From the UHGV virus genome UHGV-0282798: a stretch of 45,006 nucleotides of DNA. The stretch is one strand, 5' to 3'. The notes beneath the pieces were generated by a model that was not told where the DNA came from, did no database searches, and was given only the letters and a program-made list of their open reading frames with translations. How positions within the stretch are numbered: the stretch's first letter is position 1; every line of letters starts with the position of its first letter. The DNA is from a virus. Below, piece after piece: positions 1-45,006 of this stretch. Position numbers and translations under genes: made by a program.

Positions 1-919
1 CATTAGTGTGGCCCGAGCGACCAGAGGCGTCAGGGTAAACCGTAACCGTATGGCCCGGATACCGTATCCTGACATTATTGACGAAGTCGTCGGTATTATG
101 GCTGACAAACTCATCAACAACCGTCGGGTTGCCGTCTTCAATAACGCTCACGGTGGCGCAACAGCCGCCGATGTTAAAGTCCAACCCTATGTGCAGAGCG
201 TCTCCATTCTGCAAGGTGCGGGTGGAGTCATGTGTGCTTCGTTTGAAATAGTGATACACCTTATTGGCCGTCAAACTGACAAATTCACCGTTGATATACA
301 TATCGGCCAAAGCCGCGTCGTAGTTCCTTCGTATCTGCTCGACGTAGCCTTCAGGTAAATATGGGTTCGACAATGTAGATGCCTTAATCAGTTCCGTAGA
401 ACTGTCGGCGTTAGTAACCCAATAGTCATACACAAATCCGGAGAATCCCTGGTCAGGTGTAGTCACGGCGGCAATACTGTTCCCGCCCCTACACGGTTGT
501 CGGGTACGCTCTGAAATCTTACGCCACACCAGAGACGCCTGTTCTTTAGTAAGCACGTCAAGTTCGTCTGCGACAGAATGCGCCACCTCAAAAGCGATTA
601 GACGGTTCGGGTTGTCGTATGACCTGAAAAACATAGTACCGTAACCTTTAACATGGATACTGTATTCTGATTTGTTGAGGTCATACTTAAGCCCCATCAT
701 ATTCAGGTCATCAACCACACCGGGAATGGCACGCAGCTTCAACAGGTCATACGTGGGCATGGTGTACAGGGTGTTTATCCCTCGCTCTCGCAACATGAGA
801 TACAGGAGACGCATCGTGGCCGCGCGGGACTTGCCTGCCCCCAGTCCAGCGACAATAGCTGGATGTGTCTTTGTACTGAATACAAAGTCCTGTTGGGGTT
901 CTGTTAATGGGATATCCAT
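1..919 (-). CDS. terL: Terminase large subunit, N-terminal ~306 codons (continues in frame at 44690-45006)
   Basis: Own minus-strand translation from ATG 917-919: MDIPLTEPQQDFVFSTKTHPAIVAGLGAGKS (Walker A) ... AFEVAHSVADELD (Walker B-like). Open to position 1, so absent from ORF track. ATG overlaps terS stop. Confidence 0.8.
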   Translation of the reverse strand, partial: MDIPLTEPQQDFVFSTKTHPAIVAGLGAGKSRAATMRLLYLMLRERGINTLYTMPTYDLLKLRAIPGVVDDLNMMGLKYDLNKSEYSIHVKGYGTMFFRSYDNPNRLIAFEVAHSVADELDVLTKEQASLVWRKISERTRQPCRGGNSIAAVTTPDQGFSGFVYDYWVTNADSSTELIKASTLSNPYLPEGYVEQIRRNYDAALADMYINGEFVSLTANKVYHYFKRSTHDSTRTLQNGDALHIGLDFNIGGCCATVSVIEDGNPTVVDEFVSHNTDDFVNNVRIRYPGHTVTVYPDASGRSGHTN

Positions 920-1470
920 TACTCGCCCCCCGGTTTAACAGCCTTAACGAAACGAATCTCGATAGGTTCAGAACCCTCGCCAGTCGATTCTTCTTTCTTA
1001 TTCAGCCCCAGCTTCGCAGCGGCAAACGTAGCAGAGATGCCAGCAGCCCCTGTCTCAGTGAAATACGCCTCTTCCAGCGCCTGTGCTGTTTCATAGGCTT
1101 CTGCAAACGCGGGTATCTCACGCAGCCACAGCTTGATAATCGGGATAGTGACGCCGATGTGTAGGGCAAAGCGGGCCAGTGACGGGGGTTTATCCTGAAT
1201 AAGCGGGCGTTCGTCACCCTTAGACGTAGGTACGAGTTCCCACGACGTGCGGTCGAAGAACTCGATTAACTCGTCGCAATAGTCCGGGTCCCACAACGCG
1301 GCGGAATTACGGGATGATTGATAAAGGCTCTGTTTACCGCGCGGTCGTTTACGGCGACGGTTTGCGCTAACAGCTTCTTCATGTGCAGCTTGCACCACCT
1401 CTGGCGATGGCTGCTTAAGTTTCAGCTTCATAGAATCCCCTTGCATATGCGTCTGACCATCAGAGCGCAC
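919..1470 (-). CDS. terS: Terminase small subunit (putative)
   Basis: 183-aa ORF immediately upstream of and overlapping terL; basic N-terminus, region DPDYCDELIEFF...AKLGLNKK resembles small-terminase DNA-binding proteins. Start may be internal (MKLKLKQ). Confidence 0.5.
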   Translation of the reverse strand: MRSDGQTHMQGDSMKLKLKQPSPEVVQAAHEEAVSANRRRKRPRGKQSLYQSSRNSAALWDPDYCDELIEFFDRTSWELVPTSKGDERPLIQDKPPSLARFALHIGVTIPIIKLWLREIPAFAEAYETAQALEEAYFTETGAAGISATFAAAKLGLNKKEESTGEGSEPIEIRFVKAVKPGGE

Positions 1471-1650
1471 CAGACGCGCCCTGCGCGTCTAAAGGGATTA
1501 TATAAGGGGATTGGGCGGGATGTACAGAAAAGCCCTCCGTAGAGGACTTGTATCAGTTATATAGGCCGTGTCGTGGTGCTCTTTTACCATCGCCGCCGTA
1601 ATGGTCGTTAGCTACGGCGATAGCCCATGCGTTAGGCATGATTAACAGTT

Positions 1651-1830
1651 TCATTTTAAGAATCTCAGCGCGGCGTCCGCGATACCGGACACCACTAGCC
1701 CGAAAAACATAGGCCACCAGATATATCTTGGCAGATTGGTAAATGTTTCGGGCTTAGTCCAGAAAGCCATTAAAAACGCGAGCCAAAACACCATATAACT
1801 AATGTTGCTAAGTAATTCTAAAATATTCAT
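1651..1830 (-). CDS. Small membrane protein (59 aa)
   Basis: Own translation MNILELLSNISYMVFWLAFLMAFWTKPETFTNLPRYIWWPMFFGLVVSGIADAALRFLK; two hydrophobic segments; ATGA overlap with upstream gene; below ORF-track size cutoff. Confidence 0.3.
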   Translation of the reverse strand: MNILELLSNISYMVFWLAFLMAFWTKPETFTNLPRYIWWPMFFGLVVSGIADAALRFLK

Positions 1831-2063
1831 TCCCCGCTCTCCCCTTTAGCAATGCGTTGCTCAGTTTTAGTGATACCCCGGCGCGTGAATAACACCGGGC
1901 TGGTCTTAACGTGCGTCATCAGACGGTTGTTATAAATTACGTGGCGCTCGCAATCAACGTCTTTGCTGTACTTCGCAATCGTCATTTCGTTTATGCCAGT
2001 TTGCCGGCATGTCTCGGCCATCGTGCCGAATTCTTTAATCAGGTTCGGAATGCTGGTAATCAA
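1827..2063 (-). CDS. Small helix-turn-helix-like protein
   Basis: ORF track; segment MAETCRQTGINEMTIAKYSK looks like an HTH; start may be the internal Met. Confidence 0.4.
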   Translation of the reverse strand: MITSIPNLIKEFGTMAETCRQTGINEMTIAKYSKDVDCERHVIYNNRLMTHVKTSPVLFTRRGITKTEQRIAKGESGE

Positions 2064-2341
2064 TTTGTCTCTCCTTTAGTGACAGTAATGTCTTTCTTAT
2101 CCAGGTCTACAAAAATCGTATGTGCACCGCTTGTGTAAACGTGGCACCGCGGGACTAGGCTTTCTGTGGTCCATAAAAACTCTTGCGGACGACCGGCACG
2201 CACTCTCCTAATTTCAAACTTGCCGTATTTAATGACAACCCCGTAGTTATGTGTTGCAGATGGGTTGCAGAATTTACTATAAACGGCTTCTTCTATCGCA
2301 GATTCAATATCAGTGAATCTCGAAGCAACAGTACGTGCCAT
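2060..2341 (-). CDS. Hypothetical protein
   Basis: ORF track; stop/start overlap with neighbours in a co-directional gene chain. Confidence 0.4.
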   Translation of the reverse strand: MARTVASRFTDIESAIEEAVYSKFCNPSATHNYGVVIKYGKFEIRRVRAGRPQEFLWTTESLVPRCHVYTSGAHTIFVDLDKKDITVTKGETN

Positions 2342-2344
2342 TAT

Positions 2345-2614
2345 TTACAACTCCACATACCCAACACCCCACATAACTAACATCCCGACCGCTACTCCAA
2401 TCAGAATAGATACTGTCGTATTTGCCCATGTCCGCTGGCTACGCAAAGTCTCGGCGTTCTCCAGAATGTTGCGAACACGCGTTAAGTGTTCAATCTCCAG
2501 TTTCGCGGCTATCAGTTCCTGGGATGCTTTTGAATACTTGCCGTTAATCTTGTCCAACGCTTTTTTAAGGTCTTTGTTGTTCTTCTTGAGTTGCTCAATC
2601 TGTTCCATACTCAC
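2345..2614 (-). CDS. Coiled-coil protein with C-terminal transmembrane anchor
   Basis: ORF track; N-terminal heptad-like EQIEQLKKNNKDLKKALDK, C-terminal hydrophobic stretch VSILIGVAVGMLVMWGVGYV. Confidence 0.45.
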   Translation of the reverse strand: MSMEQIEQLKKNNKDLKKALDKINGKYSKASQELIAAKLEIEHLTRVRNILENAETLRSQRTWANTTVSILIGVAVGMLVMWGVGYVEL

Positions 2615-2817
2615 CCCACTATCTCATCGCCAAGCCACGCCGTTTCTCGTATATCGTCGACCACACACGCGGCGTGCTCACGGCTAATTGCAAAAATGTA
2701 GAAGCTGAACTTCTTCCCGTCGGCGTCGATGTGGTTAACCGCGTAAGGTTTCCACAGGACGCCATCAATCACTACTGGCTCAGGCGCTTTCATCTTCTTG
2801 CCCGACAAAATTGTCAT
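2611..2817 (-). CDS. Hypothetical protein
   Basis: ORF track; overlapping stop/start with flanking genes. Confidence 0.4.
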   Translation of the reverse strand: MTILSGKKMKAPEPVVIDGVLWKPYAVNHIDADGKKFSFYIFAISREHAACVVDDIRETAWLGDEIVG

Positions 2818-3079
2818 ACAGCGGGATTATTACGTCAGCCCCGTCCTTTGAAGCTGCGGTTGCCGTGTTGTAATAAGCCAGAGAAGAACTGTCGTCACCG
2901 ACGAACAACCCAGCATACACGTTCGGTTCTTGCGTCTTAATAGCCAGTAGCTCTTTAAACGCCTTCAGCTGAAACTCACCGTTAATTGACAGTTGCCCGC
3001 CTAACGTCTGTTTCTCCGACTCTAGCACCAGAATACGGCGCTCAAGTGATGCGATTGTAATTTTAGGCATTGGTGTCAC
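2780..3079 (-). CDS. Hypothetical protein
   Basis: ORF track; start probably at a later Met to relieve overlap. Confidence 0.4.
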   Translation of the reverse strand: MTPMPKITIASLERRILVLESEKQTLGGQLSINGEFQLKAFKELLAIKTQEPNVYAGLFVGDDSSSLAYYNTATAASKDGADVIIPLYDNFVGQEDESA

Positions 3080-3248
3080 CTTTGTTCAGATTGAAGCGGT
3101 TAATCAGTTCACGGCGTGTCTCGTAAAGCGACTCAACCATTTGCTCGGCTACAGCGATTTTGGTATTCAGGACGTGCATCACGTGGCCGATGTCTACGCC
3201 GCCGTTAACAGCCTCTACCATCATCTTTTCGTATTCACGGTCGGTCAT
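3063..3248 (-). CDS. Hypothetical protein
   Basis: ORF track. Confidence 0.4.
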   Translation of the reverse strand: MTDREYEKMMVEAVNGGVDIGHVMHVLNTKIAVAEQMVESLYETRRELINRFNLNKGDTNA

Positions 3249-3403
3249 TCTTTACGCTCTCCCCACATGCGATTGAGATACTTGTTCTTGTCCGGCCCAG
3301 GGAAACTGTTACGTTTCATCAGTTCCTCGCGTGTAGGGAACGGGGTGTTACTTACTTTACTGCCTACTCGTAATGGTTGGCTTACTTGACCTTGTTCGCT
3401 CAT
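3245..3403 (-). CDS. Small ORF (52 aa)
   Basis: Own translation MSEQGQVSQPLRVGSKVSNTPFPTREELMKRNSFPGPDKNKYLNRMWGERKE; RBS AGGAGAGAAGAA before ATG 3401-3403; ATGA coupling with next gene. Confidence 0.3.
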   Translation of the reverse strand: MSEQGQVSQPLRVGSKVSNTPFPTREELMKRNSFPGPDKNKYLNRMWGERKE

Positions 3404-3549
3404 TTCTTCTCTCCTGCGTAAGCTGCTTTCAGTGTTTGCATCGCAGCGAACCAGAACGCGTCAGCGGGGATACTGCTACTAAGGTTACTAACGGCGATAC
3501 GTGCCATCAGTTGTGCGTCTTTGAATGCTTCGATATCTGTGATTTTCAT
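3400..3549 (-). CDS. Small ORF (49 aa)
   Basis: Own translation MKITDIEAFKDAQLMARIAVSNLSSSIPADAFWFAAMQTLKAAYAGEKK; RBS GAGTAGAGAAG; first gene after promoter at 3589-3617. Confidence 0.3.
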   Translation of the reverse strand: MKITDIEAFKDAQLMARIAVSNLSSSIPADAFWFAAMQTLKAAYAGEKK

Positions 3550-3588
3550 CTTCTCTACTCCGTTCTCGTTCTCGTTGTCGATGAAGTA

Positions 3589-3617
3589 AATATAATAGGG
3601 TCTACGGTAATAGTCAA
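3589..3617 (-). promoter_or_regulatory. Sigma70-type promoter (minus strand): TTGACT-17-TATATT
   Basis: Reverse complement of 3589-3617 reads TTGACT attaccgtagaccctat TATATT; sits between tandem terminators and the next minus-strand gene. Confidence 0.35.
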
Positions 3618-3639
3618 CTAGTCATTACAGAAAATAGAT

Positions 3640-3671
3640 AAAAAAAATCCCGGCTGGGTCAGGGCCGGGAT
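3640..3671 (-). terminator. Intrinsic terminator (minus strand)
   Basis: Stem ATCCCGGC (3647-3654) / GCCGGGAT (3664-3671), 9-nt loop; on the minus strand the hairpin is followed by an 8-U run (plus-strand A-run 3640-3647). Downstream of the endolysin gene. Confidence 0.6.
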
Positions 3672-3740
3672 AAAACTGGAGAGTAGAGGGATGAAGCAGG
3701 AGGTGATTTAAGTATCGTCGGATTAGTCTTAGGTGTCAAT

Positions 3741-3774
3741 TGGTAAAATAAAACCCGGATTCGCGGTCCGGGTT
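3741..3774 (-). terminator. Intrinsic terminator (minus strand)
   Basis: Stem AACCCGGA (3752-3759) / TCCGGGTT (3767-3774), loop ttcgcgg; minus-strand RNA continues UUUUAUUUUACC. First of two tandem terminators after the lysis operon. Confidence 0.55.
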
Positions 3775-3902
3775 TCGGTCATAAGCCCCTGAACCCTACG
3801 CAGTCTCCACCGCTTGGGCTGCTGCTTCAGGTTTACCAGGGCTTAGTATGCAAGCACAAGCAGCGTGGAAGTAATTTTACTAAATGCCTTCGTATTCGTC
3901 CA

Positions 3903-4439
3903 TCATTTAACGGCTCTCCCAATAGCCTCAGCCTCTTGCCACGGTTTACCGTCGAACAGCGCCAGACGCCCGGCTGCACGGCGACGCAGGCCGAGTAATG
4001 GTTTGCCGTTCTGGTTGATGAACAGCGCCAGCTTGGCACGCAGTGTTGCAATATCACCTGAGCGCAGCGCCTTACCCGTGCCAGTAGTAGCCGCAATCAC
4101 ACCAGCACCCGCGTTGTAGACCAGGTCACACACAGCGTCGAACTGCGCCTGTGTCAGTGAATGGTGCGCCACCGAATCCACCGCAGCTACGGCCTTAGCC
4201 ATATCGCGATTAAGTAACAGGAGGCCTTGTCCCGGTGTGATGGTCTTGCCTGGAGTCACGTCCGGCCCGTAGTGGCCGTAGCCAATAGTAAGGTACTTCT
4301 CATTCGGCGTAGCACGATACGCAGTTCCGCGGAATCCCTCGAACGCAGCACAGAAATGCAATCCATTATCTGAAATATTTCGAGACACGCTTATGTCCTC
4401 CGTATGACAGCCACGCCTGACGAATCTGGCGCAGCGCAA
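3903..4439 (-). CDS. Endolysin, phage lysozyme (GH24) family
   Basis: EGFRGTAYRATPNEKYLTIGYGH and LTQAQFDAVCDLVYNAGAG match T4-lysozyme-type motifs. Likely true start is GTG at 4386-4388 preceded by GGAGG (ACGGAGGACATAAGC GTG), giving about 162 aa. Confidence 0.8.
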   Translation of the reverse strand: MRCARFVRRGCHTEDISVSRNISDNGLHFCAAFEGFRGTAYRATPNEKYLTIGYGHYGPDVTPGKTITPGQGLLLLNRDMAKAVAAVDSVAHHSLTQAQFDAVCDLVYNAGAGVIAATTGTGKALRSGDIATLRAKLALFINQNGKPLLGLRRRAAGRLALFDGKPWQEAEAIGRAVK

Positions 4440-4638
4440 CTAATGTGATTAATGTCTCAGGCAGCGTAGGTGACATGCTGCCCTGTAACAGGTGGATGCA
4501 TCCGGCGGCGCAGACGATAGCAGTCAGGATATAGAGCACCCGGCCAAATAATCCGTCGTCCACGCTGGGGTGATACACATTAAACAGCGATGCGCCCCCG
4601 ATGGCCAGCATACCGCCGAACCAGAATAACTCATTCAT
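4366..4638 (-). CDS. Holin or antiholin-like membrane protein (2 TM)
   Basis: Hydrophobic segments FWFGGMLAIGGASLF and LYILTAIVCAAGCIHLL; immediately upstream of endolysin. Confidence 0.5.
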   Translation of the reverse strand: MNELFWFGGMLAIGGASLFNVYHPSVDDGLFGRVLYILTAIVCAAGCIHLLQGSMSPTLPETLITLVALRQIRQAWLSYGGHKRVSKYFR

Positions 4639-4939
4639 CCGGGCCTCCTCGACGTGAGATGTATTCCCCGGCGACGATACCGGAGAGGCGGGAATAGATG
4701 GGCATCCAGAGAATGGCGATGATGAATCCGAGGCCAGCTATCTCTCGCTCCCCAGTAATGCCAAACCATTGCGCGGCAAGAGGTGCACCAAACACGGCAC
4801 AGGTGAAGCCGGTTGCAATAAAGCAGAAGCCGTCAATGGGGCCAGAAATAACGGACTTATGTTGTCGTAGTCCGATTACCCCTCCGGCTAGCGCGGCAGC
4901 GAGAAGCCAGCCCGTCACTGTTTCAGTAAATTTATCCAA
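4631..4939 (-). CDS. Holin-like membrane protein (3 predicted TM)
   Basis: Three hydrophobic segments with a charged C-terminal tail RRGGPDE; position in lysis cassette. Confidence 0.55.
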   Translation of the reverse strand: MDKFTETVTGWLLAAALAGGVIGLRQHKSVISGPIDGFCFIATGFTCAVFGAPLAAQWFGITGEREIAGLGFIIAILWMPIYSRLSGIVAGEYISRRGGPDE

Positions 4940-4998
4940 GATGAATCCTCCAGGTGCGTATTAAGTATGCAGTAACTGGAGGATACCACGGGTAGGAA

Positions 4999-5439
4999 TT
5001 ATCCTAATAGTTGTTTGGTAATAATCTTGCCGCCGGTGTTGGTGTCGAACTTCGATGCAACAGCTACGCCGCCATGTGCTGAATAACCACATTCCATAGC
5101 CGCCAGTGCATAAGGAGAGCCGGACCCAACGGCGGCAAAACCGTCTGCAATAGGGATAACAGAGCTTAGTGCACAATCCCATGATTTATAGAACGCGACT
5201 TTATACACCTTTTCTGTGTCTTTCACGAACACAAGGGCTTCGAAATCGAAGTCGTATGATTTTGGATTAAGTACGCCATTATCACGGATTAGCATAACCC
5301 CAACTCCTGCGTCCCCGGCTACCCCAATTATGAAATGGTCATTCTCGTATATCTTTGTGTCTGTGTTGTAACAGTTACTCCCGCACACAACACAGGTGTC
5401 ACAGGCCATTGTCTTTCCGTCAAACGCGATAGTCGTCAT
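4999..5439 (-). CDS. HslV/proteasome-beta-like Ntn-hydrolase with Cys4 insertion
   Basis: N-terminus MTTIAFDG (Thr directly after initiator Met); KIYENDHFIIGVAGD parallels HslV RLYNDKVIAGFAGG; AAVGSGSPYALAA parallels HslV IAIGSGGPYAQAA; inserted CDTCVVCGSNC cluster. Confidence 0.6.
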   Translation of the reverse strand: MTTIAFDGKTMACDTCVVCGSNCYNTDTKIYENDHFIIGVAGDAGVGVMLIRDNGVLNPKSYDFDFEALVFVKDTEKVYKVAFYKSWDCALSSVIPIADGFAAVGSGSPYALAAMECGYSAHGGVAVASKFDTNTGGKIITKQLLG

Positions 5440-5786
5440 TTATGTCTCCAGATGTATTGTCGTCTCTGTGGTTTCGTCGGGATATCTTCATACCCCAGCG
5501 ATTTCCAGTAATTAAATAACCGGTTAGCGATTGCTGCGCGTTCCTGTGTTTTAAACTCACCCAGGTTAACTGCCTTCCCGTTCTGGAACCCACAGGCGCG
5601 GATAGCTTTGCGCCTGGCCTGAATCTCCGGGTACAGCGCGTTACGGCGGCGCTTGTGTATTCGGGCGGTTGCTCTCGGTGACAGCGGCACGAGGCCGCTT
5701 CGTTTCAGGATGTCAGTTGCCCGGCTCATGCCATCCTCCCACATTTCGAGCATGTCTGGAAGTCGTCCACATCGTGCATAACCCAC
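5436..5786 (-). CDS. Small AP2-like DNA-binding protein
   Basis: NGKAVNLGEFKTQERAAIANRLF resembles the AP2 core (LGxFxTxEEAAxAY). Probable start is ATG at 5727-5729 (MSRATD..., ATGA overlap with upstream stop). Confidence 0.4.
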   Translation of the reverse strand: MGYARCGRLPDMLEMWEDGMSRATDILKRSGLVPLSPRATARIHKRRRNALYPEIQARRKAIRACGFQNGKAVNLGEFKTQERAAIANRLFNYWKSLGYEDIPTKPQRRQYIWRHK

Positions 5787-6055
5787 TCATGCTTGCATAC
5801 CTGCGCATCCTCTTTACGGCAACCGGACTGCCCCGTAACATCTTCAACCCCTTCCACGTGTGTAACGGCCCCACAGTTCACGCACTCGACATAATCCGGG
5901 AACTGGTCTTTGTATTTCTGTAACTCGGCTTCGAGCGCCATTAAATCAGAGTACCGCACGCGCACATACTCGCCGCTATATTGGGCCTCCGGCGACAGTG
6001 TACGCCAGTCGAATAGTTTAATCATCACCGCGCCTCCGTAAATCGCGAAGCGCAA
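5726..6055 (-). CDS. Zn-ribbon protein, paralog A
   Basis: C-terminal SGCRKEDAQVCKHEWVMHDVDDFQTCSKCGRMA, paralogous to the C-terminus of 6465-7034. Probable start ATG 6023-6025 (MIKLFDW) preceded by GGAGG. Confidence 0.5.
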   Translation of the reverse strand: MRFAIYGGAVMIKLFDWRTLSPEAQYSGEYVRVRYSDLMALEAELQKYKDQFPDYVECVNCGAVTHVEGVEDVTGQSGCRKEDAQVCKHEWVMHDVDDFQTCSKCGRMA

Positions 6056-6335
6056 TAATCCCGTCTAACATTCCGATGGCGTGGTCGACTGTGAAATCCT
6101 CATCCTCACAAAGATTCCGCAGATGTAATACGGCCTTGACCAATTTATGGTAATCCTCTGTGTAACAAAGCTCGCCCTCTTCCGCGCGCTGTTCGTTTAA
6201 CTGAAATAGCGTTGCGCCAGGTACAGTACCAAGCGGAACAGCATTAAAAGTACGAATAGTCATGTTATTTCTCCTGTTTACCAAGTCGCTTAGGTGAGCA
6301 AATAGCGCGTACCTCTGAATCGTTGGGCTTGTCAC
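6018..6335 (-). CDS. Hypothetical protein
   Basis: ORF track; likely start at internal ATG 6261-6263 (MTIRTFNAV...). Confidence 0.4.
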   Translation of the reverse strand: MTSPTIQRYALFAHLSDLVNRRNNMTIRTFNAVPLGTVPGATLFQLNEQRAEEGELCYTEDYHKLVKAVLHLRNLCEDEDFTVDHAIGMLDGIIALRDLRRRGDD

Positions 6336-6468
6336 CCTGGAACAGGAAGTGCGCGTTCTCTGCGGCGCGTGCCGCTGACTGGCACGCCTCCATCGAGTAA
6401 AACGTTTCCGATGTCGCCAGGTGCATCTGGCCTGCGGACAGTACCCATATAAATAAGATGCTGGTCAT
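6265..6468 (-). CDS. Small protein with N-terminal hydrophobic segment
   Basis: MTSILFIWVLSAGQMHLA looks like a signal or TM segment. Confidence 0.4.
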   Translation of the reverse strand: MTSILFIWVLSAGQMHLATSETFYSMEACQSAARAAENAHFLFQGDKPNDSEVRAICSPKRLGKQEK

Positions 6469-7034
6469 TTCAGTTTAGCCCCGCAATCAAGACACTTTTT
6501 AGTAAAACCCGGCGCAAAGCCTTTGCGCAAACCGACGGTATTAGCGTGTTGGCAATCGCTCGATTCCGATTCTTGCTTACCGCATTTAGCGCAAATGAAG
6601 TAGTCCCCTTTTTCATCTAGCACCCAATCATGCTCGCATTCCTGAGTATCTTCCTTACGGCAATCAGATTGCTCAGGTTCATGCGGAAACTTATTAGCTA
6701 GAACGGATACCTGCCTACCGAGTAAATTAAGCGCTTTCTGCAGCTCTGTCTCCCGCGCCGACGCATCGCGTAACTGATTCTTAAGTGACTGCAACTCATG
6801 CGCCAGGTCTTCGCACTGGTTGTTATTTACCTGCTGACGTAAACTGTCTTTCAGCGCTCGTATTTCGTCGTCCTTACCGGCGATATGCTGCTGTAGGTTG
6901 TGAATTACCTGCTTGACCTCATCAAGGTCGGATATCCGCACAGACACATCGAAAGATGTGACATCTTTCTTATTTACCTGCTGCCGTAGCTGGTCAATCA
7001 GGTACTCGAATACTACATCATTTGCGTTCTGCAT
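6465..7034 (-). CDS. Coiled-coil protein with C-terminal Zn-ribbon, paralog B
   Basis: Long heptad-like region then SDCRKEDTQECEHDWVLDEKGDYFICAKCGKQ plus a second CxxC (CLDCG). Confidence 0.55.
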   Translation of the reverse strand: MQNANDVVFEYLIDQLRQQVNKKDVTSFDVSVRISDLDEVKQVIHNLQQHIAGKDDEIRALKDSLRQQVNNNQCEDLAHELQSLKNQLRDASARETELQKALNLLGRQVSVLANKFPHEPEQSDCRKEDTQECEHDWVLDEKGDYFICAKCGKQESESSDCQHANTVGLRKGFAPGFTKKCLDCGAKLK

Positions 7035-7161
7035 TTTTAGCCTCTCTGTTCATAAGTTCCAGTAATAACCTAGCTGTTTGGCGCTCACGGGTGTTTCTCG
7101 GTGACGAGGCGTAGAACTCTAGCACCTCGCGTGATGGTTCTTGTGCGGTTTTACTGTTCAC
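7018..7161 (-). CDS. Small basic ORF (47 aa, GTG start)
   Basis: Own translation (M)NSKTAQEPSREVLEFYASSPRNTRERQTARLLLELMNREAKNAERK; RBS GGAGAG before GTG 7159-7161; just downstream of promoter 7191-7219. Weak. Confidence 0.25.
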   Translation of the reverse strand: MNSKTAQEPSREVLEFYASSPRNTRERQTARLLLELMNREAKNAERK

Positions 7162-7190
7162 TCTGTCTCTCCACTCGTTGGTGTAAATGA

Positions 7191-7219
7191 ATAGTAGCCT
7201 ATTCTATCTCAGTGTGCAA
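7191..7219 (-). promoter_or_regulatory. Sigma70-type promoter (minus strand) TTGCAC-17-TACTAT with AATAG-N4-CTATT dyad
   Basis: Reverse complement: TTGCAC (7214-7219), 17-bp spacer, TACTAT (7191-7196); dyad AATAGTAGCCTATT at 7190-7203. Confidence 0.45.
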
Positions 7220-7525
7220 GTAAATTTTATTGGCGTGTTATAGAATCTATGAACGACAGTAACGCGCGCTCCGCTTCTGCTTCTCTTTCTTCAAGCGACC
7301 AGGTAGCGGATTCCTCTGTTGCCGTTGCTATATCTGTTTTCACATCAATCATCGTGTTGATTAACGCGATTAGTCGTTCGGCCTGTTCTTTAGTAATCAT
7401 TGTTGCATCTCCTGCAATAGTCGCTTCTATTGTTGCGTTTGGTGAAATAGAACAAAAATGAGAAAAATGATACGCTGCTGTGTAGCAGCGTAAGTCACAA
7501 AGCCAAATAGTAACCTATTGACCTG

Positions 7526-7735
7526 TTACACCAGCGATGGTGGCTCGGGTAACGGCATCCGGTGAGTTACATTAGCTTCATCGTAATAGGATGAGTCATA
7601 CGAATGAATCTCCCAACTAACATAATCTCCATATCGGAGATAGTACCCCTCGTGGACTTGTCTTAAGTCGTCGTAAACAAGTACGTCCTCGCCTTCTTCC
7701 GGCATCCGCTCACTACACTTAATCCACTCACCCAT
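7526..7735 (-). CDS. DUF551-like small protein
   Basis: WIKCSERMPEEGEDVLVYDD ... VTHRMPLPEPP matches the pattern I recall for the DUF551 family. Confidence 0.45.
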   Translation of the reverse strand: MGEWIKCSERMPEEGEDVLVYDDLRQVHEGYYLRYGDYVSWEIHSYDSSYYDEANVTHRMPLPEPPSLV

Positions 7736-7885
7736 ATCTCACCTCGGATTTGCAACAGACAACACACCAGCTTTCCACGCCCGCCACGCGAGACGAGTCT
7801 TAACGTTCAGGTACTCTTTCTTCGAACCCTTATTAACCGGCAGACCCTCGACGACGGCCCACCGTTCGAATGCTTCTCTCATAAC

Positions 7886-8131
7886 TTAGTCCTCATCATC
7901 TTCTAAGTCGGGGTACACTATGAAATCGCCAAGCCTTTGCAACTCTGCACCTGCCATAAAATAACCAAGTGCTTCGGCTCTTTCGGAATCTGTTTTAAAC
8001 TCAGACAGAGGATATCTTTCGTAGAACTTGTTAATTAATAGCGCATGGTCAAACTTAGTTGCATCATAATTTTTCATAACTAATAACTCCGATAACTTTA
8101 GATTTCTCGCGCCGGGTGCAACCATGCTCAA
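7886..8131 (-). CDS. Small protein with acidic C-terminal tail (PDLEDDED)
   Basis: ORF track; C-terminus repeats the DLEDD motif found in the SSB tail and the primase linker; start may be internal (MKNYDATK). Confidence 0.4.
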   Translation of the reverse strand: MSMVAPGARNLKLSELLVMKNYDATKFDHALLINKFYERYPLSEFKTDSERAEALGYFMAGAELQRLGDFIVYPDLEDDED

Positions 8132-8315
8132 TGTAGTAGCGCGCCTGCTTGACGCTTTCGCAACGCGTCAACGTAACCCACCAGAACAACCCGACCCTCA
8201 CCTGCACGGCGGGTGTAATTCGTTTCTCACCGAAGGCGGTAACCCACTCTTCGCTAACTATGCGGTATTTACTTAACACGGCAACCTCCCTCAGAGTCGT
8301 CGGCACGAGCATCAT
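8064..8315 (-). CDS. Hypothetical protein
   Basis: ORF track; co-directional early gene chain. Confidence 0.4.
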   Translation of the reverse strand: MMLVPTTLREVAVLSKYRIVSEEWVTAFGEKRITPAVQVRVGLFWWVTLTRCESVKQARYYIEHGCTRREKSKVIGVISYEKL

Positions 8316-8478
8316 GATTCGATGCCGTTCGGATAGAACGCAAACTATGTAGCATTCTCCCGGCGGAAGCTGTGATAATCGTTACCCCATCTAAAATAAC
8401 AACCTCGTACCTGTTTACCCGGAAATGCACTTTCTCCAGTTTATGATGTTTCAGCTCTTCAAATAATTCTTCCATCAC
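8269..8478 (-). CDS. Hypothetical protein
   Basis: ORF track (GTG start in track; ATG at 8473-8475 is more likely). Confidence 0.4.
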   Translation of the reverse strand: MMEELFEELKHHKLEKVHFRVNRYEVVILDGVTIITASAGRMLHSLRSIRTASNHDARADDSEGGCRVK

Positions 8479-8672
8479 TTCACCCCTTTGAATTTAAAAT
8501 TGTTGCCGATGAGTTCTAAATACTCCGCGCTTACAGTTGCATGGCCGCCAGTAAATACATTGCGAAGTTTACAAATGGCAGCACTGCCTCTGTTGTTGGT
8601 GGAAAATACGGAGTACAAACATCCCGACTTTTTACTACGGACCAACTGACCCTTCTTAAACATAACCCTCAC
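8475..8672 (-). CDS. Hypothetical protein
   Basis: ORF track; likely start ATG 8661-8663 (MFKKGQLV) with GAGG RBS. Confidence 0.4.
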   Translation of the reverse strand: MRVMFKKGQLVRSKKSGCLYSVFSTNNRGSAAICKLRNVFTGGHATVSAEYLELIGNNFKFKGVK

Positions 8673-8697
8673 CCCTCTGTCTCGTTTCGATAAGTGA

Positions 8698-8726
8698 ATA
8701 GTATCCTATTATGTTTGGGTGTGCAA
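8698..8726 (-). promoter_or_regulatory. Sigma70-type promoter (minus strand) TTGCAC-17-TACTAT with dyad
   Basis: Reverse complement: TTGCAC (8721-8726), 17 bp, TACTAT (8698-8703); dyad AATAGTATCCTATT at 8697-8710; about 30 bp upstream of the first minus-strand early gene. Confidence 0.45.
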
Positions 8727-8899
8727 GAGAATAGTTACGTTGCCGTTGTGATTCTTTCGTTTCTTAAAAGAGTACGCAACGCAGGGGGTGGGCATTAGCC
8801 CACCCCAGCGGAGTGAAGTACTCTCTACCTTGCTCACGGCAACTATAGAAACTTTTAATTATCAGTGACTTGGGTATTTAGGCGGGATTAACAATAGAC

Positions 8900-9000
8900 T
8901 ATGGCCCTTCCGAATGCGGGCAGCGACACTACACTCAGTGCTAACGCACCGCTCCGTTCTCCTGCCGCACCGCGGTCGCTTGTTCATACTTCACAAGCTC
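8900..9000 (-). ncRNA. Conserved structured 5-prime leader RNA or small RNA (putative), copy 1
   Basis: About 100 nt downstream of the repeat promoter are conserved between copies with compensatory changes in two hairpins; the only ORF through it is not conserved in copy 2. Confidence 0.35.
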
Positions 9001-9006
9001 AGGTGG

Positions 9007-9035
9007 AGCTTAGCATATTTTTAGTGAAAAGTCAA
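9007..9035 (-). promoter_or_regulatory. Sigma70 promoter inside repeat copy 1 (minus strand): TTGACT-17-TGcTAAGCT
   Basis: Reverse complement: -35 TTGACT (9030-9035), 17-bp spacer, extended -10 TGC TAAGCT (9007-9015); identical in copy 2. Confidence 0.5.
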
Positions 9036-9083
9036 TATCAGTAGCATCTTTTGTATCTTAGTAACTTTGTTGTTGCTTTTTGC

Positions 9084-9112
9084 TTGAAGTACCATTATCT
9101 TAGGTACTTCAA
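9084..9112. promoter_or_regulatory. Perfect 10-bp inverted repeat (TTGAAGTACC / GGTACTTCAA)
   Basis: 9084-9093 and 9103-9112 with a 9-nt loop, about 20 bp upstream of the ATG of the first plus-strand replication-block gene. Confidence 0.4.
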
Positions 9113-9130
9113 CAACTGAGGGGTATTTAG

Positions 9131-9274
9131 ATGAAGATTTGCCAGATGTGTAGGAAAGAAAAAGAAGAAGGTGCATTCCTTAAACGTTATGACAGAAAAG
9201 GAACGCGTAGTTATTGCCGTGAATGTTTCAATGCATACCGCAAACAATTAAGAGAGGCTAAGAAGAATGCATAA
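9131..9274 (+). CDS. Small Zn-ribbon protein (47 aa)
   Basis: Own translation MKICQMCRKEKEEGAFLKRYDRKGTRSYCRECFNAYRKQLREAKKNA (CxxC ... CxxC); GAGGGG RBS; below ORF-track cutoff. Confidence 0.4.
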   Translation: MKICQMCRKEKEEGAFLKRYDRKGTRSYCRECFNAYRKQLREAKKNA

Positions 9275-9716
9275 ATACTTAGATGAGTTTCTGAAATCGT
9301 TAAACCTGATATTAGCCGAGAACCCGGGAGCGTCACTGCATGACATTAAATCGGCAATAGAACTCGACGGGCCAATTAGTGCCGTGATTTCATTGCTTGG
9401 GTATTTCGGGGAGATAGACCGTGTTTATGATGGTAGTAAATATCTGTATTGGGTTAAAGGCGGTAAGCCATCCAATGTTATATCAGTTCCTTTTCCCGAG
9501 AAGGGCCAACTTACGGAGTTACAAAAACTAGTCTATGGAAAATGTCTTGAACAGCAAGGCCGACGCATCACCCCTAGTGCGGTATACGCCCTGGTAAAAG
9601 ATGACGTCACCAATCTTGGTGCTGTCTGTACCGCTATGCGCGGACTTTCTAAAAAAGGTTTGTTGATTAAGGTGTGTGATGGCGTGTATGCTCTTGCAGT
9701 ACCAAACGCCAAATAA
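9267..9716 (+). CDS. Winged-helix-like DNA-binding protein
   Basis: ORF track; two similar half-sequences (LHDIKSAIELDG... and SAVYALVKDDVTNLGAVCTAMRGLSKKGLL) suggest tandem winged-helix folds. Confidence 0.45.
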   Translation: MHKYLDEFLKSLNLILAENPGASLHDIKSAIELDGPISAVISLLGYFGEIDRVYDGSKYLYWVKGGKPSNVISVPFPEKGQLTELQKLVYGKCLEQQGRRITPSAVYALVKDDVTNLGAVCTAMRGLSKKGLLIKVCDGVYALAVPNAK

Positions 9717-9774
9717 AAGAAAGCCCCGACGCGGTGAACGCCGAGGCCAAATTACTTGCTGAAGGAAATACAAC

Positions 9775-12042
9775 ATGTCCGATGTAATTTTATCCTACTC
9801 GTGGTCCCGTCGCAACGCGCGGGCAGAGAAAAAGGATATAAACGTCAGAACTACACACACGGCAACACTGGACGACCTGAAAGAGTTAATCCAGCCGCTC
9901 GATGCTGTTCGTGACGGAATTAACCCTAAGACAGCACCTGGCTATATTACTGCCGCGTGCGACTCAACGCACAGCACCGTAAAAGACCCGGAAACCGGTG
10001 ACTTTAAGCAAGCGCGTAAGGGTTTTTTCTATCGTTGCGACGCATCTGTAAGCAAATCGTCACTGGCGTATCTGGACTTCGACAGCGCAACACCGGAAGA
10101 GTATCAGGAAGCGGTGCGCCTGGTTAAGCGCAGCCGCCAGGCTATGTGCCTCTACACCACGGCATCGCATACCGATGAGTCTCCTCGCTTTCGCGTCGTC
10201 ATGCCGCTGGGACGCCCGGTCGAAGGTGGCGACATCATCCGCGTTCGTCATGGATTGCTCGGGCACTTCTTCAAAGGCATGGGTGCTGACCGCAGCGGGT
10301 TCACTCTGTCACAGCCGATGTACCTGCCGCCGGTTGGCGCTACCGTTATCTGGTCACGCCGCAATGACCTGATTGACCCGGACGAGTTACTGGAGGGTAT
10401 CCCCGCCGTTGACGTCAGCAGCGCATCGGATTACCAGATTCCGGAAGAACTGCGCACCGCGTTTACTGATGCGTTCGAGGTACTGGCGTTTGAGTACGGC
10501 GGCATCATGACGCCACGCGGCCTTAAGATGCCAGCTACACCGGAACACGCAGAAAACTACAGCGATCCAACACCGCGCCTGGACGACTTCCTATTGTGCT
10601 TTCCGCGCGAAGGGTACGAAGCGCCTAACGTAACCATGATTCACGACACCGACATTACCGCAACCGAAGGCATGTCGCCGAAGGAGGTGTGGAAGTATGC
10701 GTGTGATGCGACCGGGTTGCCGTTCAGTGAAGTCGCTGAGGCAATCGGCTGGGGTGCGCGTGAATCAGTTTCATGCAGCCTGGACGACCTGGAAGACGAT
10801 GAGGACTCAGAGGAGGACGAGTTACCAGAACCGGTAAAGGCTGATTTCGTCGTTGAAGGGTACATGCCGTCAGATTGTATCTGGGATATTGTCGGGGAAT
10901 CTGGCACGTACAAATCATTCTATACGCTGGGTATGATGTATCTCAGCGCCGCTGGTTACCGGTTTGCGGGGGCGGATACCCAGCGTTGTCACCATTTCTA
11001 TATCGATGGTGAGGGTGGTGCAGCCACACGTACACGTATCGATGCCCTCGCGGCTAAATATGGCGAGGAAGGTAAAGATTACGTACATGTCATCGATATG
11101 GGCGAAGTCGGCAAACTGAAAAGCCTGATTAAGTTAATGCGCGAAACCGCTGGCGATGAGCCAATAGGCATGGTTGCATTCGACACCCTTAACCAGACGC
11201 TGGCCCTGACAATCGATAAGTTCGACGAGAACAGTTCATCGACGGCAATCGGCATGGGTAAAGTTATCGCCATCCTGAAAGAAGTACGCGACGCAACTAA
11301 AGCCGCAGTAGGCGTTGTTCACCATACGCCGAAAGGCGGGAAGAAAGCACGTGGTAGCGGGGCACTGTATGCGGGTGTTGACGTGGAACTGACAATTGAG
11401 CGTGCAACCGACCGTCAGATAAACGTATATCACTCGAAATTTAAGCACGGGCCTCAACAGAAGACTGTTGGCATGGTTCTGGAGTCCGTACAGTTCCGTG
11501 AAGCCCCGCCGCCGAAACAGTACCGCGCGGTTGAGTTCCTGGGTAGCACAGAGGAATACGGCACAATCGTTAACCTCGACCTGCCGGAGCCGCACAAGGC
11601 GCTTGTGTTGATGCCGTGGGGCTTTGAACCGTTCAAGACCGACGAGGAGAAAGAGCGGGAAGAAGGGCTGACAAAGGAAGGTAAAGAAAACGTACGTAAA
11701 ACCGTAGAGAACGCCGTCAACAGCTCAGAAGCCACAATACTGGCAGCGTTTGAACTGGCGGAAGGAACCTACAACGGAAACGAAGGTATCACAGTAGCCG
11801 CAGCGAATAAGCTGGCACAGTCCGACCCCAACGCAAAGGCGTTTAACTCCAAAGAAGCCATAGAACGCGGGAAGATTAAGAAAATGGTTGAGGCCGGGTA
11901 TCTTGTACCGGGGACTGACGAAAACAATCAGATAATACCGGGCCGTTACAGACTTAACACCAGGATAACAGATAACAAGATTCCGAAGACAATATACGAA
12001 CCGAATGAAATGCTGACAGTGACCGAGGAGGATTTGGAATAG
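9775..12042 (+). CDS. Primase-polymerase (AEP) fused to RepA/DnaB-like helicase
   Basis: N-terminal AEP-like motifs (LDFDS, TTASHT); C-terminal P-loop GESGTYKS and Walker-B-like VAFDTLNQ; acidic linker DDLEDDEDSEEDE; C-terminus TVTEEDLE. Confidence 0.7.
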   Translation: MSDVILSYSWSRRNARAEKKDINVRTTHTATLDDLKELIQPLDAVRDGINPKTAPGYITAACDSTHSTVKDPETGDFKQARKGFFYRCDASVSKSSLAYLDFDSATPEEYQEAVRLVKRSRQAMCLYTTASHTDESPRFRVVMPLGRPVEGGDIIRVRHGLLGHFFKGMGADRSGFTLSQPMYLPPVGATVIWSRRNDLIDPDELLEGIPAVDVSSASDYQIPEELRTAFTDAFEVLAFEYGGIMTPRGLKMPATPEHAENYSDPTPRLDDFLLCFPREGYEAPNVTMIHDTDITATEGMSPKEVWKYACDATGLPFSEVAEAIGWGARESVSCSLDDLEDDEDSEEDELPEPVKADFVVEGYMPSDCIWDIVGESGTYKSFYTLGMMYLSAAGYRFAGADTQRCHHFYIDGEGGAATRTRIDALAAKYGEEGKDYVHVIDMGEVGKLKSLIKLMRETAGDEPIGMVAFDTLNQTLALTIDKFDENSSSTAIGMGKVIAILKEVRDATKAAVGVVHHTPKGGKKARGSGALYAGVDVELTIERATDRQINVYHSKFKHGPQQKTVGMVLESVQFREAPPPKQYRAVEFLGSTEEYGTIVNLDLPEPHKALVLMPWGFEPFKTDEEKEREEGLTKEGKENVRKTVENAVNSSEATILAAFELAEGTYNGNEGITVAAANKLAQSDPNAKAFNSKEAIERGKIKKMVEAGYLVPGTDENNQIIPGRYRLNTRITDNKIPKTIYEPNEMLTVTEEDLE

Positions 12043-12070
12043 GTAAAAAGAAAGGGGCGTTAAGCCCCTT
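12041..12070 (-). terminator. Intrinsic terminator for the repressor gene
   Basis: Stem AAGGGGC (12052-12058) / GCCCCTT (12064-12070); on the minus strand it is followed by UCUUUUUACC. Lies between the convergent primase and repressor genes. Confidence 0.5.
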
Positions 12071-12275
12071 CACCCAACGCCAGCCACTTGGCGTCTACTT
12101 GCAGCACTTCCGCCAGTTTAAACAGCGTTGCCGGGCGGACGTCCTGAGTTACCCCGAGTGCAAGCTGGTTAATCGCGCCCTGGGAAACGCCCGCAAGGAC
12201 CGCCAGACGGCGCTGGGAGATACCGAGTTCTTTACGGCGTTGCTCTACACGGATGCCTAGTTCAGATGGTTGCAT
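12060..12275 (-). CDS. XRE-family HTH transcriptional regulator (Cro/CI-like)
   Basis: 71 aa; QRRKELGISQRRLAVLAGVSQGAINQLALG is a classic XRE HTH. Confidence 0.75.
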   Translation of the reverse strand: MQPSELGIRVEQRRKELGISQRRLAVLAGVSQGAINQLALGVTQDVRPATLFKLAEVLQVDAKWLALGEGA

Positions 12276-12305
12276 GTCAATTACTCCTTAGTCAGTTGAT
12301 ATGTG

Positions 12306-12368
12306 AATAGTACCATATTAATTATTTTAGAAAAGCCCATTGACACGTGAATAGTTCGCTATTATAGT
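12306..12368 (+). promoter_or_regulatory. Promoter TTGACA-17-TATAGT with two AATAG-N4-CTATT dyads
   Basis: -35 TTGACA 12340-12345, -10 TATAGT 12363-12368; dyads AATAGTACCATATT (12306-12319) and AATAGTTCGCTATT (12350-12363); divergent from the repressor start at 12275. Confidence 0.5.
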
Positions 12369-12400
12369 TAGCCTATACCAAACGAGAGGAGAGAAACAAA

Positions 12401-12550
12401 ATGATTAACAACCGCAAAGCAAAGGTTCTGTTGGGCCTTGATATCGCATTTGGAACTAAAGAAACCGCACGCTATCGCGTAAGCAACAATCGTGTTGGCT
12501 TCTTCGACAAAGCTACAGGCCAGTTAGTTAAAACCGTTAAATATAAATAA
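12401..12550 (+). CDS. Small ORF (49 aa)
   Basis: Own translation MINNRKAKVLLGLDIAFGTKETARYRVSNNRVGFFDKATGQLVKTVKYK; RBS GAGAGGAGAGAAACAAA; first gene after the promoter. Confidence 0.4.
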   Translation: MINNRKAKVLLGLDIAFGTKETARYRVSNNRVGFFDKATGQLVKTVKYK

Positions 12551-12565
12551 ACAGGAGAGAAACAA

Positions 12566-13066
12566 ATGTTAGACCAATTCTTAAAATTACTGGAACGTTT
12601 CGTAGTTGCACATGAACTGATTGCTGCGAACAGCGCGAAAGAACCTGTGATTGGCTCCCCGGAACATTTTGCTGAGTTTTGTAAGTTGCAGGGTGTAAGT
12701 GTAAAAGAGGCTTTAACTAAACCTTCAAAAGAAATCCCGGTCGAAGGTGAAGACATCGTCGACACTAAACCGGCAGAAGAAGAGAAGCCAAAACGTAAGA
12801 CGCGTAAAGCTAAAGTAGAGGAACCAACGCCAGAACCGGAAGAAGAGAAAGAAGAAGTCGATTACCAGTCTCTTCGTGACCAGATTCAGGCTATCGATGA
12901 TGCAATTAACGAAGGTCCGAGTGATGCTGCGTGTGACGATTCTGATGAACTGCTGGAAGAGTTCACCGGTAAGAAGATGAAGATTGCCGCGATTAAAGAC
13001 GAAGACCTGGCCGAGTACCTGGAACGCCTCACGGCAATCAAGAACAAGTATTTCGAAGAAGAATAA
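12566..13066 (+). CDS. Acidic hypothetical protein
   Basis: ORF track; RBS AGGAGAGAAACAA nearly identical to that of the preceding small ORF; Glu/Asp-rich with a K/R patch. Confidence 0.5.
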   Translation: MLDQFLKLLERFVVAHELIAANSAKEPVIGSPEHFAEFCKLQGVSVKEALTKPSKEIPVEGEDIVDTKPAEEEKPKRKTRKAKVEEPTPEPEEEKEEVDYQSLRDQIQAIDDAINEGPSDAACDDSDELLEEFTGKKMKIAAIKDEDLAEYLERLTAIKNKYFEEE

Positions 13067-13121
13067 CTACTTAACTTATGGTGCCATCATACGTGAGGGC
13101 ACCAAACTGAGGGTCGGAATT

Positions 13122-13610
13122 ATGGATTGGCATGAGATATTCGACTATGACCGCGCCACAGGAAAATTGTATTGGAAAATACAGCCATCTCATGCGGTTA
13201 AGCCGGGTGAAGAGGCTGGAAGTGTGGGAACTGAGGGTTATGTAGATGTTGGTTTTGCAGGCCGTTTATATAAGGCGCATCGCATTATATGGGATATGAT
13301 GAACACTGACGATAAACTAACGCCGAACCACCAAATAGACCACATAAACCATATCAGAACGGATAATAGGATAGAAAATTTAAGGAAGGTACACCACTGT
13401 GACAACGCCAAAAATCAAAGCATGCGCGTAGACAATACCTCAGGTGTCGCGGGAGTATACTTCGACCGAACTAATAGAAAATGGAGGGCCCGCATTAGGG
13501 CGAGTGGCACGACCATTTGTTTGGGGAGATACGATAGTTTAGAAGAAGCCGCATGCGCACGCCAGAAAGCAGAAGAGATTTACGGGTTTCACAAAAATCA
13601 TGGGGGGTAA
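13122..13610 (+). CDS. HNH-AP2 homing-type endonuclease
   Basis: HQIDHINHIRTDNRIENLR (HNH) followed by AGVYFDRTNRKWRARIRASGTTICLGRYDSLEEAACARQKAEEIYG (AP2). ORF track starts at 12984; ATG 13122 (MDWHEIF) with RBS avoids overlap. Confidence 0.75.
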   Translation: MDWHEIFDYDRATGKLYWKIQPSHAVKPGEEAGSVGTEGYVDVGFAGRLYKAHRIIWDMMNTDDKLTPNHQIDHINHIRTDNRIENLRKVHHCDNAKNQSMRVDNTSGVAGVYFDRTNRKWRARIRASGTTICLGRYDSLEEAACARQKAEEIYGFHKNHGG

Positions 13611-13613
13611 AAG

Positions 13614-14855
13614 ATGATTTTAAAAGAACGCGGCGGCAATAACGACGTACATGCCTTACTGTCGCCGTCAGGGGCTAAAAAGTGGCTAAGTTGCGCTGCA
13701 TCACTGGCATGTGAAAAAGATATTCCCAACACGTCTGGTAAAGCTGCCGTTACAGGGACCGCGTGTCACACCATAGCGGAGATGCACCTTAACCAGTACA
13801 TCAAAGGCCCTGCGTTGCCGTTAGAGCGTGAAGTTGGTGCTTATGTTCTGGACGAGGGTAAGGGCCAGATTAAGGCGCTAATCAGCCCGATGAAAGGCGC
13901 GGTACTGATTACGGCGGACATGATTGAGCAGGTGCGCAAGTACACCGACTACTGCAAAGCGATTATCGACGTTGCCACTTACGCCAAGCTGGAGATGCGC
14001 GTCAATCTTACTGAGGTATTGCATCCGGGATATGAAGGCGTTGAGACGTTCGGAACCGCCGACCTTGTTGCCGTGCAGGAACTGGCAAACACTGACGAGC
14101 ACATGTTAATTATCGGCGACCTGAAAACAGGACGGCATCGTGTCGAAGCGAAAGAAAACAAGCAGCTTATGCTTTACGCTCTAGGCGTTTATCGCCGACT
14201 CAAGAGACGCTATAACATCACAGTTGTGCGCCTGGTCATCTTCCAGCCGTACGCTGGCGGGGCGTCGGAGTGGGACATCTTGGTTGAAGGTCTGGAACTG
14301 TTCGCTAAGTTTGCACAGAAACGTGCGCTGTTAGCCCTTGATGCGTATTTCCGTGGCAAGAAGAATCTGAAAGCGTCGGACTTCAGGCCGTCGGTCGATG
14401 GTTGTCAGTGGTGCCGGTTCTCTGAACAATGCGCCGCTCGTACAAAGACGGTTAATTCTGTACTGGCGGAAGAACTGGAAGACGACTTTGCGCTGGAACT
14501 TACGCCGGAGCAACTCGTCGCCGAGTATGAGAAGTTGCCGCTGTTGCGCCAGCACATCGACAAGGTTGAGAAAGCGATGGTCGCCGCATTGCATTCTGGT
14601 AAGAAAGTTCCTGGGTACAAGCTGGTTGAAGGTAAGATGGGCAATCGTGCGTGGAAAGACGCGGAGAAAGTAACAGAACTCTACGGCGACAAGCTGACTA
14701 AAGAAGTGCTCATGACGCCAACCGAAGCTGTTAAAGTGCTACCGGAAGAAGAACTGAAAGACTTCATCACACGTAAGCCCGGTGCCCCATGCGTCACAAC
14801 GGCAGACGACAAACGTCCTGAGTGGAATCAGGTAACAGAGGAGGATTTAGAATGA
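13614..14855 (+). CDS. PD-(D/E)XK exonuclease, Cas4/RecB-like
   Basis: Motifs GTADLVAV, IGDLKTG, QLMLYALG and the Cys cluster DGCQWCRFSEQC (C-x2-C-x5-C) plus an N-terminal Cys; C-terminus ends TEEDLE. Confidence 0.7.
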   Translation: MILKERGGNNDVHALLSPSGAKKWLSCAASLACEKDIPNTSGKAAVTGTACHTIAEMHLNQYIKGPALPLEREVGAYVLDEGKGQIKALISPMKGAVLITADMIEQVRKYTDYCKAIIDVATYAKLEMRVNLTEVLHPGYEGVETFGTADLVAVQELANTDEHMLIIGDLKTGRHRVEAKENKQLMLYALGVYRRLKRRYNITVVRLVIFQPYAGGASEWDILVEGLELFAKFAQKRALLALDAYFRGKKNLKASDFRPSVDGCQWCRFSEQCAARTKTVNSVLAEELEDDFALELTPEQLVAEYEKLPLLRQHIDKVEKAMVAALHSGKKVPGYKLVEGKMGNRAWKDAEKVTELYGDKLTKEVLMTPTEAVKVLPEEELKDFITRKPGAPCVTTADDKRPEWNQVTEEDLE

Positions 14856-15088
14856 TTCGTAAAATGTTCGGAGTAATTGGCGGTTTTGTAGCGTTTTTAA
14901 CCTATCACGCTCTAATACTGCCGCTGGTTATAATGCTTCTTCCGTTTTTCGTGTATACCGCCTTTAAGTGCAGGAAAATAGAACTAGAGGATTTGGTGTA
15001 CGCCAAAGAAGTTGAGTGGGTGCGTAATTTGAAGTGGCCCAACGTATACCTAACTATAGTTGAGAAAATAACTGGCTGGAAGGGTTGA
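14852..15088 (+). CDS. Small membrane protein
   Basis: ORF track begins at 14822; ATG 14852 has RBS GAGGAGG. Hydrophobic segments FGVIGGFVAFLTYHALILPLVIMLLPFFVYTAF. Confidence 0.4.
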   Translation: MIRKMFGVIGGFVAFLTYHALILPLVIMLLPFFVYTAFKCRKIELEDLVYAKEVEWVRNLKWPNVYLTIVEKITGWKG

Positions 15089-15113
15089 CACCTGAATAGC
15101 AAGCTATTATAGT
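15085..15113 (+). promoter_or_regulatory. Promoter TTGACA-17-TATAGT with perfect dyad
   Basis: -35 15085-15090, -10 15108-15113; dyad AATAGCAAGCTATT 15095-15108; about 55 bp upstream of the SSB gene. Confidence 0.5.
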
Positions 15114-15167
15114 TCTAATCACTGGCCGGGCAGCTTCCCGGAGTAAACTGAAAAGCGAGAAATCAAG

Positions 15168-15794
15168 ATGGGCATTAAACTGAATCTGCGTAAAGTAAAC
15201 ACTGCATGGGTTAACGTATTCGAACGCGAAAAAGACCGTGAAAACGATGATGGCTCAATCACTAAAGGCCAGTACAGCGCGACTATTATCCTGCCGTCTG
15301 ACCATGCTCAAATCGACGCACTCTACGACACTGTTTACGCGGTAGTTGAGGAAGCGTTAGGTGCAGCGGCTGCCGAGAAGTGGATGAAGTCCAACTACGG
15401 CGAGGGTAAGCACATGGATAAATGCGCGATTAAAGACATTGCTGAGCGTGACAATCCGTTTGAAGACTTCCCGGAAGGCTTCTACTTCAAAGCGAAGGCA
15501 CAGAAACAGCCGCTGATTGTGACCTCTAAAAAAGGTGAGACTCAGGTAGAGCAGGACTTCAACGTAGACGGCGAACAGATTGAAGGCGAACAGGTTTACA
15601 GCGGCTGCGTTGCTAACGTAAGCGTTGAAATCTGGTTCAGCCAGAAATATAAAGTCCTCGGCGTTAACCTGCTGGCAATTAAATACGTCGGTGAAGGTAA
15701 AGCGTTCGGTGGTTCTAAAGTCGCCGCGAGCGTCGATGACCTGGAAGACGACGATGAAGATGAAGCACCACGCCGCGAACGTCGTCGTCGCTAA
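15168..15794 (+). CDS. ssDNA-binding protein, T7 gp2.5-like (putative)
   Basis: N-terminal pattern KLNLRKVNTAWVNVFE ... YSATIILPSDHAQIDAL resembles the gp2.5-like (DUF2815) family as I recall it; acidic tail VDDLEDDDEDE. Confidence 0.5.
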   Translation: MGIKLNLRKVNTAWVNVFEREKDRENDDGSITKGQYSATIILPSDHAQIDALYDTVYAVVEEALGAAAAEKWMKSNYGEGKHMDKCAIKDIAERDNPFEDFPEGFYFKAKAQKQPLIVTSKKGETQVEQDFNVDGEQIEGEQVYSGCVANVSVEIWFSQKYKVLGVNLLAIKYVGEGKAFGGSKVAASVDDLEDDDEDEAPRRERRRR

Positions 15795-15814
15795 TATCTG
15801 AATCAATTTAACTA

Positions 15815-15839
15815 AGGCCCTTCATTGGGCCTTTTTATT
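15815..15839 (+). terminator. Intrinsic terminator
   Basis: Stem AGGCCC (15815-15820) / GGGCCT (15827-15832), loop ttcatt, then TTTTATT. Confidence 0.6.
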
Positions 15840-15853
15840 AAGGGTACAAAATA

Positions 15854-16009
15854 ATGTTTTTCTGTAAGCACGTTTATCGCTATATGAAACCACTTCCGTG
15901 GTATGCAGATGAGTACCGGGCCGGGTACAGACATGTGTGGATTTGCCGTGATTGTATGAAAATAAGATTAAGCGAAACGAAGGCACTGGATTTAAGGAAA
16001 AAGAAATGA
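15854..16009 (+). CDS. Small Cys/His-containing ORF (51 aa)
   Basis: Own translation MFFCKHVYRYMKPLPWYADEYRAGYRHVWICRDCMKIRLSETKALDLRKKK; stop overlaps the polymerase ATG (ATGA). Confidence 0.3.
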   Translation: MFFCKHVYRYMKPLPWYADEYRAGYRHVWICRDCMKIRLSETKALDLRKKK

Positions 16010-18255
16010 GTTACCTGTTCTTAGACTTTGAAACATTCTCCGAAGCCGATTTGAAGAAAGTCGGTTCCTACGCTTACGCCGAACATCCGTCAACCGAAGT
16101 GCTTATCTGTACATACGCTTTTGACGACGCGCCGGTGCAGGTATGGGATTGCACAGACGGCAGCGACATGCCTGGGGATTTGCATCGCGCGTTACGCCGT
16201 CTGGTGAAGCCAAACAGTCGCATCAAGATGGTGTGGCATAACGGTGGACTTTTCGATAGGCTCATCATGAAGCACTGCTGGGGCTTTGATATTCCGGTAA
16301 GCAACACCATTGATACGATGATTTGGGCGTTTCGTCACGCGTTGCCGGGTTCTCTTGATGCACTGTGCGAAGTGTTGGGCGTATCTGCGGACAACGCAAA
16401 AGACAAACGCGGCAAGGCGCTGATTCAGCGTTTCTCTAAACCGACGCCGAAGAACTACAAAATCCGCCGTTACACCGCAGAAACACACCCGGACGAGTGG
16501 GCACTGTTCATCAAGTACGCCGTTAGCGACATCACTGCGATGCGTGAAGTATTCCATAAGCTGCCGCGGTGGGGTAACTCCGAGTTCGAGGACCGCGTAC
16601 TGGAACTGGACCAGTTAATCAATGACCGGGGGTTTAAGGTTGACGTAGCGCTGGCGGAAGCCGCGATTGCAGCCGTGGAGAAACACAAAGCGCAGTTACA
16701 AGAAGAAGCCCAACGCAAATACGGCGGCTCGCTTACGGGTAAAGACTTTCTGCCTATTCTGCGCGAACTAGCTCCTGCGCACCGCATCCACAACGCACAG
16801 AAGTCTACGCTTAACGACCTGCTGGCGGACGATGATTTACCGGACGACGCACGCACGATTATCGAAATGCGCCTCGGGGCCGCGTCCACAGCGTCAACGA
16901 AATATAACCCGCTACTGTTGGGCCGCTCTTCTGACGACCGACGTCGCGGTTGTATCCAGTACGGCGGGGCCAAGCGTACGTTACGGTTTGCGGGTAAAGG
17001 CTTCCAGCCGCAGAACCTGGCGCGCGGGTACTATCACGACGACCCGAAGAATAAAAAGAAGAAAGTACGTTATGACTGGATGTCAGAGAAGGACTGGTGG
17101 AGAGTAACACACCCATTGTCCTACGGAATCGACCTGTTGTTTAAAGGCCGTGCACACCGCCGTTTTGATGTAGCCAAACTAACGGCATCGACGGTGCGTA
17201 GCTGCATCATACCGGAAGCAGGACATAAGTTTGTCGTCGCCGATTACTCTAACGTTGAAGGCCGTGGTTTGGCGTGGCTGGCTGGAGAAGAAACCGCGCT
17301 CGATACGTTCCGCGCCGGGCTGGATATTTACTGCGTAACCGCGGGTAAGATGTTCGGAATGGACCCTGATTACATTCTCGAAAGCCGTAGTGACCTACGC
17401 CAGATTGGTAAAGCCTGCGAACTGGGTCTCGGCTACGCAGGCGGCGTAGGTGCTTTCGTTCAGTTTGCTAAGAACCTCGGCTTAAACCTTGTTGATATGG
17501 CAAAAACAATGGACGGGACATTCCCCGACCATATATGGGCCGCTACTGCACGCGGCTATGAATGGGCACGTATTCAGGAAGCCAAGCGACCTCCGCGGCC
17601 AGGTGAAAAGGATGACCGACCATCGTATATTCTTGATAAGAAAGTGTGGCGTACCTGCGACGCTATCAAGCGCATGTGGCGTGAGTCACACCCGGAAACA
17701 GTAGCTTTCTGGCGTGATATTGAAGACGCGGCTATGGCGGCTATCCGCAACCCTGGCAAAGAGTTCACCGCAGGCCCGCGCGGCGTTAAGTTTTCGCGTA
17801 ACGTGGAGACAGACAACAACGGCAACAAAGTCGCTGGTTGGTGGTTGCGCATGACGTTGCCGTCAGGTCGCGTTATGTCCTACCCGGGCGTCGGGTTAAG
17901 CGTGTCGAAAGAAACAGACGAAGATGGAAAAGTGTCTACTAACGTGCGCATCAAGTACCAGGGCGAGAACCAGCTAACCCGTCAGTGGGGTTTCCAATAC
18001 ACCTACTCTGGTAAACTGGTGGAAAACTGCACTCAGGCGCTATGCCGTGATTTGCTGGCTAATGCGCTGCTGAACGTCGAAGCAAACGGCTATCCAATTG
18101 TACTTCATGTCCACGATGAGATTATCTGCGAGACACCAGACACTCCCGAGTACACGGTGGCTGAACTTGAGCGGTTGATGTGCGAATTACCGGAATGGGC
18201 CGAGGGGTTCCCTCTTGTAGCGGAAGGTCAGGAGTTAAAACGTTATGCTAAGTAA
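16006..18255 (+). CDS. DNA polymerase, family A, with 3-5 exonuclease domain
   Basis: Exo motif FLDFETFS; Pol A motif A DYSNVEGR, motif B RQIGKACELGLGYAGG, motif C VLHVHDEI. Track ORF begins at an in-frame TTG (15952); ATG 16006 has an AAGGA RBS. Confidence 0.85.
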   Translation: MSYLFLDFETFSEADLKKVGSYAYAEHPSTEVLICTYAFDDAPVQVWDCTDGSDMPGDLHRALRRLVKPNSRIKMVWHNGGLFDRLIMKHCWGFDIPVSNTIDTMIWAFRHALPGSLDALCEVLGVSADNAKDKRGKALIQRFSKPTPKNYKIRRYTAETHPDEWALFIKYAVSDITAMREVFHKLPRWGNSEFEDRVLELDQLINDRGFKVDVALAEAAIAAVEKHKAQLQEEAQRKYGGSLTGKDFLPILRELAPAHRIHNAQKSTLNDLLADDDLPDDARTIIEMRLGAASTASTKYNPLLLGRSSDDRRRGCIQYGGAKRTLRFAGKGFQPQNLARGYYHDDPKNKKKKVRYDWMSEKDWWRVTHPLSYGIDLLFKGRAHRRFDVAKLTASTVRSCIIPEAGHKFVVADYSNVEGRGLAWLAGEETALDTFRAGLDIYCVTAGKMFGMDPDYILESRSDLRQIGKACELGLGYAGGVGAFVQFAKNLGLNLVDMAKTMDGTFPDHIWAATARGYEWARIQEAKRPPRPGEKDDRPSYILDKKVWRTCDAIKRMWRESHPETVAFWRDIEDAAMAAIRNPGKEFTAGPRGVKFSRNVETDNNGNKVAGWWLRMTLPSGRVMSYPGVGLSVSKETDEDGKVSTNVRIKYQGENQLTRQWGFQYTYSGKLVENCTQALCRDLLANALLNVEANGYPIVLHVHDEIICETPDTPEYTVAELERLMCELPEWAEGFPLVAEGQELKRYAK

Positions 18256-18376
18256 ACTGATTATCGCGGTACTGGCGGGATTTGCCGCCGGTGTCTACTG
18301 TCACGAGGGCCAATACGGCATGATTGTCGCCGTAGTGGGCATGTTCATCGCAATTTATCTGTGGGTGCTGGAATGA
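18245..18376 (+). CDS. Tiny membrane ORF (43 aa)
   Basis: Own translation MLSKLIIAVLAGFAAGVYCHEGQYGMIVAVVGMFIAIYLWVLE; overlaps the polymerase stop. Confidence 0.25.
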   Translation: MLSKLIIAVLAGFAAGVYCHEGQYGMIVAVVGMFIAIYLWVLE

Positions 18377-18462
18377 AAATTTACTGGTTCTATGAAGAAG
18401 ACCGTCGAATCTGCCCGCGCTGCGGTATTGAGCATACAAAACGCGAGGGGTGCGTATTATGA
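18373..18462 (+). CDS. Tiny Zn-ribbon-like ORF (29 aa)
   Basis: Own translation MKIYWFYEEDRRICPRCGIEHTKREGCVL; ATGA coupling on both sides. Confidence 0.2.
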   Translation: MKIYWFYEEDRRICPRCGIEHTKREGCVL

Positions 18463-18611
18463 CAATGTTTGTATTTTGGACGATGGTAACCCTGCTCGCA
18501 CTGCTACTCGGCGCAGGAATAGCCGCGATGTTCTGTTATAGCCTGTTCTTTAAGTTTGTTGGCGTTGCCGTCCTCGGTGGAGCTTTCCTTACATGGGTTC
18601 TGCGCGCATGA
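18459..18611 (+). CDS. Tiny membrane ORF (50 aa)
   Basis: Own translation MTMFVFWTMVTLLALLLGAGIAAMFCYSLFFKFVGVAVLGGAFLTWVLRA; ATGA coupling to the VRR-NUC gene. Confidence 0.25.
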   Translation: MTMFVFWTMVTLLALLLGAGIAAMFCYSLFFKFVGVAVLGGAFLTWVLRA

Positions 18612-18892
18612 CCCCGGAAGGCAAGATTCAGAAATACGCAAAAGAGAGGTTCGAGGCCCTGGGCGGCCTCGTTAGAAAATTGTCGTACGAAAATAGAGTA
18701 GGCGCTCCTGACCTGCTGGTGATTCTCCCCTGGAGCATCGTCTGGTTCGTCGAGGTGAAGAAAGACGAAAACACGAAGCCAGACCCGCACCAGCTACGTG
18801 AGCACGAGCGGATGCGCAAACGCGGTGCAAATGTTTTTGTCGTTGGTTCGTTTAAACAGGTTGACGACCTAATAGCGAACTATTATAGTTAG
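18608..18892 (+). CDS. VRR-NUC domain nuclease
   Basis: GAPDLLVIL ... FVEVKK ... Q pattern typical of VRR-NUC. Track ORF 18593; ATG 18608 (MTPEGKIQ). Confidence 0.55.
   Translation: MTPEGKIQKYAKERFEALGGLVRKLSYENRVGAPDLLVILPWSIVWFVEVKKDENTKPDPHQLREHERMRKRGANVFVVGSFKQVDDLIANYYS
18861..18889 (+). promoter_or_regulatory. Promoter TTGACG-17-TATAGT with dyad
   Basis: -35 18861-18866, -10 18884-18889; dyad AATAGCGAACTATT 18871-18884; lies inside the 3-prime end of the VRR-NUC gene. Confidence 0.45.
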
Positions 18893-18922
18893 GCACACAC
18901 CAACAATATAAGGAATTGAGAA

Positions 18923-19114
18923 ATGAAACACGAATATGACCGCAAACCCGCACGTGACATCGTACCTGGTGACATGATTTTCAACGTTAAGACCCGTCGT
19001 CCTGTTGCCGTTGATACGGTGTACGTCGAGTCGAATGGTAAACTGGTTATCGAAGATGTAACTGGTAACGTTACGGCGTTCGGGCGTAAAGAGTTAGTTC
19101 TGGTGGCGAAATGA
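18923..19114 (+). CDS. Hypothetical small protein
   Basis: ORF track; ATGA coupling to the next gene. Confidence 0.4.
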   Translation: MKHEYDRKPARDIVPGDMIFNVKTRRPVAVDTVYVESNGKLVIEDVTGNVTAFGRKELVLVAK

Positions 19115-19794
19115 TTGTCTGGTCATTGTTTGACGGTTCGGGCCTTATGGCCCAACCGTGGGCAGAAGCAGGCCATACTTGCTATTGTTTCAACTACGAC
19201 GGTGCCGACCACGGCGACTACGCACGATTGGGCGCAAAAGTTGAACACGAGAACATCCACTATATAAACGCGTGGATTGATAATAAGTTCGACTTCGAGG
19301 TTGCGCCAGATATTATTTTTTCGTTCCCTCCGTGCACAGATTTAGCCGTTAGTGGCGCTGCGCATTTCGAAACCAAGCGGAAGAAGAACCCAACGTTTCA
19401 GGTAGGGGCCGTTATCACATGTAAAGTGGCTGCGCGTCTGGCTAAAAAGTACAACGTACCCTATATGATTGAGAACCCGGTTAGCGTTCTTTCGTCTTTA
19501 TGGCGTAAACCCGATTACGTGTTCAATCCTTACGACTACGGAGGTTATCTACCGGAAAACGACACACATCCAATGTTCCCAGAGTACATAAAACCGAGGG
19601 ACGCGTACCCTAAAAAGACATGTCTTTGGGTGGGTAATGGTTTCGTAATGCCGGTTAAGTCGGGTGTTGCCGTGGGTGATGGGTATTCTGACCAGCACAA
19701 CAAACTTGGCGGTAAATCAGTGCGGACAAAAACAATCCGCAGCCTCACCCCGCGGGGTTTTGCAAAAGCAGTTTACGAGGCTAATCATGTCTAA
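19111..19794 (+). CDS. Compact C5-cytosine-methyltransferase-like protein (~227 aa)
   Basis: Motif I SLFDGSG; motif IV DIIFSFPPCT (PC, but T replaces the usual Q); motif VI MIENP (ENV-like); RSLTPRGFAKAV resembles motif IX; no room for a normal target-recognition domain. Confidence 0.5.
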   Translation: MIVWSLFDGSGLMAQPWAEAGHTCYCFNYDGADHGDYARLGAKVEHENIHYINAWIDNKFDFEVAPDIIFSFPPCTDLAVSGAAHFETKRKKNPTFQVGAVITCKVAARLAKKYNVPYMIENPVSVLSSLWRKPDYVFNPYDYGGYLPENDTHPMFPEYIKPRDAYPKKTCLWVGNGFVMPVKSGVAVGDGYSDQHNKLGGKSVRTKTIRSLTPRGFAKAVYEANHV

Positions 19795-21211
19795 GTTTCA
19801 AAGGCGCGAGTACCAGAAACTCATGACTTCGTTCATGTTGCGGCACCATCGCTGTAACATATGGGCGAGCATGGGCGCCGGGAAGACTGGCAGCGTACTG
19901 TGGGCATTAAACCGACTGTTCCGCAACGGTCAAATTAACGATGACGACCGCGTGTTAATCCTTGCCCCGTTGCGCGTTGCGTCCGGCACATGGCCAGCAG
20001 AACAAGAAAAATGGCAATTCCCGTGTCTACGTGTCGTCGATGCAACTGGTTCGGAGAAGCGCCGCATCGCGGCGCTGGAGTCTGACGCTAACGTGGTGTG
20101 CACGAACTACGAAGTTATCGAGTGGCTGATTGACTACTACGGCAAAGACGACTGGCCTTTTACGGTTATCGTTGCCGATGAGAGCACGAAACTGAAGTCA
20201 TTCCGCAGCCGTTCTGGAGGTAGCAAGCGGGCAAAGGCGCTCAGCAAAGTGGCGTTCGGTAAAGTTAAGCGTTTTATCAACCTGACTGGTACGCCGTCGC
20301 CGAACGGCCTCAAAGACTTGTGGGGTCAGAACTGGTTTATCGACGCTGGCGAGCGCCTGGGGTCGTCGTACACGGCATTCACCGACCGATGGTTTAACTC
20401 TGTACAGAAAGGCAAATCCGCGATGGCGCGTGAGTATCATGCGCGCCCTGGCGCGGATAATGAAATTCACCAGAAGATGAAGGACATCAGTCTTACGATT
20501 GATGCCGCTGAGTGGTTCGGTTGTGAAGCGCCGATTATTGTTCCAGTTGAAATCGACCTGCCGAAGAAAGCACGTCAGGCGTACATCGATATGGAGGAAA
20601 AGTTATTCGCGGAACTGGAGAGCGGGGAAGTTGAAGCGGCTAACGCGGCGGCGAAGACGTCGAAGTGTTTGCAGATTGCATCCGGTGCCGTATATGTATC
20701 CGGGCCAGACGGCGACGCAACCAAAGACTGGGAGAAAGTGCACGACACGAAACTTGATGCTCTTGAGTCAATTGTTGAGGAGTTACAGGGTTCGCCGCTA
20801 TTGGTGGCCTATCAGTTCAAGCACGAACTGGAGCGTATCCTTAAGCGATTCCCGCAGGCGCAGGCGTTTTCTAAAGGTGCGAAGGGTAATAAGCAGATGG
20901 AAGCGTGGAACCGAGGAGAGATACCTATGCTATTGATACACCCAGCCTCCGCAGGCCACGGGCTGTCGCTACAACACGGCGGGCATCACATGGCTTTTAT
21001 GAGTCAGGGATGGAACCTGGAACACTATTTGCAGGTTATCGAGCGAATAGGTCCGGTAAGGCAGATGCAGTCTGGGTACAAACGGTCGGTATTCATTTAT
21101 CAAATAATAGCCCGAGATACTCTTGATGAAGTTGTCTCCGCTCGTACAGACGAGAAAAGGTCTGTACAGGACGAACTACTTAACTATATGAAGAGAAGGA
21201 GTAAGAAATGA
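19787..21211 (+). CDS. SNF2-family helicase
   Basis: GAGKTG (Walker A), ADESTK (DExx), LTGTPSPN, HPASAGHGLSLQ. Track ORF 19664; ATG 19787 (MSKFQRREYQ) overlaps the upstream stop. Confidence 0.75.
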   Translation: MSKFQRREYQKLMTSFMLRHHRCNIWASMGAGKTGSVLWALNRLFRNGQINDDDRVLILAPLRVASGTWPAEQEKWQFPCLRVVDATGSEKRRIAALESDANVVCTNYEVIEWLIDYYGKDDWPFTVIVADESTKLKSFRSRSGGSKRAKALSKVAFGKVKRFINLTGTPSPNGLKDLWGQNWFIDAGERLGSSYTAFTDRWFNSVQKGKSAMAREYHARPGADNEIHQKMKDISLTIDAAEWFGCEAPIIVPVEIDLPKKARQAYIDMEEKLFAELESGEVEAANAAAKTSKCLQIASGAVYVSGPDGDATKDWEKVHDTKLDALESIVEELQGSPLLVAYQFKHELERILKRFPQAQAFSKGAKGNKQMEAWNRGEIPMLLIHPASAGHGLSLQHGGHHMAFMSQGWNLEHYLQVIERIGPVRQMQSGYKRSVFIYQIIARDTLDEVVSARTDEKRSVQDELLNYMKRRSKK

Positions 21212-21396
21212 AATTGTTTTGTGTTAGCTCAAACGTACCTGAGTTCAAAGAGGGTGAAGAATATCTGGCCTACTATAACGGCATTGAGTACCGCGTAATT
21301 TATGATGACTCGGGCTACATAATCGCCGATTACGATGATGACTCGGGCTACATAATCGCCGAGTTCTTTAACGACGGTTTGGTGGAGTTCGAATGA
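21208..21396 (+). CDS. Small protein with internal tandem duplication
   Basis: ORF track; protein contains DDSGYIIA twice. Confidence 0.4.
   Translation: MKLFCVSSNVPEFKEGEEYLAYYNGIEYRVIYDDSGYIIADYDDDSGYIIAEFFNDGLVEFE
21304..21360 (+). repeat. Perfect 24-bp direct repeat separated by 9 bp
   Basis: gatgactcgggctacataatcgcc at 21304-21327 and 21337-21360. Confidence 0.8.
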
Positions 21397-21533
21397 TGAA
21401 CATCATAGCCCCGATTCCGGCATTGCAAAAACGTATCAAGGAACTTGAGGAGGAGGTTCTACGACTACGGCAGCAAAGAGATGCCGCTAATGCGCAACTG
21501 GCGTTTGTACTGGAGAAGTTATCAGAAGAGTAG
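21393..21533 (+). CDS. Small coiled-coil ORF (46 aa)
   Basis: Own translation MMNIIAPIPALQKRIKELEEEVLRLRQQRDAANAQLAFVLEKLSEE; overlaps the upstream stop; last plus-strand gene before the terminator. Confidence 0.3.
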   Translation: MMNIIAPIPALQKRIKELEEEVLRLRQQRDAANAQLAFVLEKLSEE

Positions 21534-21538
21534 AGAAA

Positions 21539-21568
21539 AGGCCCCAAACGGGGCCTTAGTTTTAGATA
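21539..21568. terminator. Bidirectional terminator hairpin between convergent blocks
   Basis: Stem AGGCCCC (21539-21545) / GGGGCCT (21550-21556), loop aaac, then TAGTTTTA; near-identical to the hairpin at 34422-34441. Confidence 0.6.
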
Positions 21569-23400
21569 GATACATTACCAGCAACCTTCCACACACCAGA
21601 GCCAACATGAACCCATTTATAAGGTTGCCCTGCAATCGGCGTAATAAGCTCCCATCGTGCCCCGTTTCCGAATTGTGTAACCGACACGTCAGGCGGAACG
21701 CTCCCGTATACGTGTGCAATGCCATTAATGAGGTACCCGGTAGCAGTCCAGGATGAAGTACCCCAAACGGTGTAATTACCATTATAGTGTGAGTAGTTTA
21801 GCCATGATGTTGAAGCCCCCCACAGGACTCTGGAAGCCTCCGGTGCAACAGTGTTATCAATGTTAAGAGTAGTGTCATTAACTTGCCAGTATTTGCTAGT
21901 ATGTGAGCCAGAGAACTCTGGTAAGTAACTTGCTGTAATCGTCACACCGCATTGTGTAAATATGCATGCAACCACACCTGTATCCACAAGGTTAACACCA
22001 CGGAACCCATTAATAACCATTCTTGACTGATTACACTCAAAGAAACTTCCGTGTATTTCTTCGGCCCCACAGCCATCCATCACTACACTAGTACACCCTA
22101 AGAATACATAAGCGGAACCAGTTACATAATCCGCGGCACAACCTTTAAGATTGGAATAAGTAATGTTAGTAAACTTATATGCCCAACGGGATACATTCCT
22201 GACATAAACATTATTTAAGTTAAAGGTCGTACCACCAGTATCTACAGAAATACCATCTTGAACATCTTTAATGAGAAGTGAATCAAACACCTGAAGCCAG
22301 CTATCACTTGTTCGGTACCCTGTCATCACGTTTTCTATATACAGGTCTTCTAATCGAACCATGTAACTAATCGCGCTATAGATGCCATAGGCATTTTTGG
22401 CGGGAGCAGCTCCAATTAAGCTCATCCCAGTTATTCCTCCGGAACGACTAAAGTTACCGGTTAAATCACCAGCCTCACTGGAATCCATATCTATAGCGGC
22501 GATAAAATCAAGCGAAAAGCTATGCGGCGCACCCTGCCATATACGATCAGGAACTGTTTTAATATCGTTGCCTGTTTTGCGTAGGCCGCAGGAGTCTCTG
22601 CCAATCCCCTCCCACATGACGCGGGGAGGGCGTATAGCTCCATACTTAATATCATAAAAATCTGAGAATCTTAACTTACCTCCAGTCTGTGGAAGGCAAG
22701 AATGAATACGCTCAAGAGCTTCACTGTTTTGCTCAGCTGTACGAGATGCCATCATGCCGCCGTTCTCTACCGGAATATCGATGTGGCTTCCTGCTCTCTT
22801 CCAGCGCTTACCTCCGGGGGTAACAAAAATATTCACACCATCATCAGCTTCAGAACTGGAAAAGGCTATAAATGTTCCTCCCCCAAGCCCGGGTGTGTCA
22901 GAGTAGTAGCCGCGTACCGTGATAACTTGGTTAGATACGGTTGGTTCTATCGTCCGCAGAGTAGCCACATCGGGGCAAGTTCCTACTAATTTTTCTCCGT
23001 CGATTTCGGATAATTCTTCGCGTAAATTCGGGTCGGTCTGCGGCTTCCAGTTAAAGTTACCAACCGGGTTAAATGATGCGGGGACAACAACCGGCAACGT
23101 ACCCGCATACGAGTACCACGTCTTGCTTACAGGGTCATACACCACTTTGTCGCGGTCATTAACTGTTAACGTACCGCCGGTGGAAAAGTCCCACGATACA
23201 GGAGAAAAACCTGCATCGCGCAACACGGCCGGAAGCGTCTTCTGTGTCTGCCCGGTAACCTGATTTGTCGCGTAATCGATATCAGCGCCACCAGCAACAC
23301 CACCGGATTTACCGGTGATAACTTCGGCTTCGAAAATCTGGTGCTTCTTGGCGGTTTGCAAATCCGCCAGGCTTAGAACGTCACCGCATCCGCTTGACAT
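21562..23400 (-). CDS. Tailspike / receptor-binding depolymerase (putative beta-helix)
   Basis: 612 aa; last gene of the tail module; Gly/Ser/Asn/Thr-rich repetitive core; distinct N-terminal ~120-aa module MSSGCGDVLSLADLQTAKKHQIFEAEV. Confidence 0.6.
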   Translation of the reverse strand: MSSGCGDVLSLADLQTAKKHQIFEAEVITGKSGGVAGGADIDYATNQVTGQTQKTLPAVLRDAGFSPVSWDFSTGGTLTVNDRDKVVYDPVSKTWYSYAGTLPVVVPASFNPVGNFNWKPQTDPNLREELSEIDGEKLVGTCPDVATLRTIEPTVSNQVITVRGYYSDTPGLGGGTFIAFSSSEADDGVNIFVTPGGKRWKRAGSHIDIPVENGGMMASRTAEQNSEALERIHSCLPQTGGKLRFSDFYDIKYGAIRPPRVMWEGIGRDSCGLRKTGNDIKTVPDRIWQGAPHSFSLDFIAAIDMDSSEAGDLTGNFSRSGGITGMSLIGAAPAKNAYGIYSAISYMVRLEDLYIENVMTGYRTSDSWLQVFDSLLIKDVQDGISVDTGGTTFNLNNVYVRNVSRWAYKFTNITYSNLKGCAADYVTGSAYVFLGCTSVVMDGCGAEEIHGSFFECNQSRMVINGFRGVNLVDTGVVACIFTQCGVTITASYLPEFSGSHTSKYWQVNDTTLNIDNTVAPEASRVLWGASTSWLNYSHYNGNYTVWGTSSWTATGYLINGIAHVYGSVPPDVSVTQFGNGARWELITPIAGQPYKWVHVGSGVWKVAGNVSI

Positions 23401-23412
23401 ATAGAGTCCTCT

Positions 23413-25980
23413 TTAACTAAAACCGTTGCTGAATCCGTCGGAGAAACCGCGACCGAAAGGCGCGACGCCGTCGTATTTGTAGAAGTCCGCTTCGTAGTTA
23501 ATCCCGGTAATCTTAACTGTTCTGTCGTCTCCCGGGTCAACTGTAGAAACAAGAATCATCTGAGCATTATGCCTTGCTTCGTTGCCGAATGAAAACTCAG
23601 TTTTTAGCGCACTATTACCCGCGTAAATTGCTTCTTGAGGTGCGGATAACATAATCACCTCGCGATCGTGACTTCCAGGAACCACCGCGACGCTCTGAAC
23701 TCCGCCATCTCGCCTCTTAAGAATCAATGAGTGGTCGTCTCCGGGGGTAAACGTAACAGGTTGTGATAGCGTCAGCGCAAGCCCATTAATGGCAACAACA
23801 TAGCCATCTTGCGGGGCCATACGCGAACCTTTTACCACACTTACCGCACGCCCAGGCATTGCAAAAACCCCTTCTTCTGTCGCCGTGAATGATACTGTTA
23901 CCTTCTTCAACAGGTTTTTCTGGTATCGACGATATGCGGACCAGTACGCCTGTCGATAATTACGGATACCTTTAGAGTCATACGTTTCTGTGTTGACTCC
24001 ACCTTCCGCTGGAATACTAATAGTCTCTTTGACGTTAGTATCTGGGTCGATGTAGGAGAATTTGAGACTATCGTATACCTGAGCGTCGTTAAACGTGCGT
24101 GTCCACTTCTCCGTAGCGGTAGTTTTGCTGCGGTGGGTGAACACCATTTCAGGCCCCATTCGAGGGCGTTCGAAATCCAGAAGAATATCGGCACCTCTAC
24201 GGTATGGGGTGCAGAAAATTGCTTCCGCTATCGTAGTTACTATGTCCTGCATAGTAGTTTTGTAATCATCGAATGTGTAGCAGAATTGCCCTGCCTCGGC
24301 GTTCCCGAAATAACTTTCAATCTCAGCCTGCGTGGCCAGCAACTTATCCATGTTAGCCGTGGTGAGATTGAGGTTTCCTACAACTGGGTCGCGAGCAAGC
24401 CGTATCAGGGACTGCACTGCCTGTGTGTTAGGTGTCATAACTGTATCAAAAACACCGTTGCCCAGGTACTTGTACACCATCTCGGTAGCTACCATGCGCA
24501 ATTGAGGCTGTTTAACCTCTGCGGCGCGGGGTGTCTGCTTACGCGCAGAATGTACCGTTGTACGGTTGCCATAGTGAGGGGTGCGGTCTATTGACTGCCC
24601 GTAGAGGTTTACATAAGTAACTTCGTCGACAACTGTACCTTCGAAATCAAGGTCCAGATTGGTAACACGGCGCATACGAACCCGAACTTTAGACGGCGAG
24701 GGGAGGTCGGCGTATATTGTAACGCCAGTGTAATCCTGGCTACGGCCTGTAACTGTTCCTTGTTTTGTGTACACCGGGCCATACGGTTGCCCGTCAACAT
24801 CCAGTAACTGGTACTGCATTTCAACGACAACAGATGCCCGTGTTTTATTCTCACCGTTGTCCTTGTACATGCCGTTTGCCGCAGCAACGTTAGTTACCAC
24901 TCGTTCTACGTTTATGCGGTTGATATAAGCCCAGTCTGTAAGGCTGGCGGTATAGGTATCCTGCGGCCCGATCAGATGTTTACCCTGAACGTTATCTATG
25001 GGGTACGCCGTTGTCCCTATTAAATTCCATTGTGACTGGTTGTTAGAAATATCAACTACCAGGGTAGTGTCACTAACAGAAATAACTGGGTAATAACCGG
25101 AAAGATTTACCTCACCGCCAAGGCCGCCAGGAGTAGTATCTGCAAACACTCCATCAAAGAATGCTATTTGACCAACAGAAAGAACATCATAGAATCCTGC
25201 GTCCGGTCCGGTAACTGTGCCAGTTGAGCCAGAGCGCTGTACGGTGAACAACCCAACATTAACCTGTACGTCATTCTGGGCTTTAAGTACTACGCCATCT
25301 ACTTCGTTTGACGCTACGGTGATGTAAAGCCCCTGATCGATAGGGTCTCCGATGCGTAATTGTGGTGTGCTAGTGTTATTTGGCGACGTGAACGGTGTGT
25401 ATATTTCTACCGAAGTGCCCGTGATTTCTTGTACTCGCGTATCACCGTCTGTTACATCTTCCGGTTTAATATCCAGATACCCACGCCCGGCGTCATAGTA
25501 GCCGTATTCAACGACCGTACCAGATGCATTGAACACCTTGTAAGTGGTCATAAGGTCGTTAGGGATGGTCTGAACCCTGCCGCAGATGTCATAAGTTCGC
25601 TCGTATGGGCGAGCTTTGTTGTTGCGGTCGGTCAGACTATTGTTAGGGGAGTCGGCTTGCTGGTTAGCAAGATTGTTAGACACGCCCTTCGTTGACGGTG
25701 TGAGTAATTTAGCTAGCGGTTTAAGGATGATGCTGAATACTTTCATCACGCCTTTGACTACCCCGCCGCCAGCACCTTCCAGGACGTGAAAAACGGCATC
25801 CTGTTTTAATGCGTCAAAATCTTCTGTTACGTCGTTATCCTCTCCTATTTCTTCGAGGAAAACGCGAAACGGCACACCATCAGGGATATGGTTTACGACG
25901 AAATTCAGCGGCGAGTCGTTATGCCGTTTTTGCGTAAACGTCCCGTCTTCGTTACGGGTGTAGTGGATGACTATCGCCAA
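23413..25980 (-). CDS. Tail tip / central fibre protein (gpJ-like, putative)
   Basis: 855 aa, position after the K/L-like genes; call is by size and position only. Confidence 0.5.
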   Translation of the reverse strand: MAIVIHYTRNEDGTFTQKRHNDSPLNFVVNHIPDGVPFRVFLEEIGEDNDVTEDFDALKQDAVFHVLEGAGGGVVKGVMKVFSIILKPLAKLLTPSTKGVSNNLANQQADSPNNSLTDRNNKARPYERTYDICGRVQTIPNDLMTTYKVFNASGTVVEYGYYDAGRGYLDIKPEDVTDGDTRVQEITGTSVEIYTPFTSPNNTSTPQLRIGDPIDQGLYITVASNEVDGVVLKAQNDVQVNVGLFTVQRSGSTGTVTGPDAGFYDVLSVGQIAFFDGVFADTTPGGLGGEVNLSGYYPVISVSDTTLVVDISNNQSQWNLIGTTAYPIDNVQGKHLIGPQDTYTASLTDWAYINRINVERVVTNVAAANGMYKDNGENKTRASVVVEMQYQLLDVDGQPYGPVYTKQGTVTGRSQDYTGVTIYADLPSPSKVRVRMRRVTNLDLDFEGTVVDEVTYVNLYGQSIDRTPHYGNRTTVHSARKQTPRAAEVKQPQLRMVATEMVYKYLGNGVFDTVMTPNTQAVQSLIRLARDPVVGNLNLTTANMDKLLATQAEIESYFGNAEAGQFCYTFDDYKTTMQDIVTTIAEAIFCTPYRRGADILLDFERPRMGPEMVFTHRSKTTATEKWTRTFNDAQVYDSLKFSYIDPDTNVKETISIPAEGGVNTETYDSKGIRNYRQAYWSAYRRYQKNLLKKVTVSFTATEEGVFAMPGRAVSVVKGSRMAPQDGYVVAINGLALTLSQPVTFTPGDDHSLILKRRDGGVQSVAVVPGSHDREVIMLSAPQEAIYAGNSALKTEFSFGNEARHNAQMILVSTVDPGDDRTVKITGINYEADFYKYDGVAPFGRGFSDGFSNGFS

Positions 25981-26336
25981 AATTCAATCTCCTGATATGT
26001 GTCGCGTAAATCGTCCAGACGGTCGAGACGCACTTGTCTGGACGCTAACTCGCAGTGGCTTACCATTCCATCATAATACACGCCCGCATGCCACACTACA
26101 CGCCCTCGGTGATAAGTACCAAGCAACACGGCGTCATAATTCTGCGGACTGGCAGCGCGTTCCAGACCTTTCGGGTCGGAGTGCCCTGCATCAAACGCCG
26201 AGTCTATCGCAGTTGGTGATGTTACGTCGAAAGCTGGCGTAGATAGCCCAGCATCACCGCGCACCCTGCGTACGTGATGCCAACAATTGTAGCGACGAAA
26301 GTCATAAGGGAGGCCCGTATAGGCAGTGATACTCAT
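25971..26336 (-). CDS. NlpC/P60-like tail assembly protein (gpK-like)
   Basis: YDFRRYNCWHHV has the Cys-Trp-His signature of NlpC/P60 peptidases. Track ORF extends to 26489; ATG 26334-26336 (MSITAYTG) overlaps the upstream stop. Confidence 0.5.
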   Translation of the reverse strand: MSITAYTGLPYDFRRYNCWHHVRRVRGDAGLSTPAFDVTSPTAIDSAFDAGHSDPKGLERAASPQNYDAVLLGTYHRGRVVWHAGVYYDGMVSHCELASRQVRLDRLDDLRDTYQEIEFWR

Positions 26337-26848
26337 GACAAAAGTACCCCACGCAACAGCGGTATTTCTTCCGGTGTCATCAGGATTCCTGTCTGCCGTT
26401 GGTTGAGCATAGGCGTTCCGGTCTCTGCGGTGAACACGCCTTTTTCTTGCGTCAACGTCTGCAACTCGTACACTACAGGGCCGTCGCACGGGTACGACAG
26501 GTCTGTGCTTACGTATCTTCGAAATATGAATTTAGGTAACTCTGTATTGCTATACGGGATGCGGTCCATCTCTTCATCGAGAATGTTAAGAACATCTGGC
26601 AGTGAGAACGAGGCCGTCTGGTCCATATCATTATTGTTCGCGGCGTTCTTGGCGTCCATCGGCGTGGCCTCGAACGTAACAGTTTCGCCAGTTTCAAGAG
26701 TGGCGGTAAGGTCAGACGTCCCGCGCACAAGCAACCACCGCTTCGAGAGAAGCGGGTGCGTTATTTCAAGAGTAATGTAATCCAGTTCGCCGTCTGGGTT
26801 TGATGCCAGCTTACGGCGATAGGCTGCTTCTACTGATTCCTGACTCAT
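26333..26848 (-). CDS. Minor tail protein (gpL-like, putative)
   Basis: Position between M-like and K-like genes; no decisive motif. Confidence 0.4.
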   Translation of the reverse strand: MSQESVEAAYRRKLASNPDGELDYITLEITHPLLSKRWLLVRGTSDLTATLETGETVTFEATPMDAKNAANNNDMDQTASFSLPDVLNILDEEMDRIPYSNTELPKFIFRRYVSTDLSYPCDGPVVYELQTLTQEKGVFTAETGTPMLNQRQTGILMTPEEIPLLRGVLLS

Positions 26849-26851
26849 AAG

Positions 26852-28237
26852 TTAACCGTCCACATTAAAATCAATACGGGTTATATATTTACTACCCCAC
26901 GCAGAATCCGCTTGGGGGATGGTGGCGTAGTTATCTACTGCGGGCACGTTTACGGTAGAACCATCAGAGTATGTAATGTCGATGCTTGTCGCACCATTCA
27001 TGGCTACTTTTGCCGATGCCATAGGTCTTGCTACCGGTGATGCATCGGTTACTATTGGCGATGTGGAGAACTCGCCTTTTTCTATTTGAGGCGAGGACAC
27101 GATGATGCCACTGACACCATCGCCAGCAAACGATGATACGGTCGCTGTTTGGTAAACCCCTACCGCCAGATTTAAGCCGCTGAACCCACCCGACGGACCA
27201 GTTACTGTTTCAGTAGCCCGATACCATCCGCCTCCTATAGATGTTATTGTGGAGTATGCTTCGCCATCTACAATGGCCCCGGATGTAAGGTTTACTATCG
27301 CGGAAGAGATGTGCGTAGTGTCCTGATTTGCCGCGCGGAGTCTGGCGAAATCATACCCATTCGCCTTAAAAAATACACTGAATGTGTATTTTTCACCTTC
27401 TAAAATCTGTGCGGAAACGGTCTGGTTAACTGTGTGAACACCTGTGTCCCCATTTGGGGTAATAGCGAAAGATGAAGCCAAGCTCCCGTCGTAACTGGAT
27501 GTTGTCCTCTGCTTGAACCACGCCGAGTTGCCGAAATTATTGCTAAAAGTAAGTATGTTTTCCGCTGCGGTTTCAGGGGGGACGCGCCCGGCGGCAACAC
27601 CACCGATAAACGTAAGAGGCCATTCATTGGTGGTGGACTGCACAAGATTGCCGTTCCGGTTGATATAATAAACCCGCGGCCCGTCATACACAACGCGGCT
27701 ATCAAGAGTCGACGCCAGAAGGTTAATCGGTGGGTATCCTGCAGGCCCTTCATTGCTCCAGATGCGCGGGAACGTCGTTTCGTAGTTAGCATATATTTTC
27801 ATGAAACTGCCCAGACGATCCCCGTAACAGCCGTACAAATCCGGAAGATTCTTCGTAAGGCATGTATCTTCCTGAATAGCTGTTCTCTCTGCCGTGGCGG
27901 TGAACGTAATTACCCAGTTCTTACCGTCGTCGGTGCTATCACTAATCGTCGATGTGATGAGTATCTGGTGGTCCTCGATGCCCATACCTGTATCATGCGG
28001 CATGATAAACGAGGACGCACCGCCGTCGATGTTGTTCAGGAAGCTATAAAACGCCTGGCGCCCGAGAGAAGACACTACTAGCGTTACGCTAATTGGTACC
28101 GGTTCAAAGTACGTGTCTCTCCCCTGGCGGGGTAAGCCGCCCTGAACCTCTGTGCGCCAGATATTACTCCCCCTTGTCTGAGAGTACCCCTTCGACACTA
28201 TAGGCTTTAAACTTGTTGGAAATCTTAAAGAAGACAT
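26852..28237 (-). CDS. Minor/distal tail protein with long C-terminal extension
   Basis: 461 aa; first gene after the tape measure; Gly/Ser/Thr/Asn-rich C-terminal ~300 aa suggests a carbohydrate-binding or fibre-like module. Confidence 0.45.
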   Translation of the reverse strand: MSSLRFPTSLKPIVSKGYSQTRGSNIWRTEVQGGLPRQGRDTYFEPVPISVTLVVSSLGRQAFYSFLNNIDGGASSFIMPHDTGMGIEDHQILITSTISDSTDDGKNWVITFTATAERTAIQEDTCLTKNLPDLYGCYGDRLGSFMKIYANYETTFPRIWSNEGPAGYPPINLLASTLDSRVVYDGPRVYYINRNGNLVQSTTNEWPLTFIGGVAAGRVPPETAAENILTFSNNFGNSAWFKQRTTSSYDGSLASSFAITPNGDTGVHTVNQTVSAQILEGEKYTFSVFFKANGYDFARLRAANQDTTHISSAIVNLTSGAIVDGEAYSTITSIGGGWYRATETVTGPSGGFSGLNLAVGVYQTATVSSFAGDGVSGIIVSSPQIEKGEFSTSPIVTDASPVARPMASAKVAMNGATSIDITYSDGSTVNVPAVDNYATIPQADSAWGSKYITRIDFNVDG

Positions 28238-28272
28238 AGTAAGATACTCCTATTATTTTAGGAGATACTAAC

Positions 28273-28923
28273 ATGATACCCACAGAAAAAGTAGCTAAGA
28301 GTATGTGGCTGCGCGCGAATTATCCCGCGAACAAAAGCAGCAAAACTAGGCGTGCAACTATATGCGATTTTGGCATAAATGATGCCGATTATGTGGTTAG
28401 TCCTAAGATAAACGGCAACCGTGAGCCGTGTCCTGCGTACGCTACGTGGCGAGGGATGATCCAACGTTGCATAGACGTCGAGTATAAAAACAAAAGACCT
28501 GCATACAAGGATGTAACTGTGTGGCATGGGTGGCAAAGGTTTATGTCCTTCCGTAGATGGTGGCTTTGTAATTACGTAGAAGGATGGGAACTAGATAAGG
28601 ACTTATTCTCTGGTATTAATAAGATATACAGCCCCACCACTTGCATTTTTATTCCGCAATGGTTGAATGTTTTTCTACTGGAAAGGAAAAATAGTGGGTC
28701 ACCTACAGGTGTTTTTTATGAAGAATCAAGAGGTAAATTTAAAGCCTCAGTGAAATATGAGAAAAAAACTATTAATCTAGGACGTTTTGAAACTCAGGAA
28801 GAAGCGCTAGATGCCTACATCGCTGAAAAGATAAGGATAGCAGAATCAAGAAGATGCGAGATAGAGGCGATAAGAGAAGGTATGTTCGCCCGCGTTATCG
28901 CCTTGATAAAAGAGGGGCGTTAG
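28273..28923 (+). CDS. AP2-domain protein, putative free-standing endonuclease with atypical N-terminal domain
   Basis: C-terminal AP2-like GVFYEESRGKFKASVKYEKKTINLGRFETQEEALDAYIAEK; Trp-rich N-terminal domain (YATWRGMIQRC ... VWHGWQRF) with no HNH motif visible; opposite strand to flanking tail genes. Confidence 0.5.
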   Translation: MIPTEKVAKSMWLRANYPANKSSKTRRATICDFGINDADYVVSPKINGNREPCPAYATWRGMIQRCIDVEYKNKRPAYKDVTVWHGWQRFMSFRRWWLCNYVEGWELDKDLFSGINKIYSPTTCIFIPQWLNVFLLERKNSGSPTGVFYEESRGKFKASVKYEKKTINLGRFETQEEALDAYIAEKIRIAESRRCEIEAIREGMFARVIALIKEGR

Positions 28924-28932
28924 CCCCTACCT

Positions 28933-31257
28933 TTAATACCCCGGCTGACCGCGAGTAGAGCGGCGAGCTTTAGAAATCGGTGAGTTGTTATCCTGTAACT
29001 GCGACGCTACTGTTTCACTGATTATAATACGTAAACGCCCTTCGTCATCACGTTCTGTTACAGCAGAATCTACGCGCCCCGTAGTGTTATTAACTATAGT
29101 GACGTTATCACCGCCGGACTGGCCACCGTTTTGCCCCATAATCTCTTTCATCTGCTGCGCAGTTCGTACGCGCGATGCGCCAGCAGGCATGATAACTTCC
29201 GGTTTGCCGCGTTCTGCGATGGTAGACATCTGCCCCGCTGATAACTGACCGCCCTGCTCACGTGCCGAGCGGATTTTGGCGATATTAGCCAGCCCCGCGG
29301 CAACGGCAGTACCTGCGGCAACCGGTGCCAGGAATGGGCCGACAACCGGTATCGCTGCGGTAGACTTATATGCTTCGATAGCCGAGGTGTATGTTGCGAT
29401 AGTGGCCTGGGCAATAGCAAACGCTTTATACGCGGTGGACGCCTCGCCAAATGCCGTTTTAGCATTAGCTGCCATGTCACCGAAAGAACTACCTAAAGCC
29501 TCGGCGCGCTTCGTAGCATACTGCTCATTGATAGCGTTAAGCGCCGCCTGATACTGTTCCTCGTTAATAAGCCCCTGTTCTCGATACTTATCAGCGACAG
29601 CCAGTTTCTGCTGTTCCTGGATGTCGAGGAGCTCAAGCTCAGCGGCGTTCTGCCCCATAATCTGGGCCATGAAGTCATCGCCTTTCTGCTGCTTTTCCTG
29701 CTGCTCTTTTCTTTTCTTATCCAGTTCTTCCTGTCTGGCCTGCTCGGCTGTGAGCATAATTTGAGTTTTGGCGTTTTCGTATTGCTGCTGGCTTATCGTT
29801 CCTGCGCGGTTGAACTCTTCAAGTTTTGCCAGTTTCTGCTCTTCGGCCGCCGTGATGCGAGAAATTTCATCTCCGGTTGTACGGTCAACCGTAGCAAGGA
29901 AATCTTCCGCGGCTTTCTTCTGGCGTTGTGCCGCCGTTTCTTCACGTTTGGCCTGCGCCGCCAGACGTTTCTCGTTCGATTTAGCCTCGCGGTCTGCCTT
30001 CTCTTTCTCGGTCTTGTCAATGCGGGCGATGTCTTGCTGTGCTTCCGTGTCACGAGCAGCATTATACGCGGCGATCTGTTCTTTGGTTACAGCTTCACGT
30101 TTAGCAAACGCCTGCTTATCCAGTTCAGCTTGCGCCCGGATGCGCTCACGGTCGCTTAAGATGGCGATTTGCTGATTCTTGACGATAGCTTCGTTCTGCT
30201 CCTGGAACCTCTGCGTGGTTGAGTTAACGTTACGACCGAGATTCTTTTGGGCTTCCGCCGCTGCGTTTGCGGACTTCTCCGCGTTCTCCAGTGCTGTGGC
30301 GTTCTTGTTGGCGTTGTCTGTCAGGCGGATAAGTTCCGGATTCAACTGTTTTGTGTTACCGAGCCAGTCGGTAAACACATCGGCGATGCGGCGGGCATTC
30401 TCGGCGGTTGGCTCTTTGTTAAACGCGCTCTGCGCCGCTATCATCTCCAGCGCCTGGTCACGGTTAACCCCGAACTTACTGCTAAGCTCCGCTATATTCT
30501 GCGCCAGCATGTTGACGCCTACGATGTTACCCTCGTAAGTGCCGCCAAGTTTTTCTAACGTGTCGCCTACATCCGCACCCTTAGAGACCAATGCATCGTA
30601 CTGGCTAATAGCGGATGCCGTGGAGGCTTTCCATGTCTCCCATGACTCGGCGTCCTCGCGGACAGCTTTAGCTGTTTGCTGCGCGATAAGGTCTGCGTTA
30701 GCCTTAGCCAGAGCAAGCTGAGTCTCCGCCGCTTCTCTGCTGATTTGGGTAAGCTGGATAAGGCCGTCTGTCAGTTCGAGGGAGCCAGATGCCGTTTGCT
30801 GGAAGGTGTCTTTTAACTGTTTCTGCGCGGCTTCCAGGTCTTTTGAACTGCCTTCTGCTTCGGTTAGCGATTTGTACAGGACACCGCCGATTGCCGAAGC
30901 AAGAGCAATCACAGCCCCGAGCACCGCGCCACCAGGTCCGAAAGCACCAGCAAGCTGCGAACCTTGTTGCCCGATTGCTACGAATGCAGACGTGCCGGAT
31001 TGCAACTGGACTACCATGTCCTGCACCTGGAAGCCAACCTGCCCTGCAGCGTTACGGAACTTAGCGAAACCGTCGGAGGCCGCTTTAGACGTAGCGGAGT
31101 TTACTTTATTAACGTCCGGCGTTAGTTTGTTTACGGATGTGTCCGCCCGGTCTGCGGATGCCGCCATAGCGTCAAGCTGTTTAGCGGCCGCATCAGCGCC
31201 TTCTGTTTTTACTCTGGCAATTAGGGAAGCCGTATCAGCCATCTTCTCTGCCCTCAA
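28933..31257 (-). CDS. Tail tape measure protein
   Basis: 774 aa, Ala/Gln/Glu/Lys-rich coiled-coil composition; between chaperones and distal tail genes. Track start is TTG; ATG at 31240-31242 with GAGGG RBS. Confidence 0.8.
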   Translation of the reverse strand: MRAEKMADTASLIARVKTEGADAAAKQLDAMAASADRADTSVNKLTPDVNKVNSATSKAASDGFAKFRNAAGQVGFQVQDMVVQLQSGTSAFVAIGQQGSQLAGAFGPGGAVLGAVIALASAIGGVLYKSLTEAEGSSKDLEAAQKQLKDTFQQTASGSLELTDGLIQLTQISREAAETQLALAKANADLIAQQTAKAVREDAESWETWKASTASAISQYDALVSKGADVGDTLEKLGGTYEGNIVGVNMLAQNIAELSSKFGVNRDQALEMIAAQSAFNKEPTAENARRIADVFTDWLGNTKQLNPELIRLTDNANKNATALENAEKSANAAAEAQKNLGRNVNSTTQRFQEQNEAIVKNQQIAILSDRERIRAQAELDKQAFAKREAVTKEQIAAYNAARDTEAQQDIARIDKTEKEKADREAKSNEKRLAAQAKREETAAQRQKKAAEDFLATVDRTTGDEISRITAAEEQKLAKLEEFNRAGTISQQQYENAKTQIMLTAEQARQEELDKKRKEQQEKQQKGDDFMAQIMGQNAAELELLDIQEQQKLAVADKYREQGLINEEQYQAALNAINEQYATKRAEALGSSFGDMAANAKTAFGEASTAYKAFAIAQATIATYTSAIEAYKSTAAIPVVGPFLAPVAAGTAVAAGLANIAKIRSAREQGGQLSAGQMSTIAERGKPEVIMPAGASRVRTAQQMKEIMGQNGGQSGGDNVTIVNNTTGRVDSAVTERDDEGRLRIIISETVASQLQDNNSPISKARRSTRGQPGY

Positions 31258-31507
31258 ATATTCCGTCTAAGCCCATGATAACCTCGGCTTCGAACAAACT
31301 TATGCCGTAACCGGCGACATCACGAAACGCTACCAAATCTTGCCATTTGAGCGCATCGCGCGGGATTATAACGATAGTATCATCTGTTTCGCGCTGTAGG
31401 AATTTAATGGCACGGTATTTCTCGAACACGTCGATAAGAGAAACGGGGCATTCTGGCCCCGTCGCTTCTTTCATCTGCGGTTCTTTAATCACACCCATTG
31501 CGATCAA
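31235..31507 (-). CDS. Tail assembly protein (gpT-position ORF)
   Basis: 90 aa between chaperone and tape measure; track start is TTG; its frame is -1 relative to 31597-32013 but is closed by a stop at 31544-31546. Confidence 0.35.
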   Translation of the reverse strand: MIAMGVIKEPQMKEATGPECPVSLIDVFEKYRAIKFLQRETDDTIVIIPRDALKWQDLVAFRDVAGYGISLFEAEVIMGLDGIFEGREDG

Positions 31508-31596
31508 AGCTGCTTGATGCCCCGCCGCGATGTCGTCGAATTGCTTACGTTTCTGGCGGTCGACAAAGCACCATTGCGCAAATTCATACAGCGCTT

Positions 31597-32013
31597 TTAC
31601 TTTTCCGAGAGTTTCTCGCGGCTATCGGTGTGGTGTTTAACTACGGCTTCTGCCAGTCCGCTGTACTGGTCTAACAGGTTAGCCAGCGCCTCTTTGCTGA
31701 ACGGCTCGTCGAATGACCAACCGGTGACGATGTCGACAGCGAGCTGCTTGTTCAGGTCCATCACCCGCCAGCCCTTCTCATCGTTATAGCGCGCCCAGTT
31801 ATTCAGCGCCTCGCACTCTTTATCTAATGGCGCAAGTTCTTCCGTAAGGCGTCGAATTGCCGTTGTGTAGGCGCGGCCTGCACGAACACCCGCATCACAA
31901 TCGGGGCCAATGACCTGCAGCCATTCGCCGGAGTCTTTACCGCTCGGCAGGAGGATAGGCATTTTAGTACCAGTAGCGTGGCGGTCGGCAAAATAAAAAT
32001 CAGAAAGTTTCAT
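31597..32013 (-). CDS. Tail assembly chaperone (gpG-like)
   Basis: 138 aa; position upstream of the tape measure; acidic C-terminal half. Confidence 0.5.
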   Translation of the reverse strand: MKLSDFYFADRHATGTKMPILLPSGKDSGEWLQVIGPDCDAGVRAGRAYTTAIRRLTEELAPLDKECEALNNWARYNDEKGWRVMDLNKQLAVDIVTGWSFDEPFSKEALANLLDQYSGLAEAVVKHHTDSREKLSEK

Positions 32014-32120
32014 TCTTTGATCCTTTGGTTAAGAGGTTACAGGTTAAGGTTGACGCGCCAGACGGGAACCACCCGCTTTTCGTGTGCGACACTAGGCGCA
32101 AACTTATTCTAGCACACTAC

Positions 32121-32149
32121 TTGCACACCCCAATATAATAGGGTACTAT
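32121..32149 (+). promoter_or_regulatory. Promoter TTGCAC-17-TACTAT with dyad (island promoter)
   Basis: -35 32121-32126, -10 32144-32149; dyad AATAGGGTACTATT 32137-32150; same TTGCAC/TACTAT class as 7191 and 8698. Confidence 0.5.
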
Positions 32150-32179
32150 TCACCTACACCAACAATGGAGGGATTTAAA

Positions 32180-32371
32180 ATGTCAAGTTTACCAGTTTCC
32201 TTAATTCTGTTTGCACTTCTCGCTTATTTCGCGCCTTTCCTGGTTGCGTACTTCCGTAATCATAAAGCGAAGTTGGCAATATTCATGGCTAACCTGTTTC
32301 TTGGCTGGGTTCTGCTGCCGTGGGTATTTATTTTAATATGGGCTTGCAACTCGAACGTGAAAGAGAAGTAG
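32180..32371 (+). CDS. Imm-like small membrane protein (superinfection-immunity-type, putative)
   Basis: AYFAPFLVAYFRNHKAKLAIFMANLFLGWVLLPWVFILIWA fits the pattern I recall for the superinfection-immunity family. Track ORF 32165; ATG 32180 has a GGAGGG RBS. Confidence 0.45.
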   Translation: MSSLPVSLILFALLAYFAPFLVAYFRNHKAKLAIFMANLFLGWVLLPWVFILIWACNSNVKEK

Positions 32372-32409
32372 GCTACTATAAGACAAATCCTAAACACGAG
32401 GAAGTAAGC

Positions 32410-33540
32410 ATGGCCCATAAGAAAATAACCGACGAACAGTTACAGGAAGAATTGAACGCCGGAATGAAGAATGCAGACATCGCCCGTAAATACGGCATCT
32501 CAGACCGCGTAATTCGTATCCGTAAAGCGAAGCTGGCTAAGAAAGGCGTAGGCCACGGGCGTGACGTTAGTCACCTTGTCCCGGACGGCTACAAAATTAA
32601 AGGGACCTCGTCACTGGTGGACGAGTTCGGCAACACTAAACTTCAATGGGTTAAGACCGACACCGATGCCGAACGTCAGGTCGAGTTGATGAAAGCCGTA
32701 ATCGAAGGCATGAAGTCGGAGATTACTCCAGTTGCACCAGTTAAAGCCGTTCGCGCCAAACGTGACGATAAACTACTCAATCTTTACACGGTATCTGATT
32801 TCCATCTCGGTATGCTGGCCTGGGCCGACGAGAGCGGCGACGACTGGGATATGAAGATTGCGGAAGACCTGTTCTCTCGCTGGTTCGATGCTGCGTTCCA
32901 GAAAGCGCCAGATGCAGGAACAGGAGTTATTAACCTGCTTGGCGACCTTGCGCACTTCGATAGTCTGGATGCCGTTACACCTGCAAGCGGCCATGTTCTT
33001 GACGCGGACACGCGCTATCAGAAACTGGTCCGCTACATGATTCGTATGGTTCGCCGTGTTATTGATATGGCGCTGGTTAAGCATAAAAATGTTCGCTTGC
33101 TTATCGTGCAAGGGAACCACGACGAAAGTGGAATGATTTGGTTAGCTGAGATGTTCAGTACGCTGTACGACAATGAGCCGCGTGTGTTTGTCGATACTTC
33201 ACCAGATGTTTACAAGATGGTGCAACACGGCAAAACGACGCTGTTCTTTACACACGGGCATAAATGCCGGTTTGAGGTTGTCGAACCAATTATGATAGCT
33301 AAGTTCAGAAAAGCATTTGGAGAAAGCGAGTACAGTTACGCGCATGTAGGGCATCTCCACCATCAAAAGATTGTAGAAAGTAGGAATATGGTAGTGGAGC
33401 AACATCGCACTCTCGCGGCGAAAGATGCATATGCTTCCCGCGGCGGGTGGATGTCTAAGAGGTCCGCTAATGTCATAACCTATAGTTCAGAGTTCGGGGA
33501 AGTAGGTAGGCTTTCAATCTCACCGGAGATGCTAAGATGA
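32410..33540 (+). CDS. HTH domain fused to calcineurin-like metallophosphoesterase
   Basis: N-terminal HTH (MKNADIARKYGISDRVIRIRKAKL); phosphoesterase motifs SDFHLG, LGDLAHFD, VQGNHDE, FTHGH, HVGHLHH. Track ORF 32320; ATG 32410 (MAHKKITDEQ) preceded by GAGGAAG. Confidence 0.65.
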   Translation: MAHKKITDEQLQEELNAGMKNADIARKYGISDRVIRIRKAKLAKKGVGHGRDVSHLVPDGYKIKGTSSLVDEFGNTKLQWVKTDTDAERQVELMKAVIEGMKSEITPVAPVKAVRAKRDDKLLNLYTVSDFHLGMLAWADESGDDWDMKIAEDLFSRWFDAAFQKAPDAGTGVINLLGDLAHFDSLDAVTPASGHVLDADTRYQKLVRYMIRMVRRVIDMALVKHKNVRLLIVQGNHDESGMIWLAEMFSTLYDNEPRVFVDTSPDVYKMVQHGKTTLFFTHGHKCRFEVVEPIMIAKFRKAFGESEYSYAHVGHLHHQKIVESRNMVVEQHRTLAAKDAYASRGGWMSKRSANVITYSSEFGEVGRLSISPEMLR

Positions 33541-34007
33541 AGTACCTTGATGTTTCAAAACAATTTAAATACTGCCCTGATACGGGGCAGGTTACCAGGA
33601 TATCTACTGGTGCTGAGGTTGGTACGGTTGGTGTAAGAGGATATCTGTGCTGCGGTATGGGTGGTAAAACAGTATATGTCCACCGCGTAGCATGGTGTCT
33701 TTATAATAAATGTGACTTAGACAGGAAAACACAAATAGACCACATAAACCATAACAGGCTAGACAATAGAATAGAAAATCTACGCGCCACCGACAATACA
33801 GGGAACAGTAAAAATAAAACTATGAGAAAGATAAATAAATCCGGGGCTACAGGTGTAAGTTTCCACAAAGCCGCGGGTAAGTGGCGCGCGTTTATAAAAG
33901 TTAACTACAAACAAGTGCATTTAGGGCTTTACGACGATTTTGATGTAGCGGTTGCCGCGCGTAAAGCCGCTGAGAGTAAATACGGTTTTCATGAAAACCA
34001 TGAGTAG
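33537..34007 (+). CDS. HNH-AP2 homing-type endonuclease
   Basis: HRVAWCLYN ... QIDHINHNRLDNRIENLR (HNH) and GVSFHKAAGKWRAFIKVNYKQVHLGLYDDFDVAVAARKAAESKYG (AP2); paralog of 13122-13610. Confidence 0.75.
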   Translation: MKYLDVSKQFKYCPDTGQVTRISTGAEVGTVGVRGYLCCGMGGKTVYVHRVAWCLYNKCDLDRKTQIDHINHNRLDNRIENLRATDNTGNSKNKTMRKINKSGATGVSFHKAAGKWRAFIKVNYKQVHLGLYDDFDVAVAARKAAESKYGFHENHE

Positions 34008-34018
34008 GAGAGCTATTT

Positions 34019-34249
34019 ATGACTTCAAAATATAACCGCACAATGACAAATACCCACGGCAGCACTATGACAGTAGACGTTTATGATGTGCTGCGGGCCT
34101 TCGACATCCGCGACCCAGCACTGCAACACGCTTTGAAGAAATTATTGTGCATGGGCTTGCGTGGACACAAAGACACCGGGACGGACTTAGCGGAAGCAAT
34201 TGAAAGTCTGGAGAAGTTACGAGAGTACCGGAGTAATATTGATGAGTGA
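34019..34249 (+). CDS. Hypothetical small protein
   Basis: ORF track. Confidence 0.4.
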   Translation: MTSKYNRTMTNTHGSTMTVDVYDVLRAFDIRDPALQHALKKLLCMGLRGHKDTGTDLAEAIESLEKLREYRSNIDE

Positions 34250-34418
34250 AAATATTATGAAAACGATATATGTAATCCGTGTATACGACGAAGAATGGGA
34301 CGAGTGGGTTGATATTTACGCTGTAGGTAGTAAGGAAGAGGCCTCTAAAGAGATGGCAGAACGGAGTGACCGAGGTCAGTTAACTAACTTCTACGAAATG
34401 CCATTCAAAAGTGAGTAA
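34200..34418 (+). CDS. Hypothetical small protein
   Basis: ORF track; true start probably an internal ATG (MSENIMKT or MKTIYVIRV). Confidence 0.35.
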   Translation: MKVWRSYESTGVILMSENIMKTIYVIRVYDEEWDEWVDIYAVGSKEEASKEMAERSDRGQLTNFYEMPFKSE

Positions 34419-34421
34419 GAA

Positions 34422-34448
34422 AAGGCCCCGAAAGGGGCCTTAGTTTTA
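34422..34448. terminator. Terminator hairpin closing the plus-strand island
   Basis: Stem AAGGCCCC (34422-34429) / GGGGCCTT (34434-34441), loop gaaa, then AGTTTTA; sits between the island and the convergent major tail gene. Confidence 0.6.
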
Positions 34449-35618
34449 TGCGTAGGTGATACGCTGGATAACAATAGACGACTGGTACTGATTGCCGGTA
34501 GCCTGGCCTTCGATGGACTGAGTGATTGACTCTGGTCCGCCAATCTCTGGCGTAACCGCCGTAAGTTCTGCGCGTTTCAGGCTGAAAGACATAGCCCCGT
34601 TTACCCCCGCCAGAATAGAGTTAATCTCTACCTGCTGTTCGTTGATAAACTTCTGAATCATCGCCATGTCGTACAGCTTACCGGAGATAGAGAAGGTGTT
34701 AGCCGCGCGACCACGTTCCACGAACGCAACGCTACTGTTGCCGAGTTCGAACTGCGCAGAAGCACCGTTGTCGTTTGTGATGGTCAGAGTATCGCAACGC
34801 AACGGCGTAGAACCGTCGAACACGGACACATCTACGGATGAGAACGGCTCATCGGTAAACGTCACCTGAGAGAAATCAGAACCTGCTGGCGGTGCAGAAA
34901 GAATCTCCTGACTTAGACCGATGAACGGGAAGCTGCCTGTCACCATCGCGTTTACGGCCTGTTCAATGGTGAATCCGGAGATTTCCACGCCTTTGGTCAA
35001 CATGTACGCGTCCGGGTTCCCGCACTGTCCTTTGAACCATGTCAGGATGGAGAACGTCTTACATGCGTTACTGGTTTCCAGTTTGTCGCCGGTTTTAGCG
35101 TCGGTGGTTACAGTCTCTGCTGTCAGCGTGTGCTGAATGCCCGCACCCGTAACTACAAGAGCAGAAACCGCGGTCACGATAAACGGTTTTGCGTTGTCGC
35201 CGGTTAAGTCGGTGAACGCAATCAGGTCGCCAACTTCTACACCGTCAGTAATGAAGCTACCGGCAGCGCGGGTGAATGTTTTACCTGCTGGGGCGACCGT
35301 AATTTCAGCACCCGTAATCTCCACCCCATCCTGCCACGTAGAAGTCATCGCGCCCGCGAGGAAATCATCCTGGCTACGCGAGCTAAGTTCGATGGCGTAC
35401 TCCCCGCTAACCTGCTTATTACCAGTGCGGATGGATGTAGTTTCACGGCTGCCGTCGAGTTCGTTGGAAGTCAGCGCATCGCGGGTTACGGCTGGAACGC
35501 CGCCCGTGTTACGCAACGGCGACCAGACCGGGTTAGTCGGTGTTACGCCCGGGGTATTTTCCACCACATAGAATTGCGCGGTATTCGCGCCCTTAAAAGG
35601 AGTTGTAGCCATATTCAC
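34446..35618 (-). CDS. Major tail protein (putative)
   Basis: 390 aa, Thr/Ser/Gly/Ala-rich; follows tail-completion genes. Positional call. Confidence 0.55.
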   Translation of the reverse strand: MNMATTPFKGANTAQFYVVENTPGVTPTNPVWSPLRNTGGVPAVTRDALTSNELDGSRETTSIRTGNKQVSGEYAIELSSRSQDDFLAGAMTSTWQDGVEITGAEITVAPAGKTFTRAAGSFITDGVEVGDLIAFTDLTGDNAKPFIVTAVSALVVTGAGIQHTLTAETVTTDAKTGDKLETSNACKTFSILTWFKGQCGNPDAYMLTKGVEISGFTIEQAVNAMVTGSFPFIGLSQEILSAPPAGSDFSQVTFTDEPFSSVDVSVFDGSTPLRCDTLTITNDNGASAQFELGNSSVAFVERGRAANTFSISGKLYDMAMIQKFINEQQVEINSILAGVNGAMSFSLKRAELTAVTPEIGGPESITQSIEGQATGNQYQSSIVIQRITYA

Positions 35619-36031
35619 AGCCTCTTGGTGAATGCAATAAAGTTAATTGACAATGGTCGTTTGGCCCATCCGTTTTCTACAATCAGCGGCCCCAGGCTAA
35701 CCGATTGAACCTCGGCGCAGATGTCGTTACGTGAAAATGACTTACCTGCCTTAAACGCCGTGTTAAGTAAGTCTGCCATTTTATTGATTGGCGCGCTACC
35801 TTTCACCGATGCGTAGTTAATGTCCACCTGATAAATACCAGAGCGTTGTTCTGTGAAGAACAAATCCGCCTGTTCTGTATCCGCAAGTAACATGTAACTC
35901 GCCAGATACGGCGTATCGGTTGATGTCGGCGCGTCGATGTTTTCAAGTGCTACCTTGATGCCGTTGGCGGTTCCGAAGGCTACCAGCGGCACATCAAACG
36001 CTTTTGTTAAGTCCTCAAAGTAGCCCATCAT
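35615..36031 (-). CDS. Tail completion / terminator protein (putative)
   Basis: 138 aa between head-tail joining genes and the major tail protein; positional call. Confidence 0.4.
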   Translation of the reverse strand: MMGYFEDLTKAFDVPLVAFGTANGIKVALENIDAPTSTDTPYLASYMLLADTEQADLFFTEQRSGIYQVDINYASVKGSAPINKMADLLNTAFKAGKSFSRNDICAEVQSVSLGPLIVENGWAKRPLSINFIAFTKRL

Positions 36032-36426
36032 TTCACCTTGTTGGCTTCTTCGTTAATGAGTTGCTGGAATCGGGACACATTTATCCTGACCATGCCTTGT
36101 GGGGCCTGTTTCGACCAATGGCCGTACTCCAACCGTTGCGCATACGGCAGATTATTTGTCAGCGTGAACTCGTGCCAGTCTGTAGCTTTCAGAACGAAAC
36201 TCGTAGCGTTTCCGGTTGCCGTGTTTCCTGATTTATCCGTAGCGTCTGTAATTCCGGAAGCGGGGGTACCGCCAGACGCCATCCAGTTCATACGAAAGCG
36301 GCCTGTATCTACCGGACTCGCCTTTATGATAGCGGAAAACAACTTGACAGACACCTGACGCATCACCTTCTCAGGATTCTTCTTCGCCTTTTCCACGAAC
36401 TTAGAGACATCAAGCGCGAAACTCAT
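36028..36426 (-). CDS. HK97 gp10-like head-tail joining protein (putative)
   Basis: RFRMNWM ... LTNNLPYAQRLEYGHWSKQAPQGM resembles gp10-family signatures as I recall them. Confidence 0.45.
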   Translation of the reverse strand: MSFALDVSKFVEKAKKNPEKVMRQVSVKLFSAIIKASPVDTGRFRMNWMASGGTPASGITDATDKSGNTATGNATSFVLKATDWHEFTLTNNLPYAQRLEYGHWSKQAPQGMVRINVSRFQQLINEEANKVK

Positions 36427-36863
36427 TTTCTCACCTGAATAAAATACGCCACGACATCATCGTTAACCATCTTCTTCTCGATACCTACGACAGACCATTG
36501 CTCGCCGCCGGATTGCACCTTGTCTTCCATTTTCGGGACGACACTGCAATCCGCTTTAACAATCATGTCGCCCGCCTGAATCGTCGTACCGTTCACCAGT
36601 CCTGCGTTAACAGGAACCGGAACAGCTTTCAACGGCAGCACTTCATCCGCGGACCGGACATACTCACCGAGAACTTCATCCCACACTTTCGAGCCAGCGC
36701 GAACAAGAGATACCGTGCTACCGAATTTGGTTAGCAGGCGTGTACCGACGCCTTGCATACGTTTACTGAAAGCGGTGCTCATTTTAGCACCTCTTGCAGC
36801 GTCAAAAGAACACCGTAACTGTGCAAGACTGCTGCGGTAAGAAAACCAAAAACTACACCACAT
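36423..36863 (-). CDS. Head-tail adaptor-like protein
   Basis: Position only; start may be an internal Met (MSTAFSKRMQ). Confidence 0.35.
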   Translation of the reverse strand: MWCSFWFSYRSSLAQLRCSFDAARGAKMSTAFSKRMQGVGTRLLTKFGSTVSLVRAGSKVWDEVLGEYVRSADEVLPLKAVPVPVNAGLVNGTTIQAGDMIVKADCSVVPKMEDKVQSGGEQWSVVGIEKKMVNDDVVAYFIQVRK

Positions 36864-36876
36864 GTGAACTTATTCA

Positions 36877-37491
36877 TCAGGCGGCCTCCAGTCTCGAGAT
36901 AACCAGTAATGCGGATGGTGCTGTTCCCCATGCGGTTACGGTAGCCGCTTGTGGATATACGCCGCCGAAGTTGCTTCCGGCGCTATCCCGCATAATCTGA
37001 ACGGCAAACGTCTGGCCTGCGGTTGTGTTAATAACGACGCGAGATTCAATCGGGATTGTAGTATCAGCACTTACCAGTTTAGTAGCTGCTGGCGAGCCGT
37101 ACTGTGCGCCGTTAAGAAGAGTGCGCGATAACAGAATAGACGTCCCGCTAGCACCGGAGCGCCCTGCCTGTAACTTGATGCGAACGGCGTAGTTACCCGC
37201 AATGTTGAACGTAACCAGTCCCGCAGCATTAATCATTACCGGGTCTGAGGCGCTACCCTGCGCGGGACCGAAAGTTAACTGCAATGCCGTATCTACCGCG
37301 GTAGGCGCTTGTGTTACGGTAGACGCGGCACGGAGAACTTCAACCTCTTTAACACCGGGAGTGGCGTAAATAGGTGAGTCCGCCATCTGTGTCATTACTT
37401 CGCGTAACTTCTCGGGTGTGATAAGCCCGGTGGTGTTATCGGGAAGGTTCGCTCCGATAAGGGCGAACATCTCTGTTTTAGTCTTCGCCAT
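36877..37491 (-). CDS. Structural protein of unknown role
   Basis: 204 aa, Ala/Thr/Gly-rich; between connector and joining genes. Confidence 0.4.
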   Translation of the reverse strand: MAKTKTEMFALIGANLPDNTTGLITPEKLREVMTQMADSPIYATPGVKEVEVLRAASTVTQAPTAVDTALQLTFGPAQGSASDPVMINAAGLVTFNIAGNYAVRIKLQAGRSGASGTSILLSRTLLNGAQYGSPAATKLVSADTTIPIESRVVINTTAGQTFAVQIMRDSAGSNFGGVYPQAATVTAWGTAPSALLVISRLEAA

Positions 37492-37493
37492 TT

Positions 37494-38006
37494 TTAGCCC
37501 CGGTACACGTTAAAAGAGAAGCCATTGTTAAGACCACCACACAGTAACGGGCGCAAGGCGTCGTCGGCGGCAGTAATAGCGGTAGTAGCCCCACTGCTGC
37601 CGTTGTTGAAGTATGTCACGGTAACTGCACCTTCCACGCGCTCAGTCTGCACGGAGCGACCGTCCGAGTTAGCACGCACTTCTGTGCCCGCCCCATACGT
37701 GGCGGACGCGATTACCTGCGCAAGAATTACCTGTTTCGGAATGGCATTGTTAGCTACCGGGAATCCGTTTAACGTTACCCCCGTGCGAGGGTACGCCAGA
37801 GGCTGTTCGGCGGATACGCGGCGACCGCACATCTGCGGTTCTGCAAGCCCTACGTAAGTAGCGCCGTTGCGCAGAGCTACTTCGGCGGCGGTATCGTCTT
37901 CCGGTAGCTCAAGGCCATAATTAGCCGCTAACGCGCGGGCGTCAACCAGACTAATGTAACTGTCGGCGTTAGGTACTATCGACCCATCTTCCACGATTAG
38001 CGGCAT
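37494..38006 (-). CDS. Head-tail connector / head completion protein (putative)
   Basis: N-terminus MPLIVEDGSIVPNADSYISLVDA is typical of connector-type proteins; position downstream of capsid genes. Confidence 0.4.
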   Translation of the reverse strand: MPLIVEDGSIVPNADSYISLVDARALAANYGLELPEDDTAAEVALRNGATYVGLAEPQMCGRRVSAEQPLAYPRTGVTLNGFPVANNAIPKQVILAQVIASATYGAGTEVRANSDGRSVQTERVEGAVTVTYFNNGSSGATTAITAADDALRPLLCGGLNNGFSFNVYRG

Positions 38007-38009
38007 AAA

Positions 38010-38189
38010 TTATTCCTCTGACTTACGGCGACGACGCTTAGTACCACCGCCGTTGTTGTGCGCTTCTTCGTTGTCCGGTTGGGTTGCAACCAGTTCATCA
38101 GCCTCTACCACACCGCGAACGGGCATCACCTGACCGTCAACAACGTCAACGTGGGTGTACTTTTCGCGGATTACATAATTATCTGCCAT
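38010..38189 (-). CDS. Small ORF (59 aa) with basic tail
   Basis: Own translation MADNYVIREKYTHVDVVDGQVMPVRGVVEADELVATQPDNEEAHNNGGGTKRRRRKSEE; fills an otherwise empty gap; below track cutoff. Confidence 0.3.
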   Translation of the reverse strand: MADNYVIREKYTHVDVVDGQVMPVRGVVEADELVATQPDNEEAHNNGGGTKRRRRKSEE

Positions 38190-38225
38190 GACCTTTCCTT
38201 ATTACGGCCCCGAAGGGCCGTTGTA

Positions 38226-38576
38226 TTAAGACACAGTTGCTACAGTGCTGCTGGAGATAATATTACCATACACATCGTGAACAACCACTTTATACGTGCC
38301 TGAATCTGCGGTAGTAGTGGACGCCTTCGCATAGGTAGCAGCGTTTGCCCCGGCGATCGCGTTGTTGTTCTTGTACCACTGGTAGGAATATGGCTCCAGA
38401 CCGCCGGTTACCGCGACGGTCAGGGTCATAGTCTGCCCCGCCGTAACTGCGGTGGTAGCCGCGAGCGCGGTAGAAAAAGATGCTGGTGAGATATTCGCCA
38501 TGTCGATTTCAACCTGACCGTCGGCAGGAGAATCGTCAGAAACACCGGTAATACGACGTTTAATTACATCAACCAT
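38226..38576 (-). CDS. Ig-like domain protein (head decoration?)
   Basis: GGLEPYSYQWYKNNNAIAGANAATY ... DSGTYKVVV looks like an immunoglobulin-type domain. Confidence 0.45.
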   Translation of the reverse strand: MVDVIKRRITGVSDDSPADGQVEIDMANISPASFSTALAATTAVTAGQTMTLTVAVTGGLEPYSYQWYKNNNAIAGANAATYAKASTTTADSGTYKVVVHDVYGNIISSSTVATVS

Positions 38577-38588
38577 TTTTAAGCTCCT

Positions 38589-38888
38589 TTAGCTTACAGT
38601 TCCTGCGTTTTTAAGCGCGGTTAACAGGTTCGCTACGGTAGTGCGCAGCGCGGTAACATCGGTTCGGAGTTTATTGTACTCCGCTACAAGCGCATCAAAC
38701 TCTGCCTTAGTCGGGTCTGCGGCGGCCTGAACTCCGGCAGCGGCAGTAATGGCCGCGGGTGCAGCTACAGTAGCTGACTTTTTAACCCCACCAACTACGC
38801 TGGTAGTAGCAGGCGTCACTGGGATATCTAGGTCGCTAAAGTCAACGTTCTGAAGGCTGCGCGGTAAGCCTTTTCCGGTCTTAGCCAT
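38589..38888 (-). CDS. Ala-rich small structural protein
   Basis: 99 aa immediately after the major capsid gene; positional call. Confidence 0.4.
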   Translation of the reverse strand: MAKTGKGLPRSLQNVDFSDLDIPVTPATTSVVGGVKKSATVAAPAAITAAAGVQAAADPTKAEFDALVAEYNKLRTDVTALRTTVANLLTALKNAGTVS

Positions 38889-38947
38889 AATTTACCTCTT
38901 AGTAAATGAAAAGAGGGACCGAAGTCCCTCTCGATTATAGCTTAACC

Positions 38948-39997
38948 TTAAGCACCGACACCAGTTACCAGGAAGGCAATCGGTACATGCTTACGCTCAA
39001 CAACGCGGTTCCAGTTGGAGGCGTTCGCCAGGTCCTGCCAGGAAGCAGAGCGTGCGACAGTCTCGGTGCCGTTGCCGGTGATTACCGCGCTGGTGAAGCT
39101 GTAGCCCAGTGGGTGCAGCAACCAGGTCTTACGGGTCCACAGGGTTTCAACGCCGCCGCCGTTACCGCGAGACGCTTCACGCTCGTATTCCAGCGGGTTT
39201 GACGGATTACCTTCACCGTAACCGATAGCGCCGTTACCGAAGATGGTGGAGATGAACTTACGGCTAGGACCAGTACCGACTACGGTCATGCTGTCGTCAA
39301 CAATCACGCGGTAGCCCTGGTAGGTGGCGAACATGGTGTTGTTGTCAGCGTCTTTGATGAAGTCAATAAGCTGCTGCTTACGGGCCTGCGCATAAACGAA
39401 ACTGTGCATCGCGATAGCACCCAGTACTTCACCACCGTTACCCATCAGAGCATCGCCCATGGTCTGGGTAGCGTCGATGAATGCGCCCGCGTCGAAGCCC
39501 AGAGTCGCGGACACGTCTACTACCATGTCGTTCTGCTCGTGGTAAGCATCGGTCGCGGCAACGTTGTCGTTGTACAGGCCGAGCGCAGTGGCAATCAGAC
39601 GGCGTTGTGCCTGACGCTGCCAGAAGTTATCCAGACGGGACGCTACAGATTGCAGCGGGTTCTGGCTGGTCAGTTCGACAGTCAGGTCAGCCTGGCCAAA
39701 ACCTTCGTTCAGGTACGCAACGCGCGCCATCATCTCACCGGTCTGCACGTTACGCGGGGTTGCGATGTCCTGGTATACGTCGTTCGAGTAGTTTGGCTCG
39801 ATAGAGGTATCAATCGCTTTCCAGAAAGGAATATTAGCGACGTTGGACGGGCCACGAGCAATCTCGGCAGCGTACGGGGTCGGGGTAAGGATACCGGACT
39901 GGAAGAACGCGGTTTTTTCTACCGGGTCTTCTGTCATGTAAGACGCCAGGACCGGGATGTTGCCAGTTACGATATCGCCGATAGTGGTAATTGCCAT
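38948..39997 (-). CDS. Major capsid protein (putative)
   Basis: 349 aa directly downstream of scaffold; strong RBS GAGGAAATAATA before the ATG; positional call. Confidence 0.6.
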   Translation of the reverse strand: MAITTIGDIVTGNIPVLASYMTEDPVEKTAFFQSGILTPTPYAAEIARGPSNVANIPFWKAIDTSIEPNYSNDVYQDIATPRNVQTGEMMARVAYLNEGFGQADLTVELTSQNPLQSVASRLDNFWQRQAQRRLIATALGLYNDNVAATDAYHEQNDMVVDVSATLGFDAGAFIDATQTMGDALMGNGGEVLGAIAMHSFVYAQARKQQLIDFIKDADNNTMFATYQGYRVIVDDSMTVVGTGPSRKFISTIFGNGAIGYGEGNPSNPLEYEREASRGNGGGVETLWTRKTWLLHPLGYSFTSAVITGNGTETVARSASWQDLANASNWNRVVERKHVPIAFLVTGVGA

Positions 39998-39999
39998 TA

Positions 40000-40755
40000 T
40001 TATTTCCTCAGGGCTTTAAGTTGCCGTTCAAATTCGGCAGGGTTCGATTTATACAGAGCTAAACGCTCCGCTTCACTCATGTCTTTAAACGCTGGTGCGG
40101 CCCCGCCGCCTTTGCTACCGGAAGCCCCGCCGCCGGAAGCTGCATTTGCTTTAATCAAATGCGAAAACGCTTTGTGTTCACGCAGGTATTTGCGGAACTG
40201 TTCCGGGTCAGTCGTGATTACGTTGCCGTCTGCTCCGACAAACTTAGTAACCACGTCATCGCCTTCAAACTCGGTCTTAACGAACGGAGCCAGGATGTCC
40301 ACTGCTTCCGGGGTGATAAAGTCACCCGCGAAAGAGCCTAACACCGCTTTACGTTCGCTGCCGAGGATACGCTCCGCCATTCTGGAGATGCGGCCGTCTT
40401 TCTCGGCTAACACCGGGTCATACTGGCTACGAATCGTCTTTTCAAACTCGTCCATCTTACCAGCGGCTTTTAACGCCTCCTGGTGTGCGCGCTGCCGTTC
40501 TTCTTCGGCCTCTTTTGCTTTGCGAGCGGCTTCTTTCTTCTCCGCCAGCAATGCTTCCTGATTAGCCTTAAGCCCGGCTACTTCTTTCTCAATCAGCGCC
40601 TGAACTTCTTCAGCGGTGAACATTTTCGGCGCATCACCGCCGCCAGATTTATCTTCTGTCCCAGCTTCTTCCTGGAACGGATAACGTAAAAAACGATTCA
40701 TAGTCAGTATGTCCCCTGGACGTTGGAATCCGGGCCACCCGGATTTACATGTCAA
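40000..40755 (-). CDS. Capsid scaffolding protein (putative)
   Basis: Charged helical protein (EEVQALIEKEVAGLKANQEALLAEKKEAARKAKEAEEERQRAHQEALKAAGK) immediately upstream of the capsid gene; likely start ATG 40699-40701 (track start is TTG). Confidence 0.55.
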   Translation of the reverse strand: MTCKSGWPGFQRPGDILTMNRFLRYPFQEEAGTEDKSGGGDAPKMFTAEEVQALIEKEVAGLKANQEALLAEKKEAARKAKEAEEERQRAHQEALKAAGKMDEFEKTIRSQYDPVLAEKDGRISRMAERILGSERKAVLGSFAGDFITPEAVDILAPFVKTEFEGDDVVTKFVGADGNVITTDPEQFRKYLREHKAFSHLIKANAASGGGASGSKGGGAAPAFKDMSEAERLALYKSNPAEFERQLKALRK

Positions 40756-40783
40756 GAATAAATTATTCCAACATGCAAGGCAA

Positions 40784-41047
40784 CTATTCCAGAATATTCC
40801 TCACGTAATCCTGCAACATGAACACTTTCAGCCTCAGTTGCCGTACACATTCAGCGTTCTGAACGTCGATAGCCAAATCCTCGTCAGCATCACTACTTGG
40901 CGGTGCCAGCTTGCACGGCGGCTGCATCATTGTCGTATCCGGGGATGGAATTGGCGTTTGCGACGGCGCGGGACTTGAGTTGCACGCGCTCAGGGTCAAA
41001 AGTGCACACGCTGCGGCTAGGCGTTTTAATGTACTTAACGACTTCAC
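40784..41047 (-). CDS. o-spanin (Rz1-like lipoprotein)
   Basis: Signal peptide with lipobox LTLSAC, Pro-rich mature part; +1-frame gene overlapping the 3-prime half of the Rz-like gene. Confidence 0.6.
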   Translation of the reverse strand: MKSLSTLKRLAAACALLTLSACNSSPAPSQTPIPSPDTTMMQPPCKLAPPSSDADEDLAIDVQNAECVRQLRLKVFMLQDYVRNILE

Positions 41048-41279
41048 GGGTAATCACCTCTGATTTCGTCTTGCCTTCGTTGTCGGCGGCTGCGGCCTTT
41101 GACTCATCCTGCTGCTGCCGTTGTGTCTTCTTAGCTAACTCAGCCTTCGCTTTTTGGGTTTGTTCGGTAACGAGGTCAAGCCGTCCCGCATCCCAGCCGC
41201 GGTTGTATTGGTACCCCCCGTACAGCCATACCGTAAGCAAGCCTGCCGCCGTTAGTGTTGCTGTGTTGCTTAGATTCAT
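40893..41279 (-). CDS. i-spanin (Rz-like)
   Basis: N-terminal TM (TATLTAAGLLTVWLYGGY) then a charged helical periplasmic region; overlaps the Rz1-like ORF. Confidence 0.55.
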   Translation of the reverse strand: MNLSNTATLTAAGLLTVWLYGGYQYNRGWDAGRLDLVTEQTQKAKAELAKKTQRQQQDESKAAAADNEGKTKSEVITREVVKYIKTPSRSVCTFDPERVQLKSRAVANANSIPGYDNDAAAVQAGTAK

Positions 41280-41397
41280 GTTTCCCCTTTCTCGATAAGT
41301 AAAGCCCCGCCTTAAAGCGGGGCGCTAGTCCTTATCATTTAAACATAGAAACGGCGTAATCTCAGTAAACCAGTTACTCTTTACACAAGCAAAAGAG

Positions 41398-41532
41398 TAT
41401 GGCCCTTCCGAACGCGTCAGCGTAACTACACTCAGGACTTACGTCCCGCTCCGTTACCTGCCCGCGCCGCGGTCGCTCGTTCATACTTCACAAGCTCAGG
41501 TGGAGCTTATCATATTTTTAGTGAAAAGTCAA
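41398..41532. repeat. Repeat copy 2 of the ~135-bp promoter-plus-leader element
   Basis: Aligns with 8900-9035; lies between the terminator at 41591-41617 and the Rz start at 41279. Confidence 0.85.
41504..41532 (-). promoter_or_regulatory. Sigma70 promoter inside repeat copy 2 (minus strand): TTGACT-17-TGaTAAGCT
   Basis: Reverse complement: -35 41527-41532, -10 41504-41509 with upstream TG. Confidence 0.5.
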
Positions 41533-41590
41533 CTATTCGAATAGTTTATTCCAACATTTACAATTGATTGGAATAACTGGAATAATTACG

Positions 41591-41617
41591 AGCCATAAAA
41601 AGCCCCTTTCGGGGCTT
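41591..41617 (-). terminator. Intrinsic terminator (mainly minus strand)
   Basis: Stem AAGCCCC (41600-41606) / GGGGCTT (41611-41617), loop tttc; on the minus strand it is followed by UUUUAUGG. Confidence 0.55.
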
Positions 41618-41621
41618 CAGT

Positions 41622-42083
41622 TTATTCTGGCTTAGTCACCTTCGCCGCTTTGCTTACACCCTCTACACCATCGGCATCGGTAACTTTAACGAAGTATTCA
41701 CCGACCACATTAACCGTCAGAGACAGAGCTTCTTCTGGGGCGTTGACTACTTCCTTACCGTCTTTGTACCAGGTCAGCACATACGGCGCTTTGCCCGCCT
41801 TAACTTCGACAGTGATAGTTGCGCTGCCGTCTGCCAGTTCCGCATCCTGCGGTTGCACAGAGAAATACACGTCGCCAGCGTCCGCCAGATACGGAATCTC
41901 ATAAAGCATACCCGCCGCGGGCAGCGCGATGCCTGTTTTATCCGCAAACGGCATATCGTCTACCGGTGTACCGAGTACACTTTCGTCTTCAATAAACACC
42001 ACGTTCTCACCAGAGCCGGATACACGGGCGTACTGGACTACGCGGCGCGCGGGTACATCGGTTACTTTGAAAAAGCCCATCAT
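41622..42083 (-). CDS. Ig-like domain protein
   Basis: GKAPYVLTWYKDGKEV ... GEYFVKVTD looks like an I-set/Big-type domain; position after the Mu-F-like gene. Confidence 0.45.
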   Translation of the reverse strand: MMGFFKVTDVPARRVVQYARVSGSGENVVFIEDESVLGTPVDDMPFADKTGIALPAAGMLYEIPYLADAGDVYFSVQPQDAELADGSATITVEVKAGKAPYVLTWYKDGKEVVNAPEEALSLTVNVVGEYFVKVTDADGVEGVSKAAKVTKPE

Positions 42084-43159
42084 TATTCCCCTTTCAGATA
42101 ATCAGCAACACGTTTATCGAGTTCCGCCATCTGCTTAAGCGTGAGCGGATTCCCGAAACCATCTACAGATATTACGCGAAACTCTTCCGGCGATATACCG
42201 CTGTTACGGAAAATCTTACCGCGAACAGGGCCGAGTGCTTCATCCACGAACCATGCCGGTTGTTGTTTAAGGAACTCGTAGTAAGTAGTGTCCGCGCTTA
42301 CCTGAGTACCCCCGTCGGCACCCTTAGCTGCACGTTTTGCACCTTTATCCAAGAAGTCGAACTCAGAGCTGATTACTGGCGCAGTGGTACTCCGGCAATT
42401 CGGATGTGCTGGCGGCATCGGCCCCTTACCGATTTCCCACGTCATTCCGTCTCTGGCCCTACAAATCGTACTGGTACGGCTGTCCAGCGTCGACACCCAC
42501 TCGTACTTCTCGATGATGTCGTCGTTCTGGCGGTACGTCTCGTTACGGGCTTCGTTGGATATGTGAGACAGCGCGGTGCGGATTACCGTAGCCGCGTTGC
42601 GCTCAGAGATGTCGGCCAGGCCACCAGCGCCAACAACATTCTTAACAATCTGCCGTGTTGTCTGGCCTTGTACAAAGCCCATCTTAACGCCGGTTACCAG
42701 GCGCGCGACTTCTGTTTCACCCCAGCCTGACATCAGCTTAGTGAAATCAACAGGCTTGTCGCTTAACGATAGCGGCTGAAACTCGGCAGCGGCCCACACC
42801 TGTTCAGCAGTGGGTGTAACAAATTCCGCGTCTACGTTAGCCGTCAGCGTTTTTACATTCCACTCCGCTTCATACGCCGCCAGTTCTTTAAGGTCTTCTG
42901 TCAGCTTTGTTTGCCAGTCGCCTGTAAGTCCGCTCAGTGCTTCTTCCAGGTCGCGTAACAATTTATTCAGTCGCGCAGTGCTGCGACCGTCGTCGCCGAA
43001 TAACAGCACCTGCCGTTTGATTTCGTCTCGCATTTCCTGAAGAAACGGCGCAAGGTCTTTCACTTCACCGGATGCGGTGCGTTGCAGCCATATCTGGTGG
43101 CTGATTAGGGATGTAAGTAAGCTCATAGTTAAATCCTGTGGCGCTAAAGTTAATAGCAT
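42083..43159 (-). CDS. Head morphogenesis protein (Mu F / SPP1 gp7-like, putative)
   Basis: PAHPNCRSTTAPV resembles the conserved motif of this family; position after portal. Confidence 0.55.
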   Translation of the reverse strand: MLLTLAPQDLTMSLLTSLISHQIWLQRTASGEVKDLAPFLQEMRDEIKRQVLLFGDDGRSTARLNKLLRDLEEALSGLTGDWQTKLTEDLKELAAYEAEWNVKTLTANVDAEFVTPTAEQVWAAAEFQPLSLSDKPVDFTKLMSGWGETEVARLVTGVKMGFVQGQTTRQIVKNVVGAGGLADISERNAATVIRTALSHISNEARNETYRQNDDIIEKYEWVSTLDSRTSTICRARDGMTWEIGKGPMPPAHPNCRSTTAPVISSEFDFLDKGAKRAAKGADGGTQVSADTTYYEFLKQQPAWFVDEALGPVRGKIFRNSGISPEEFRVISVDGFGNPLTLKQMAELDKRVADYLKGE

Positions 43160-43195
43160 ACTATAAGAAAGCCCCTTTCGGGGCTATATGCGAAC

Positions 43196-44677
43196 TTACT
43201 GCTGGGCGGTGTCTTGTTGCTGCGCCGACTGCGGAATCTCCCCCGCTACCGGAGTAGCAGCACCCAACGGCAGCGGCGCATCCTCAATAGCGTTCTGAAT
43301 GTCCTCGTCGGTCCAGTCGGTTACCCCCGCCTTACGCAACGCAGCATAATAAGCGGTAGCTGGTAGTAGGCCTGCGTTAATATCCACCATCCACTGTGCA
43401 CGGTCCTGAGCGGTCATCGGCTGCAGGAAGAACTCCATATTCAGCTTGAACTCAATCTCTGTGCCTTCACGCAGCCCTAGCATCGCGGCTACCCAGCGCA
43501 ACGCATCGGTATACGCCATGCTTACATTACGCGCGATTGTCGCCATAACAGACGTATCAGCGCCACGTTGCAGGCGGGCCGATTCTGCAGTGATTTGCTG
43601 CGTCGGGGTAATAAGCTGCGCACCAATCTGAATGGCCTGATTCTCTTTATCCAGCATGTTCTGCTTGGCGAGATTGTTCTCTCCGGCCTGAACCAGAAAC
43701 GCATTACCGCCGTAGCCAATGTTGTGGCCTGAACGCGACCCCATGCGCACGCCGTGAGGGTTGGCTTCGGTCCACTGTTCCATGCTCATATTCTCACCAG
43801 GGGCGATGAACAGAGTGGGCTGGCCCACGACGAAGCTGGATTCCTCATTATCGGCGCTGTTGCGGAAATGCCCGATATTAAGCTCAGCTAACGGTAGCAA
43901 AGGTGCGTCGTCAATGGTGGCATCGTTGTTGCTCGCCCCGATGAACGTGAACGGGATTTTGCCGCGTAACTGTCCGCCAAGTTCCGGGAAGATTTCTTTT
44001 ACTTCACCCTGAGCGCCACCTTCGGCATCGAAGCGGTAAATACGCTGGCGGTAGCGCCCGTCAATCAAATCGAGAACGCGGTATTGCTCACCGAACTTTG
44101 TTTCGAACTCCGCGCCCGGTTCCGAGTATTCCCACACCTCGCGCAACACGACCATCGTCACCCGGTTAACAGAACCGATGCGTGTCAGTCGCCAGTTGAT
44201 GATGTTCTCTGCGGTGTAGAATGCGATGACCGGGTTTAATAATCCCGCGTTCTGTTCGGCTGCCGTTGCCGCAGCAGTCTCCGGCGCGTCCACCAGCAAC
44301 CCACCACGGCCTACCGAGTCAATCTCCATTAGCGTATCCTGCGCGTGCTGCCACAGTCCGACACCGGAACCGTCGGCATTGCGTAACAGGTACTCAAGCT
44401 CAGGCGGGATAATCTGCTCAGGGTCTTTGCGCATCACTGACCCCACCATCCCAGCCAGGGTACGTTTAGTGAAGTTGTAGCAGATAGCGCCGTTCTCGTA
44501 TTCTTCCTGTCGCTGTGCCGCGTAGGTCGGGTCAGGCTCGTTCTTCCCGACGTTGCGCAGGTAGCGGATAAGGTCGCCCTCCAGCGCGTGGCGTACCTTC
44601 TGCCATTTATCGAAGTGGTGCAGCCATTCCCGGTGTTTTGTCTTAACACCCTGATTCTGACCGTTCATAGTTAACAT
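43196..44677 (-). CDS. Portal protein (putative)
   Basis: 493 aa directly downstream of terL and upstream of the Mu-F-like gene; positional call. Confidence 0.6.
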   Translation of the reverse strand: MLTMNGQNQGVKTKHREWLHHFDKWQKVRHALEGDLIRYLRNVGKNEPDPTYAAQRQEEYENGAICYNFTKRTLAGMVGSVMRKDPEQIIPPELEYLLRNADGSGVGLWQHAQDTLMEIDSVGRGGLLVDAPETAAATAAEQNAGLLNPVIAFYTAENIINWRLTRIGSVNRVTMVVLREVWEYSEPGAEFETKFGEQYRVLDLIDGRYRQRIYRFDAEGGAQGEVKEIFPELGGQLRGKIPFTFIGASNNDATIDDAPLLPLAELNIGHFRNSADNEESSFVVGQPTLFIAPGENMSMEQWTEANPHGVRMGSRSGHNIGYGGNAFLVQAGENNLAKQNMLDKENQAIQIGAQLITPTQQITAESARLQRGADTSVMATIARNVSMAYTDALRWVAAMLGLREGTEIEFKLNMEFFLQPMTAQDRAQWMVDINAGLLPATAYYAALRKAGVTDWTDEDIQNAIEDAPLPLGAATPVAGEIPQSAQQQDTAQQ

Positions 44678-44689
44678 TTAATAATCCTC

Positions 44690-45006
44690 TTAAAGTGCGA
44701 AACGAACTGGGGTATTGATAACAGGGCGGACAACAGGGAACAACCTATGCATACAATAGCCTAAACTGTCATTCCAGTCGTCGATAGCTGGGTGAGTTTT
44801 AAACTTCTCCGGTTCACCATTATCGTTATACCCCTGCGTCTCTAGTGACTGCGTTAATTTAGGGCATTTTGAAGTGTTAATCCTCAAACGGCTATGTGAC
44901 AAAAGCGCGTTAACCGCGTTTATTCTGTCTTTAACGAATGGGTTCTTACTTGGAGCGTTAACACGTAAGCCGGCCTTTTCGATGATACCTATGTCGGATA
45001 ATGATG
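44690..45006 (-). CDS. terL: Terminase large subunit, C-terminal ~105 codons (continuation of 1-919)
   Basis: Minus-strand frame is open from 45006 to the stop at 44690-44692 (...SLSDIGIIEKAGLRVNAPSKNPFVKDRINAVN...). Position 1 plus 45006-45005 form one codon (GCA), so the junction is in frame. Confidence 0.75.
   Translation of the reverse strand, partial: SLSDIGIIEKAGLRVNAPSKNPFVKDRINAVNALLSHSRLRINTSKCPKLTQSLETQGYNDNGEPEKFKTHPAIDDWNDSLGYCMHRLFPVVRPVINTPVRFAL

What the first reader, a model, noticed from the sequence alone, without database searches (positions are those of the whole stretch)
12041..12550. Repressor gene convergent with the primase inside the replication operon, with a Cro-position small ORF
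The XRE repressor is on the minus strand, ends in a terminator shared with the primase 3-prime end, and diverges from a strong plus-strand promoter whose first gene is a 49-aa ORF (12401-12550). This resembles a CI/Cro switch without integrase or other lysogeny functions. It may be a remnant of a temperate ancestor now used for temporal control, or a pseudolysogeny / carrier-state switch.
Basis: inference. Interest (0 to 1): 0.5.

Follow-up and report, generated by a model that had tools for sequence, protein, structure and literature searches.

The report
Cro-like repressor with genome-wide operators
This virulent E. coli phage (a Kagunavirus) has one 71-residue Cro-like repressor gene and no partner repressor, and its likely 14-bp binding site sits inside most of the phage's own promoters, so it looks like a lytic-cycle transcription brake rather than a lysogeny switch.

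Summary
The anatomy is largely real. A 71-aa XRE/HTH_3 gene (12060-12275, minus) converges on the helicase-primase gene. It diverges from a near-consensus promoter (TTGACA-17-TATAGT, 12340-12368) followed by a 49-aa ORF. Two details fail. The terminator is canonical only for the HTH transcript. The 49-aa ORF is a rare cassette, present in 6 of about 485 related phage records and 5 of 48 IMG/VR loci, sitting in a slot that holds at least 7 unrelated ORFs or nothing. It is not a Cro counterpart.

The HTH protein itself resembles phage 434 Cro (same length, E 1.8e-6). It is the only XRE HTH in all six frames. It is conserved across Kagunavirus, Jerseyvirus and Cornellvirus.

The main new result is the palindrome AATAG-N4-CTATT. 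It flanks the HTH promoter (12306 imperfect, 12350 perfect) and occurs 7 times perfectly in the window (0.04 expected). These copies lie inside promoter-like sites for replication, early and accessory operons. Half-sites are invariant and the centre varies. Cornellvirus carries a different variant at the matching promoters.

Best reading: a CI-less, autoregulated repressor that damps many phage promoters during lytic growth. No prophage relatives were found. DNA binding is inferred, not shown.

The parts
9775..12042 (+). Replicative helicase-primase gene (755 aa), convergent with the HTH gene
   Evidence: Pfam AAA_25 E 2.1e-17 and phrog_3228 E 1e-286.
12041..12071 (-). Intrinsic terminator of the HTH transcript. 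The stem is GGGGC/GCCCC (12054-12058 / 12064-12068), the HTH stop codon lies in the loop, and the T-run is on the minus strand only.
   Evidence: Found only on the minus strand. Present in all 48 related loci, and with a different stem sequence in Jersey-type phages.
12060..12275 (-). 71-aa single-domain XRE/HTH_3 protein resembling 434 Cro; the proposed repressor
   Evidence: Pfam HTH_3 E 1.2e-12. Solved 434 Cro E 1.8e-6 over residues 6-68. AlphaFold2 model has five helices and pLDDT 79. Foldseek matches SinR-N, the 434 repressor and Cro, C.AhdI and P22 C2. It is the only XRE HTH in six frames.
12284..12289 (-). Shine-Dalgarno AAGGAG of the HTH gene
   Evidence: Read from the sequence. Conserved in Jersey, Shemara, fFiEco02 and EC3-1.
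12306..12319 (.). Operator OB, AATAGTACCATATT. One half-site is imperfect. It overlaps the candidate -10 (TACTAT, 12312-12307, minus strand) and start region of the HTH promoter.
   Evidence: All 36 Kaguna-type IMG/VR loci carry a single mismatch here: 35 keep the same ATATT half-site and 1 has a different substitution. The site is also degenerate in Jersey and Shemara.
12324..12351 (-). Alternative candidate HTH promoter, TTCACG-16-TAAAAT (9 of 12)
   Evidence: Promoter scan. A TAAAAT-like -10 is also present in Shemara. The true start site is unknown.
12340..12368 (+). Strong sigma-70-type promoter, TTGACA-17-TATAGT, of the exonuclease operon
   Evidence: 11 of 12 matches. The same design recurs at 15085 and 18861.
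12350..12363 (.). Operator OA, AATAGTTCGCTATT, a perfect palindrome. It fills the promoter spacer and ends on the first T of the -10.
   Evidence: It is perfect in all 36 Kaguna-type loci, with six different central tetramers.
12387..12566 (+). Inserted cassette: the 49-aa ORF (12401-12550) bounded by an exact 14-nt repeat, AGGAGAGAAACAAA (12387-12400 and 12553-12566)
   Evidence: Repeat found. The ORF is in 6 phage records and 5 of 48 loci. The slot is polymorphic.
12566..13066 (+). Conserved first core gene of the operon (166 aa, phrog_3127, function unknown)
   Evidence: phrog_3127 E 1e-67. Found in 485 phage records.
15085..15113 (+). Promoter TTGACA-17-TATAGT with the palindrome AATAGCAAGCTATT (15095-15108); drives the single-strand-binding protein (DUF2815) and DNA polymerase A genes
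   Evidence: An orthologous site exists in Jersey at 32930, inside a promoter annotated by the depositor.
18861..18889 (+). Promoter TTGACG-17-TATAGT with the palindrome AATAGCGAACTATT (18871-18884); drives small genes and an SNF2 helicase
   Evidence: The Jersey ortholog is at 29243.
32121..32150 (+). Second-class promoter TTGCAC-17-TACTAT with the palindrome AATAGGGTACTATT (32137-32150); drives an Imm-like gene, a metallophosphatase exonuclease and an HNH gene
8697..8732 (-). Second-class promoter (TTGCAC-17-TACTAT on the minus strand) with the palindrome at 8697-8710; drives small early genes 8672 down to 7526
   Evidence: Conserved in L022 and L023.
7190..7225 (-). Second-class promoter with the palindrome at 7190-7203; drives genes from 7161 down to the holin and endolysin
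   Evidence: The Jersey ortholog at 39910 lies inside an annotated promoter.
7506..7519 (.). Perfect palindrome AATAGTAACCTATT next to the terminator at 7471-7492, with no good -35 nearby. Its role is unclear.
3589..3622 (-). Promoter TTGACT-17-TATATT whose -35 lies inside a one-mismatch palindrome (3609-3622); leads through the NinH region towards the terminase genes
   Evidence: The same one-mismatch site is present in Jersey at 42338, inside an annotated promoter.

Best explanation
The window is a Kagunavirus genome (subfamily Guernseyvirinae, virulent E. coli siphophages).

Proposed mechanism. The minus-strand gene encodes a 71-aa, single-domain helix-turn-helix protein of the 434 Cro type. 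I propose that it binds as a dimer to the 14-bp palindrome AATAG-N4-CTATT. That palindrome lies within the spacer or the -10 of most recognisable sigma-70-type phage promoters. These include the divergent exonuclease-operon promoter beside the gene, the promoter for the single-strand-binding protein and DNA polymerase genes, the helicase-operon promoter, two early-gene promoters, the Imm/metallophosphatase accessory block, and a promoter leading towards the packaging genes. Bound there, the protein would block host RNA polymerase.

Autoregulation. Its own weak promoter carries a conserved weaker site with one imperfect half-site. The protein would therefore keep accumulating until the strong sites are filled, and only then limit itself.

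Net effect. This is a one-protein negative-feedback brake on early and middle transcription during a purely lytic cycle, the job Cro does in lambdoid phages. There is no CI partner and no bistable switch.

The 49-aa ORF is unrelated cargo inserted in a hot spot just after the strong promoter.

Shown: the gene, its fold class, the promoter-like sites, the palindrome's enrichment, placement and conservation, and the absence of a partner repressor or of prophage forms.

Inferred: that this protein binds the palindrome, that binding represses, and the timing.
For: Protein.
- HTH_3 E 1.2e-12.
- The best solved relative is 434 Cro: 71 aa, aligned over residues 6-68, E 1.8e-6.
- The model has five helices with pLDDT 79 and matches Cro, CI N-terminal domain, SinR-N and controller-protein folds.
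- The recognition helix GVSQGAINQLALG is invariant in relatives down to 76% identity.
- It is the only XRE HTH in six frames.

Motif enrichment.
- An unbiased count of 5+N+5 palindromes ranks AATAG-N4-CTATT first, with 7 copies.
- Seven perfect copies against 0.043 expected. Eleven copies with at most one mismatch against 1.06-1.25 expected. No shuffle reached the observed count.
- Six of the 7 perfect copies lie in non-coding gaps.

Motif placement.
- All three TTGAC(A/G)-17-TATAGT promoters carry it in the same register.
- Three TTGCAC-17-TACTAT sites carry it over the -10.
- Four of the 7 promoters that the depositors annotated in phage Jersey overlap a site.

Conservation pattern.
- Across the window, L022, L023, Jersey and 48 IMG/VR loci the half-sites do not change, while the central 4 bp take at least six forms.

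Link to a phage-encoded factor.
- Two copies bracket the HTH gene's own promoter in every genome examined.
- Cornellvirus Shemara (HTH 39% identical) has no copy with at most one mismatch. It has its own variant, AATAC-N4-CTAAT, at the matching single-strand-binding-protein, exonuclease, own-gene and other promoters.
- Jersey and Shemara share a host species, which argues against a host factor.
- The Xis/MerR-like HTH of relatives is absent from this window, so it is not the binder.

Context.
- The HTH gene heads the primase operon in Shemara and Scapp, which is the Cro position.
- An HTH gene is among the 4 early genes in Kagunavirus K1B4 RNA-seq (PMC12645636).
- Close homologs occur only on contigs of 45 kb or less, and none was found in 185,579 species genomes.
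Against: - There are no binding or expression data for this protein.
- Jersey's recognition helix (SQSLITH) differs from the window's (SQGAINQ) at four of seven positions, yet the motif is the same. Shemara's helix is closer to Jersey's, yet its motif differs. Residue-level covariation therefore does not support the link.
- The palindrome keeps a fixed register within each promoter class. That could reflect duplicated promoter cassettes or a promoter element rather than an operator.
- One perfect site (7506) is not at a recognisable promoter.
- The primase-operon region and the structural operons show no site.
- The second-class promoters are weak by consensus (7 of 12) and no start sites have been mapped.
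- I could not verify that K1B4 gene 008 is the ortholog.
- An uncharacterised phage protein could be the true binder.
Confidence: 0.6

Rival explanations
1. Local autoregulator only. The HTH protein controls just its own promoter and the divergent promoter. The genome-wide palindrome is then either a promoter-class element inherited by duplication or the site of another, unidentified phage protein.
For: The palindrome keeps a fixed register within each promoter class. Recognition-helix residues do not track motif differences cleanly. Two genome papers treated the same repeat simply as 'phage promoters' found by PHIRE (PMC9825357 and PMC7203180).
Against: Two-fold symmetry with invariant half-sites and a free 4-bp centre is what a dimeric HTH site looks like, and sigma-70 has no such requirement. 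The same motif brackets the HTH gene's own promoter. The motif changes in concert at at least 7 promoters in Shemara. No RNA polymerase gene is present. No other DNA-binding protein shared with Jersey was recognised apart from NinH.
Confidence: 0.2
2. Dormancy, carrier-state or pseudolysogeny repressor. Because its sites cover most promoters, the protein alone can silence an injected genome in some cells and keep it as a non-integrated episome.
For: Operators lie in most recognisable promoters, including the one leading towards the packaging genes. Leftovers of temperate type occur in relatives, namely a Xis-like recombination directionality factor and an Ant-type anti-repressor (PMC9409062). 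Serratia phage eta shares only the structural module and forms unstable lysogens without an integrase (PMC3918226).
Against: The protein has no oligomerisation or RecA-sensitive domain (71 aa). Its own promoter is weak and negatively autoregulated, so nothing supports a stable high-repressor state. No partition, integration or plasmid-replication genes were seen. All 48 IMG/VR loci and all close homologs lie on contigs of 45 kb or less, and none is in a bacterial genome. The group is described as strictly virulent (PMC9409062, PMC13216507). Phage eta does not share this regulatory module.
Confidence: 0.08
3. One reading: a CI/Cro-type bistable switch in which the 71-aa protein plays CI and the 49-aa ORF plays Cro.
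For: The genes are divergent with a two-site control region, which superficially resembles an immunity region.
Against: The 49-aa ORF is in 6 of about 485 records and 5 of 48 loci. The slot is empty in 30 of 48 loci and otherwise holds unrelated ORFs. The ORF has no HTH match. The 71-aa protein has the size and sequence of a Cro, not a CI. Each operator sits on a different promoter.
Confidence: 0.02
4. Host- or prophage-directed regulator. The protein mimics a resident prophage repressor such as DicA and acts on host or prophage promoters.
For: 42% identity to the N-terminal part of Rac DicA (E 2e-5) and GenBank labels such as 'transcriptional repressor DicA'.
Against: The similarity is at the level of generic XRE domains. 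The over-represented cognate-looking sites are in the phage's own promoters. No host site was tested.
Confidence: 0.05

Closest known systems
Phage 434 Cro (and lambdoid Cro function in general)
   Same: Both are 71 aa and share the five-helix HTH_3 fold. It is the best solved-structure match by sequence (E 1.8e-6; about 40% identity). In Cornellvirus and Scappvirus the gene is first in the operon that carries the replication gene. The proposed role is to turn down early promoters during lytic growth.
   Different: No CI partner shares the operators and there is no tripartite OR/OL. Sites occur at 8-11 places across the genome rather than two. In this window the gene is monocistronic with its own terminator and converges on the primase gene. 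Binding has not been tested.
Restriction-modification controller (C) proteins, such as C.AhdI and C.BclI
   Same: They are small, single-domain XRE proteins with close predicted structural similarity. Each acts alone as a concentration-dependent timing device, through paired palindromic sites at its own promoter that differ in affinity.
   Different: C proteins activate and then repress one operon that also encodes the endonuclease. Here there is no restriction-modification system. The sites overlap core promoter elements, so only repression is expected, and they are spread over many operons.
Dispersed-operator phage repressors: P1 C1 and mycobacteriophage L5 gp71 (from my own knowledge)
   Same: One repressor has many sites spread over the genome, at or near promoters, so a single protein can silence most of the phage.
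   Different: Those are lysogeny repressors of temperate phages, are unrelated in sequence, and bind asymmetric sites. This phage group is virulent and its sites are symmetric.
Lambda-type CI repressors
   Same: The N-terminal HTH_3 fold and operator-binding logic are shared. There are weak matches to the 434 and P22 repressor DNA-binding domains.
   Different: There is no C-terminal dimerisation or S24 self-cleavage domain, because the whole protein is 71 aa. There is no sign of cooperative binding, inducibility or positive autoregulation.

Membership tests
XRE / HTH_3 DNA-binding domain (Pfam PF01381) | Sequence match above the curated threshold | tested here: met
   48.1 bits against a cut-off of 23, E 1.2e-12, covering residues 11-65.
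XRE / HTH_3 DNA-binding domain (Pfam PF01381) | Five-helix fold with the helix-turn-helix at helices 2-3 | tested here: met
   AlphaFold2 model with pLDDT 79.2 and helices at 5-17, 21-28, 32-39, 48-57 and 62-66. Foldseek TM 0.7-0.8 to SinR-N, 434 repressor and Cro, and P22 C2.
434 Cro-type lytic repressor | Single-domain protein of about 70 aa with no C-terminal oligomerisation or cleavage domain | tested here: met
   71 aa, aligned with 434 Cro over residues 6-68. All homologs are 68-84 aa.
434 Cro-type lytic repressor | Binds two-fold symmetric operators overlapping early promoters | not testable with these tools
   Candidate operators were found and are highly enriched. Binding itself needs EMSA or footprinting.
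434 Cro-type lytic repressor | First gene of the early operon that carries the replication genes | tested here: inconclusive
   Met in Shemara and Scapp, where the order is HTH then primase. Not met in this window or in Jersey, where the gene is monocistronic and converges on the primase gene.
CI/Cro bistable immunity switch | A second, antagonistic repressor transcribed divergently and sharing the operators | tested here: not met
   Only one XRE HTH is found in six frames. The divergent first ORF is a rare cassette with no HTH match.
CI/Cro bistable immunity switch | Association with integration or other lysogeny functions and with prophage forms | tested here: not met
   No integrase-like gene appeared among the annotated ORFs. 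Relatives occur only on contigs of 45 kb or less. None was found in 185,579 species genomes.
Lambda-type CI repressor | C-terminal S24 peptidase or dimerisation domain | tested here: not met
   The protein is 71 aa and the HTH domain fills it. Only a sub-threshold Phage_CI_repr match to the HTH part was found (17.5 bits against a cut-off of 22).
Restriction-modification controller (C) protein | Encoded with, and controlling, a restriction endonuclease gene | tested here: not met
   The gene is monocistronic between its own promoter and terminator, and its neighbours are the primase and exonuclease operons.
XRE antitoxin (HipB/HigA type) | Co-transcribed with a toxin gene | tested here: not met
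   No co-directional neighbouring gene exists in any of the 48 loci. The terminator follows the stop codon directly.
Promoters for a phage-encoded RNA polymerase (reading given in PMC9825357) | The phage encodes its own RNA polymerase | tested here: not met
   No RNA polymerase family was found among the large ORFs. The 855-aa ORF is a tail protein. The repeats lie within sigma-70-type -35/-10 pairs.

The most novel reading that the evidence does not exclude
Because its operators sit in most promoters, the single 71-aa repressor might be able to silence an injected genome completely in a fraction of cells, for example starved ones. That would give this group a repressor-based, non-integrated dormant or carrier state. 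Kagunavirus and Jerseyvirus are treated as strictly virulent and are widely used for therapy and food biocontrol. A captured copy of the gene would also make a host immune to every phage that shares the AATAG-N4-CTATT operator.
Probability: 0.08. Interest if true: 0.7.

Novelty: new variant of a known kind. Interest (0 to 1): 0.4.

Why it matters
Safety calls. Kagunavirus and Jerseyvirus phages are among the most often isolated candidates for therapy and biocontrol against E. coli and Salmonella. GenBank records for this gene carry labels such as 'repressor', 'DicA' or 'cro', and lifestyle screens look for repressors. If the gene is a Cro-only lytic regulator with no partner and no prophage forms, it should not be read as a lysogeny marker.

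Literature correction. The work gives a testable meaning to a repeat that two genome papers reported as promoters. One of them assigned it to a phage RNA polymerase that these phages do not encode.

If the binding is confirmed:
- One 71-aa protein and a 14-bp site would explain how a small virulent siphophage that depends on host polymerase orders or limits its transcription.
- The pair would be a compact repressor-operator tool for engineering these phages.
- It predicts cross-immunity between genera that share the operator (Kagunavirus and Jerseyvirus) but not with Cornellvirus.

Tried and rejected
- Two-protein switch: rejected on the distribution of the 49-aa ORF.
- Shared bidirectional terminator: rejected, because the T-run is on one strand only.
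- Xis/MerR-like HTH of relatives as the palindrome binder: rejected, because it is absent from this window while the sites remain.
- Phage RNA polymerase promoters (the reading in PMC9825357): rejected, because there is no polymerase gene.
- Integrase candidate: the 385-aa plus-strand ORF at 39404-40561 has no family match. It is a shadow of the minus-strand capsid gene at 38948-39997.
- Prophage relatives: the genome-contig scan gave only generic XRE hits of 48% identity or less. The large protein search gave 20 close hits, all on phage-sized contigs. All 48 IMG/VR loci are on contigs of 45 kb or less.
- Serratia phage eta (unstable lysogeny) shares only the structural module, so it is not informative for this locus.
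- Mapping K1B4 gene 008 to this ortholog: the supplements hold only host gene tables.
- Residue-level covariation between the recognition helix and the operator: not clean.
- Host-factor sites: I compared the motif from memory with the ArgR, CRP and IHF consensus sequences and saw no fit. This was not a formal test.
- Rfam and tRNA scans of the window: nothing found.
- One literature search was too loose and returned nothing useful.


Full report
IDENTITY OF THE WINDOW. The region 11500-13100 matches 446 phage records. E. coli Kagunavirus records match at 90-95% identity and Salmonella Jerseyvirus records at 80-90%. The window is therefore essentially a whole genome of a K1G-like siphophage of subfamily Guernseyvirinae. 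The literature treats this group as strictly virulent (PMC9409062, PMC13216507).

CHECK OF THE OBSERVATION. Most of the described anatomy is present.
- The ORF at 12060-12275 (minus, 71 aa) matches Pfam HTH_3 with E 1.2e-12, and PHROG repressor and regulator families.
- It converges on the 755-aa helicase-primase gene at 9775-12042 (AAA_25, phrog_3228).
- The 125-bp gap holds TTGACA-17-TATAGT at 12340-12368, scoring 11 of 12.
- A 49-aa ORF at 12401-12550 follows, and then a conserved 166-aa gene of phrog_3127.

Two details do not hold.
- The hairpin between the convergent genes (stem 12054-12058 / 12064-12068) has the HTH stop codon in its loop and a T-run only in the HTH direction. All 48 related IMG/VR loci show the same design, whatever lies downstream. 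Jersey-type phages use a different stem sequence. It is the HTH gene's own terminator. Primase-operon transcripts have no canonical stop there, so they may read antisense through the HTH gene. That last point is inference.
- The 49-aa ORF is not a fixed partner. tblastn finds it in 6 phage records, against 485 for the gene after it and about 480 Guernseyvirinae records for the HTH gene.

THE SLOT AFTER THE PROMOTER. I measured the distance from the HTH start to the phrog_3127 start in 48 IMG/VR loci.
- In 30 loci it is 124-134 bp, which leaves no room for an insert.
- The other loci hold the 49-aa ORF (5 loci) or unrelated ORFs of 37, 53, 58, 75 and 85 aa, or an HNH endonuclease.
- In the window the insert is bounded by an exact 14-nt duplication of the ribosome-binding site, at 12387-12400 and 12553-12566.
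The site is a cargo hot spot behind a strong promoter, not a Cro position.

WHAT THE PROTEIN IS.
- The best match among solved structures is phage 434 Cro. It is also 71 aa and aligns over residues 6-68 with E 1.8e-6. The 434 repressor DNA-binding domain, HipB and P22 C2 follow.
- An AlphaFold2 model (pLDDT 79) has the five helices of the fold. By Foldseek it matches SinR-N, the 434 repressor and Cro, the controller proteins C.AhdI and C.BclI, HipB and P22 C2.
- There is no room for a CI-type C-terminal domain.
- A profile search of all 791 stop-to-stop ORFs in six frames finds no second XRE protein.
- The gene is conserved across the subfamily: 95-100% identity within Kagunavirus, about 50% in Jerseyvirus and about 39% in Cornellvirus. 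The recognition helix is invariant in relatives down to 76% identity.
- In Cornellvirus Shemara and in Serratia phage Scapp the gene is the first gene of the operon that continues into the primase gene. That operon diverges from the exonuclease, single-strand-binding-protein and polymerase operon. This is the lambdoid PR layout of cro followed by replication genes, but with no cI between the arms.
- In Kagunavirus and Jerseyvirus the primase segment has the opposite orientation. This leaves the HTH gene as a one-gene unit.

THE MAIN NEW RESULT: THE OPERATOR IS GENOME-WIDE.
- The local 25-nt direct repeat (12296-12320 and 12340-12364) contains a 14-bp palindrome. It is AATAGTTCGCTATT at 12350, which is perfect, and AATAGTACCATATT at 12306, which has one mismatch.
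- An unbiased count of all 5+N+5 palindromes ranks AATAG-N4-CTATT first in the window, with 7 perfect copies.
- The expected number is 0.043. With at most one mismatch there are 11 copies against 1.06-1.25 expected, and no shuffle reaches the observed count.
- The perfect copies are at 7190, 7506, 8697, 12350, 15095, 18871 and 32137. Six of them lie in non-coding gaps.

PLACEMENT WITHIN PROMOTERS.
- The three best promoters of one design, TTGAC(A/G)-17-TATAGT at 12340, 15085 and 18861, all carry the palindrome in the same register. It fills the spacer and ends on the first T of the -10.
- A second design, TTGCAC-17-TACTAT, carries it over the -10. It occurs at 32121 on the plus strand and at 8697 and 7190 on the minus strand.
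- A one-mismatch copy at 3609 overlaps the -35 of TTGACT-17-TATATT.

GENES BEHIND THESE PROMOTERS.
- The exonuclease operon.
- The single-strand-binding protein and DNA polymerase A genes.
- Small genes plus an SNF2 helicase.
- Two blocks of small early genes, running on to the holin and endolysin genes.
- An Imm-like, metallophosphatase and HNH accessory block.
- The NinH region, which leads to the terminase genes.
I found no site in the primase-operon leader or within the structural operons.

CONSERVATION OF THE SITES.
- Phage Jersey has 4 perfect and 3 one-mismatch copies at the orthologous places. Four of the 7 promoters annotated by its depositors overlap a site.
- In two contigs whose HTH protein is 77% identical, and in 36 Kaguna-type IMG/VR loci, the half-sites never change. 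The central four bases at the 12350-equivalent site take six forms: TTCG, TTCA, TTAG, TTTG, CTCG and CTAG.
- The site next to the HTH gene has one mismatch in all 36 Kaguna-type loci. In 35 of them, and in the window, it is the same imperfect half-site, ATATT. The site is also degenerate in Jersey and Shemara.

WHY I ASSIGN THE SITES TO THE HTH PROTEIN.
- The motif has the symmetry and size expected for a Cro-type dimer.
- It brackets the protein's own promoter in every genome examined.
- Shemara has no copy of the motif even at one mismatch. It has its own variant, AATAC-N4-CTAAT, with 3 perfect and 4 one-mismatch copies in promoter positions. These lie at its single-strand-binding-protein, exonuclease, own-gene, metallophosphatase and other promoters. 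That variant is absent from the window and from Jersey.
- Jersey and Shemara both infect Salmonella enterica. The factor that reads the motif is therefore more likely encoded by the phage than by the host.
- The Xis/MerR-like HTH found upstream of the primase gene in Jersey and fFiEco02 is absent from this window, so it cannot be the binder.

CAVEATS ON THAT ASSIGNMENT.
- Recognition-helix residues do not track the motif cleanly. Jersey differs from the window at four of seven positions but shares its motif.
- The fixed register within each promoter class could partly reflect duplicated promoter cassettes.
- The site at 7506 sits beside a terminator, not a promoter.
- No start sites are mapped.
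- Nothing here tests binding.

PROPOSED MECHANISM.
- Host RNA polymerase starts at the strong phage promoters on entry.
- The HTH gene is read from a weak promoter. The candidate -10 is either TACTAT at 12312-12307 or TAAAAT at 12329-12324.
- As the protein accumulates it fills the perfect sites in the spacer or -10 of the early and replication promoters and turns them down. Only later does it fill the weaker site on its own promoter.
- This is the role Cro plays in lambdoid lytic growth, and it also resembles the single-protein timing of restriction-modification controller proteins.
- Each of the two local sites sits on a different promoter. Nothing produces the mutual exclusion needed for a bistable switch.
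- RNA-seq of Kagunavirus K1B4 lists an HTH-domain gene among only 4 early genes (PMC12645636). This is consistent, but I could not confirm that it is the ortholog.

LYSOGENY QUESTION.
- No integrase, second repressor or partition function was seen. The one integrase-sized ORF is a shadow of the capsid gene.
- Close homologs of the HTH protein (75-97% identity) occur only on contigs of 45.3 kb or less among 5.8 billion proteins.
- All 48 IMG/VR loci are on contigs of 45.1 kb or less.
- One genome each from 185,579 bacterial and archaeal species holds nothing closer than 48% identity.
- Others have noted temperate-type leftovers in Jerseyvirus, namely a recombination directionality factor and an Ant-type anti-repressor. 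They suggested a lost temperate past (PMC9409062). That remains possible but untested.
- A repressor-based carrier state is not excluded, because the sites cover most promoters. Nothing supports it either.

RELATION TO WHAT IS KNOWN.
- GenBank records already label this gene as a transcriptional repressor, DicA, cro or regulator.
- The repeat has been seen before. The fBC-Eco01 paper reports seven PHIRE hits with consensus tgAATAGTa-ccTATTat-T and assigns them to a phage-encoded RNA polymerase (PMC9825357). The Golestan paper also lists seven PHIRE 'promoters' (PMC7203180).
- These phages encode no RNA polymerase.
- In the literature I searched, I found no paper linking the repeat to the Cro-like protein or placing it inside sigma-70-type promoters, and none reporting the conserved weak self-site, the Cornellvirus variant, or the cargo-slot nature of the small ORF.
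- I class the finding as a new variant of a known kind: a Cro-type repressor without CI, with operators dispersed across the genome in the way P1 C1 or L5 gp71 sites are, but in a virulent phage.

VERDICT.
- The two-protein switch reading is not supported.
- The 'temporal control' alternative is the best-supported reading, at confidence about 0.6.
- Interest is moderate (0.4). A specialist would not be astonished. The result does correct published interpretations, matters for lifestyle calls on therapy phages, and gives sharp experiments.

Noticed in passing
window 8896-9035 and 41394-41532 (plus strand); also L001 1501-1645 and L023 13334-13192: A non-coding element of about 140 nt is present twice in the window at 88% identity, with the last 61 nt matching at 59 of 61. 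It is conserved upstream of the primase operon in fFiEco02 and in a Logan contig. It ends in the hairpin AAGCTC-aggtg-GAGCTT followed by TTTTT. An internal hairpin differs in sequence but keeps its pairing in all four copies (GTGC/GCAC, GGAC/GTCC, GTGCC/GGCAC, CCTGT/ACAGG). This suggests a structured small RNA or regulatory element. There is no Rfam match, and RNAalifold did not pick up the variable hairpin.
   Followed up: partly
window 9086-9110: A perfect 8-bp inverted repeat, GAAGTACC-N9-GGTACTTC, lies just upstream of the first gene of the primase operon (9131). It carries no AATAG palindrome. It could be the operator of a different regulator.
   Followed up: no
window 9131-9716: The slot upstream of the primase gene is variable. 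This window has a 47-aa Cys-rich (zinc-ribbon-like) ORF and a 149-aa ORF with no family match. Jersey, fFiEco02 and other relatives have a Xis/MerR-like HTH plus a small protein there instead.
   Followed up: partly
window 7506-7519: A perfect copy of the palindrome sits between the end of the minus-strand gene 7526-7735 and the terminator at 7471-7492, with no convincing -35. It might be a roadblock site or a remnant. Jersey has a one-mismatch copy near the equivalent terminator at 39668.
   Followed up: partly
window 8673-9130: An unusually long non-coding stretch of about 460 bp lies between the divergent early and primase operons. It contains a strong GC hairpin, GGGGTGGGC-atta-GCCCACCCC, at 8785-8806 with no T-run. 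An origin of replication or other cis element is possible.
   Followed up: no
window 13110-13610, 28273-28923, 33537-34007: Three HNH (HNH_3/AP2-type) homing-endonuclease-like genes are scattered through the replication, tail and accessory regions. One lies on the opposite strand inside the tail operon.
   Followed up: no
L002 3402-3716; L022 10239-10553: Some relatives carry an extra 104-aa ORF between the primase gene and the HTH terminator, so both flanks of the HTH unit are insertion hot spots.
   Followed up: no
window 39404-40561 (plus strand): A 385-aa ORF of integrase-like length has no family match. It is a shadow of the minus-strand major capsid gene at 38948-39997. It is worth knowing for automated lifestyle screens.
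   Followed up: yes
literature: PMC9825357, PMC7203180: Two Kagunavirus genome papers report seven PHIRE repeats as promoters. One gives the consensus tgAATAGTa-ccTATTat-T and assigns the repeats to a phage RNA polymerase that the genus does not encode.
   Followed up: yes

What the first reader, a model, noticed from the sequence alone, without database searches (positions are those of the whole stretch)
12306..12368. A GTGAATAG-N4-CTATTATAG dyad is embedded in at least six near-consensus promoters
The 14-bp palindrome AATAG-N4-CTATT (usually extended to GTGAATAGTAnCCTATTATAG) occurs at 7190-7203, 8697-8710, 12306-12319, 12350-12363, 15095-15108, 18871-18884 and 32137-32150, always intergenic or at gene ends. 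Each overlaps the -10 of a promoter with a 17-bp spacer. There are two architectures: TTGAC(A/G)-17-TATAGT (12340, 15085, 18861, plus strand) and TTGCAC-17-TACTAT followed by conserved GTGTGCAAG (7191 and 8698 on the minus strand, 32121 on the plus strand). Two dyads flank the divergent promoter region of the XRE-family repressor (12060-12275), the pattern expected for an autoregulated repressor with multiple operators. In an apparently lytic genome this looks like a single regulator controlling early and middle promoters.
Basis: seen in the sequence. Interest (0 to 1): 0.65.

Follow-up and report, generated by a model that had tools for sequence, protein, structure and literature searches.

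The report
Cro-like repressor operators in phage promoters
A 14-bp inverted repeat sits inside the early and middle promoters of this lytic E. coli phage and is most likely the binding site of the phage's own small 434-Cro-like repressor, an ordinary kind of switch that an earlier paper mislabelled as a phage RNA-polymerase promoter.

Summary
AATAG-N4-CTATT occurs 7 times exactly in the 45-kb window against 0.03 expected.

The window is a complete Kagunavirus genome (Guernseyvirinae). The dyad overlaps six sigma-70-type promoters in two registers. A third register occurs in phage Jersey, and a fourth for the related Cornellvirus dyad.

In 38 distinct relatives, the half-sites upstream of the XRE gene never vary (0 of 20 columns). 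The central four bases do (4 of 8), and so does the other intergenic DNA (46 of 86). That is the signature of an operator for a dimeric helix-turn-helix protein.

The best candidate binder is the 71-aa XRE protein (12060-12275). It has an HTH_3 domain, and its closest solved relative is the 71-aa phage 434 Cro, which also uses 14-bp operators. It is the only recognised HTH regulator kept in every genome that carries the dyad. Binding is inferred, not shown, and a small HTH_17 protein found in most relatives is a rival.

The motif was already listed for phage fBC-Eco01 as a "phage RNAP promoter". I rate this a new member of a known kind, of moderate interest.

The parts
12060..12275 (-). XRE / 434-Cro-like regulator gene (71 aa). 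It is monocistronic and is the proposed binder of the dyad.
   Evidence: Pfam HTH_3, E 1.2e-12. The best PDB sequence hit is phage 434 Cro (71 aa), E 1.8e-6 over residues 6-68. The AlphaFold2 model has five helices and mean pLDDT 79, and Foldseek matches 434 Cro at 40% identity with TM 0.76-0.82. Orthologues are present in Kagunavirus, Jerseyvirus and Cornellvirus-like genomes.
12050..12081 (-). Terminator-like hairpin at the end of the XRE gene.
   Evidence: Terminator scan, 10-pair stem followed by a T run.
12306..12319 (.). Imperfect dyad AATAGTACCATATT in the XRE gene's own promoter or leader region. Proposed to be a lower-affinity autoregulatory operator.
   Evidence: One mismatch. The imperfect form is invariant in 38 distinct relatives, with only the centre varying. 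On the minus strand it contains TACTAT in the class-B arrangement. An alternative XRE promoter, TTCACG-16-TAAAAT at 12351->12324, would place this site in the leader.
12340..12368 (+). Class-A promoter of the replication operon: TTGACA-17-TATAGT, with the dyad at 12350-12363 in the spacer and touching the -10.
   Evidence: 11 of 12 consensus match. Half-sites are invariant and the centre varies at 3 of 4 positions in 38 relatives. The distance from the -35 to the dyad differs by 1 nt between strains.
15085..15113 (+). Class-A promoter upstream of the ssDNA-binding (DUF2815/Enc34) gene and the DNA polymerase gene, with the dyad at 15095-15108.
   Evidence: 11 of 12. The orthologous Jersey promoter keeps both half-sites while the centre changes from CAAG to TTAA.
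18861..18889 (+). Class-A promoter TTGACG-17-TATAGT inside the 3' end of the VRR-NUC gene, with the dyad at 18871-18884. It drives the hyp38-to-helicase block.
   Evidence: 10 of 12. Between Kagunavirus and Jersey orthologues, 0 of 10 half-site bases differ, against 8 of 19 other bases between the -35 and the -10.
8697..8726 (-). Class-B promoter of the early-left operon: TTGCAC (8726-8721), 17-bp spacer, TACTAT (8703-8698). The dyad at 8697-8710 covers the -10 and the start region.
   Evidence: Read from the sequence. Conserved in 25 distinct Kagunavirus sequences, with variation only in the dyad centre. The Jersey orthologue has TTGACA and an 18-bp spacer.
7190..7219 (-). Class-B promoter TTGCAC (7219-7214), 17-bp spacer, TACTAT (7196-7191), with the dyad at 7190-7203. 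It drives 7034->6465 and the lysis genes.
   Evidence: Relatives carry the same roughly 85-bp cassette in front of many different first genes.
32121..32150 (+). Class-B promoter TTGCAC-17-TACTAT of the metallophosphoesterase operon, with the dyad at 32137-32150. It is divergent from the tail-assembly-chaperone gene.
   Evidence: In the Jersey orthologue (16957) the dyad sits 7 nt after the -35 instead of 10, and the -10 is TATTAT.
7506..7519 (.). Orphan exact dyad between the DUF551 gene stop and a terminator, with no promoter hexamers around it.
   Evidence: Most Kagunavirus relatives have AATCCCAAACTATT here, so its function is doubtful.
3589..3622 (-). Promoter TTGACT-17-TATATT after the lysis-gene terminator, with an imperfect dyad ACTAGTTGACTATT (3609-3622) centred on the -35. 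Possibly a weak operator.
   Evidence: 10 of 12. One-mismatch site. An imperfect dyad over the -35 is kept at the orthologous promoter in Jersey (AATAGTTGACTAGT) and in VSiP (AATAGTTGCATAAT).

Best explanation
The 14-bp dyad AATAG-N4-CTATT is an operator. A dimer of the phage's 71-aa 434-Cro-like XRE protein (12060-12275) binds it, one helix-turn-helix per 5-bp half-site, without reading the central four bases.

Every operator overlaps a core element of a host sigma-70 promoter. It lies in the spacer and at the edge of the -10 in the three strong replication promoters. It lies over the -10 and the start site in the three weaker TTGCAC/TACTAT promoters. So a bound dimer keeps RNA polymerase off.

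Proposed sequence of events. Early in infection there is no XRE protein and these promoters fire. As XRE accumulates, it turns down the early-left, replication and metallophosphoesterase operons. Through the conserved imperfect site at 12306, and the neighbouring site at 12350, it also turns down its own gene. This is a Cro-type shut-off in a phage with no lysogeny genes.

Shown here: the dyad exists, its half-sites are under selection, it overlaps promoters in several registers, and the protein has the 434-Cro fold.

Inferred: that XRE is the binder, that binding represses, and the timing.
For: 1. Far above chance. 7 exact sites against 0.03 expected, and 6 of 7 lie in the 7.7% of the genome that is non-coding.

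2. Found across relatives. It is the top dyad in fFiEco02 and in Jersey and in nearly all of the Kagunavirus/Jerseyvirus IMG/VR loci examined, tied for top or within one count in the few others.

3. Selection on the half-sites. In 38 distinct sequences upstream of the XRE gene, half-site columns vary in 0 of 20, centres in 4 of 8 (p = 0.003) and other intergenic columns in 46 of 86 (p = 2e-6).

4. Independent of promoter register.
- The dyad starts 4 nt after the -35 in class A, or 5 nt in many strains.
- It starts 7 nt after the -35 in Jersey 16957.
- It starts 10 nt after the -35 in class B.
- In VSiP 14869 that genus's related dyad (TATTA-N6-TAATA) lies downstream of the -10.
- The -10 is built from different parts of the dyad in each case.

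5. The protein. XRE has an HTH_3 domain. Its best solved relative is 434 Cro, of the same length, and the modelled fold agrees. From established knowledge, 434 operators are 14 bp with conserved outer bases and an uncontacted centre.

6. Arrangement. The XRE gene sits next to two dyads, in a divergent layout with the replication promoter.

7. No other candidate regulator found. No other Pfam HTH regulator appears among 38 other early or small ORFs.

8. Distribution of the protein. XRE is present in every dyad-bearing genome examined and also in the Cornellvirus-like phages. There the orthologous promoters carry a related dyad, AWTAG-N4-CTAWT with up to 1 mismatch: 12 sites against 3.6 expected in both VSiP and TS6.
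Against: - There is no binding or transcript-mapping data for this phage group. The one Kagunavirus RNA-seq paper (PMC12645636) maps no promoters.
- The recognition helix is SQGAINQ in Kagunavirus, SQSLITH in Jerseyvirus and TQSAISH in Cornellvirus-like phages. The two genera that share the exact half-site therefore have the more different helices. This is not what a simple helix-to-half-site code predicts.
- The exact dyad's genus distribution (Kagunavirus and Jerseyvirus, but not Cornellvirus) matches the HTH_17 protein better than it matches XRE.
- The three class-B promoters match the sigma-70 consensus poorly, so they could need an activator rather than being repressed.
- The 7506 site has no promoter to regulate.
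Confidence: 0.58

Rival explanations
1. The dyad is an operator, but the protein that binds it is the small HTH_17 (AlpA/Xis/MerR-like, 56-60 aa) protein that most Kagunavirus and Jerseyvirus genomes encode at the head of the primase operon. XRE would then do something else.
For: - HTH_17 is 76-100% identical across Kagunavirus and Jerseyvirus, which share the exact dyad.
- It is absent from the Cornellvirus-like genomes, which lack the exact dyad.
- XRE is only about 50% identical between the two genera that share the dyad, and its recognition helix has changed.
- An HTH-domain gene is among the four early genes in the K1B4 RNA-seq study (PMC12645636). That it is this HTH_17 protein is my inference from gene order.
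Against: - This window, L007 and L027 lack HTH_17 altogether. They carry a 47-aa zinc-ribbon ORF and a 149-aa ORF in its place, yet keep 7, 6 and 3 exact dyads.
- The Cornellvirus-like phages keep a related dyad at the orthologous promoters without any HTH_17.
- From general knowledge, proteins of this family do not typically bind 14-bp two-fold sites as dimers.
- No dyad pair flanks the HTH_17 gene in the way one flanks the XRE gene.
Confidence: 0.12
2. The repeat is not a protein-binding site. It is the shared core of a promoter cassette that spread by duplication and recombination, and it looks palindromic only because A/T-rich -10-like sequences on both strands are favoured.
For: - The conserved block is longer than the dyad. 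It includes the -35, an A/T-rich upstream stretch and an ACACCAAC(A/G)A...GGAG leader.
- The class-B cassette is found in front of many unrelated first genes in relatives, as expected of a recombination linker.
- The right half CTATT overlaps the -10 in every architecture.
Against: - In class A the left half lies at about -27 to -23, where sigma-70 reads no bases, yet it is invariant, while the 3-4 bases next to it and the dyad centre vary freely.
- The dyad keeps its sequence while its register relative to the -35 and -10 changes.
- Kagunavirus and Jersey orthologues differ at 8 of 19 non-dyad positions but at 0 of 10 dyad positions at the 18861 promoter.
Confidence: 0.1
3. The dyad is bound by a host protein, or by an unrecognised phage protein with no detectable DNA-binding domain. 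It could act as an activator for the weak class-B promoters.
For: - The class-B hexamers match the consensus at only 7 of 12 positions (my count).
- About 25 small early ORFs have no Pfam match.
Against: - No host regulator with this consensus is known to me (from memory, not tested).
- A site over the -10 and start site, or inside a 17-bp spacer, is a repressor position, not an activator position.
- A suitable phage HTH protein is encoded right next to two of the sites.
Confidence: 0.1
4. The motif is the promoter of a phage-encoded RNA polymerase, as it was labelled after a PHIRE search in phage fBC-Eco01 (PMC9825357).
For: The same seven 20-mers, with consensus tgAATAGTa-ccTATTat-T, are listed in that paper's Supplementary Table S2 as 'Phage RNAP promoter'.
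Against: - No RNA polymerase gene is annotated in the close relative fFiEco02, and every large ORF of the window maps to an annotated replication or structural protein.
- The oriented 20-mer points with transcription at three sites and against it at three others.
- It overlaps good sigma-70 hexamers with 17-bp spacers.
Confidence: 0.02

Closest known systems
Phage 434 Cro and its 14-bp operators (OR1-3, OL1-3)
   Same: - The protein is 71 aa, all helix-turn-helix, and is the closest solved relative by sequence (E 1.8e-6), with a matching fold.
- The operator is 14 bp and two-fold symmetric, with conserved outer 5 bp and a free central 4 bp.
- Operators overlap promoters.
- The gene sits beside a divergent promoter pair.
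   Different: - Identity is only about 40%.
- The half-site is AATAG, not ACAAG/ACAAT.
- There is no partner CI repressor, no tripartite operator and no integrase.
- Single operators are scattered over about seven promoters around a lytic genome, rather than being clustered at two control regions.
Lambdoid immunity switch (CI/Cro with PRM/PR)
   Same: A repressor gene transcribed divergently from the replication operon, with operators at both promoters and a weaker site at the repressor's own promoter.
   Different: There is only one regulator, and there is no lysogeny module. The two sites are 44 bp apart rather than adjacent, so bistability is not expected.
Restriction-modification controller (C) proteins such as C.AhdI
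   Same: Small XRE-family dimers of about 70-80 aa that autoregulate through dyads at their own promoter. C.AhdI is among the top fold matches.
   Different: C proteins control one operon through a paired C-box. Here a genome-wide set of promoters is involved.
PHIRE 'phage-specific promoters' reported for Kagunavirus fBC-Eco01 (PMC9825357)
   Same: It is the same motif at the same seven kinds of position, including the imperfect one beside the repressor gene.
   Different: That paper reads the motif as a promoter for a phage RNA polymerase. It notes neither the dyad symmetry nor the link to the adjacent repressor. The evidence here is against that reading.

Membership tests
XRE / 434-Cro-type HTH repressor with two-fold operators | HTH_3 (Cro/C1-type) DNA-binding domain | tested here: met
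   Pfam PF01381, E 1.2e-12, residues 11-65.
XRE / 434-Cro-type HTH repressor with two-fold operators | Five-helix fold of 434 Cro / 434 repressor N-terminal domain | tested here: met
   The model has helices at 5-17, 21-28, 32-39, 48-57 and 62-66, with mean pLDDT 79. Foldseek matches 2cro with TM 0.76/0.82 at 40% identity, and 1pra with TM 0.76.
XRE / 434-Cro-type HTH repressor with two-fold operators | Operator of about 14 bp with inverted half-sites and a sequence-free centre | tested here: met
   AATAG-N4-CTATT occurs 7 times. Half-site columns vary in 0 of 20 and centre columns in 4 of 8.
XRE / 434-Cro-type HTH repressor with two-fold operators | Operators overlap the promoters they control | tested here: met
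   Six sites overlap a -10 or a spacer, and one imperfect site overlaps a -35.
XRE / 434-Cro-type HTH repressor with two-fold operators | The protein binds the operator as a dimer | not testable with these tools
   This needs a gel shift or footprint, or a protein-DNA structure prediction.
XRE / 434-Cro-type HTH repressor with two-fold operators | Recognition helix and half-site change together across relatives | tested here: inconclusive
   Cornellvirus-like phages have both a diverged XRE (about 40% identity) and a diverged dyad. But Kagunavirus and Jerseyvirus share the half-site with different helices.
Lambdoid bistable immunity region | Two antagonistic repressors, tripartite operators and an integration module | tested here: not met
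   One XRE gene. No second regulator was found among 38 early ORFs. No integrase is annotated in the relative. There are two sites, 44 bp apart.
Promoters of a phage-encoded RNA polymerase | A phage RNA polymerase gene, and a motif oriented with every downstream gene | tested here: not met
   No such gene in the annotated relative or in the mapped window. The oriented 20-mer is used in both directions.
MerR-type spacer operators | Dyad in an over-long (19-20 bp) spacer, and a MerR-family activator | tested here: not met
   Spacers are 17 bp, or 18 bp in some strains.

The most novel reading that the evidence does not exclude
A whole subfamily of strictly lytic siphophages (Guernseyvirinae) runs most of its early and middle transcription through one autoregulated Cro-like protein. 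Its operator is written into promoters in at least three registers. The same promoter-operator-leader cassette also serves as the conserved anchor at which unrelated accessory genes are swapped in, so any newly acquired gene is automatically placed under the phage's timing control.
Probability: 0.3. Interest if true: 0.55.

Novelty: new member of a known kind. Interest (0 to 1): 0.38.

Why it matters
- Kagunavirus and Jerseyvirus phages are widely isolated for therapy and food safety. Their genomes are routinely declared free of 'lysogeny genes' even though they carry a gene annotated as a repressor.
- Showing that this gene is a Cro-type timer for early promoters would explain why it is there.
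- It would correct the published 'phage RNA polymerase promoter' label.
- It would give annotators a simple operator and promoter model for several hundred genomes.
- It would provide a compact repressor/operator pair, with three strong and three weak promoters, for engineering these phages.
- It does not open a new kind of mechanism.

Tried and rejected
1. Helix-to-half-site covariation. I looked for clean covariation between the XRE recognition helix and the half-site across the three genera. The result is mixed and cannot be used as proof.

2. XRE homologues outside the subfamily. I looked for homologues with the same recognition helix, to test independent co-occurrence with the dyad. Every protein with at least 75% identity came from Guernseyvirinae-like contigs of about 42-45 kb. 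More distant IMG/VR relatives had no AATAG dyads.

3. Motif scan of IMG/VR. A scan for TGAATAG-N4-CTATTAT gave mostly single hits. All the multi-copy hits I could place were about 41-45 kb contigs already fetched as Kagunavirus-type loci; I did not go through the rest.

4. BLAST-anchored ortholog extraction. This failed for four promoters because their flanks are mosaic. It was replaced by anchoring on the XRE start codon.

5. Repeat search in the Cornellvirus phage VSiP. A PHIRE-like search found only terminators, so that genus has no tightly conserved promoter cassette.

6. Rfam. There were no hits in the window, so there is no known RNA behind the conserved leader or the long non-coding stretch at 8710-9130.

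7. Bidirectional-promoter symmetry of the 18-bp type. I considered and rejected it. By my own count from the sequence, the opposite-strand -10-like hexamers would put the start sites about 29 bp apart.

8. Host regulators recalled from memory (ArgR, Fur, CRP). Their boxes do not match. This was not tested with a tool.

Full report
**What the window is**

Megablast of 11000-16000 finds 455 phage records. The best are Kagunavirus (Guernseyvirinae) E. coli siphophages at about 90% identity. Mapping the proteins of phage fFiEco02 (NC_073316) onto the window accounts for almost every large ORF. It also shows that the window is a complete, circularly permuted genome cut inside the large terminase gene.

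The layout is as follows.
- An early-left block on the minus strand runs from 8672 down through the lysis genes.
- It continues into terminase and the head and tail genes, wrapping round to 34446.
- A plus-strand primase block covers 9131-12042.
- The lone minus-strand XRE gene is at 12060-12275.
- A plus-strand replication block covers 12401-21533.
- A small plus-strand operon at 32165-34249 is divergent from the tail genes.

**Checking the observation**

AATAG-N4-CTATT occurs exactly 7 times, at 7190, 7506, 8697, 12350, 15095, 18871 and 32137. The expectation is 0.03. With one mismatch allowed there are 11 matches against 1.06 expected. An unbiased count of all 5-N(0-10)-5 inverted repeats puts it first in the window.

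Six of the seven exact sites lie entirely in the 7.7% of the genome that is non-coding. The seventh lies in the last bases of the VRR-NUC gene.

**Promoter context**

Three sites sit in TTGAC(A/G)-17-TATAGT promoters at 12340, 15085 and 18861. These score 11, 11 and 10 of 12 and are the best plus-strand consensus matches in 1-20000. Here the dyad begins 4 nt after the -35, and its last T is the first T of the -10.

Three other sites sit in TTGCAC-17-TACTAT elements: 8726->8698 and 7219->7191 on the minus strand, and 32121-32149 on the plus strand. Here the dyad begins 10 nt after the -35, and the -10 is made of the dyad centre plus its right half. These match the consensus at only 7 of 12 positions, so 'near-consensus' is too generous for them. 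Each nevertheless stands directly upstream of an operon, with a Shine-Dalgarno sequence and a start codon following.

The 20-bp oriented consensus GTGAATAG-N4-CTATTAT points with transcription in the first class and against it in the second. That alone argues against a directional promoter for a phage polymerase.

A further promoter, TTGACT-17-TATATT at 3617->3589, carries a one-mismatch dyad centred on its -35.

The late region (20-45 kb) has no comparable intergenic promoter.

**Comparison with relatives**

The same dyad is the top inverted repeat in fFiEco02 (7 sites) and in Salmonella phage Jersey (4 exact sites plus imperfect ones at orthologous promoters). It is also the top repeat, alone or tied, in nearly all of the Kagunavirus-type and Jerseyvirus-type IMG/VR loci fetched through the XRE protein, and within one count of the top in the few others.

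At orthologous promoters the half-sites are kept while their surroundings change.
- At the 18861 promoter, Kagunavirus and Jersey differ at 8 of 19 non-dyad positions between the -35 and the -10, and at 0 of 10 dyad positions.
- At the Jersey orthologue of the 32121 promoter, the dyad sits 7 nt after the -35 and the -10 becomes TATTAT.
- In many Kagunavirus strains, one extra base separates the -35 from the dyad at the replication promoter.

The region upstream of the XRE start codon was extracted without reference to the motif from 40 Kagunavirus-type genomes, giving 38 distinct sequences. Variable columns were:
- 0 of 20 in the half-sites;
- 4 of 8 in the two centres;
- 46 of 86 in the remaining intergenic DNA.

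Fisher tests give p = 0.003 and p = 2e-6 respectively. The single mismatch of the 12306 site is itself invariant, which suggests a deliberately weaker site.

This pattern is what a dimeric DNA-binding protein imposes, and is not what RNA polymerase imposes: fixed 5-bp arms, a free 4-bp centre, and a position that slides relative to the hexamers.

**Which protein binds**

The XRE product is a 71-aa HTH_3 protein. Its best match among solved structures is phage 434 Cro, also 71 aa, aligned over residues 6-68. An AlphaFold2 model (pLDDT 79) has the five-helix fold and matches SinR-N, the 434 repressor and 434 Cro with TM about 0.76-0.82. From established knowledge, 434 operators are 14 bp with conserved outer bases and an uncontacted centre, the same geometry as here.

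The gene is monocistronic, with a terminator at its end. It is transcribed divergently from the replication promoter, with one dyad on each promoter. Among 38 other early or small ORFs, no other Pfam transcription-factor HTH appears; the only DNA-binding matches are NinH and AP2-HNH endonucleases.

Two facts cut the other way.

First, the recognition helix is SQGAINQ in Kagunavirus, SQSLITH in Jerseyvirus and TQSAISH in Cornellvirus-like phages. The two genera that share AATAG therefore do not share the helix.

Second, most Kagunavirus and Jerseyvirus genomes encode a small HTH_17 protein at the head of the primase operon. It is 76-100% identical across the two genera and absent from Cornellvirus-like genomes, which also lack the exact dyad.

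Against that rival there are also two facts. This window, L007 and L027 have no HTH_17 at all, with a 47-aa zinc-ribbon ORF and a 149-aa ORF in its place, yet they keep their dyads. And the Cornellvirus-like phages VSiP and TS6 carry a related dyad, AWTAG-N4-CTAWT with up to 1 mismatch, at 12 sites each against 3.6 expected. These sites are at the orthologous promoters and always have one inner G/C mismatch.

A homologous operator system therefore spans all three genera, and XRE is the only recognised HTH regulator that does too. I put XRE at roughly 0.6 as the binder and HTH_17 at roughly 0.1.

**Mechanism**

Inferred: operators inside a 17-bp spacer, or over the -10 and start site, block RNA polymerase. 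XRE would therefore act like Cro in lytic growth. It would turn down the early-left, replication and metallophosphoesterase operons as it accumulates, and limit its own synthesis through 12306 and 12350.

Two candidate XRE promoters exist. One is a class-B-like TACTAT with a poor -35. The other is TTCACG-16-TAAAAT at 12351->12324. Either one gives autorepression.

No integrase or second repressor is annotated in the relative, so a lysogenic switch is not expected.

**Literature**

The motif is not new as a repeat. For Kagunavirus fBC-Eco01, PHIRE found seven sites with consensus tgAATAGTa-ccTATTat-T. Among them is TGAATAGTACCATATTAATT, next to the repressor gene. The authors called them promoters for a phage-encoded RNA polymerase (PMC9825357). 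VB_EcoS-Golestan likewise reports seven PHIRE promoters (PMC7203180). The Jersey GenBank record annotates several of the same places as host-type promoters. Neither fBC-Eco01 nor Golestan mentions palindromes or operators in its main text (no matches for 'palindrom' or 'repressor' there), and none of the papers I searched was seen to link the motif to the XRE gene. A time-course RNA-seq study of Kagunavirus K1B4 maps no promoters (PMC12645636).

**Verdict**

The feature is real and conserved. It is very probably a repressor operator set of the 434-Cro type in a lytic phage subfamily. It is a new member of a known kind, useful for annotation and for correcting a published label, and moderately interesting.

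Noticed in passing
window 7150-7225 (cassette) and the gene starting at 7034; relatives L005-L070: The roughly 85-bp class-B cassette (A/T-rich upstream stretch, TTGCAC, dyad, leader, Shine-Dalgarno) is nearly identical across relatives. At the 7190 position it is followed by at least a dozen unrelated first genes and preceded by several unrelated sequences. It looks like a hypervariable accessory-gene slot anchored on a conserved promoter.
   Followed up: partly
window 12369-12400, 18890-18922, 32151-32164, 7150-7189(-), 8673-8696(-), 3560-3588(-): Downstream of most of these promoters there is a conserved leader, (AC)ACCAAC(A/G)A(G)...GGAG, running into the ribosome-binding site. It is also present in Jersey and in the Cornellvirus-like phages. 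Its function is unknown, and there is no Rfam match.
   Followed up: no
window 15814-15833, 21538-21557, 34422-34441 (partial matches at 38853, 41602, 43171): A nearly identical terminator hairpin, AAGGCCC(C)-loop-(G)GGGCCTT, is reused at the ends of several operons. At 34422 it scores as a terminator on both strands. The same hairpin recurs in fFiEco02, Jersey and VSiP.
   Followed up: no
window 8985-9035 and 41480-41535: A direct repeat of about 50 bp contains the hairpin AAGCTCaggtgGAGCTT followed by a T run. At the second locus, relatives (for example fFiEco02 around 5043-5600) carry an opposite-strand extra gene with its own dyad-bearing promoter. The window seems to have lost that gene and kept only a one-mismatch site at 41524.
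   Followed up: partly
window 9131-9716: The HTH_17 gene and its neighbour, found in most relatives at the head of the primase operon, are replaced here by a 47-aa CxxC...CxxC zinc-ribbon ORF and a 149-aa ORF with no Pfam or PHROG match. Two IMG/VR contigs, L007 and L027, share this replacement. By eye, the 149-aa ORF's sequence suggests two winged-helix-like halves.
   Followed up: partly
window 8710-9130: A stretch of about 420 bp between the early-left promoter and the primase operon has no convincing ORF. It contains a strong hairpin GGGGTGGGC-ATTA-GCCCACCCC (8785-8806). There is no Rfam hit. It could be an origin or an untranslated leader.
   Followed up: no
window 1-919 and 44690-45006: The large terminase is only 36% identical to that of fFiEco02, although the neighbouring portal is 98% identical. 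The packaging enzyme has therefore been exchanged in this lineage.
   Followed up: no
window 7506-7519: This exact dyad has no promoter. Read on the plus strand, it is followed by a degenerate copy of the class-B leader (ACACCAGCGA). It may be a relic of an inverted promoter cassette. It is polymorphic among Kagunavirus genomes.
   Followed up: partly

What the first reader, a model, noticed from the sequence alone, without database searches (positions are those of the whole stretch)
15168..15794. Shared acidic motifs mark a putative interaction network in the replication module
The SSB-like protein ends VDDLEDDDEDEAPRRERRRR. The primase-helicase has an internal linker DDLEDDEDSEEDE and ends TVTEEDLE. 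The Cas4-like exonuclease ends QVTEEDLE, the same last six residues. A small early protein (7886-8131) ends PDLEDDED. In T7, acidic C-terminal tails of gp2.5 and gp4 mediate replisome contacts, so recurrent DLEDD / TEEDLE tails on four proteins suggest competition for a common basic docking site. The small early protein could be a mimic of such a tail.
Basis: partly seen in the sequence, partly recalled or inferred. Interest (0 to 1): 0.5.

Follow-up and report, generated by a model that had tools for sequence, protein, structure and literature searches.

The report
Shared acidic docking peptide on replication proteins
Three DNA-replication and recombination proteins of this E. coli phage (the single-strand DNA-binding protein, the primase-helicase and the exonuclease) carry copies of one short acidic "Asp-Leu" peptide that is conserved and changes in step across many related phages, which suggests they all plug into one common docking site, much as in phage T7.

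Summary
The window is a Kagunavirus-like siphophage. In all six frames, DLEDD occurs only three times and EEDLE only twice, always at the named sites.

In 60 related viral contigs and named phages of several genera, the dipeptide D-L is near-invariant at four sites:
- the SSB tail just after the OB fold;
- the primase-helicase inter-domain linker;
- the primase-helicase C-terminus;
- the exonuclease C-terminus.

This holds down to about 26% protein identity. The residues are kept through synonymous codon changes and in any downstream context.

The motif changes in step within genomes. Scapp uses DF..L at all four sites. MA12 ends four proteins in DD[DE]L. In another large DUF2815 lineage, the exonuclease tail copies the SSB's two-part tail, including its last residues.

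A ribosome-binding-site overlap explains only the codon choice in some kagunaviruses.

Best reading: one short docking motif shared by the SSB and the enzymes that produce single-stranded DNA. The receptor is unresolved. It could be the SSB's own DNA cleft (crystal precedent in Enc34) or the polymerase (T7 precedent).

The idea that the small early protein mimics the tail is not supported.

This is a new variant of a known principle and is of moderate interest.

The parts
15168..15794 (+). Gene for the gp2.5-like (DUF2815 / Enc34-type) single-strand DNA-binding and annealing protein, 208 aa
   Evidence: Pfam PF10991 scores 58.6 bits against a cut-off of 26. PHROG 112 is 'Gp2.5-like ssDNA binding protein and ssDNA annealing protein'. 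In the AF2 model the core has pLDDT of about 85, and Foldseek top hits are 4KLK, 5ODL (Enc34), 4JG2 and 1JE5 (T7 gp2.5).
15735..15764 (+). SSB tail motif DDLEDDDEDE, a copy of the shared D-L peptide lying just after the OB fold
   Evidence: D191 and L192 are invariant in a 70-sequence alignment. A[ST]x[DN]DL[EGDS]DD is present in all 61 clade loci. AF2 predicts residues 177-208 as disordered, with pLDDT below 50.
15765..15791 (+). Arg-rich end of the SSB tail (APRRERRRR)
   Evidence: It is conserved as xPRRERRRR in close relatives. More distant relatives have two or three alternating acidic and basic blocks instead. Its function is unknown.
9775..12042 (+). Primase-helicase gene, 755 aa (N-terminal primase region, AAA_25/RepA-like helicase, C-terminal domain and tail)
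   Evidence: Pfam AAA_25 covers residues 352-522. PHROG 3228 'replicative helicase-primase' matches over the full length at E=1e-286.
10783..10821 (+). Inter-domain linker motif DDLEDDEDSEEDE between the primase and helicase parts
   Evidence: The aligned motif C-x-x-[DE]-D-L-x-[DE] is kept in relatives down to about 26% identity: CSLDDLEDD, CTLEDLEE, CDEEDLADE, CQDEDLMD, CTDEDLDD. It is also present in JL1 and eiAU. Scapp has DDFEDIADDE at the same place.
12016..12039 (+). Primase-helicase C-terminal tail TVTEEDLE
   Evidence: All 54 primase-helicase homologues in the 61 loci end in [DE]xDL plus 0-2 residues. Across haplotypes, D is encoded by GAT or GAC and L by TTA, TTG, CTA, CTG or CTC.
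13614..14855 (+). DUF2800 / PD-(D/E)XK (Cas4/RecB-like) exonuclease gene, 413 aa
   Evidence: Pfam DUF2800 scores 227.7 bits and PDDEXK_1 scores 36.5 bits. The cysteines C27, C264, C267 and C273 are invariant in the 10-phage alignment.
14829..14852 (+). Exonuclease C-terminal tail QVTEEDLE
   Evidence: 58 of 61 homologues end in [DE]xDL plus 0-2 residues. In the 10-phage alignment, a hydrophobic anchor (L or F) aligns 4-5 residues after the conserved DKRP segment.
14466..14489 (+). Possible fifth, weaker copy: AEELEDDF in the exonuclease linker after the Cys cluster
   Evidence: Relatives have ESDLSDD, EDDLADG, TDADLGDD or DELADVGG at the aligned place. JL1 has TATDEDLGDD. Conservation is looser than at the C-termini.
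14835..14855 (+). DNA cassette ACAGAGGAGGATTTAGAATGA: a Shine-Dalgarno sequence (GAGGAGGA) plus an ATG overlapping the exonuclease TGA stop, which starts the 78-aa ORF 14852-15088
   Evidence: The same arrangement is annotated in phage EC3-1 as gp10/gp11.
12022..12042 (+). Second copy of the cassette (ACCGAGGAGGATTTGGAATAG). Here it is orphaned, with no start codon, and a terminator-like hairpin follows.
   Evidence: In EC3-1 the identical cassette starts an HTH gene (gp4) that is absent from the window.
7886..8077 (-). Small accessory ORF (63 aa from the ATG at 8077) ending PDLEDDED. It is probably not part of the network.
   Evidence: It matches PHROG 27229, of unknown function. Homologues occur in 41 phage records of unrelated replication types and have variable acidic ends. 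A homologue was found in only 1 of 60 related loci within the 10-kb flank.
16006..18255 (+). Family A DNA polymerase, a candidate receptor. It carries no acidic tail and ends KRYAK.
   Evidence: Pfam DNA_pol_A matches, and PDB sequence hits are to Taq, Bst and Klenow. The C-terminus ..[RK]YAK or YRYRK(D) is conserved in relatives.

Best explanation
The recurring acidic stretches are copies of one short linear docking motif. It consists of a hydrophobic anchor set in acidic residues; here the form is [ST]-[DE]-x-D-L.

The motif sits on flexible, disordered segments of three proteins: the SSB tail directly after its OB fold, the primase-helicase inter-domain linker and C-terminus, and the exonuclease C-terminus.

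Because the copies are the same peptide and change together between phage lineages, they most likely bind the same basic, hydrophobic receptor site and exchange on it. This would couple the enzymes that create single-stranded DNA (helicase, 5'-3' exonuclease) to the SSB/annealing protein and the polymerase.

Two receptors are plausible and are not mutually exclusive.
(a) The positively charged ssDNA cleft of the SSB itself. In this case the exonuclease and helicase would hold free SSB by a peptide that mimics the SSB's own tail and hand it to nascent ssDNA, which displaces the peptide.
(b) A basic patch on the phage DNA polymerase, as in T7.

What is shown: the motif exists, is specific, is under selection at the protein level, changes in step within genomes, and lies in a disordered SSB tail.
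What is inferred: binding, the identity of the receptor, and the hand-off mechanism.
For: Specificity:
- In 13,529 six-frame ORFs from 61 loci, 118 end in [DE].DL.{0,2}. Of these, 58 are the exonuclease, 54 the primase-helicase and only 6 anything else.

Conservation:
- D-L is kept at all four sites in nearly all clade loci, down to about 26% identity for the primase-helicase.
- It is also kept in Cornellvirus, Dhillonvirus and Eiauvirus.

Selection on the peptide rather than the DNA:
- The codons vary (Leu by 5 codons, Asp by 2).
- The downstream context varies: an overlapping ATG, a promoter or a terminator.

Change in step within genomes:
- Scapp has DDFDELDE, DDFEDIAD, EEFEELE and SDFENLE at the four sites.
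- MA12 has four proteins ending AFDNMDDDL, AFDDVDDDL, AFSDDDEL and FTDDEDDL.
- Staphylococcus phage JS02 has exonuclease AEDDFDKL and SSB AEDDFDEL.
- Streptococcus and Bacteroides phages share DF[DE] between the two proteins.
- Sergei lacks the motif in both proteins.
- In 80 loci of another DUF2815 lineage, the exonuclease tail (NDFDDVSDDALAADLI) mirrors the SSB tail (DDFDDISEGADADALI), and the tips match (LI/LI, LA/LA, LV/LV, EFI/EFV).
- Within-genome tip identity exceeds shuffled pairings (0.48 against 0.24, p about 2e-4).
- Primase-helicase and exonuclease tails are more alike within a genome than between genomes (3.36 against 2.43, p<1e-4).

Disorder: AF2 gives pLDDT below 50 for SSB residues 177-208, next to a confident OB core.

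Precedent:
- In crystals of Enc34 ORF6, of both other DUF2815 proteins and of T7 gp2.5, the C-terminal tail lies in the concave sheet of a neighbouring molecule.
- Deleting the tail changes DNA discrimination (PMC5686142).
- T7 gp4 acidic tails bind basic patches of gp5 (PMC12593628).
Against: - No binding data exist, and no complex could be modelled with the available tools. The receptor is therefore unidentified.
- The permutation tests are not corrected for shared ancestry. Many loci are close relatives, so p-values overstate independence. The qualitative change in step rests on about 8-10 independent lineages.
- Acidic disordered linkers are common, and the two internal copies (primase-helicase linker, exonuclease linker) are weaker evidence than the C-termini.
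- Unlike T7 and E. coli, the tails here do not end in an aromatic residue. The SSB tail ends in an Arg-rich segment, so the T7 mechanism cannot be transferred residue for residue.
- In some lineages (RLK, AhaSv and the L071-L150 group) the primase or helicase does not carry the motif. The three-protein network is therefore lineage-specific, and only the exonuclease-SSB pairing is general.
- In some kagunaviruses, part of the nucleotide identity of the two TEEDLE tails comes from a shared ribosome-binding cassette.
Confidence: 0.7

Rival explanations
1. The identical TEEDLE ends are a by-product of translation signals. On this view the codons GAG GAG GAT TTR GAA TGA are simply the Shine-Dalgarno sequence, spacer and overlapping start codon of the next gene, duplicated at two gene junctions. 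The amino acids themselves would have no function.
For: GAGGAGGA lies 7 nt upstream of the ATG that overlaps the exonuclease stop codon. In EC3-1 both genes end with the identical 21-nt ACAGAGGAGGATTTGGAATGA, and in each case a downstream gene starts in it. The cassette occurs twice in the window and 0 times in shuffles.
Against: - The peptide is kept where the signal is not. Many relatives encode SEEDLE as AGT GAA GAA GAT TTG GAA TAA followed by a promoter.
- Distant primase-helicases encode ADEDLE or DDADLE with no Shine-Dalgarno sequence and a terminator hairpin after the stop.
- In the window itself, the primase-helicase copy has no downstream start.
- D-L is encoded by many different codons.
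- The SSB and linker copies are internal to genes and have no such signal.
Confidence: 0.05
2. The acidic segments are generic disordered 'DNA-mimic' tails that act independently. Each would fold back on the DNA-binding surface of its own protein (auto-inhibition) or simply improve solubility. There would be no common partner and no network.
For: Acidic tails of SSBs are known to compete with ssDNA in cis or trans (Enc34 and T7 gp2.5: PMC5686142, PMC10359462). The exonuclease and the helicase also have basic DNA-binding surfaces. The small ORF family shows that variable acidic ends can occur without any link to this module.
Against: Composition alone does not explain three things:
- an invariant D-L at a fixed distance from the C-terminus;
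- the near-exclusive occurrence of that ending on two protein families;
- the matched change of anchor type (L or F), spacing and terminal residues in different proteins of the same genome.
Confidence: 0.15
3. The shared peptide docks onto a host protein rather than a phage protein, for example a host replication or repair factor or a protease adaptor. The phage proteins would share it because they all need the same host factor.
For: In the wider DUF2815 family some SSB tails end in DDIPF, DDIPY or DVPF, the tip of bacterial SSB that binds many host proteins. The motif persists in L150 and L104, where the family A polymerase is replaced by a family-B-like enzyme.
Against: - Motif variants differ among phages of the same host genus. 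In E. coli and Salmonella phages: DDL in kagunaviruses, jerseyviruses and dhillonviruses, and none in Sergei. Among other enterobacterial phages: DF..L in the Serratia phage Scapp and DD[DE]L-COOH in the Pectobacterium phage MA12.
- The motif tracks the phage lineage rather than the host.
- EEDLE does not resemble the SSB-Ct (DDDIPF) or the clamp-binding (QL[SD]LF) consensus. Those consensus sequences are cited from established knowledge, not from a search.
Confidence: 0.08
4. The similarity is due to recent DNA-level copying (gene conversion or illegitimate recombination) of a short segment between genes of the same genome, without selection for a shared function.
For: The two TEEDLE tails match at 20 of 24 nt in the window and 100% over 21 nt in EC3-1. 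Natural tandem duplications of the motif exist: L030 SSB DDLEDDLEDD and the L025 linker EEDLADEEDLADEE.
Against: The motif is ancient. It is shared by phages of Proteobacteria, Firmicutes and Bacteroidota. In most genomes the copies use different codons and differ in flanking residues. Copying without selection would not keep D-L invariant over that depth.
Confidence: 0.02

Closest known systems
Phage T7 replisome: acidic C-terminal tails of gp2.5 (SSB) and gp4 (primase-helicase) binding gp5 polymerase and the gp2.5 DNA cleft
   Same: - The SSB has the same fold family as T7 gp2.5: Foldseek matches 1JE5, and Pfam and PHROG both class it as 'Gp2.5-like'.
- Both the SSB and the primase-helicase carry acidic, disordered tails.
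- The polymerase is family A, with no clamp gene in the module.
- In T7 the gp4 tails dock on basic patches of gp5 (PMC12593628), and the gp2.5 tail competes with ssDNA for its own cleft (PMC5686142, PMC10359462).
   Different: - Sequence identity is only about 15%.
- The anchor is an internal Leu followed by 0-2 residues, not a C-terminal Phe.
- The SSB copy is proximal and is followed by an Arg-rich end.
- A third protein, the DUF2800 exonuclease, carries the peptide.
- The primase-helicase has a second copy in its linker.
- The helicase is RepA/AAA_25-like, not T7 gp4-like.
Enterobacter/Hafnia phage Enc34 ORF6 and other DUF2815 SSBs (PDB 5ODJ/5ODL, 4JG2, 4KLK)
   Same: - Same Pfam family (PF10991).
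- Same duf2800-gp2.5-polA gene module (PMC8093625).
- Acidic unstructured tail. In the crystals it lies in the groove of a neighbouring molecule, and its deletion alters DNA discrimination (PMC5686142).
- In the HMMER alignment, the Tyr of Enc34's tail segment DTSDAYDEDE aligns with the Leu of DDLEDD.
   Different: - The published work describes only the SSB tail. I found no report that the exonuclease and primase carry the same peptide.
- The Enc34 tail is purely acidic and ends WDEDEV. The window's SSB ends in APRRERRRR.
E. coli SSB C-terminal tip (DDDIPF) interactome
   Same: The principle is the same: a short acidic peptide with a hydrophobic anchor on a disordered tail serves as a hub for many DNA-metabolism proteins, and it also contacts the SSB's own OB fold. 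Some DUF2815 SSBs elsewhere end in DDIPF or DDIPY.
   Different: In E. coli only the SSB carries the peptide and the partners carry pockets. In this phage the partner enzymes themselves carry the peptide. The sequence also differs from the IPF consensus, and the OB subtype is different.
Lambda Exo-Red-beta and RecE-RecT exonuclease/annealase pairs
   Same: A 5'-3' exonuclease is paired with a single-strand annealing protein encoded next to it. In lambda, a specific contact is thought to load the annealase onto the ssDNA that the exonuclease produces (PMC6393309 abstract).
   Different: The protein folds are unrelated. In lambda the contact is made by a folded C-terminal domain of Red-beta binding to Exo, not by a shared disordered peptide.

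Membership tests
T7-type (gp2.5-like) SSB, Pfam PF10991 Enc34_ssDNA-bd / DUF2815 | Profile match above the curated threshold | tested here: met
   58.6 bits against a cut-off of 26, covering residues 5-198. PHROG 112 matches at E=1.6e-42.
T7-type (gp2.5-like) SSB, Pfam PF10991 Enc34_ssDNA-bd / DUF2815 | OB fold with the long capping helix after strand beta-2, and structural similarity to gp2.5 and Enc34 ORF6 | tested here: met
   The AF2 model (70 sequences, pTM 0.72) has helix 49-76 after the N-terminal strands. Foldseek hits are 4KLK (E=3e-9), 5ODL, 4JG2, 5ODJ and 1JE5 (E=9e-6).
T7-type (gp2.5-like) SSB, Pfam PF10991 Enc34_ssDNA-bd / DUF2815 | Disordered acidic C-terminal tail | tested here: met
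   Residues 177-208 have pLDDT below 50. Residues 190-199 are DDLEDDDEDE. The last 9 residues, however, are basic, which is atypical.
T7-type (gp2.5-like) SSB, Pfam PF10991 Enc34_ssDNA-bd / DUF2815 | Preferential ssDNA binding and strand annealing | not testable with these tools
   Requires biochemistry.
T7-like tail-mediated replisome coupling (works-like claim) | Acidic C-terminal tails on both the SSB and the primase-helicase | tested here: met
   The tails are conserved in relatives.
T7-like tail-mediated replisome coupling (works-like claim) | C-terminal aromatic residue (Phe) as the essential anchor. This feature of gp2.5 and gp4 is cited from established knowledge, not from a search. 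| tested here: not met
   The tails end ...DLE. The SSB ends RRRR. The anchor is a Leu at position -2 or -3. In other lineages the anchor is Phe or a terminal Leu.
T7-like tail-mediated replisome coupling (works-like claim) | Tails bind basic patches on the family A polymerase, and tails are interchangeable | not testable with these tools
   No complex modelling or binding assay was available. A 23-aa basic insertion in the polymerase (PKNKKKKVR...) is not conserved outside close relatives. The motif persists next to a family-B-like polymerase in L150.
DUF2800 / PD-(D/E)XK Cas4-RecB-like exonuclease | Profile match and conserved nuclease core with a four-cysteine cluster | tested here: met
   DUF2800 scores 227.7 bits against a cut-off of 21, and PDDEXK_1 scores 36.5 bits. 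C27, C264, C267 and C273, together with D150, D169 and K171, are invariant in the 10-phage alignment. Nuclease activity was not tested.
Bacterial SSB-Ct motif (DDDIPF) | C-terminal [DE]-[DE]-[DE]-I-P-F | tested here: not met
   No IPF or IPY occurs at any of the tails in the window.
Beta-clamp binding motif (QL[SD]LF) | Gln followed by a hydrophobic pentapeptide near a terminus. The consensus is cited from established knowledge, not from a search. | tested here: not met
   The tails are TEEDLE and DDLEDD, with no Q-L-x-L-F.

The most novel reading that the evidence does not exclude
A family-wide 'SSB-tail mimicry' code. In the very widespread duf2800-gp2.5-polymerase module (phages and prophages of Proteobacteria, Firmicutes and Bacteroidota), the enzymes that generate single-stranded DNA (the exonuclease everywhere; the primase-helicase and sometimes an SNF2 helicase in some lineages) carry a copy of the SSB's own tail peptide. 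The peptide plugs the SSB's ssDNA cleft, so that SSB/annealase is held ready and handed to nascent ssDNA. The lineage-specific variants of the peptide (DDL; DDFDD[LIV] plus a DL[IVA] tip; DD[DE]L-COOH) would act as a specificity code that keeps the modules of different phages from cross-talking.
Probability: 0.3. Interest if true: 0.75.

Novelty: new variant of a known kind. Interest (0 to 1): 0.58.

Why it matters
Acidic tails as replisome 'Velcro' are textbook knowledge for T7, T4 and E. coli SSB, where the partner enzymes carry the pockets. Here the same peptide sits on the SSB and also on the enzymes that feed it ssDNA, and it changes in step with the SSB tail across a gene module found in well over a thousand phage genomes and many prophages.

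If confirmed, this would provide three things:
- a simple, sequence-readable marker of which proteins belong to one replication and recombination machine;
- a concrete hypothesis for how the gp2.5-like SSB/annealase is loaded by its cognate exonuclease and helicase;
- practical guidance for transplanting these exonuclease/annealase pairs as recombineering tools, namely to keep the tails matched.

It also makes the question directly testable with short peptides and tail swaps.

Tried and rejected
1. RBS-only explanation. I examined the DNA of the tails in 26 relatives. The peptide is kept without the signal, so this explanation is rejected as the cause and kept only as the reason for codon choice in some kagunaviruses.

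2. Small early protein as mimic. Its family was traced to unrelated phages with variable acidic ends, so the idea is rejected.

3. SSB Arg-rich end as the receptor for the acidic tails. MA12 and the L071-L150 lineage share tails but have no basic SSB end, so this cannot be general.

4. A polymerase basic insertion (PKNKKKKVR) as the receptor. It is not conserved beyond close relatives.

5. AF2 of the SSB, to see whether the tail docks in cis.
- The first run, with 7 sequences, failed (pLDDT 39).
- The second, with 70 sequences, gave a good core but a disordered tail. This is uninformative about docking.
- Complex or fusion modelling was not attempted.

6. Testing whether exonuclease tails follow SSBs that end in DDIPF. 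The alignment was too divergent for a locus search. Single-protein scans returned three loci without IPF tips, or nothing.

Diversity was obtained instead by tblastn against the phage collection and by an SSB-profile locus search.

8. PDB sequence searches for the exonuclease and the primase-helicase found nothing.
Full report
**What the window is.**
The 45-kb window is a Kagunavirus-like siphophage (Guernseyvirinae). The 10 kb around the finding is 88-91% identical at the nucleotide level to E. coli phages such as K1G, K1H, K1ind, ST20 and EC3-1.

The finding's coordinates (15168-15794, +) are the gene for a 208-aa SSB of the Enc34/DUF2815 family, which is gp2.5-like. Pfam PF10991 scores 58.6 bits, and PHROG 112 is 'Gp2.5-like ssDNA binding protein and ssDNA annealing protein'.

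Around it lie:
- a 755-aa primase-helicase (9775-12042; AAA_25; PHROG 'replicative helicase-primase');
- a 413-aa DUF2800 / PD-(D/E)XK exonuclease (13614-14855);
- a family A DNA polymerase (about 16006-18255);
- an SNF2-type helicase (19664-21211).

This is the duf2800-gp2.5-polA module already noted in the literature (PMC8093625).

- In a six-frame translation of the whole window, DLEDD occurs three times and EEDLE twice. Runs of five or more acidic residues occur only at the three DLEDD sites. All of these are at the named places.
- Shuffling the residues of 386 six-frame ORFs never produced three DLEDD (0 of 2000 trials). It produced an identical C-terminal hexapeptide pair in only 11 of 2000 trials.

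Two corrections are needed. Seven terminal residues (VTEEDLE), not six, are shared by the primase-helicase and the exonuclease. The small ORF most likely starts at the ATG at 8077, giving 63 aa.

**A DNA-level explanation had to be excluded first.**
The exonuclease tail is encoded by ACA GAG GAG GAT TTA GAA TGA. GAGGAGGA is a strong Shine-Dalgarno sequence lying 7 nt before an ATG that overlaps the TGA stop, and that ATG starts the next ORF, 14852-15088.

In phage EC3-1 both the primase-helicase and the exonuclease end in the identical 21-nt ACAGAGGAGGATTTGGAATGA. Each copy is followed by an overlapping downstream gene.

In the window the primase-helicase copy is orphaned. It reads ...GGAATAG, is followed by a terminator-like hairpin, and the HTH gene is missing. 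So part of the nucleotide identity reflects a shared translational-coupling cassette.

The cassette does not explain the peptide.
- Many relatives encode SEEDLE as AGT GAA GAA GAT TTG GAA TAA followed by a promoter.
- Distant primase-helicases encode ADEDLE or DDADLE with no Shine-Dalgarno sequence and a terminator after the stop.
- Across haplotypes the invariant Asp-Leu is written with GAT or GAC and with TTA, TTG, CTA, CTG or CTC.

Selection therefore acts on the amino acids.

**Conservation in homologues.**
I fetched 60 viral contigs encoding SSB relatives (100% down to 44% identity) with 10-kb flanks.
- All 54 primase-helicase homologues end in [DE]-x-D-L plus 0-2 residues. Examples are TVTEEDLE, KTTEGDLE, AADEDLE, EDDDLSD and SDEDLNS, and the pattern holds even at about 26% overall identity.
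- 58 of 61 exonucleases do the same (V[ST]EEDLE, VTEDDLEA, VSDEDLA, ATDSDLED).
- All 61 SSBs have A-[ST]-x-[DN]-D-L-x-D-D directly after the OB core.
- The primase-helicase linker keeps C-x-x-[DE]-D-L-x-[DE] (CSLDDLEDD, CTLEDLEE, CDEEDLADE, CQDEDLMD, CTDEDLDD).
- An unbiased scan shows how specific the ending is. Of 13,529 stop-terminated ORFs in the 61 loci, 118 end in [DE].DL.{0,2}, and 112 of those are the exonuclease or the primase-helicase.
- D191 and L192 of the SSB are invariant in a 70-sequence alignment.
- The named phages Shemara (Cornellvirus), JL1 (Dhillonvirus) and eiAU (Eiauvirus) show the same four copies.
- A looser fifth copy may sit in the exonuclease linker (AEELEDDF).

**The motif changes in step within genomes.**
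This is the strongest evidence for a common partner.
- In Serratia phage Scapp all four positions carry an F-type variant: SSB ADDFDELDEDD, primase linker DDFEDIADDE, primase end EEFEELE, exonuclease end SDFENLE.
- In Pectobacterium phage MA12 four proteins end alike: exonuclease AFDNMDDDL, an unannotated 864-aa primase AFDDVDDDL, the SNF2 helicase AFSDDDEL and the SSB FTDDEDDL.
- In Staphylococcus phage JS02 the exonuclease has AEDDFDKL and the SSB has AEDDFDEL.
- Streptococcus phage P9 and Bacteroides phage BK745P1 share DF[DE] between the two proteins.
- Caulobacter phage RLK has EAFANL in one protein and NEFAGL in the other.
- Salmonella phage Sergei, whose SSB tail is not acidic, also lacks the motif on its exonuclease.
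- In a 10-phage exonuclease alignment, the hydrophobic anchor (L or F) aligns 4-5 residues after a conserved DKRP segment.
- In 80 loci of another DUF2815 lineage, the exonuclease tail (for example NPVNDFDDVSDDALAADLI) reproduces both parts of the SSB tail (ASTDDFDDISEGADADALI). The extreme tips match within genomes: LI/LI, LA/LA, LV/LV, EFI/EFV.
- Identity of the last residue is 0.48 within genomes against 0.24 for shuffled pairings (p about 2e-4).
- In those loci, 134 of the 143 ORFs with an acidic, hydrophobic-tipped end are the exonuclease or the SSB.
- Within the window's clade, primase-helicase and exonuclease tails are more alike within a genome than between genomes (3.36 against 2.43, p<1e-4).

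These permutation tests are not corrected for shared ancestry. The qualitative pattern rests on roughly 8-10 independent lineages.

**What the wider family shows.**
Among 150 representatives of the DUF2815 family, the tail usually has a proximal D-[DE]-F-[DE]-D-[LIV] motif plus a C-terminal tip. The tip is often DDL[AIVT] and sometimes the bacterial-SSB-like DDIPF or DDIPY. The window's DDLEDD aligns with the proximal motif.

The HMMER alignment to Enc34 ORF6 places the Leu opposite the Tyr of DTSDAYDEDE. The Enc34 paper makes four relevant points (PMC5686142):
- the tail is disordered;
- the traceable end of the tail inserts into the concave sheet of a neighbouring molecule, as it also does in 4JG2, 4KLK and T7 gp2.5;
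- ssDNA binds a positively charged cleft;
- removing 21 C-terminal residues lets the protein bind dsDNA.

My AF2 model of the window's SSB (70-sequence alignment) has a confident OB core and a disordered tail, with residues 177-208 at pLDDT below 50. It matches 4KLK, 5ODL, 4JG2 and 1JE5.

**Mechanism.**
The best-supported reading is that these are copies of one short docking motif on flexible segments, and that they compete or exchange on one receptor.

In T7, the acidic tails of gp4 bind basic patches on the polymerase (PMC12593628). The gp2.5 tail is implicated in contacts with both the polymerase and the primase-helicase (PMC5686142) and competes with ssDNA for its own cleft (PMC10359462).

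Two receptors fit the data here.

(a) The SSB's own ssDNA cleft.
- Tail-in-groove contacts are seen in crystals of this very family.
- The only proteins that always accompany the motif are the exonuclease and the SSB themselves.
- The motif persists in L150 and L104, where a family-B-like polymerase replaces the family A enzyme.
- The carriers of the peptide are the enzymes that produce ssDNA.
Together these points suggest that the carriers hold free SSB/annealase and hand it to nascent ssDNA.

(b) The polymerase.
- This is the T7 precedent.
- The polymerase is the replisome core protein that never carries the tail; it ends KRYAK or YRYRK(D).
- A polymerase gene sits next to the SSB gene in almost every locus.
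- Sergei, which has the other polymerase type, lacks the motif.

I could not discriminate between the two. I put roughly 0.4 on (a), 0.3 on (b) and the rest on both or another partner, within an overall 0.7 that the motif is a shared docking peptide.

**The small early protein.**
Its family has the core LINKFYERYPL...ERAEALGYFMAGAELQ and matches PHROG 27229. It occurs in 41 phage records, including ES18, Edno5 (next to RecT), Drexlerviridae and Nonanavirus, which do not have this replication module. Their ends are acidic but variable: EDEVYDE, EELFGDE, NDKDDSDEY, NDEDDDDDY. The Shemara homologue lacks D-L, although Shemara uses the D-L motif elsewhere. The resemblance of PDLEDDED to the SSB tail is best treated as coincidence within a generic acidic end.

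**Comparison with what is known, and novelty.**
The SSB is a member of the T7-type/DUF2815 family by profile and by fold, and it has an acidic disordered tail.

The system works like the T7 tail network but fails one defining detail of T7, the C-terminal Phe anchor. It also adds new features:
- the exonuclease carries the peptide;
- the primase-helicase has a second copy in its linker;
- the SSB ends in an Arg-rich segment;
- the copies change in step across a very widespread module.

Full-text searches for DUF2800/DUF2815 and for SSB-tail mimicry found descriptions of the module and of the SSB tail. They found no report of the shared peptide on the exonuclease or primase. The library is not exhaustive.

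I rate this a new variant of a known kind. It is moderately interesting (0.58) and directly testable with peptides and tail swaps.

Noticed in passing
window 12022-12042 and 14835-14855 (+): A 21-nt cassette (ACAGAGGAGGATTTRGAATGA: Shine-Dalgarno sequence, spacer and an ATG overlapping the stop codon) ends both the primase-helicase and the exonuclease genes. The primase-helicase copy in the window is orphaned. It reads TAG instead of the ATGA overlap, a terminator-like hairpin follows at about 12053-12072, and the HTH gene present in phage EC3-1 is absent.
   Followed up: yes
window 15765-15791 (+); L065 5924-6688; L063 10721-11464; L064 10325-11062: The SSB tail ends in an Arg-rich segment (APRRERRRR). 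Relatives carry two or three alternating acidic and basic blocks, for example Scapp with DDDDDDDEPRSKRKSKRRR three times. Such charge-block tails are unusual for SSBs and remain unexplained. They might bind nucleic acid or promote self-association.
   Followed up: partly
L030 (SSB tail) and L025 (primase-helicase linker): Natural tandem duplications of the motif exist: SSB ...VDDLEDDLEDDGPAPRR... and linker ...CDEEDLADEEDLADEE.... The copy number of the peptide can therefore change.
   Followed up: no
window 12984-13610 (+): An HNH_3 + AP2-domain homing-endonuclease ORF sits immediately upstream of the exonuclease gene. EC3-1 has two small unrelated ORFs at that position.
   Followed up: partly
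window 12566-13066 (+): A very acidic 166-aa protein (PHROG 3127; annotated '13.88 kDa late protein' in relatives) has a conserved aromatic-acidic C-terminus: KYFEEE here, and KYYELED, KYYEVEE or RYYEIED in distant relatives. It could be a further, different tail peptide in the same module.
   Followed up: partly
window about 17060-17130 (+), polymerase residues about 362-384 of the 15952 ORF: The polymerase has a 23-aa insertion (PKNKKKKVRYDWMSEKDWWRV) found only in Guernseyvirinae and Dhillonvirus. The KKKK run occurs only in the window's sequence among the nine polymerases aligned.
   Followed up: partly
L150 9660-11489, L104 1194-2972, L070 (Sergei) 10085-11941: A polymerase of about 600 aa with no Pfam hit but family-B-like motifs (DVASYYPS, NGSFGK, NTDG) occupies the slot next to the DUF2815 SSB in place of the family A polymerase. 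L150 and Sergei are 28% identical (E=9e-47).
   Followed up: partly
L067 (Pectobacterium phage MA12, NC_053015.1), minus strand 1074-3668 of the locus: An 864-aa ORF is not annotated in the record. It is probably the primase, and its C-terminus (AFDDVDDDL) matches those of the exonuclease, SSB and SNF2 helicase.
   Followed up: partly
L159 (Streptococcus phage P9, DQ864624.1) about 6850-7414: The DUF2815 SSB gene appears split by a frameshift in the record. Only the C-terminal 101 aa are annotated.
   Followed up: no
window 19664-21211 (+): The SNF2-type helicase has a conserved basic C-terminus (..YMKRRSKK here, ..YMKRRGKK in most relatives). The MA12 homologue instead carries the acidic shared tail.
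   Followed up: no
L056 10789-10980 (+): A small ORF directly after the SSB gene ends TATDEDLE, the same ending as the exonuclease and helicase tails. It is uncertain whether it is a real gene.
   Followed up: no

What the first reader, a model, noticed from the sequence alone, without database searches (positions are those of the whole stretch)
19111..19794. Minimal C5-methyltransferase-like protein lacking a target-recognition domain, coupled to an SNF2 helicase
The 227-aa product has the catalytic half of a Dcm-type enzyme: motif I SLFDGSG, motif IV DIIFSFPPCT (catalytic Pro-Cys, but Thr where Gln is usual), motif VI MIENP (ENV-like) and an RSLTPRGFAKAV segment resembling motif IX. It is about 100 residues too short for a conventional target-recognition domain, and its stop overlaps the start of the SNF2-family helicase. 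Possibilities are a sequence-nonspecific or partner-targeted cytosine modification enzyme (the non-canonical residue could mean different chemistry), or an inactive DNA-binding relic.
Basis: partly seen in the sequence, partly recalled or inferred. Interest (0 to 1): 0.6.

Follow-up and report, generated by a model that had tools for sequence, protein, structure and literature searches.

The report
Compact phage Dcm-like cytosine methyltransferase
The gene encodes a very small but almost certainly active phage DNA cytosine-5 methyltransferase from a large family that databases already annotate; a relative in that family has been shown to make 5-methylcytosine and to trigger a bacterial retron defence, so the finding is real but mostly ordinary.

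Summary
The ORF at 19111-19794 (+) encodes 227 aa with the quoted motifs, and its stop overlaps the SNF2 helicase start by 8 nt. The window is a Kagunavirus/Guernseyvirinae-type siphophage.

The protein belongs to PHROG 757 (E 1e-85). This is a large phage family of about 210-260 aa, found in 1545 of 50,697 phage records and forming 1952 clusters at 50% identity. It is widely annotated as "DNA cytosine methyltransferase".

A Drexlerviridae member, phage K42 Dcm, was shown by others to raise 5mC on retron Ec86 msDNA and to trigger that retron when expressed alone. I did not have the K42 sequence. I matched its published description to the tunzivis ortholog, which is 55% identical to this protein.

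An inactive relic, exotic chemistry or obligate helicase partnership are therefore all unlikely. Only 19 of 80 related loci have that helicase within 5 kb.

What is still open:
- The sequence specificity has never been measured.
- Two co-varying short segments at the target-recognition-domain (TRD) position define two classes that swap between near-identical genes. The window enzyme is in the uncharacterised class.

The parts
19111..19794 (+). Gene for the 227-aa compact Dcm-like C5-cytosine methyltransferase (stop codon included)
19123..19143 (+). Motif I (S5-LFDGSG-11), S-adenosylmethionine (AdoMet)-binding loop
   Evidence: Aligned to M.HhaI D16-LFAGLG-22 by hhalign at 88% probability.
19324..19338 (+). 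Motif IV (F72-PPCT-76) with the catalytic Cys75
   Evidence: P74-C75 aligned to M.HhaI P80-C81. C75 is invariant in 48 of 48 diverse members. It corresponds to C82 of the 236-aa ortholog that was mutated in the retron study.
19471..19479 (+). Motif VI (E121-N-P123), ENV-like
   Evidence: E121 and P123 are invariant and N122 is 98% conserved. The motif pairs with M.HhaI E119-N-V in the extended, low-confidence hhalign. It corresponds to E128 in the retron study.
19612..19629 (+). K168-KTCLW-173, strand at the motif VIII position (Lys in place of the canonical RxR)
   Evidence: K168, T170 and W173 are invariant. K168 and K169 correspond to K175 and K176, which were assigned as substrate-binding residues by superposition on DNMT3A and mutated.
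19579..19599 (+). Residues 157-163 (PEYIKPR), first of two co-varying class-defining segments, inside a family-specific insertion
   Evidence: 'I-x-x-RD' (class A) versus 'IP-x-RD' (class B) co-varies perfectly with the loop at 190-197.
19654..19704 (+). Residues 182-198, short variable loop at the position where canonical enzymes carry the target-recognition domain (class A: GYSDQHN)
   Evidence: One of four low-conservation stretches of the family, the others being about residues 28-70 and 98-116. pLDDT dips to 67 over residues 191-200. Identity to P0004 is 38.9% inside residues 181-198 against 93.3% outside.
19729..19773 (+). K207-TIRSLTPRGFAKAV-221, motif-IX-like element leading into the C-terminal helix
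   Evidence: This is the only local profile match in the C-terminal third. It pairs with M.HhaI G269-KTRKLHPR-277 and is weak (E 0.042). R210 and G216 are invariant.
18923..19114 (+). Upstream 63-aa ORF (PHROG 4879, unknown function), ATGA overlap with the methyltransferase start
   Evidence: The same gene sits upstream in JSSK01 and phiWAO78-1.
19787..21211 (+). SNF2-family helicase (474 aa); its ATG overlaps the methyltransferase stop by 8 nt
   Evidence: Pfam SNF2-rel_dom E 3.2e-13 and Helicase_C E 3e-4. PHROG 62 E 1.2e-167. The ortholog is annotated as a helicase of 1425 nt.
15814..15833 (+). Terminator-like hairpin upstream of the replication block
   Evidence: AAGGCCC...GGGCCTT followed by a T run.
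21538..21557 (+). Terminator-like hairpin closing the polymerase - VRR-NUC - methyltransferase - helicase block
   Evidence: 8-bp stem with 6 GC pairs. It lies between convergent genes.

Best explanation
The gene encodes an active, S-adenosylmethionine-dependent DNA cytosine-5 methyltransferase of the compact phage 'Dcm-like' family (PHROG 757).

Catalysis is inferred to follow the standard C5 mechanism:
- Cys75 of the PPC loop attacks C6 of a flipped-out cytosine.
- Glu121 of the ENP motif contacts N3/N4.
- Lys168 and Lys169, on the strand at the motif VIII position, take the place of the usual arginines.
- The methyl group is transferred to C5.

The enzyme has no separate target-recognition domain. 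I infer that DNA is read by the catalytic loop, a family-specific conserved insertion (residues 147-169) and a short variable loop (residues 182-198).

The gene is expressed from the replication operon, together with the DNA polymerase, the VRR-NUC nuclease and the SNF2 helicase. It most likely methylates newly replicated phage DNA as an orphan anti-restriction enzyme. As a side effect it should make the phage detectable by retron Ec86/Eco1, which senses msDNA methylation by this enzyme family.

What is shown and what is inferred:
- Shown here: the fold, the motifs, their conservation and family membership.
- Shown by others for a homolog: raised 5mC on msDNA and retron triggering.
- Inferred: that this particular protein is active, its target sequence, and the anti-restriction role.
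For: Family membership:
- PHROG 757, E 1.3e-85, full length.
- 5125 clusters at 90% identity and 1952 clusters at 50% identity, almost all 210-260 aa.
- 1545 phage records, many annotated as cytosine methyltransferase.

Fold:
- AlphaFold model with pLDDT 88.
- Foldseek's top 23 hits are DNMT3A/B.

Motifs:
- Motifs I-IV align to canonical enzymes at 88% probability.
- The catalytic residues are invariant.

Experimental evidence from a homolog (bioRxiv 10.1101/2023.08.16.553469):
- The 711-bp dcm gene of phage K42 was mutated or deleted in retron escapers.
- Expressed alone, it raised 5mC on msDNA by LC-MS.
- The C82A/E128A/K175A/K176A mutant abolished this.
- The tunzivis ortholog has exactly C, E, K, K at those positions and the same gene length. 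It is 55% identical to the window protein, where the residues are C75, E121, K168 and K169.

Other support:
- A family member (P0262) is fused to a Dam-type adenine methyltransferase.
- No other DNA-modification gene is annotated in the close relative phiWAO78-1.
Against: - Pfam PF00145 scores only 13.9 bits, below the 22-bit gathering threshold, and covers only residues 3-91.
- There is no NCBIfam hit and no PDB sequence hit, even with a profile.
- No counterpart of motif X (the GN motif) was found, and the RxR of motif VIII is replaced.
- The characterised homolog is only 55% identical. It belongs to the other loop class (B), which differs from the window protein (class A) exactly at the position where a target-recognition domain would sit.
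- In the preprint, CCWGG specificity was assumed by analogy with host Dcm and not measured.
- I did not have the K42 sequence. Its equivalence to the tunzivis ortholog rests on gene length and four residue numbers.
Confidence: 0.8

Rival explanations
1. The methyltransferase works only as a complex with the SNF2 helicase. The helicase would supply DNA targeting or translocation in place of the missing target-recognition domain.
For: - The genes overlap by 8 nt, consistent with translational coupling.
- Adjacency is kept in Guernseyvirinae, and in reversed order in Dhillonvirus JL1 and similar loci.
- BFVD contains a 1397-aa phage protein named 'Helicase/UvrB, N-terminal' that holds a similar methyltransferase-like domain (28% identity, TM 0.67).
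Against: - 61 of 80 related viral loci have no homolog of this helicase within 5 kb, even after a 3-round jackhmmer search.
- It is absent next to the gene in phiKO2, Phapecoctavirus, Arthrobacter phage Coral and Sortsne.
- In tunzivis the nearby helicase is not a detectable homolog.
- K42 Dcm alone raised msDNA 5mC and triggered the retron in E. coli.
Confidence: 0.08
2. It transfers a group other than methyl, for example carboxymethyl from the host's Cx-SAM, as CmoX and the engineered M.MpeI N374K do. A basic residue would sit where canonical enzymes have the motif X asparagine.
For: - CmoX has an SPPC motif and an Arg replacing M.HhaI N304. This family has FPPC and conserved basic residues (K202, R215) near the C-terminus, and no GN motif.
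- From my own knowledge, E. coli makes Cx-SAM with CmoA.
Against: - LC-MS with a 5mC standard detected 5mC from the homolog.
- No CmoA or CmoY-type gene is annotated in the close relative's genome.
- The residue equivalent to N304 could not be assigned, so the structural argument is untested.
- PCT also occurs in a canonical full-length enzyme.
Confidence: 0.03
3. It is a catalytically dead relic that only binds DNA or AdoMet.
For: It is below the Pfam threshold, it lacks motif X and a target-recognition domain, and RxR is replaced by KK.
Against: - The catalytic Cys, the ENP Glu and more than ten other positions are invariant across members that are 34-60% identical to the window protein.
- The family is huge and uniform in length.
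- A homolog with the same substitutions is active, and its catalytic mutant is not.
Confidence: 0.03
4. Its physiological substrate is RNA (tRNA m5C, as for Dnmt2), or single-stranded or hairpin DNA, rather than duplex phage DNA.
For: - The only demonstrated substrate of a homolog is retron msDNA, a single-stranded DNA with a stem-loop.
- In dcm+ MG1655 the msDNA had low 5mC without the phage enzyme.
Against: - The gene sits in the DNA replication module, next to other DNA methyltransferases in several phages and fused to a Dam in one.
- The mutated msDNA site lies in the base-paired stem.
Confidence: 0.05

Closest known systems
Phage K42 (KarlJaspers-like, Drexlerviridae) Dcm, the trigger of retron Ec86/Eco1. 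Orthologs in tunzivis and BASEL phage FritzSarasin are annotated 'Dcm-like C5 cytosine methyltransferase'.
   Same: - Same family and architecture: 236 aa against 227 aa, 55% identity over the full length.
- Same FDGSG, CFN.D..DHG, FPPCTDL, IENP, KKTCLW and IRSLTPRGFA motifs.
- The residues mutated there (C82, E128, K175, K176) are C75, E121, K168 and K169 here.
   Different: - The window protein carries the class A versions of the two co-varying segments (EYIKPRD and GYSDQHN). The Drexlerviridae enzyme carries class B (IIPARD and DNPGWA).
- The genomic neighbours differ: there is no overlapping SNF2 helicase in tunzivis.
- The activity of the window protein itself has not been tested.
Canonical bacterial and phage C5-cytosine DNA methyltransferases (Pfam PF00145; M.HhaI, M.HaeIII, E. 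coli Dcm)
   Different: - About 100 residues shorter.
- 42 residues between the motif VIII position and the motif-IX-like element, against 107 in M.HhaI.
- No target-recognition domain, and no recognisable motif X.
- KK in place of RxR.
- A family-specific 20-residue insertion before the motif VIII strand.
- Below the Pfam gathering score.
DNMT3A/DNMT3B catalytic domains
   Different: Eukaryotic and about 280 aa. From my own knowledge, they act as oligomers with regulatory partners, retain RxR and motif X, and recognise CpG. Sequence identity is only 12-15%.
CmoX, phage DNA cytosine C5-carboxymethyltransferase (PDB 8yf3)
   Different: CmoX is 372 aa and full length. It has an Arg at the M.HhaI N304 position and comes with phage CmoA and CmoY. 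None of these partners is present here, and the homolog of this protein makes 5mC.

Membership tests
Compact phage Dcm-like methyltransferases (PHROG 757) | Full-length match to the family profile | tested here: met
   E 1.3e-85, protein residues 1-226 on profile positions 15-219 of 247.
Compact phage Dcm-like methyltransferases (PHROG 757) | Family-invariant residues present (C75, E121, P123, Y166, K168, T170, W173, P181, R210, G216) | tested here: met
   All are present in the window protein. They are invariant in 48 members that are 34-60% identical to it.
Compact phage Dcm-like methyltransferases (PHROG 757) | Length of about 210-260 aa, single domain | tested here: met
   227 aa. Nearly all complete hits fall in this range (shorter entries look like fragments; a few are longer fusions).
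Compact phage Dcm-like methyltransferases (PHROG 757) | Forms 5-methylcytosine in DNA | not testable with these tools
   Shown only for the K42 homolog, by LC-MS on msDNA. Transfer to this protein is an inference from homology.
Canonical C5-cytosine DNA methyltransferase (Pfam PF00145) | Score above the Pfam gathering threshold | tested here: not met
   13.9 bits against a 22-bit cut-off, E 0.038, residues 3-91 only.
Canonical C5-cytosine DNA methyltransferase (Pfam PF00145) | Motif I (FxGxG) and motif IV (Pro-Cys) | tested here: met
   hhalign at 88% probability, E 2.8e-6. F7..G11 aligns to M.HhaI F18..G22 and P74-C75 to P80-C81.
Canonical C5-cytosine DNA methyltransferase (Pfam PF00145) | Motif VI (ENV glutamate) | tested here: met
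   E121-N-P is invariant. It pairs with E119-N-V only in the low-confidence extension. It was assigned structurally.
Canonical C5-cytosine DNA methyltransferase (Pfam PF00145) | Motif VIII (QxRxR) | tested here: not met
   No RxR is present. The strand at that position reads Y-P-K-K-T-C-L-W, with K168 invariant.
Canonical C5-cytosine DNA methyltransferase (Pfam PF00145) | Target-recognition domain between motifs VIII and IX | tested here: not met
   42 residues (K168 to R210) against 107 in M.HhaI (R165 to R272). Only a variable loop of about 17 residues is present.
Canonical C5-cytosine DNA methyltransferase (Pfam PF00145) | Motif IX (RxLTxRE) | tested here: inconclusive
   KTIRSLTPR pairs with GKTRKLHPR, but at E 0.042 and 1% probability.
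Canonical C5-cytosine DNA methyltransferase (Pfam PF00145) | Motif X (GN(A/S)V helix) | tested here: not met
   No counterpart was found by hhalign, and the protein ends 11 residues after G216.
Canonical C5-cytosine DNA methyltransferase (Pfam PF00145) | C5-methyltransferase fold | tested here: met
CmoX-type cytosine C5-carboxymethyltransferase | SPPC motif, Arg at the M.HhaI N304 position, and linked CmoA | tested here: not met
   The motif here is FPPC, not SPPC. The N304 equivalent could not be assigned. No CmoA or CmoY is annotated in the closely related genome.
Defence-type methyltransferase plus SNF2 helicase modules (DISARM, Dpd, Zorya-like) | Matches to the system's own protein models and a complete gene set | tested here: not met
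   The methyltransferase hits only 'orphan methyltransferase', at E 0.022. The helicase gives partial, far sub-threshold matches to DrmD, DpdE and ZorD. The surrounding genes are a phage replication module.

The most novel reading that the evidence does not exclude
The family may recognise DNA without a target-recognition domain, through a small swappable module made of two co-varying segments (residues 157-163 and 190-197).

These segments exist in at least two discrete versions that recombine between otherwise 93%-identical genes. The window enzyme carries class A, for which I found no experimental data, so it may have a different target from the class B enzyme studied with retron Ec86. That target could be very short, or single-stranded or fork DNA.

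If so, this would be the smallest known sequence-reading C5 DNA methyltransferase architecture. The class would also decide which phages a methylation-sensing retron can detect.
Probability: 0.3. Interest if true: 0.5.

Novelty: new member of a known kind. Interest (0 to 1): 0.3.

Why it matters
For annotating this phage the result is routine: the gene is an orphan Dcm-like methyltransferase in the replication module, and it is probably the only DNA-modification gene of the phage.

Three points give it some wider value:
- The family is very common. It occurs in about 3% of sequenced phage genomes, including many E. coli, Salmonella and Klebsiella phages considered for therapy. It has no solved structure and no measured specificity, and it is about 100 residues smaller than textbook C5 enzymes. 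It is therefore a good test case for how little protein is needed to flip and methylate a cytosine.
- Members trigger retron Ec86/Eco1. Carrying this gene therefore predicts sensitivity to that defence.
- The two-class loop swap found here offers a concrete experiment to locate the specificity determinants.

Tried and rejected
- PDB sequence searches with the single protein and with the family profile found nothing.
- hhalign of the family against the single M.HhaI sequence gave only a spurious 19-residue match. A nine-sequence canonical alignment was needed.
- The C-terminal third could not be aligned reliably to motifs IX and X. Whether a basic residue replaces M.HhaI N304 therefore remains unresolved.
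- A guessed BASEL accession for phage KarlJaspers returned a different phage, so the K42/KarlJaspers sequence itself was never retrieved. Equivalence rests on the tunzivis and FritzSarasin orthologs.
The closer alignment A1 was used instead, which biases the 80 loci towards relatives that are at least 52% identical.
- Motif counts in the window give no clear target. CCWGG is only mildly depleted (observed/expected 0.71).
- Literature searches found no direct determination of the methylation motif for this family.
- Promoter-like matches in the region are no more frequent than in shuffled sequence.

Full report
**1. The observation**

The ORF at 19111-19794 (+) is real and encodes 227 aa. Its ATG overlaps the stop of a 63-aa ORF (ATGA). 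Its TAA lies 8 nt inside the next gene, whose ATG is at 19787. That next gene is an SNF2-family helicase: Pfam SNF2-rel_dom E 3e-13 and PHROG 62 E 1e-167.

The block from the DNA polymerase (about 16.0 kb) to 21.53 kb is tightly packed on the + strand. It is bracketed by two good terminator-like hairpins at 15814-15833 and 21538-21557.

**2. Where the window comes from**

The region 18500-21300 matches 455 phage records at 80-95% nucleotide identity, mostly Salmonella and Escherichia phages, with Kagunavirus and Jerseyvirus among the organism names; the three relatives I opened are Guernseyvirinae, two of them Kagunavirus. In the annotated relatives JSSK01 and phiWAO78-1 the gene order is DNA polymerase, small ORFs, VRR-NUC nuclease, 63-aa ORF, 'DNA cytosine methyltransferase', helicase. 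No other DNA-modification gene is annotated in phiWAO78-1.

**3. The family**

- The protein matches PHROG 757 'DNA methyltransferase' over its full length (E 1.3e-85).
- The big protein collection holds 5125 clusters at 90% identity.
- A profile search of the 50%-identity representatives finds 1952 clusters with E <= 1e-3 and 874 with E <= 1e-10, almost all 210-260 aa.
- tblastn finds it in 1545 of 50,697 phage records. These include the annotated or known lineages Guernseyvirinae, Dhillonvirus, Drexlerviridae, Phapecoctavirus, phage V5, phiKO2, Salmonella phage 7-11, and Vibrio and Arthrobacter phages.
- Many depositors call it a cytosine methylase.
- One member is fused to a Dam-type adenine methyltransferase and another to an HNH nuclease.

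**4. Relation to canonical C5 enzymes**

By sequence the relation is thin:

- Pfam PF00145 gives 13.9 bits (cut-off 22) on residues 3-91 only.
- NCBIfam gives nothing.
- PDB sequence searches give nothing, even with a profile.

I built a canonical alignment from M.HhaI and eight phage enzymes. The phage enzymes came. hhalign against the family alignment gave these results:

| Region | Pairing with M.HhaI | Support |
|---|---|---|
| Motifs I-IV | F7..G11 to F18..G22; P74-C75 to P80-C81 | 88% probability, E 2.8e-6 |
| Motif VI | ENP to ENV | Low-confidence extension only |
| Motif-IX-like element | KTIRSLTPR to GKTRKLHPR | Weak, E 0.042 |
| Motif X | None found | |
| Motif VIII | Canonical RxR is K168-K169-T170 here | |

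The protein is 100 residues shorter than M.HhaI. The gap from the motif VIII position to the motif-IX-like element is 42 residues rather than 107. The 'no conventional target-recognition domain' part of the finding therefore holds.

**5. Is it active, and what chemistry?**

The decisive evidence is in the literature. A preprint on retron Ec86 (10.1101/2023.08.16.553469) reports the following for Drexlerviridae phage K42:

- Escape mutants had lost or disrupted a 711-bp 'dcm' gene.
- This gene, expressed alone, was toxic only in cells carrying the retron.
- LC-MS showed raised 5mC on the msDNA.
- A C82A/E128A/K175A/K176A mutant was inert. Those residues were chosen by superposing an AlphaFold model on DNMT3A.

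The ortholog in phage tunzivis, read from its Met22, is 236 aa (711 bp with the stop codon). It has C, E, K, K at exactly positions 82, 128, 175 and 176. It is 99.6% identical to the gene that the BASEL authors annotated as 'Dcm-like C5 cytosine methyltransferase' in FritzSarasin. It is 55% identical to the window protein over the full length, where those residues are C75, E121, K168 and K169.

The family is therefore an active 5mC-forming DNA methyltransferase family and the known trigger of retron Ec86/Eco1. Later papers also cite this.

The Thr after Pro-Cys is not a sign of new chemistry. A canonical full-length enzyme from Bacillus phage JBP901 also has PCT, and another canonical enzyme has PCE.

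The carboxymethyl alternative (CmoX) is unlikely, because 5mC was detected and no CmoA or CmoY is encoded. I could not determine which residue occupies the M.HhaI N304 position.

**6. Is it coupled to the helicase?**

In 80 related viral loci (52-96% identity), a homolog of the window helicase lies within 5 kb in only 19:

- Downstream and overlapping in the 9 Guernseyvirinae-like loci.
- Downstream in 2 other loci.
- Upstream in 8 Dhillonvirus-like loci. JL1 has the same reversed order.

There is no such helicase next to the gene in phiKO2, a Phapecoctavirus, Arthrobacter phage Coral or Sortsne. The helicase near the gene in tunzivis is not a detectable homolog.

Together with the stand-alone activity of K42 Dcm, this makes an obligate partnership unlikely. 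The overlap reflects ordinary operon packing in one lineage. One weak counter-hint remains: BFVD contains a 1397-aa phage protein named 'Helicase/UvrB, N-terminal' that carries a similar domain.

**7. A new detail: two loop classes**

Conservation analysis shows the family is variable mainly at residues 28-70, 98-116 and 182-198. The last stretch is where a target-recognition domain would sit, and it is one of the low-confidence loops of the model.

Just upstream of the conserved KLGGKS, the sequences fall into two discrete types:

- Class A has GYSxQH. The window protein is in this class.
- Class B has DNPGWA. The tunzivis/K42-type enzyme and most Jersey-like phages are in this class.

The class co-varies perfectly with a second segment inside the family-specific insertion. 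That segment reads 'I-x-x-RD' in class A and 'IP-x-RD' in class B. The counts are 80 of 80 for class A and 33 of 33 for class B; the one apparent exception was a regular-expression misclassification.

The window protein and P0004 are 93.3% identical outside residues 181-198 but only 38.9% identical inside. This looks like a cassette swap. The counts are not independent events, because the sequences are related by descent. The mosaic pair is the stronger argument.

I read these two segments as a candidate miniature specificity module. The consequence is that the one experimentally studied enzyme is class B. Moreover, its CCWGG specificity was assumed by analogy with host Dcm, not measured. The target of the window enzyme is therefore unknown. 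CCWGG is only mildly depleted in the window (84 sites, observed/expected 0.71).

**8. Verdict**

- The more exotic options (relic, new chemistry, helicase-targeted) are not supported.
- The gene is a new member of a known, widely annotated family with one characterised homolog.
- Residual interest lies in how so small an enzyme reads DNA, in the two-class loop module, and in predicting sensitivity to retron Ec86/Eco1.

Noticed in passing
window 1-45006 (whole window): GATC is extremely depleted: 11 sites against about 155 expected from a Markov model (observed/expected 0.07). CAGCTG (2 against 12) and GAATTC (1 against 4) are also low, while CCWGG is only mildly depleted (0.71). No Dam-type methyltransferase is annotated in the close relative phiWAO78-1. 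The phage therefore seems to avoid GATC sites rather than modify them.
   Followed up: partly
window 21208-21396 (+): The ORF downstream of the helicase is a 62-aa protein with no PHROG match and an internal repeat (DDSGYIIADYDDDSGYIIAE). JSSK01 and phiWAO78-1 have a 171-aa Toprim/primase-like gene at this position. The Toprim gene appears to be missing or replaced here.
   Followed up: no
window 21562-23400 (-): This is a 612-aa tailspike. Only its N-terminal ~230 residues, most strongly the first ~110-160, match known tailspike and tail-fibre families. Relatives carry different receptor-binding domains at this position: an endosialidase in JSSK01 and a different spike in phiWAO78-1. This is a typical host-range cassette exchange.
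   Followed up: partly
GenBank records MG065688, MG065658, MG065655, MG065677, MG065669 and MG065638 ('Campylobacter phage ...'): 39 records labelled as Campylobacter phages carry this enterobacterial-phage-type gene at up to 73% identity. Their genome sizes (44 kb, 135-141 kb) are typical of coliphage groups that carry this gene (about 44-kb siphophages and the 138-kb phage V5). These records may be mislabelled or derived from contaminating coliphages.
   Followed up: no
proteins P0262 (563 aa) and P0264 (348 aa): In P0262 the compact methyltransferase is fused to a D12-class (Dam) adenine methyltransferase. In P0264 it is fused to an HNH_2 endonuclease domain.
   Followed up: no
BFVD entries A0A6J5SE15 (1397 aa), A0A6J5NPY6 (1126 aa) and A0A8S5V6E6 (1154 aa): Large phage proteins named helicase/UvrB-N-terminal, uncharacterised and DNA polymerase each contain a domain structurally similar to this methyltransferase. 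For the first two, TM is 0.64-0.67 and identity 25-28%; the DNA-polymerase entry is weaker (TM 0.48, identity 16%). These may be natural fusions of a methyltransferase with a replication enzyme.
   Followed up: no
window 18861-18889 (+): A 10-of-12 sigma-70-like promoter match (TTGACG, 17-nt spacer, TATAGT) lies just upstream of the 63-aa ORF that precedes the methyltransferase. The number of such matches in the region is not above chance.
   Followed up: no

What the first reader, a model, noticed from the sequence alone, without database searches (positions are those of the whole stretch)
28273..28923. AP2-domain protein with an unusual Trp-rich N-terminal domain inserted in opposite orientation between tail genes
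This 216-aa plus-strand gene interrupts the minus-strand tail module between the distal tail gene and the tape measure. A 6-bp inverted repeat (CTCCTA / TAGGAG, 28247-28264) supplies Shine-Dalgarno sequences for both this gene and the divergent distal tail gene. The C-terminus is an AP2 DNA-binding domain like those of the two HNH-AP2 endonucleases, but the N-terminal domain shows no HNH motif. It may be a homing endonuclease of a different catalytic family.
Basis: partly seen in the sequence, partly recalled or inferred. Interest (0 to 1): 0.5.

Follow-up and report, generated by a model that had tools for sequence, protein, structure and literature searches.

The report
Mobile AP2-type homing endonuclease gene cassette
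This is a selfish, free-standing homing-endonuclease-type gene of the already described "IPA-HNH" family, with a histidine-less HNH-like domain plus an AP2 DNA-binding domain, that has inserted between two tail genes of an E. coli Kagunavirus phage; it is ordinary for phage genomes, though no member's nuclease chemistry has been tested.

Summary
A 216-aa plus-strand ORF (28273-28923) lies between the tape-measure gene and the next minor tail gene of a Kagunavirus. It has back-to-back Shine-Dalgarno sequences and a C-terminal AP2 domain.

It is not a new catalytic family. The protein is a clear homologue of Vibrio phage ICP1 Gp59 (hhalign E=3.7e-28), a founder of the "IPA-HNH" homing endonuclease genes of Barth et al. 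2023.

The N-terminal domain:
- has no Pfam model;
- shows no detectable profile similarity to HNH_3;
- has no conserved His.

Mobility is well supported:
- At least 35 related phage records have an uninterrupted empty site; only 5 phages in the database carry the gene.
- The window's flanks match the gene-less phage SZH-1 (84-100%), while the 728-bp cassette matches XY1-type phages (about 91%) whose flanks are only 53-71% identical.
- dN/dS is about 0.1.

The cassette brings its own new 5' end and ribosome-binding site for the downstream tail gene. I rate it a new member of a known kind, of modest interest. Nuclease activity is inferred, not shown.

The parts
28205..28932 (.). Whole inserted cassette (728 nt). 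In gene-less phage SZH-1 it replaces 36 nt: the first 4 codons of the tail gene plus the 24-nt spacer.
   Evidence: Multiple alignment and binned identity. To the left of 28205 and to the right of 28932 the window matches gene-less SZH-1 (84-92% and 98-100%) and not XY1 (60-69% and 53-64%). Inside, it matches XY1 at 84-96%. G+C is 37-44% inside against 47-59% outside.
28205..28237 (-). Replacement 5' end of the downstream minor tail (Dit-position) gene. Codons 1-11 encode MSSLRFPTSLK, in place of MSLR in gene-less phages (a net gain of 7 codons).
   Evidence: all 8 gene-carrying loci have MSSL[RK]FP[TA]SL[KR]P, and both gene-less loci have MSLRP. The DNA is unusually conserved even in the most divergent loci.
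28216..28245 (+). Weak sigma-70-like promoter candidate for the endonuclease gene (TTGGAA-N18-TAAGAT), overlapping the start of the tail gene.
   Evidence: Read by eye. The same position reads TTGGAA-N18-TATAAT in L010 and CTGGAA-N18-TATAAT in L011. It falls below the threshold of the scan. Inferred, not shown.
28247..28252 (-). Shine-Dalgarno sequence (TAGGAG on the minus strand) for the tail gene, 9 nt before its ATG.
28259..28264 (+). Shine-Dalgarno sequence (TAGGAG) for the endonuclease gene, 8 nt before its ATG.
28273..28923 (+). IPA-HNH-type homing endonuclease gene (216 aa plus stop codon).
   Evidence: phrog_953, E=6.5e-65; ICP1 Gp59; dN/dS about 0.1.
28273..28698 (+). N-terminal Trp-rich IPA domain (aa 1-142). 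It is helical with a beta-beta-alpha unit (beta 105-108, beta 125-128, helix 129-140). Invariant residues are D108, K109, D110, Y119, C124 and N132.
28699..28848 (+). AP2 DNA-binding domain (aa 143-192): a three-stranded sheet plus a helix.
28913..28928 (.). G+C-rich hairpin with the TAG stop codon of the gene in its loop, lying between the convergent ends of the endonuclease gene and the tape measure gene. On the minus strand it is followed by CTTTTAT, which is terminator-like.
   Evidence: It is kept, with compensatory changes, in L008, L010 and L011. Its function was not tested.
28933..31257 (-). Tape measure protein gene (right flank, not part of the cassette).
26852..28204 (-). Remainder of the minor tail (Dit-position) gene (left flank, backbone DNA).

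Best explanation
The feature is a free-standing homing-endonuclease gene cassette of the IPA-HNH family (ICP1-like phage AP2-associated HNH-like).

Proposed way of working:
1. During mixed infection, the 216-aa protein binds the uninterrupted TMP-stop/tail-gene-start junction of a gene-less Kagunavirus. Binding is through its C-terminal AP2 domain.
2. Its N-terminal beta-beta-alpha domain cuts or nicks the DNA there.
3. Repair from the gene-carrying genome copies the 728-bp cassette into the break.

The cassette is self-contained. It carries:
- a promoter-like element;
- back-to-back ribosome-binding sites;
- a rewritten 5' end for the essential tail gene, which it separates from the tape measure gene. 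This keeps that gene translated and at the same time destroys the presumed target site, giving self-immunity;
- a hairpin at its 3' end.

The active site is proposed to be a His-less His-Me finger. D108, D110 and N132 would hold the metal. K109 and/or the loop tyrosine Y119 would replace the missing histidine, as tyrosine does in PacI.

Shown here: family membership, domain folds, the sporadic single-site distribution, lateral transfer and purifying selection.
Inferred: DNA cleavage, the target site, the catalytic residues, the promoter and the role of the hairpin.
For: Family:
- BLASTP against ICP1 Gp59 gives 36% identity over 114 aa, E=2e-20.
- hhalign of the family profile against Gp59 gives probability 99.8%, E=3.7e-28, and includes the QLDKDI..GNKVYCP..C..VP..IN block.
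- Barth et al. define this class as putative HEGs.
- The protein matches phrog_953 at E=6.5e-65.

AP2 domain.

Mobility:
- 116 related phage records match the region.
- Only 7 records (5 phages) carry the gene.
- At least 35 records have the contiguous empty junction.
- All carriers have the gene at the same site.
- The gene is 91% nt identical to that of the XY1 group, while the flanks are 65-70% identical. The window's flanks match gene-less SZH-1 at 79-89% overall and 98-100% right next to the junction.
- G+C drops inside the cassette.
- The same family occupies two other sites in Kagunaviruses.

Functional constraint:
- dN/dS is 0.06-0.19, and is lowest in the N-terminal domain.
- D108, K109 and D110 are 98% conserved, Y119 99.6% and N132 98.5%, in 273 domain copies.

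Fold:
- The models are confident and show a beta-beta-alpha unit.
- Three of the 15 Foldseek hits, none of them significant, are HNH nucleases, including the top-ranked one.
- PacI lacks the catalytic His and uses an omega-loop Tyr (PMC5714182).
- GenBank annotators report HHpred similarity to I-HmuI for a 36%-identical paralogue.
Against: - No member of the family has been shown to cut DNA. Barth et al. classify it bioinformatically only.
- There is no conserved histidine. His-Me finger groups that lack both the His and a substitute Tyr are thought to be inactive.
- My profile-profile tests found no significant similarity to HNH_3. Only the AP2 part aligns. The N-terminal part gives E=0.1-0.3 and scores no better than column shuffles.
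- I could not check whether Y119 superposes on the PacI tyrosine.
- Homologues 56-83% identical sit at the same site with comparably diverged flanks. This also fits long vertical residence.
- No convincing promoter was found.
Confidence: 0.65

Rival explanations
1. The protein is a domesticated, non-catalytic DNA-binding protein. The His-less N-terminal domain and the AP2 domain only bind DNA. The protein would then act as a repressor or regulator, for example of the tail operon it interrupts or of host or competitor genes. The cassette would spread by ordinary homologous recombination in the mosaic tail region.
For: - There is no catalytic His in 273 copies.
- His-Me groups lacking both His and Tyr are considered inactive.
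- There is precedent for HEG-derived DNA-binding modules acting as repressors: CapR, and the CasPR CapR+AP2 anti-CRISPRs.
- Strong purifying selection fits any function.
- Diverged homologues stay at one site.
Against: - The gene is absent from more than 90% of relatives, which manage without it.
- The cassette boundaries are sharp and identical in different backbones. This is more typical of targeted insertion than of general recombination.
- The invariant D-K-D/Y/N cluster sits on a beta-beta-alpha unit and looks like an active site.
- The family has colonised several unrelated intergenic sites.
Confidence: 0.2
2. The protein is an endonuclease of a truly separate catalytic family, unrelated to HNH/His-Me fingers. 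On this view the beta-beta-alpha resemblance is coincidental.
For: - There is no Pfam hit for any of 31 N-terminal domains.
- hhalign against an HNH_3 profile is negative.
- No solved structure matches by sequence.
Against: - The only structural neighbours with any signal are HNH enzymes.
- Two independent HHsearch/HHpred reports link the family to HNH/I-HmuI.
- The greedy hhalign path pairs D108-K109 with D68-H69 and N116-K117-I118 with N77-R78-I79 of HNH_3, although this is not significant.
Confidence: 0.08
3. The gene is a decaying, inactive remnant of a homing endonuclease gene that merely hitch-hikes.
For: - Homing endonuclease genes commonly degenerate after fixation.
- ICP1 gp115/116 is a frameshifted family member.
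Against: - The ORFs are intact (214-217 aa) in all 8 loci, with dN/dS of 0.06-0.19.
- All family-invariant residues are present.
- The cassette was recently transferred into a new backbone.
Confidence: 0.05

Closest known systems
IPA-HNH homing endonuclease genes of Vibrio phage ICP1 (Gp59, Gp115/116, Gp209; Barth, Dunham & Seed 2023, PMC10448857)
   Same: - The N-terminal domain is homologous, including the LDKD...NK.Y.P..C...N block.
- Both have a C-terminal AP2 domain.
- Both are invisible to Pfam HNH_3.
- Both are free-standing genes next to essential phage genes.
   Different: - Identity is only 36% over the core.
- ICP1 Gp59 has about 85 extra N-terminal residues.
- The phage lineage is different (E. 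coli Kagunavirus siphophage), as is the insertion site (the tape measure / next tail gene junction).
- Here a natural filled/empty pair with sharp cassette borders is available.
Canonical HNH_3-AP2 homing endonucleases (Magnani et al. 2004, as cited; the window's own genes at 12984-13610 and 33537-34007)
   Same: Nuclease-type N-terminal domain plus C-terminal AP2; the AP2 parts align (probability 96.9%). Both are small free-standing phage genes.
   Different: - The canonical genes have the D-H...N...N motif and pass the Pfam HNH_3 cut-off.
- The finding has D-K...N...N, no conserved His, and an extra Trp-rich helical region.
- It has no detectable profile similarity in the N-terminal part.
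PacI restriction endonuclease (PDB 3M7K/3LDY; His-Me finger group 20 of Jablonska et al. 2017, PMC5714182)
   Same: - It too lacks the catalytic His.
- PacI uses a Tyr in the loop between the two strands. The finding has a 99.6%-conserved Tyr (Y119) in that loop.
   Different: - The match is weak (14% identity), and there is no similarity by HMMER.
- PacI has no AP2 domain. It is a restriction enzyme, not a mobile gene.
- The equivalence of the two tyrosines was not checked.
Free-standing homing endonuclease genes of T4-like phages (Seg/Mob type; background knowledge, also discussed in PMC10448857)
   Same: Both are intergenic selfish genes between essential genes. Both show sporadic distribution among relatives and replacement of a short stretch of flanking sequence along with the gene.
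   Different: The nuclease families differ (GIY-YIG, and canonical HNH with zinc finger). For those genes cleavage and homing are shown experimentally; here they are inferred.
CasPR / CapR-type DNA-binding proteins derived from homing endonuclease modules (bioRxiv 10.64898/2026.02.23.707548)
   Same: An AP2 domain in a small phage protein. They show that such proteins can act purely as sequence-specific repressors.
   Different: CasPRs pair AP2 with a Cys-rich CapR zinc-finger-like domain and occur in Bacillota prophage acr loci. The finding has the IPA domain, not CapR, although I did not run a CapR profile.

Membership tests
IPA-HNH homing endonuclease genes (Barth et al. 2023) | N-terminal domain homologous to that of ICP1 Gp59/Gp209 | tested here: met
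   BLASTP E=2e-20, 36% identity over 114 aa. hhalign of the family profile against Gp59 gives probability 99.8%, E=3.7e-28 over 145 columns.
IPA-HNH homing endonuclease genes (Barth et al. 2023) | C-terminal AP2 DNA-binding domain | tested here: met
   [not shown]
IPA-HNH homing endonuclease genes (Barth et al. 2023) | N-terminal domain too divergent for the Pfam HNH_3 profile | tested here: met
   No HNH family hit at E<=1 for the protein, nor at E<=10 for 31 N-terminal domains.
IPA-HNH homing endonuclease genes (Barth et al. 2023) | Free-standing gene near essential phage genes | tested here: met
   The gene lies between the tape measure gene and a minor tail gene.
HNH / His-Me finger (beta-beta-alpha-metal) nuclease superfamily | Beta-hairpin followed by a helix (beta-beta-alpha core) | tested here: met
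   DSSP on two confident models gives strands 105-108 and 125-128 and a helix at 129-135/140. This is secondary-structure level only; I had no access to the coordinates.
HNH / His-Me finger (beta-beta-alpha-metal) nuclease superfamily | Catalytic His at the end of the first strand | tested here: not met
   The position is Lys (K109) in 268 of 273 domain copies, and no column is His-rich. A known exception exists: PacI uses a loop Tyr, and Y119 is a candidate equivalent that I did not verify.
HNH / His-Me finger (beta-beta-alpha-metal) nuclease superfamily | Metal-ligand Asn/His in the helix and Asp before the catalytic residue | tested here: inconclusive
   N132 (98.5%) lies in the helix and D108 (98%) precedes K109. 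The spacing resembles D68-H69...N90 of HNH_3. The geometry was not checked.
HNH / His-Me finger (beta-beta-alpha-metal) nuclease superfamily | Significant sequence or profile similarity to a recognised HNH family | tested here: not met
   hhalign against an HNH_3 profile gives E=0.1-0.3, probability below 1%, and scores no better than shuffles. HMMER against PDB finds nothing. Others report HHsearch/HHpred hits, which I could not reproduce with the tools available.
HNH / His-Me finger (beta-beta-alpha-metal) nuclease superfamily | Structural similarity to solved HNH nucleases | tested here: inconclusive
   [not shown]
Homing endonuclease gene (functional definition) | Sporadic presence at one fixed site, with intact empty sites in close relatives | tested here: met
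Homing endonuclease gene (functional definition) | Evidence of lateral movement independent of the flanks | tested here: met
   The gene is 91% identical to XY1 while the flanks are 65-70% identical. The flanks match gene-less SZH-1.
Homing endonuclease gene (functional definition) | Site-specific cleavage of the empty allele and super-Mendelian inheritance | not testable with these tools
   This needs biochemistry and phage crosses.

The most novel reading that the evidence does not exclude
The IPA domain is an active His-less His-Me finger nuclease that works like PacI. The invariant loop tyrosine Y119, perhaps with K109, would replace the catalytic histidine. D108, D110 and N132 would hold the metal. 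That would make this very large, Pfam-less family (about 25,000 50%-identity clusters) the first homing endonuclease class with that chemistry. The window/SZH-1 pair would provide a ready-made target site to prove it.
Probability: 0.3. Interest if true: 0.55.

Novelty: new member of a known kind. Interest (0 to 1): 0.3.

Why it matters
In itself this is routine: one more selfish endonuclease gene in a phage tail module, from a family named in 2023.

Its use is practical:
- The window and phage SZH-1 form a clean filled/empty pair whose junction-adjacent DNA is nearly identical (84-92% to the left, 98-100% to the right). This narrows the presumed target to the short replaced junction (36 nt plus its borders).
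- It therefore offers a direct way to test whether this abundant, histidine-less, uncharacterised domain family really cuts DNA, and with which residues.
- It also shows how such a cassette keeps an essential downstream gene expressed, by bringing a new start region and ribosome-binding site with it.
- For annotation: such genes are labelled 'HNH endonuclease' by PHROG transfer, although the defining histidine is absent.

Tried and rejected
- Pfam and NCBIfam on the protein and on 31 N-terminal domains gave only a sub-threshold AP2 hit.
- HMMER against PDB sequences, with the single sequence and with the profile, gave only chance-level hits: MYLIP at E=1.2 and deoxycytidine kinase at E=0.02 over a Trp-rich helix. 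I rejected these as noise.
- hhalign of the family against an HNH_3-AP2 profile was run on the whole proteins, on the N-terminal parts, on the beta-beta-alpha segment with 200 column shuffles, and on enlarged alignments. Only the AP2 part aligns.
- The AFDB Foldseek library was unavailable.
- I considered a PD-(D/E)XK reading of 'ELDK' and rejected it. There is no (D/E)-x-K spacing, and the predicted fold is helical plus a hairpin.
- I considered CapR/zinc-finger identity and judged it unlikely. The Cys positions of the family consensus (GCxVC) are not kept in the window protein. No CapR profile was run.
- Longer family members were scanned for fused domains. Only AP2 was found, plus one TPR-like stretch.
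- The promoter scan found no plus-strand sigma-70 site at the 9/12 threshold upstream of the gene.
- No paralogue of the IPA domain exists elsewhere in the window.

Full report
**What is there**

The window is a Kagunavirus (Guernseyvirinae) genome of an E. coli siphophage. Megablast of 26000-31500 finds 116 related phage records, with best identity about 93%.

- ORF 28273..28923 (+, 216 aa) is real.
- It is flanked by the tape measure gene 28933..31257 (-) (phrog_1538, E=8.7e-196).
- On the other side is the gene that follows the tape measure gene in relatives, 26852..28237 (-). This is phrog_384 'virion structural protein' plus a C-terminal phrog_11600 module. Its Dit identity rests on position only.
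- CTCCTA (28247-28252) and TAGGAG (28259-28264) lie 9 and 8 nt from the two divergent ATGs.
- The window also holds two canonical HNH_3-AP2 genes, at about 12984-13610 and 33537-34007.
- G+C falls to 37-44% inside the gene, against 47-59% around it.

**Family**

- Pfam sees only a sub-threshold AP2 domain (22.6 bits, residues 145-184). NCBIfam sees nothing.
- PHROGs gives phrog_953 'HNH endonuclease', E=6.5e-65, over residues 20-191.
- A search of 5.8 billion proteins gives 262 homologues, almost none with any Pfam annotation.
- A profile of the N-terminal 142 residues finds 24,764 representatives of 50%-identity clusters at E<=1e-3. The domain is therefore very common yet has no Pfam model.

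The literature search led to Barth, Dunham & Seed 2023 (PMC10448857). They named 'IPA-HNH' homing endonuclease genes after ICP1 gp59, gp115/116 and gp209. These have an N-terminal domain too divergent for Pfam HNH_3 but linked to HNH by HHsearch, plus a C-terminal AP2 domain.

The window protein is a clear homologue of ICP1 Gp59:
- BLASTP gives 36% identity over 114 aa, E=2e-20.
- The family profile against Gp59 gives probability 99.8%, E=3.7e-28.

So the gene belongs to a described family. That paper offers no biochemistry for the family.

**Domains**

AlphaFold2 with a 47-sequence alignment gives a confident model (pLDDT 93.5).

C-terminal part:
- It is a three-stranded sheet plus a helix.
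- It aligns to the AP2 part of the window's own HNH_3-AP2 family (probability 96.9%).

N-terminal part (separate model, pLDDT 89.8):
- It is helical with a beta-beta-alpha unit: strands 105-108 and 125-128, and a helix from 129.
- In 273 domain copies, D108, K109 and D110 are 98% conserved, N116 and K117 91%, Y119 99.6%, C124 99% and N132 98.5%. W59, W87, F93 and W96 are about 100% conserved.
- No column is rich in His.

**Is it HNH?**

My own tests are mostly negative or weak.

- hhalign against an HNH_3 profile aligns only the AP2 part.
- The N-terminal parts give E=0.1-0.3.
- The beta-beta-alpha segment scores no better than column-shuffled controls.
- The greedy alignment does pair D108-K109 with D68-H69, and N116-K117-I118 with N77-R78-I79. 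This is what the eye suggests, but it is not significant.
- Foldseek finds nothing significant. Rank 1 (Cas8-HNH), rank 7 (type I-F HNH Cascade) and rank 15 (colicin E9) are HNH proteins.

Two points from other sources bear on this:
- GenBank annotators of phage fFiEco02 note HHpred similarity to the I-HmuI HNH motif for a 36%-identical paralogue.
- PacI is the known His-Me finger that lacks the catalytic histidine and uses a tyrosine in the loop between the strands (Jablonska et al. 2017, PMC5714182). The family here has an invariant Tyr (Y119) in exactly that loop.

My reading: this is probably a very divergent, His-less His-Me finger. That is not proven, and the canonical defining residue is absent.

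**Mobility**

Relatives without the gene have the tape measure stop codon, a 24-nt spacer and the tail gene ATG. Examples are SZH-1 and AV104. At least 35 phage records have this junction uninterrupted.

Only 7 records (5 phages: XY1, vB_VIPECOTH07, SHAK7693, fEg-Eco19, and partly Esher4) carry a gene at least 90% identical. All located copies are at the same site; the partial Esher4 copy runs off the start of its record. Metagenomic homologues of 83%, 60% and 56% identity are also at this site in Kagunavirus-like contigs.

The borders are sharp:

| Region | Window vs SZH-1 (gene-less) | Window vs XY1 (gene-carrying) |
|---|---|---|
| Left of 28205 | 84-92% | 60-69% |
| 28205-28932 (cassette) | absent in SZH-1 | 84-96% |
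| Right of 28932 | 98-100% | 53-64% |

Overall, the gene is 91% nt identical to the XY1 group while the flanks are 65-70% identical. The cassette has therefore moved into an SZH-1-like backbone.

- The ORF is intact in all 8 loci.
- dN/dS is 0.06-0.19, and is lowest in the N-terminal domain.
- The same family also sits between the tail tube and metallophosphoesterase genes in fFiEco02, and between two other tail genes in contig L011.

**Anatomy of the cassette**

- It replaces codons 1-4 of the tail gene (MSLR) with 11 codons (MSSLRFPTSLK). All 8 gene-carrying loci have the long form and both gene-less loci the short form.
- A 35-37-nt divergent spacer with an SD on each strand follows.
- The stretch over the tail gene start is unusually conserved. 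It reads TTGGAA-N18-TAAGAT here, TTGGAA-N18-TATAAT in L010 and CTGGAA-N18-TATAAT in L011. This is a candidate promoter for the gene, although it falls below the scan threshold.
- The TAG stop codon sits in the loop of a G+C-rich hairpin (28913-28928). The hairpin is kept, with compensatory changes, in L008, L010 and L011. On the minus strand it is followed by a T-rich run just after the tape measure stop codon.
- XY1-type loci carry an additional hairpin there.

**Mechanism proposed**

Because the window's flanks are SZH-1-like right up to the borders, any target that lay wholly in a flank would still be present in the window's own genome. The target is therefore most likely the short replaced junction in gene-less genomes (36 nt: tail gene codons 1-4 plus the spacer) together with its immediate borders. 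This is inference.

The protein would bind there through AP2, cut through the beta-beta-alpha domain, and be copied in by repair. The rewritten tail gene start would both destroy the site and restore translation of the tail gene, which is now 695 nt away from the tape measure gene.

**Rivals**

- A non-catalytic DNA-binding regulator. There is precedent in CapR and CasPR, and His-less His-Me groups can be inactive.
- An unrelated new nuclease fold.
- A decaying remnant, which the selection data contradict.

**Verdict**

It is a new member of a known kind, and interest is modest. The useful residue is a clean filled/empty pair for the first biochemical test of this abundant His-less domain.

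Noticed in passing
window 33537-34007 (+); locus L013 2471-3103: The slot between the metallophosphoesterase gene (32320-33540) and the tail tube gene (34446-35618, -) holds a canonical HNH_3-AP2 gene in the window. In phage fFiEco02 the same slot holds an IPA-type homologue, 36% identical to the finding. This looks like an endonuclease-gene hot spot where different classes replace each other.
   Followed up: partly
L011 2133-2759 (+): A metagenomic Kagunavirus contig that carries the finding's homologue at the TMP junction has a second IPA-type gene (hhalign E=1.2e-41 against the family). It is inserted in opposite orientation between two other minor tail genes.
   Followed up: partly
window 28913-28928; L008, L010, L011 near the gene's stop codon; L003 4655-4690: A hairpin with the gene's TAG stop codon in its loop is conserved, with compensatory changes. 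On the minus strand it is terminator-like, directly after the tape measure stop codon. It is unclear how tail genes downstream are transcribed past it. XY1-type loci have an extra GGCCC/GGGCC hairpin there.
   Followed up: partly
window 26852-28237 (-) compared with L001 1846-2319, L004 2465-2965, L008 3471-3965: The tail gene after the tape measure gene occurs in a long form (454-466 aa, with a phrog_11600 C-terminal module) and a short form (157-166 aa) among close relatives. This is independent of whether the endonuclease gene is present.
   Followed up: no
N-terminal domain of the finding (window 28273-28698) and its relatives: The domain family is very large: 24,764 representatives of 50%-identity clusters at E<=1e-3 and 2,069 at E<=1e-30. 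It has no Pfam model. Some proteins carry two copies (for example P0241, 571 aa).
   Followed up: partly
L005 (OR594180.1, phage vB_EcoM_SHAK7693): The record's taxonomy line says Autographiviridae/Kayfunavirus and the name says myovirus. However, this region is collinear with, and about 98% identical in the endonuclease gene to, Kagunavirus siphophages. The record is probably mislabelled.
   Followed up: no
window 28933-31257 (-) and 23413-25980 (-): the ORF listing assigns a TTG start to both the tape measure ORF and the 855-aa tail protein ORF. This is the first in-frame start codon after a stop, so the true starts were not checked against relatives.
   Followed up: no
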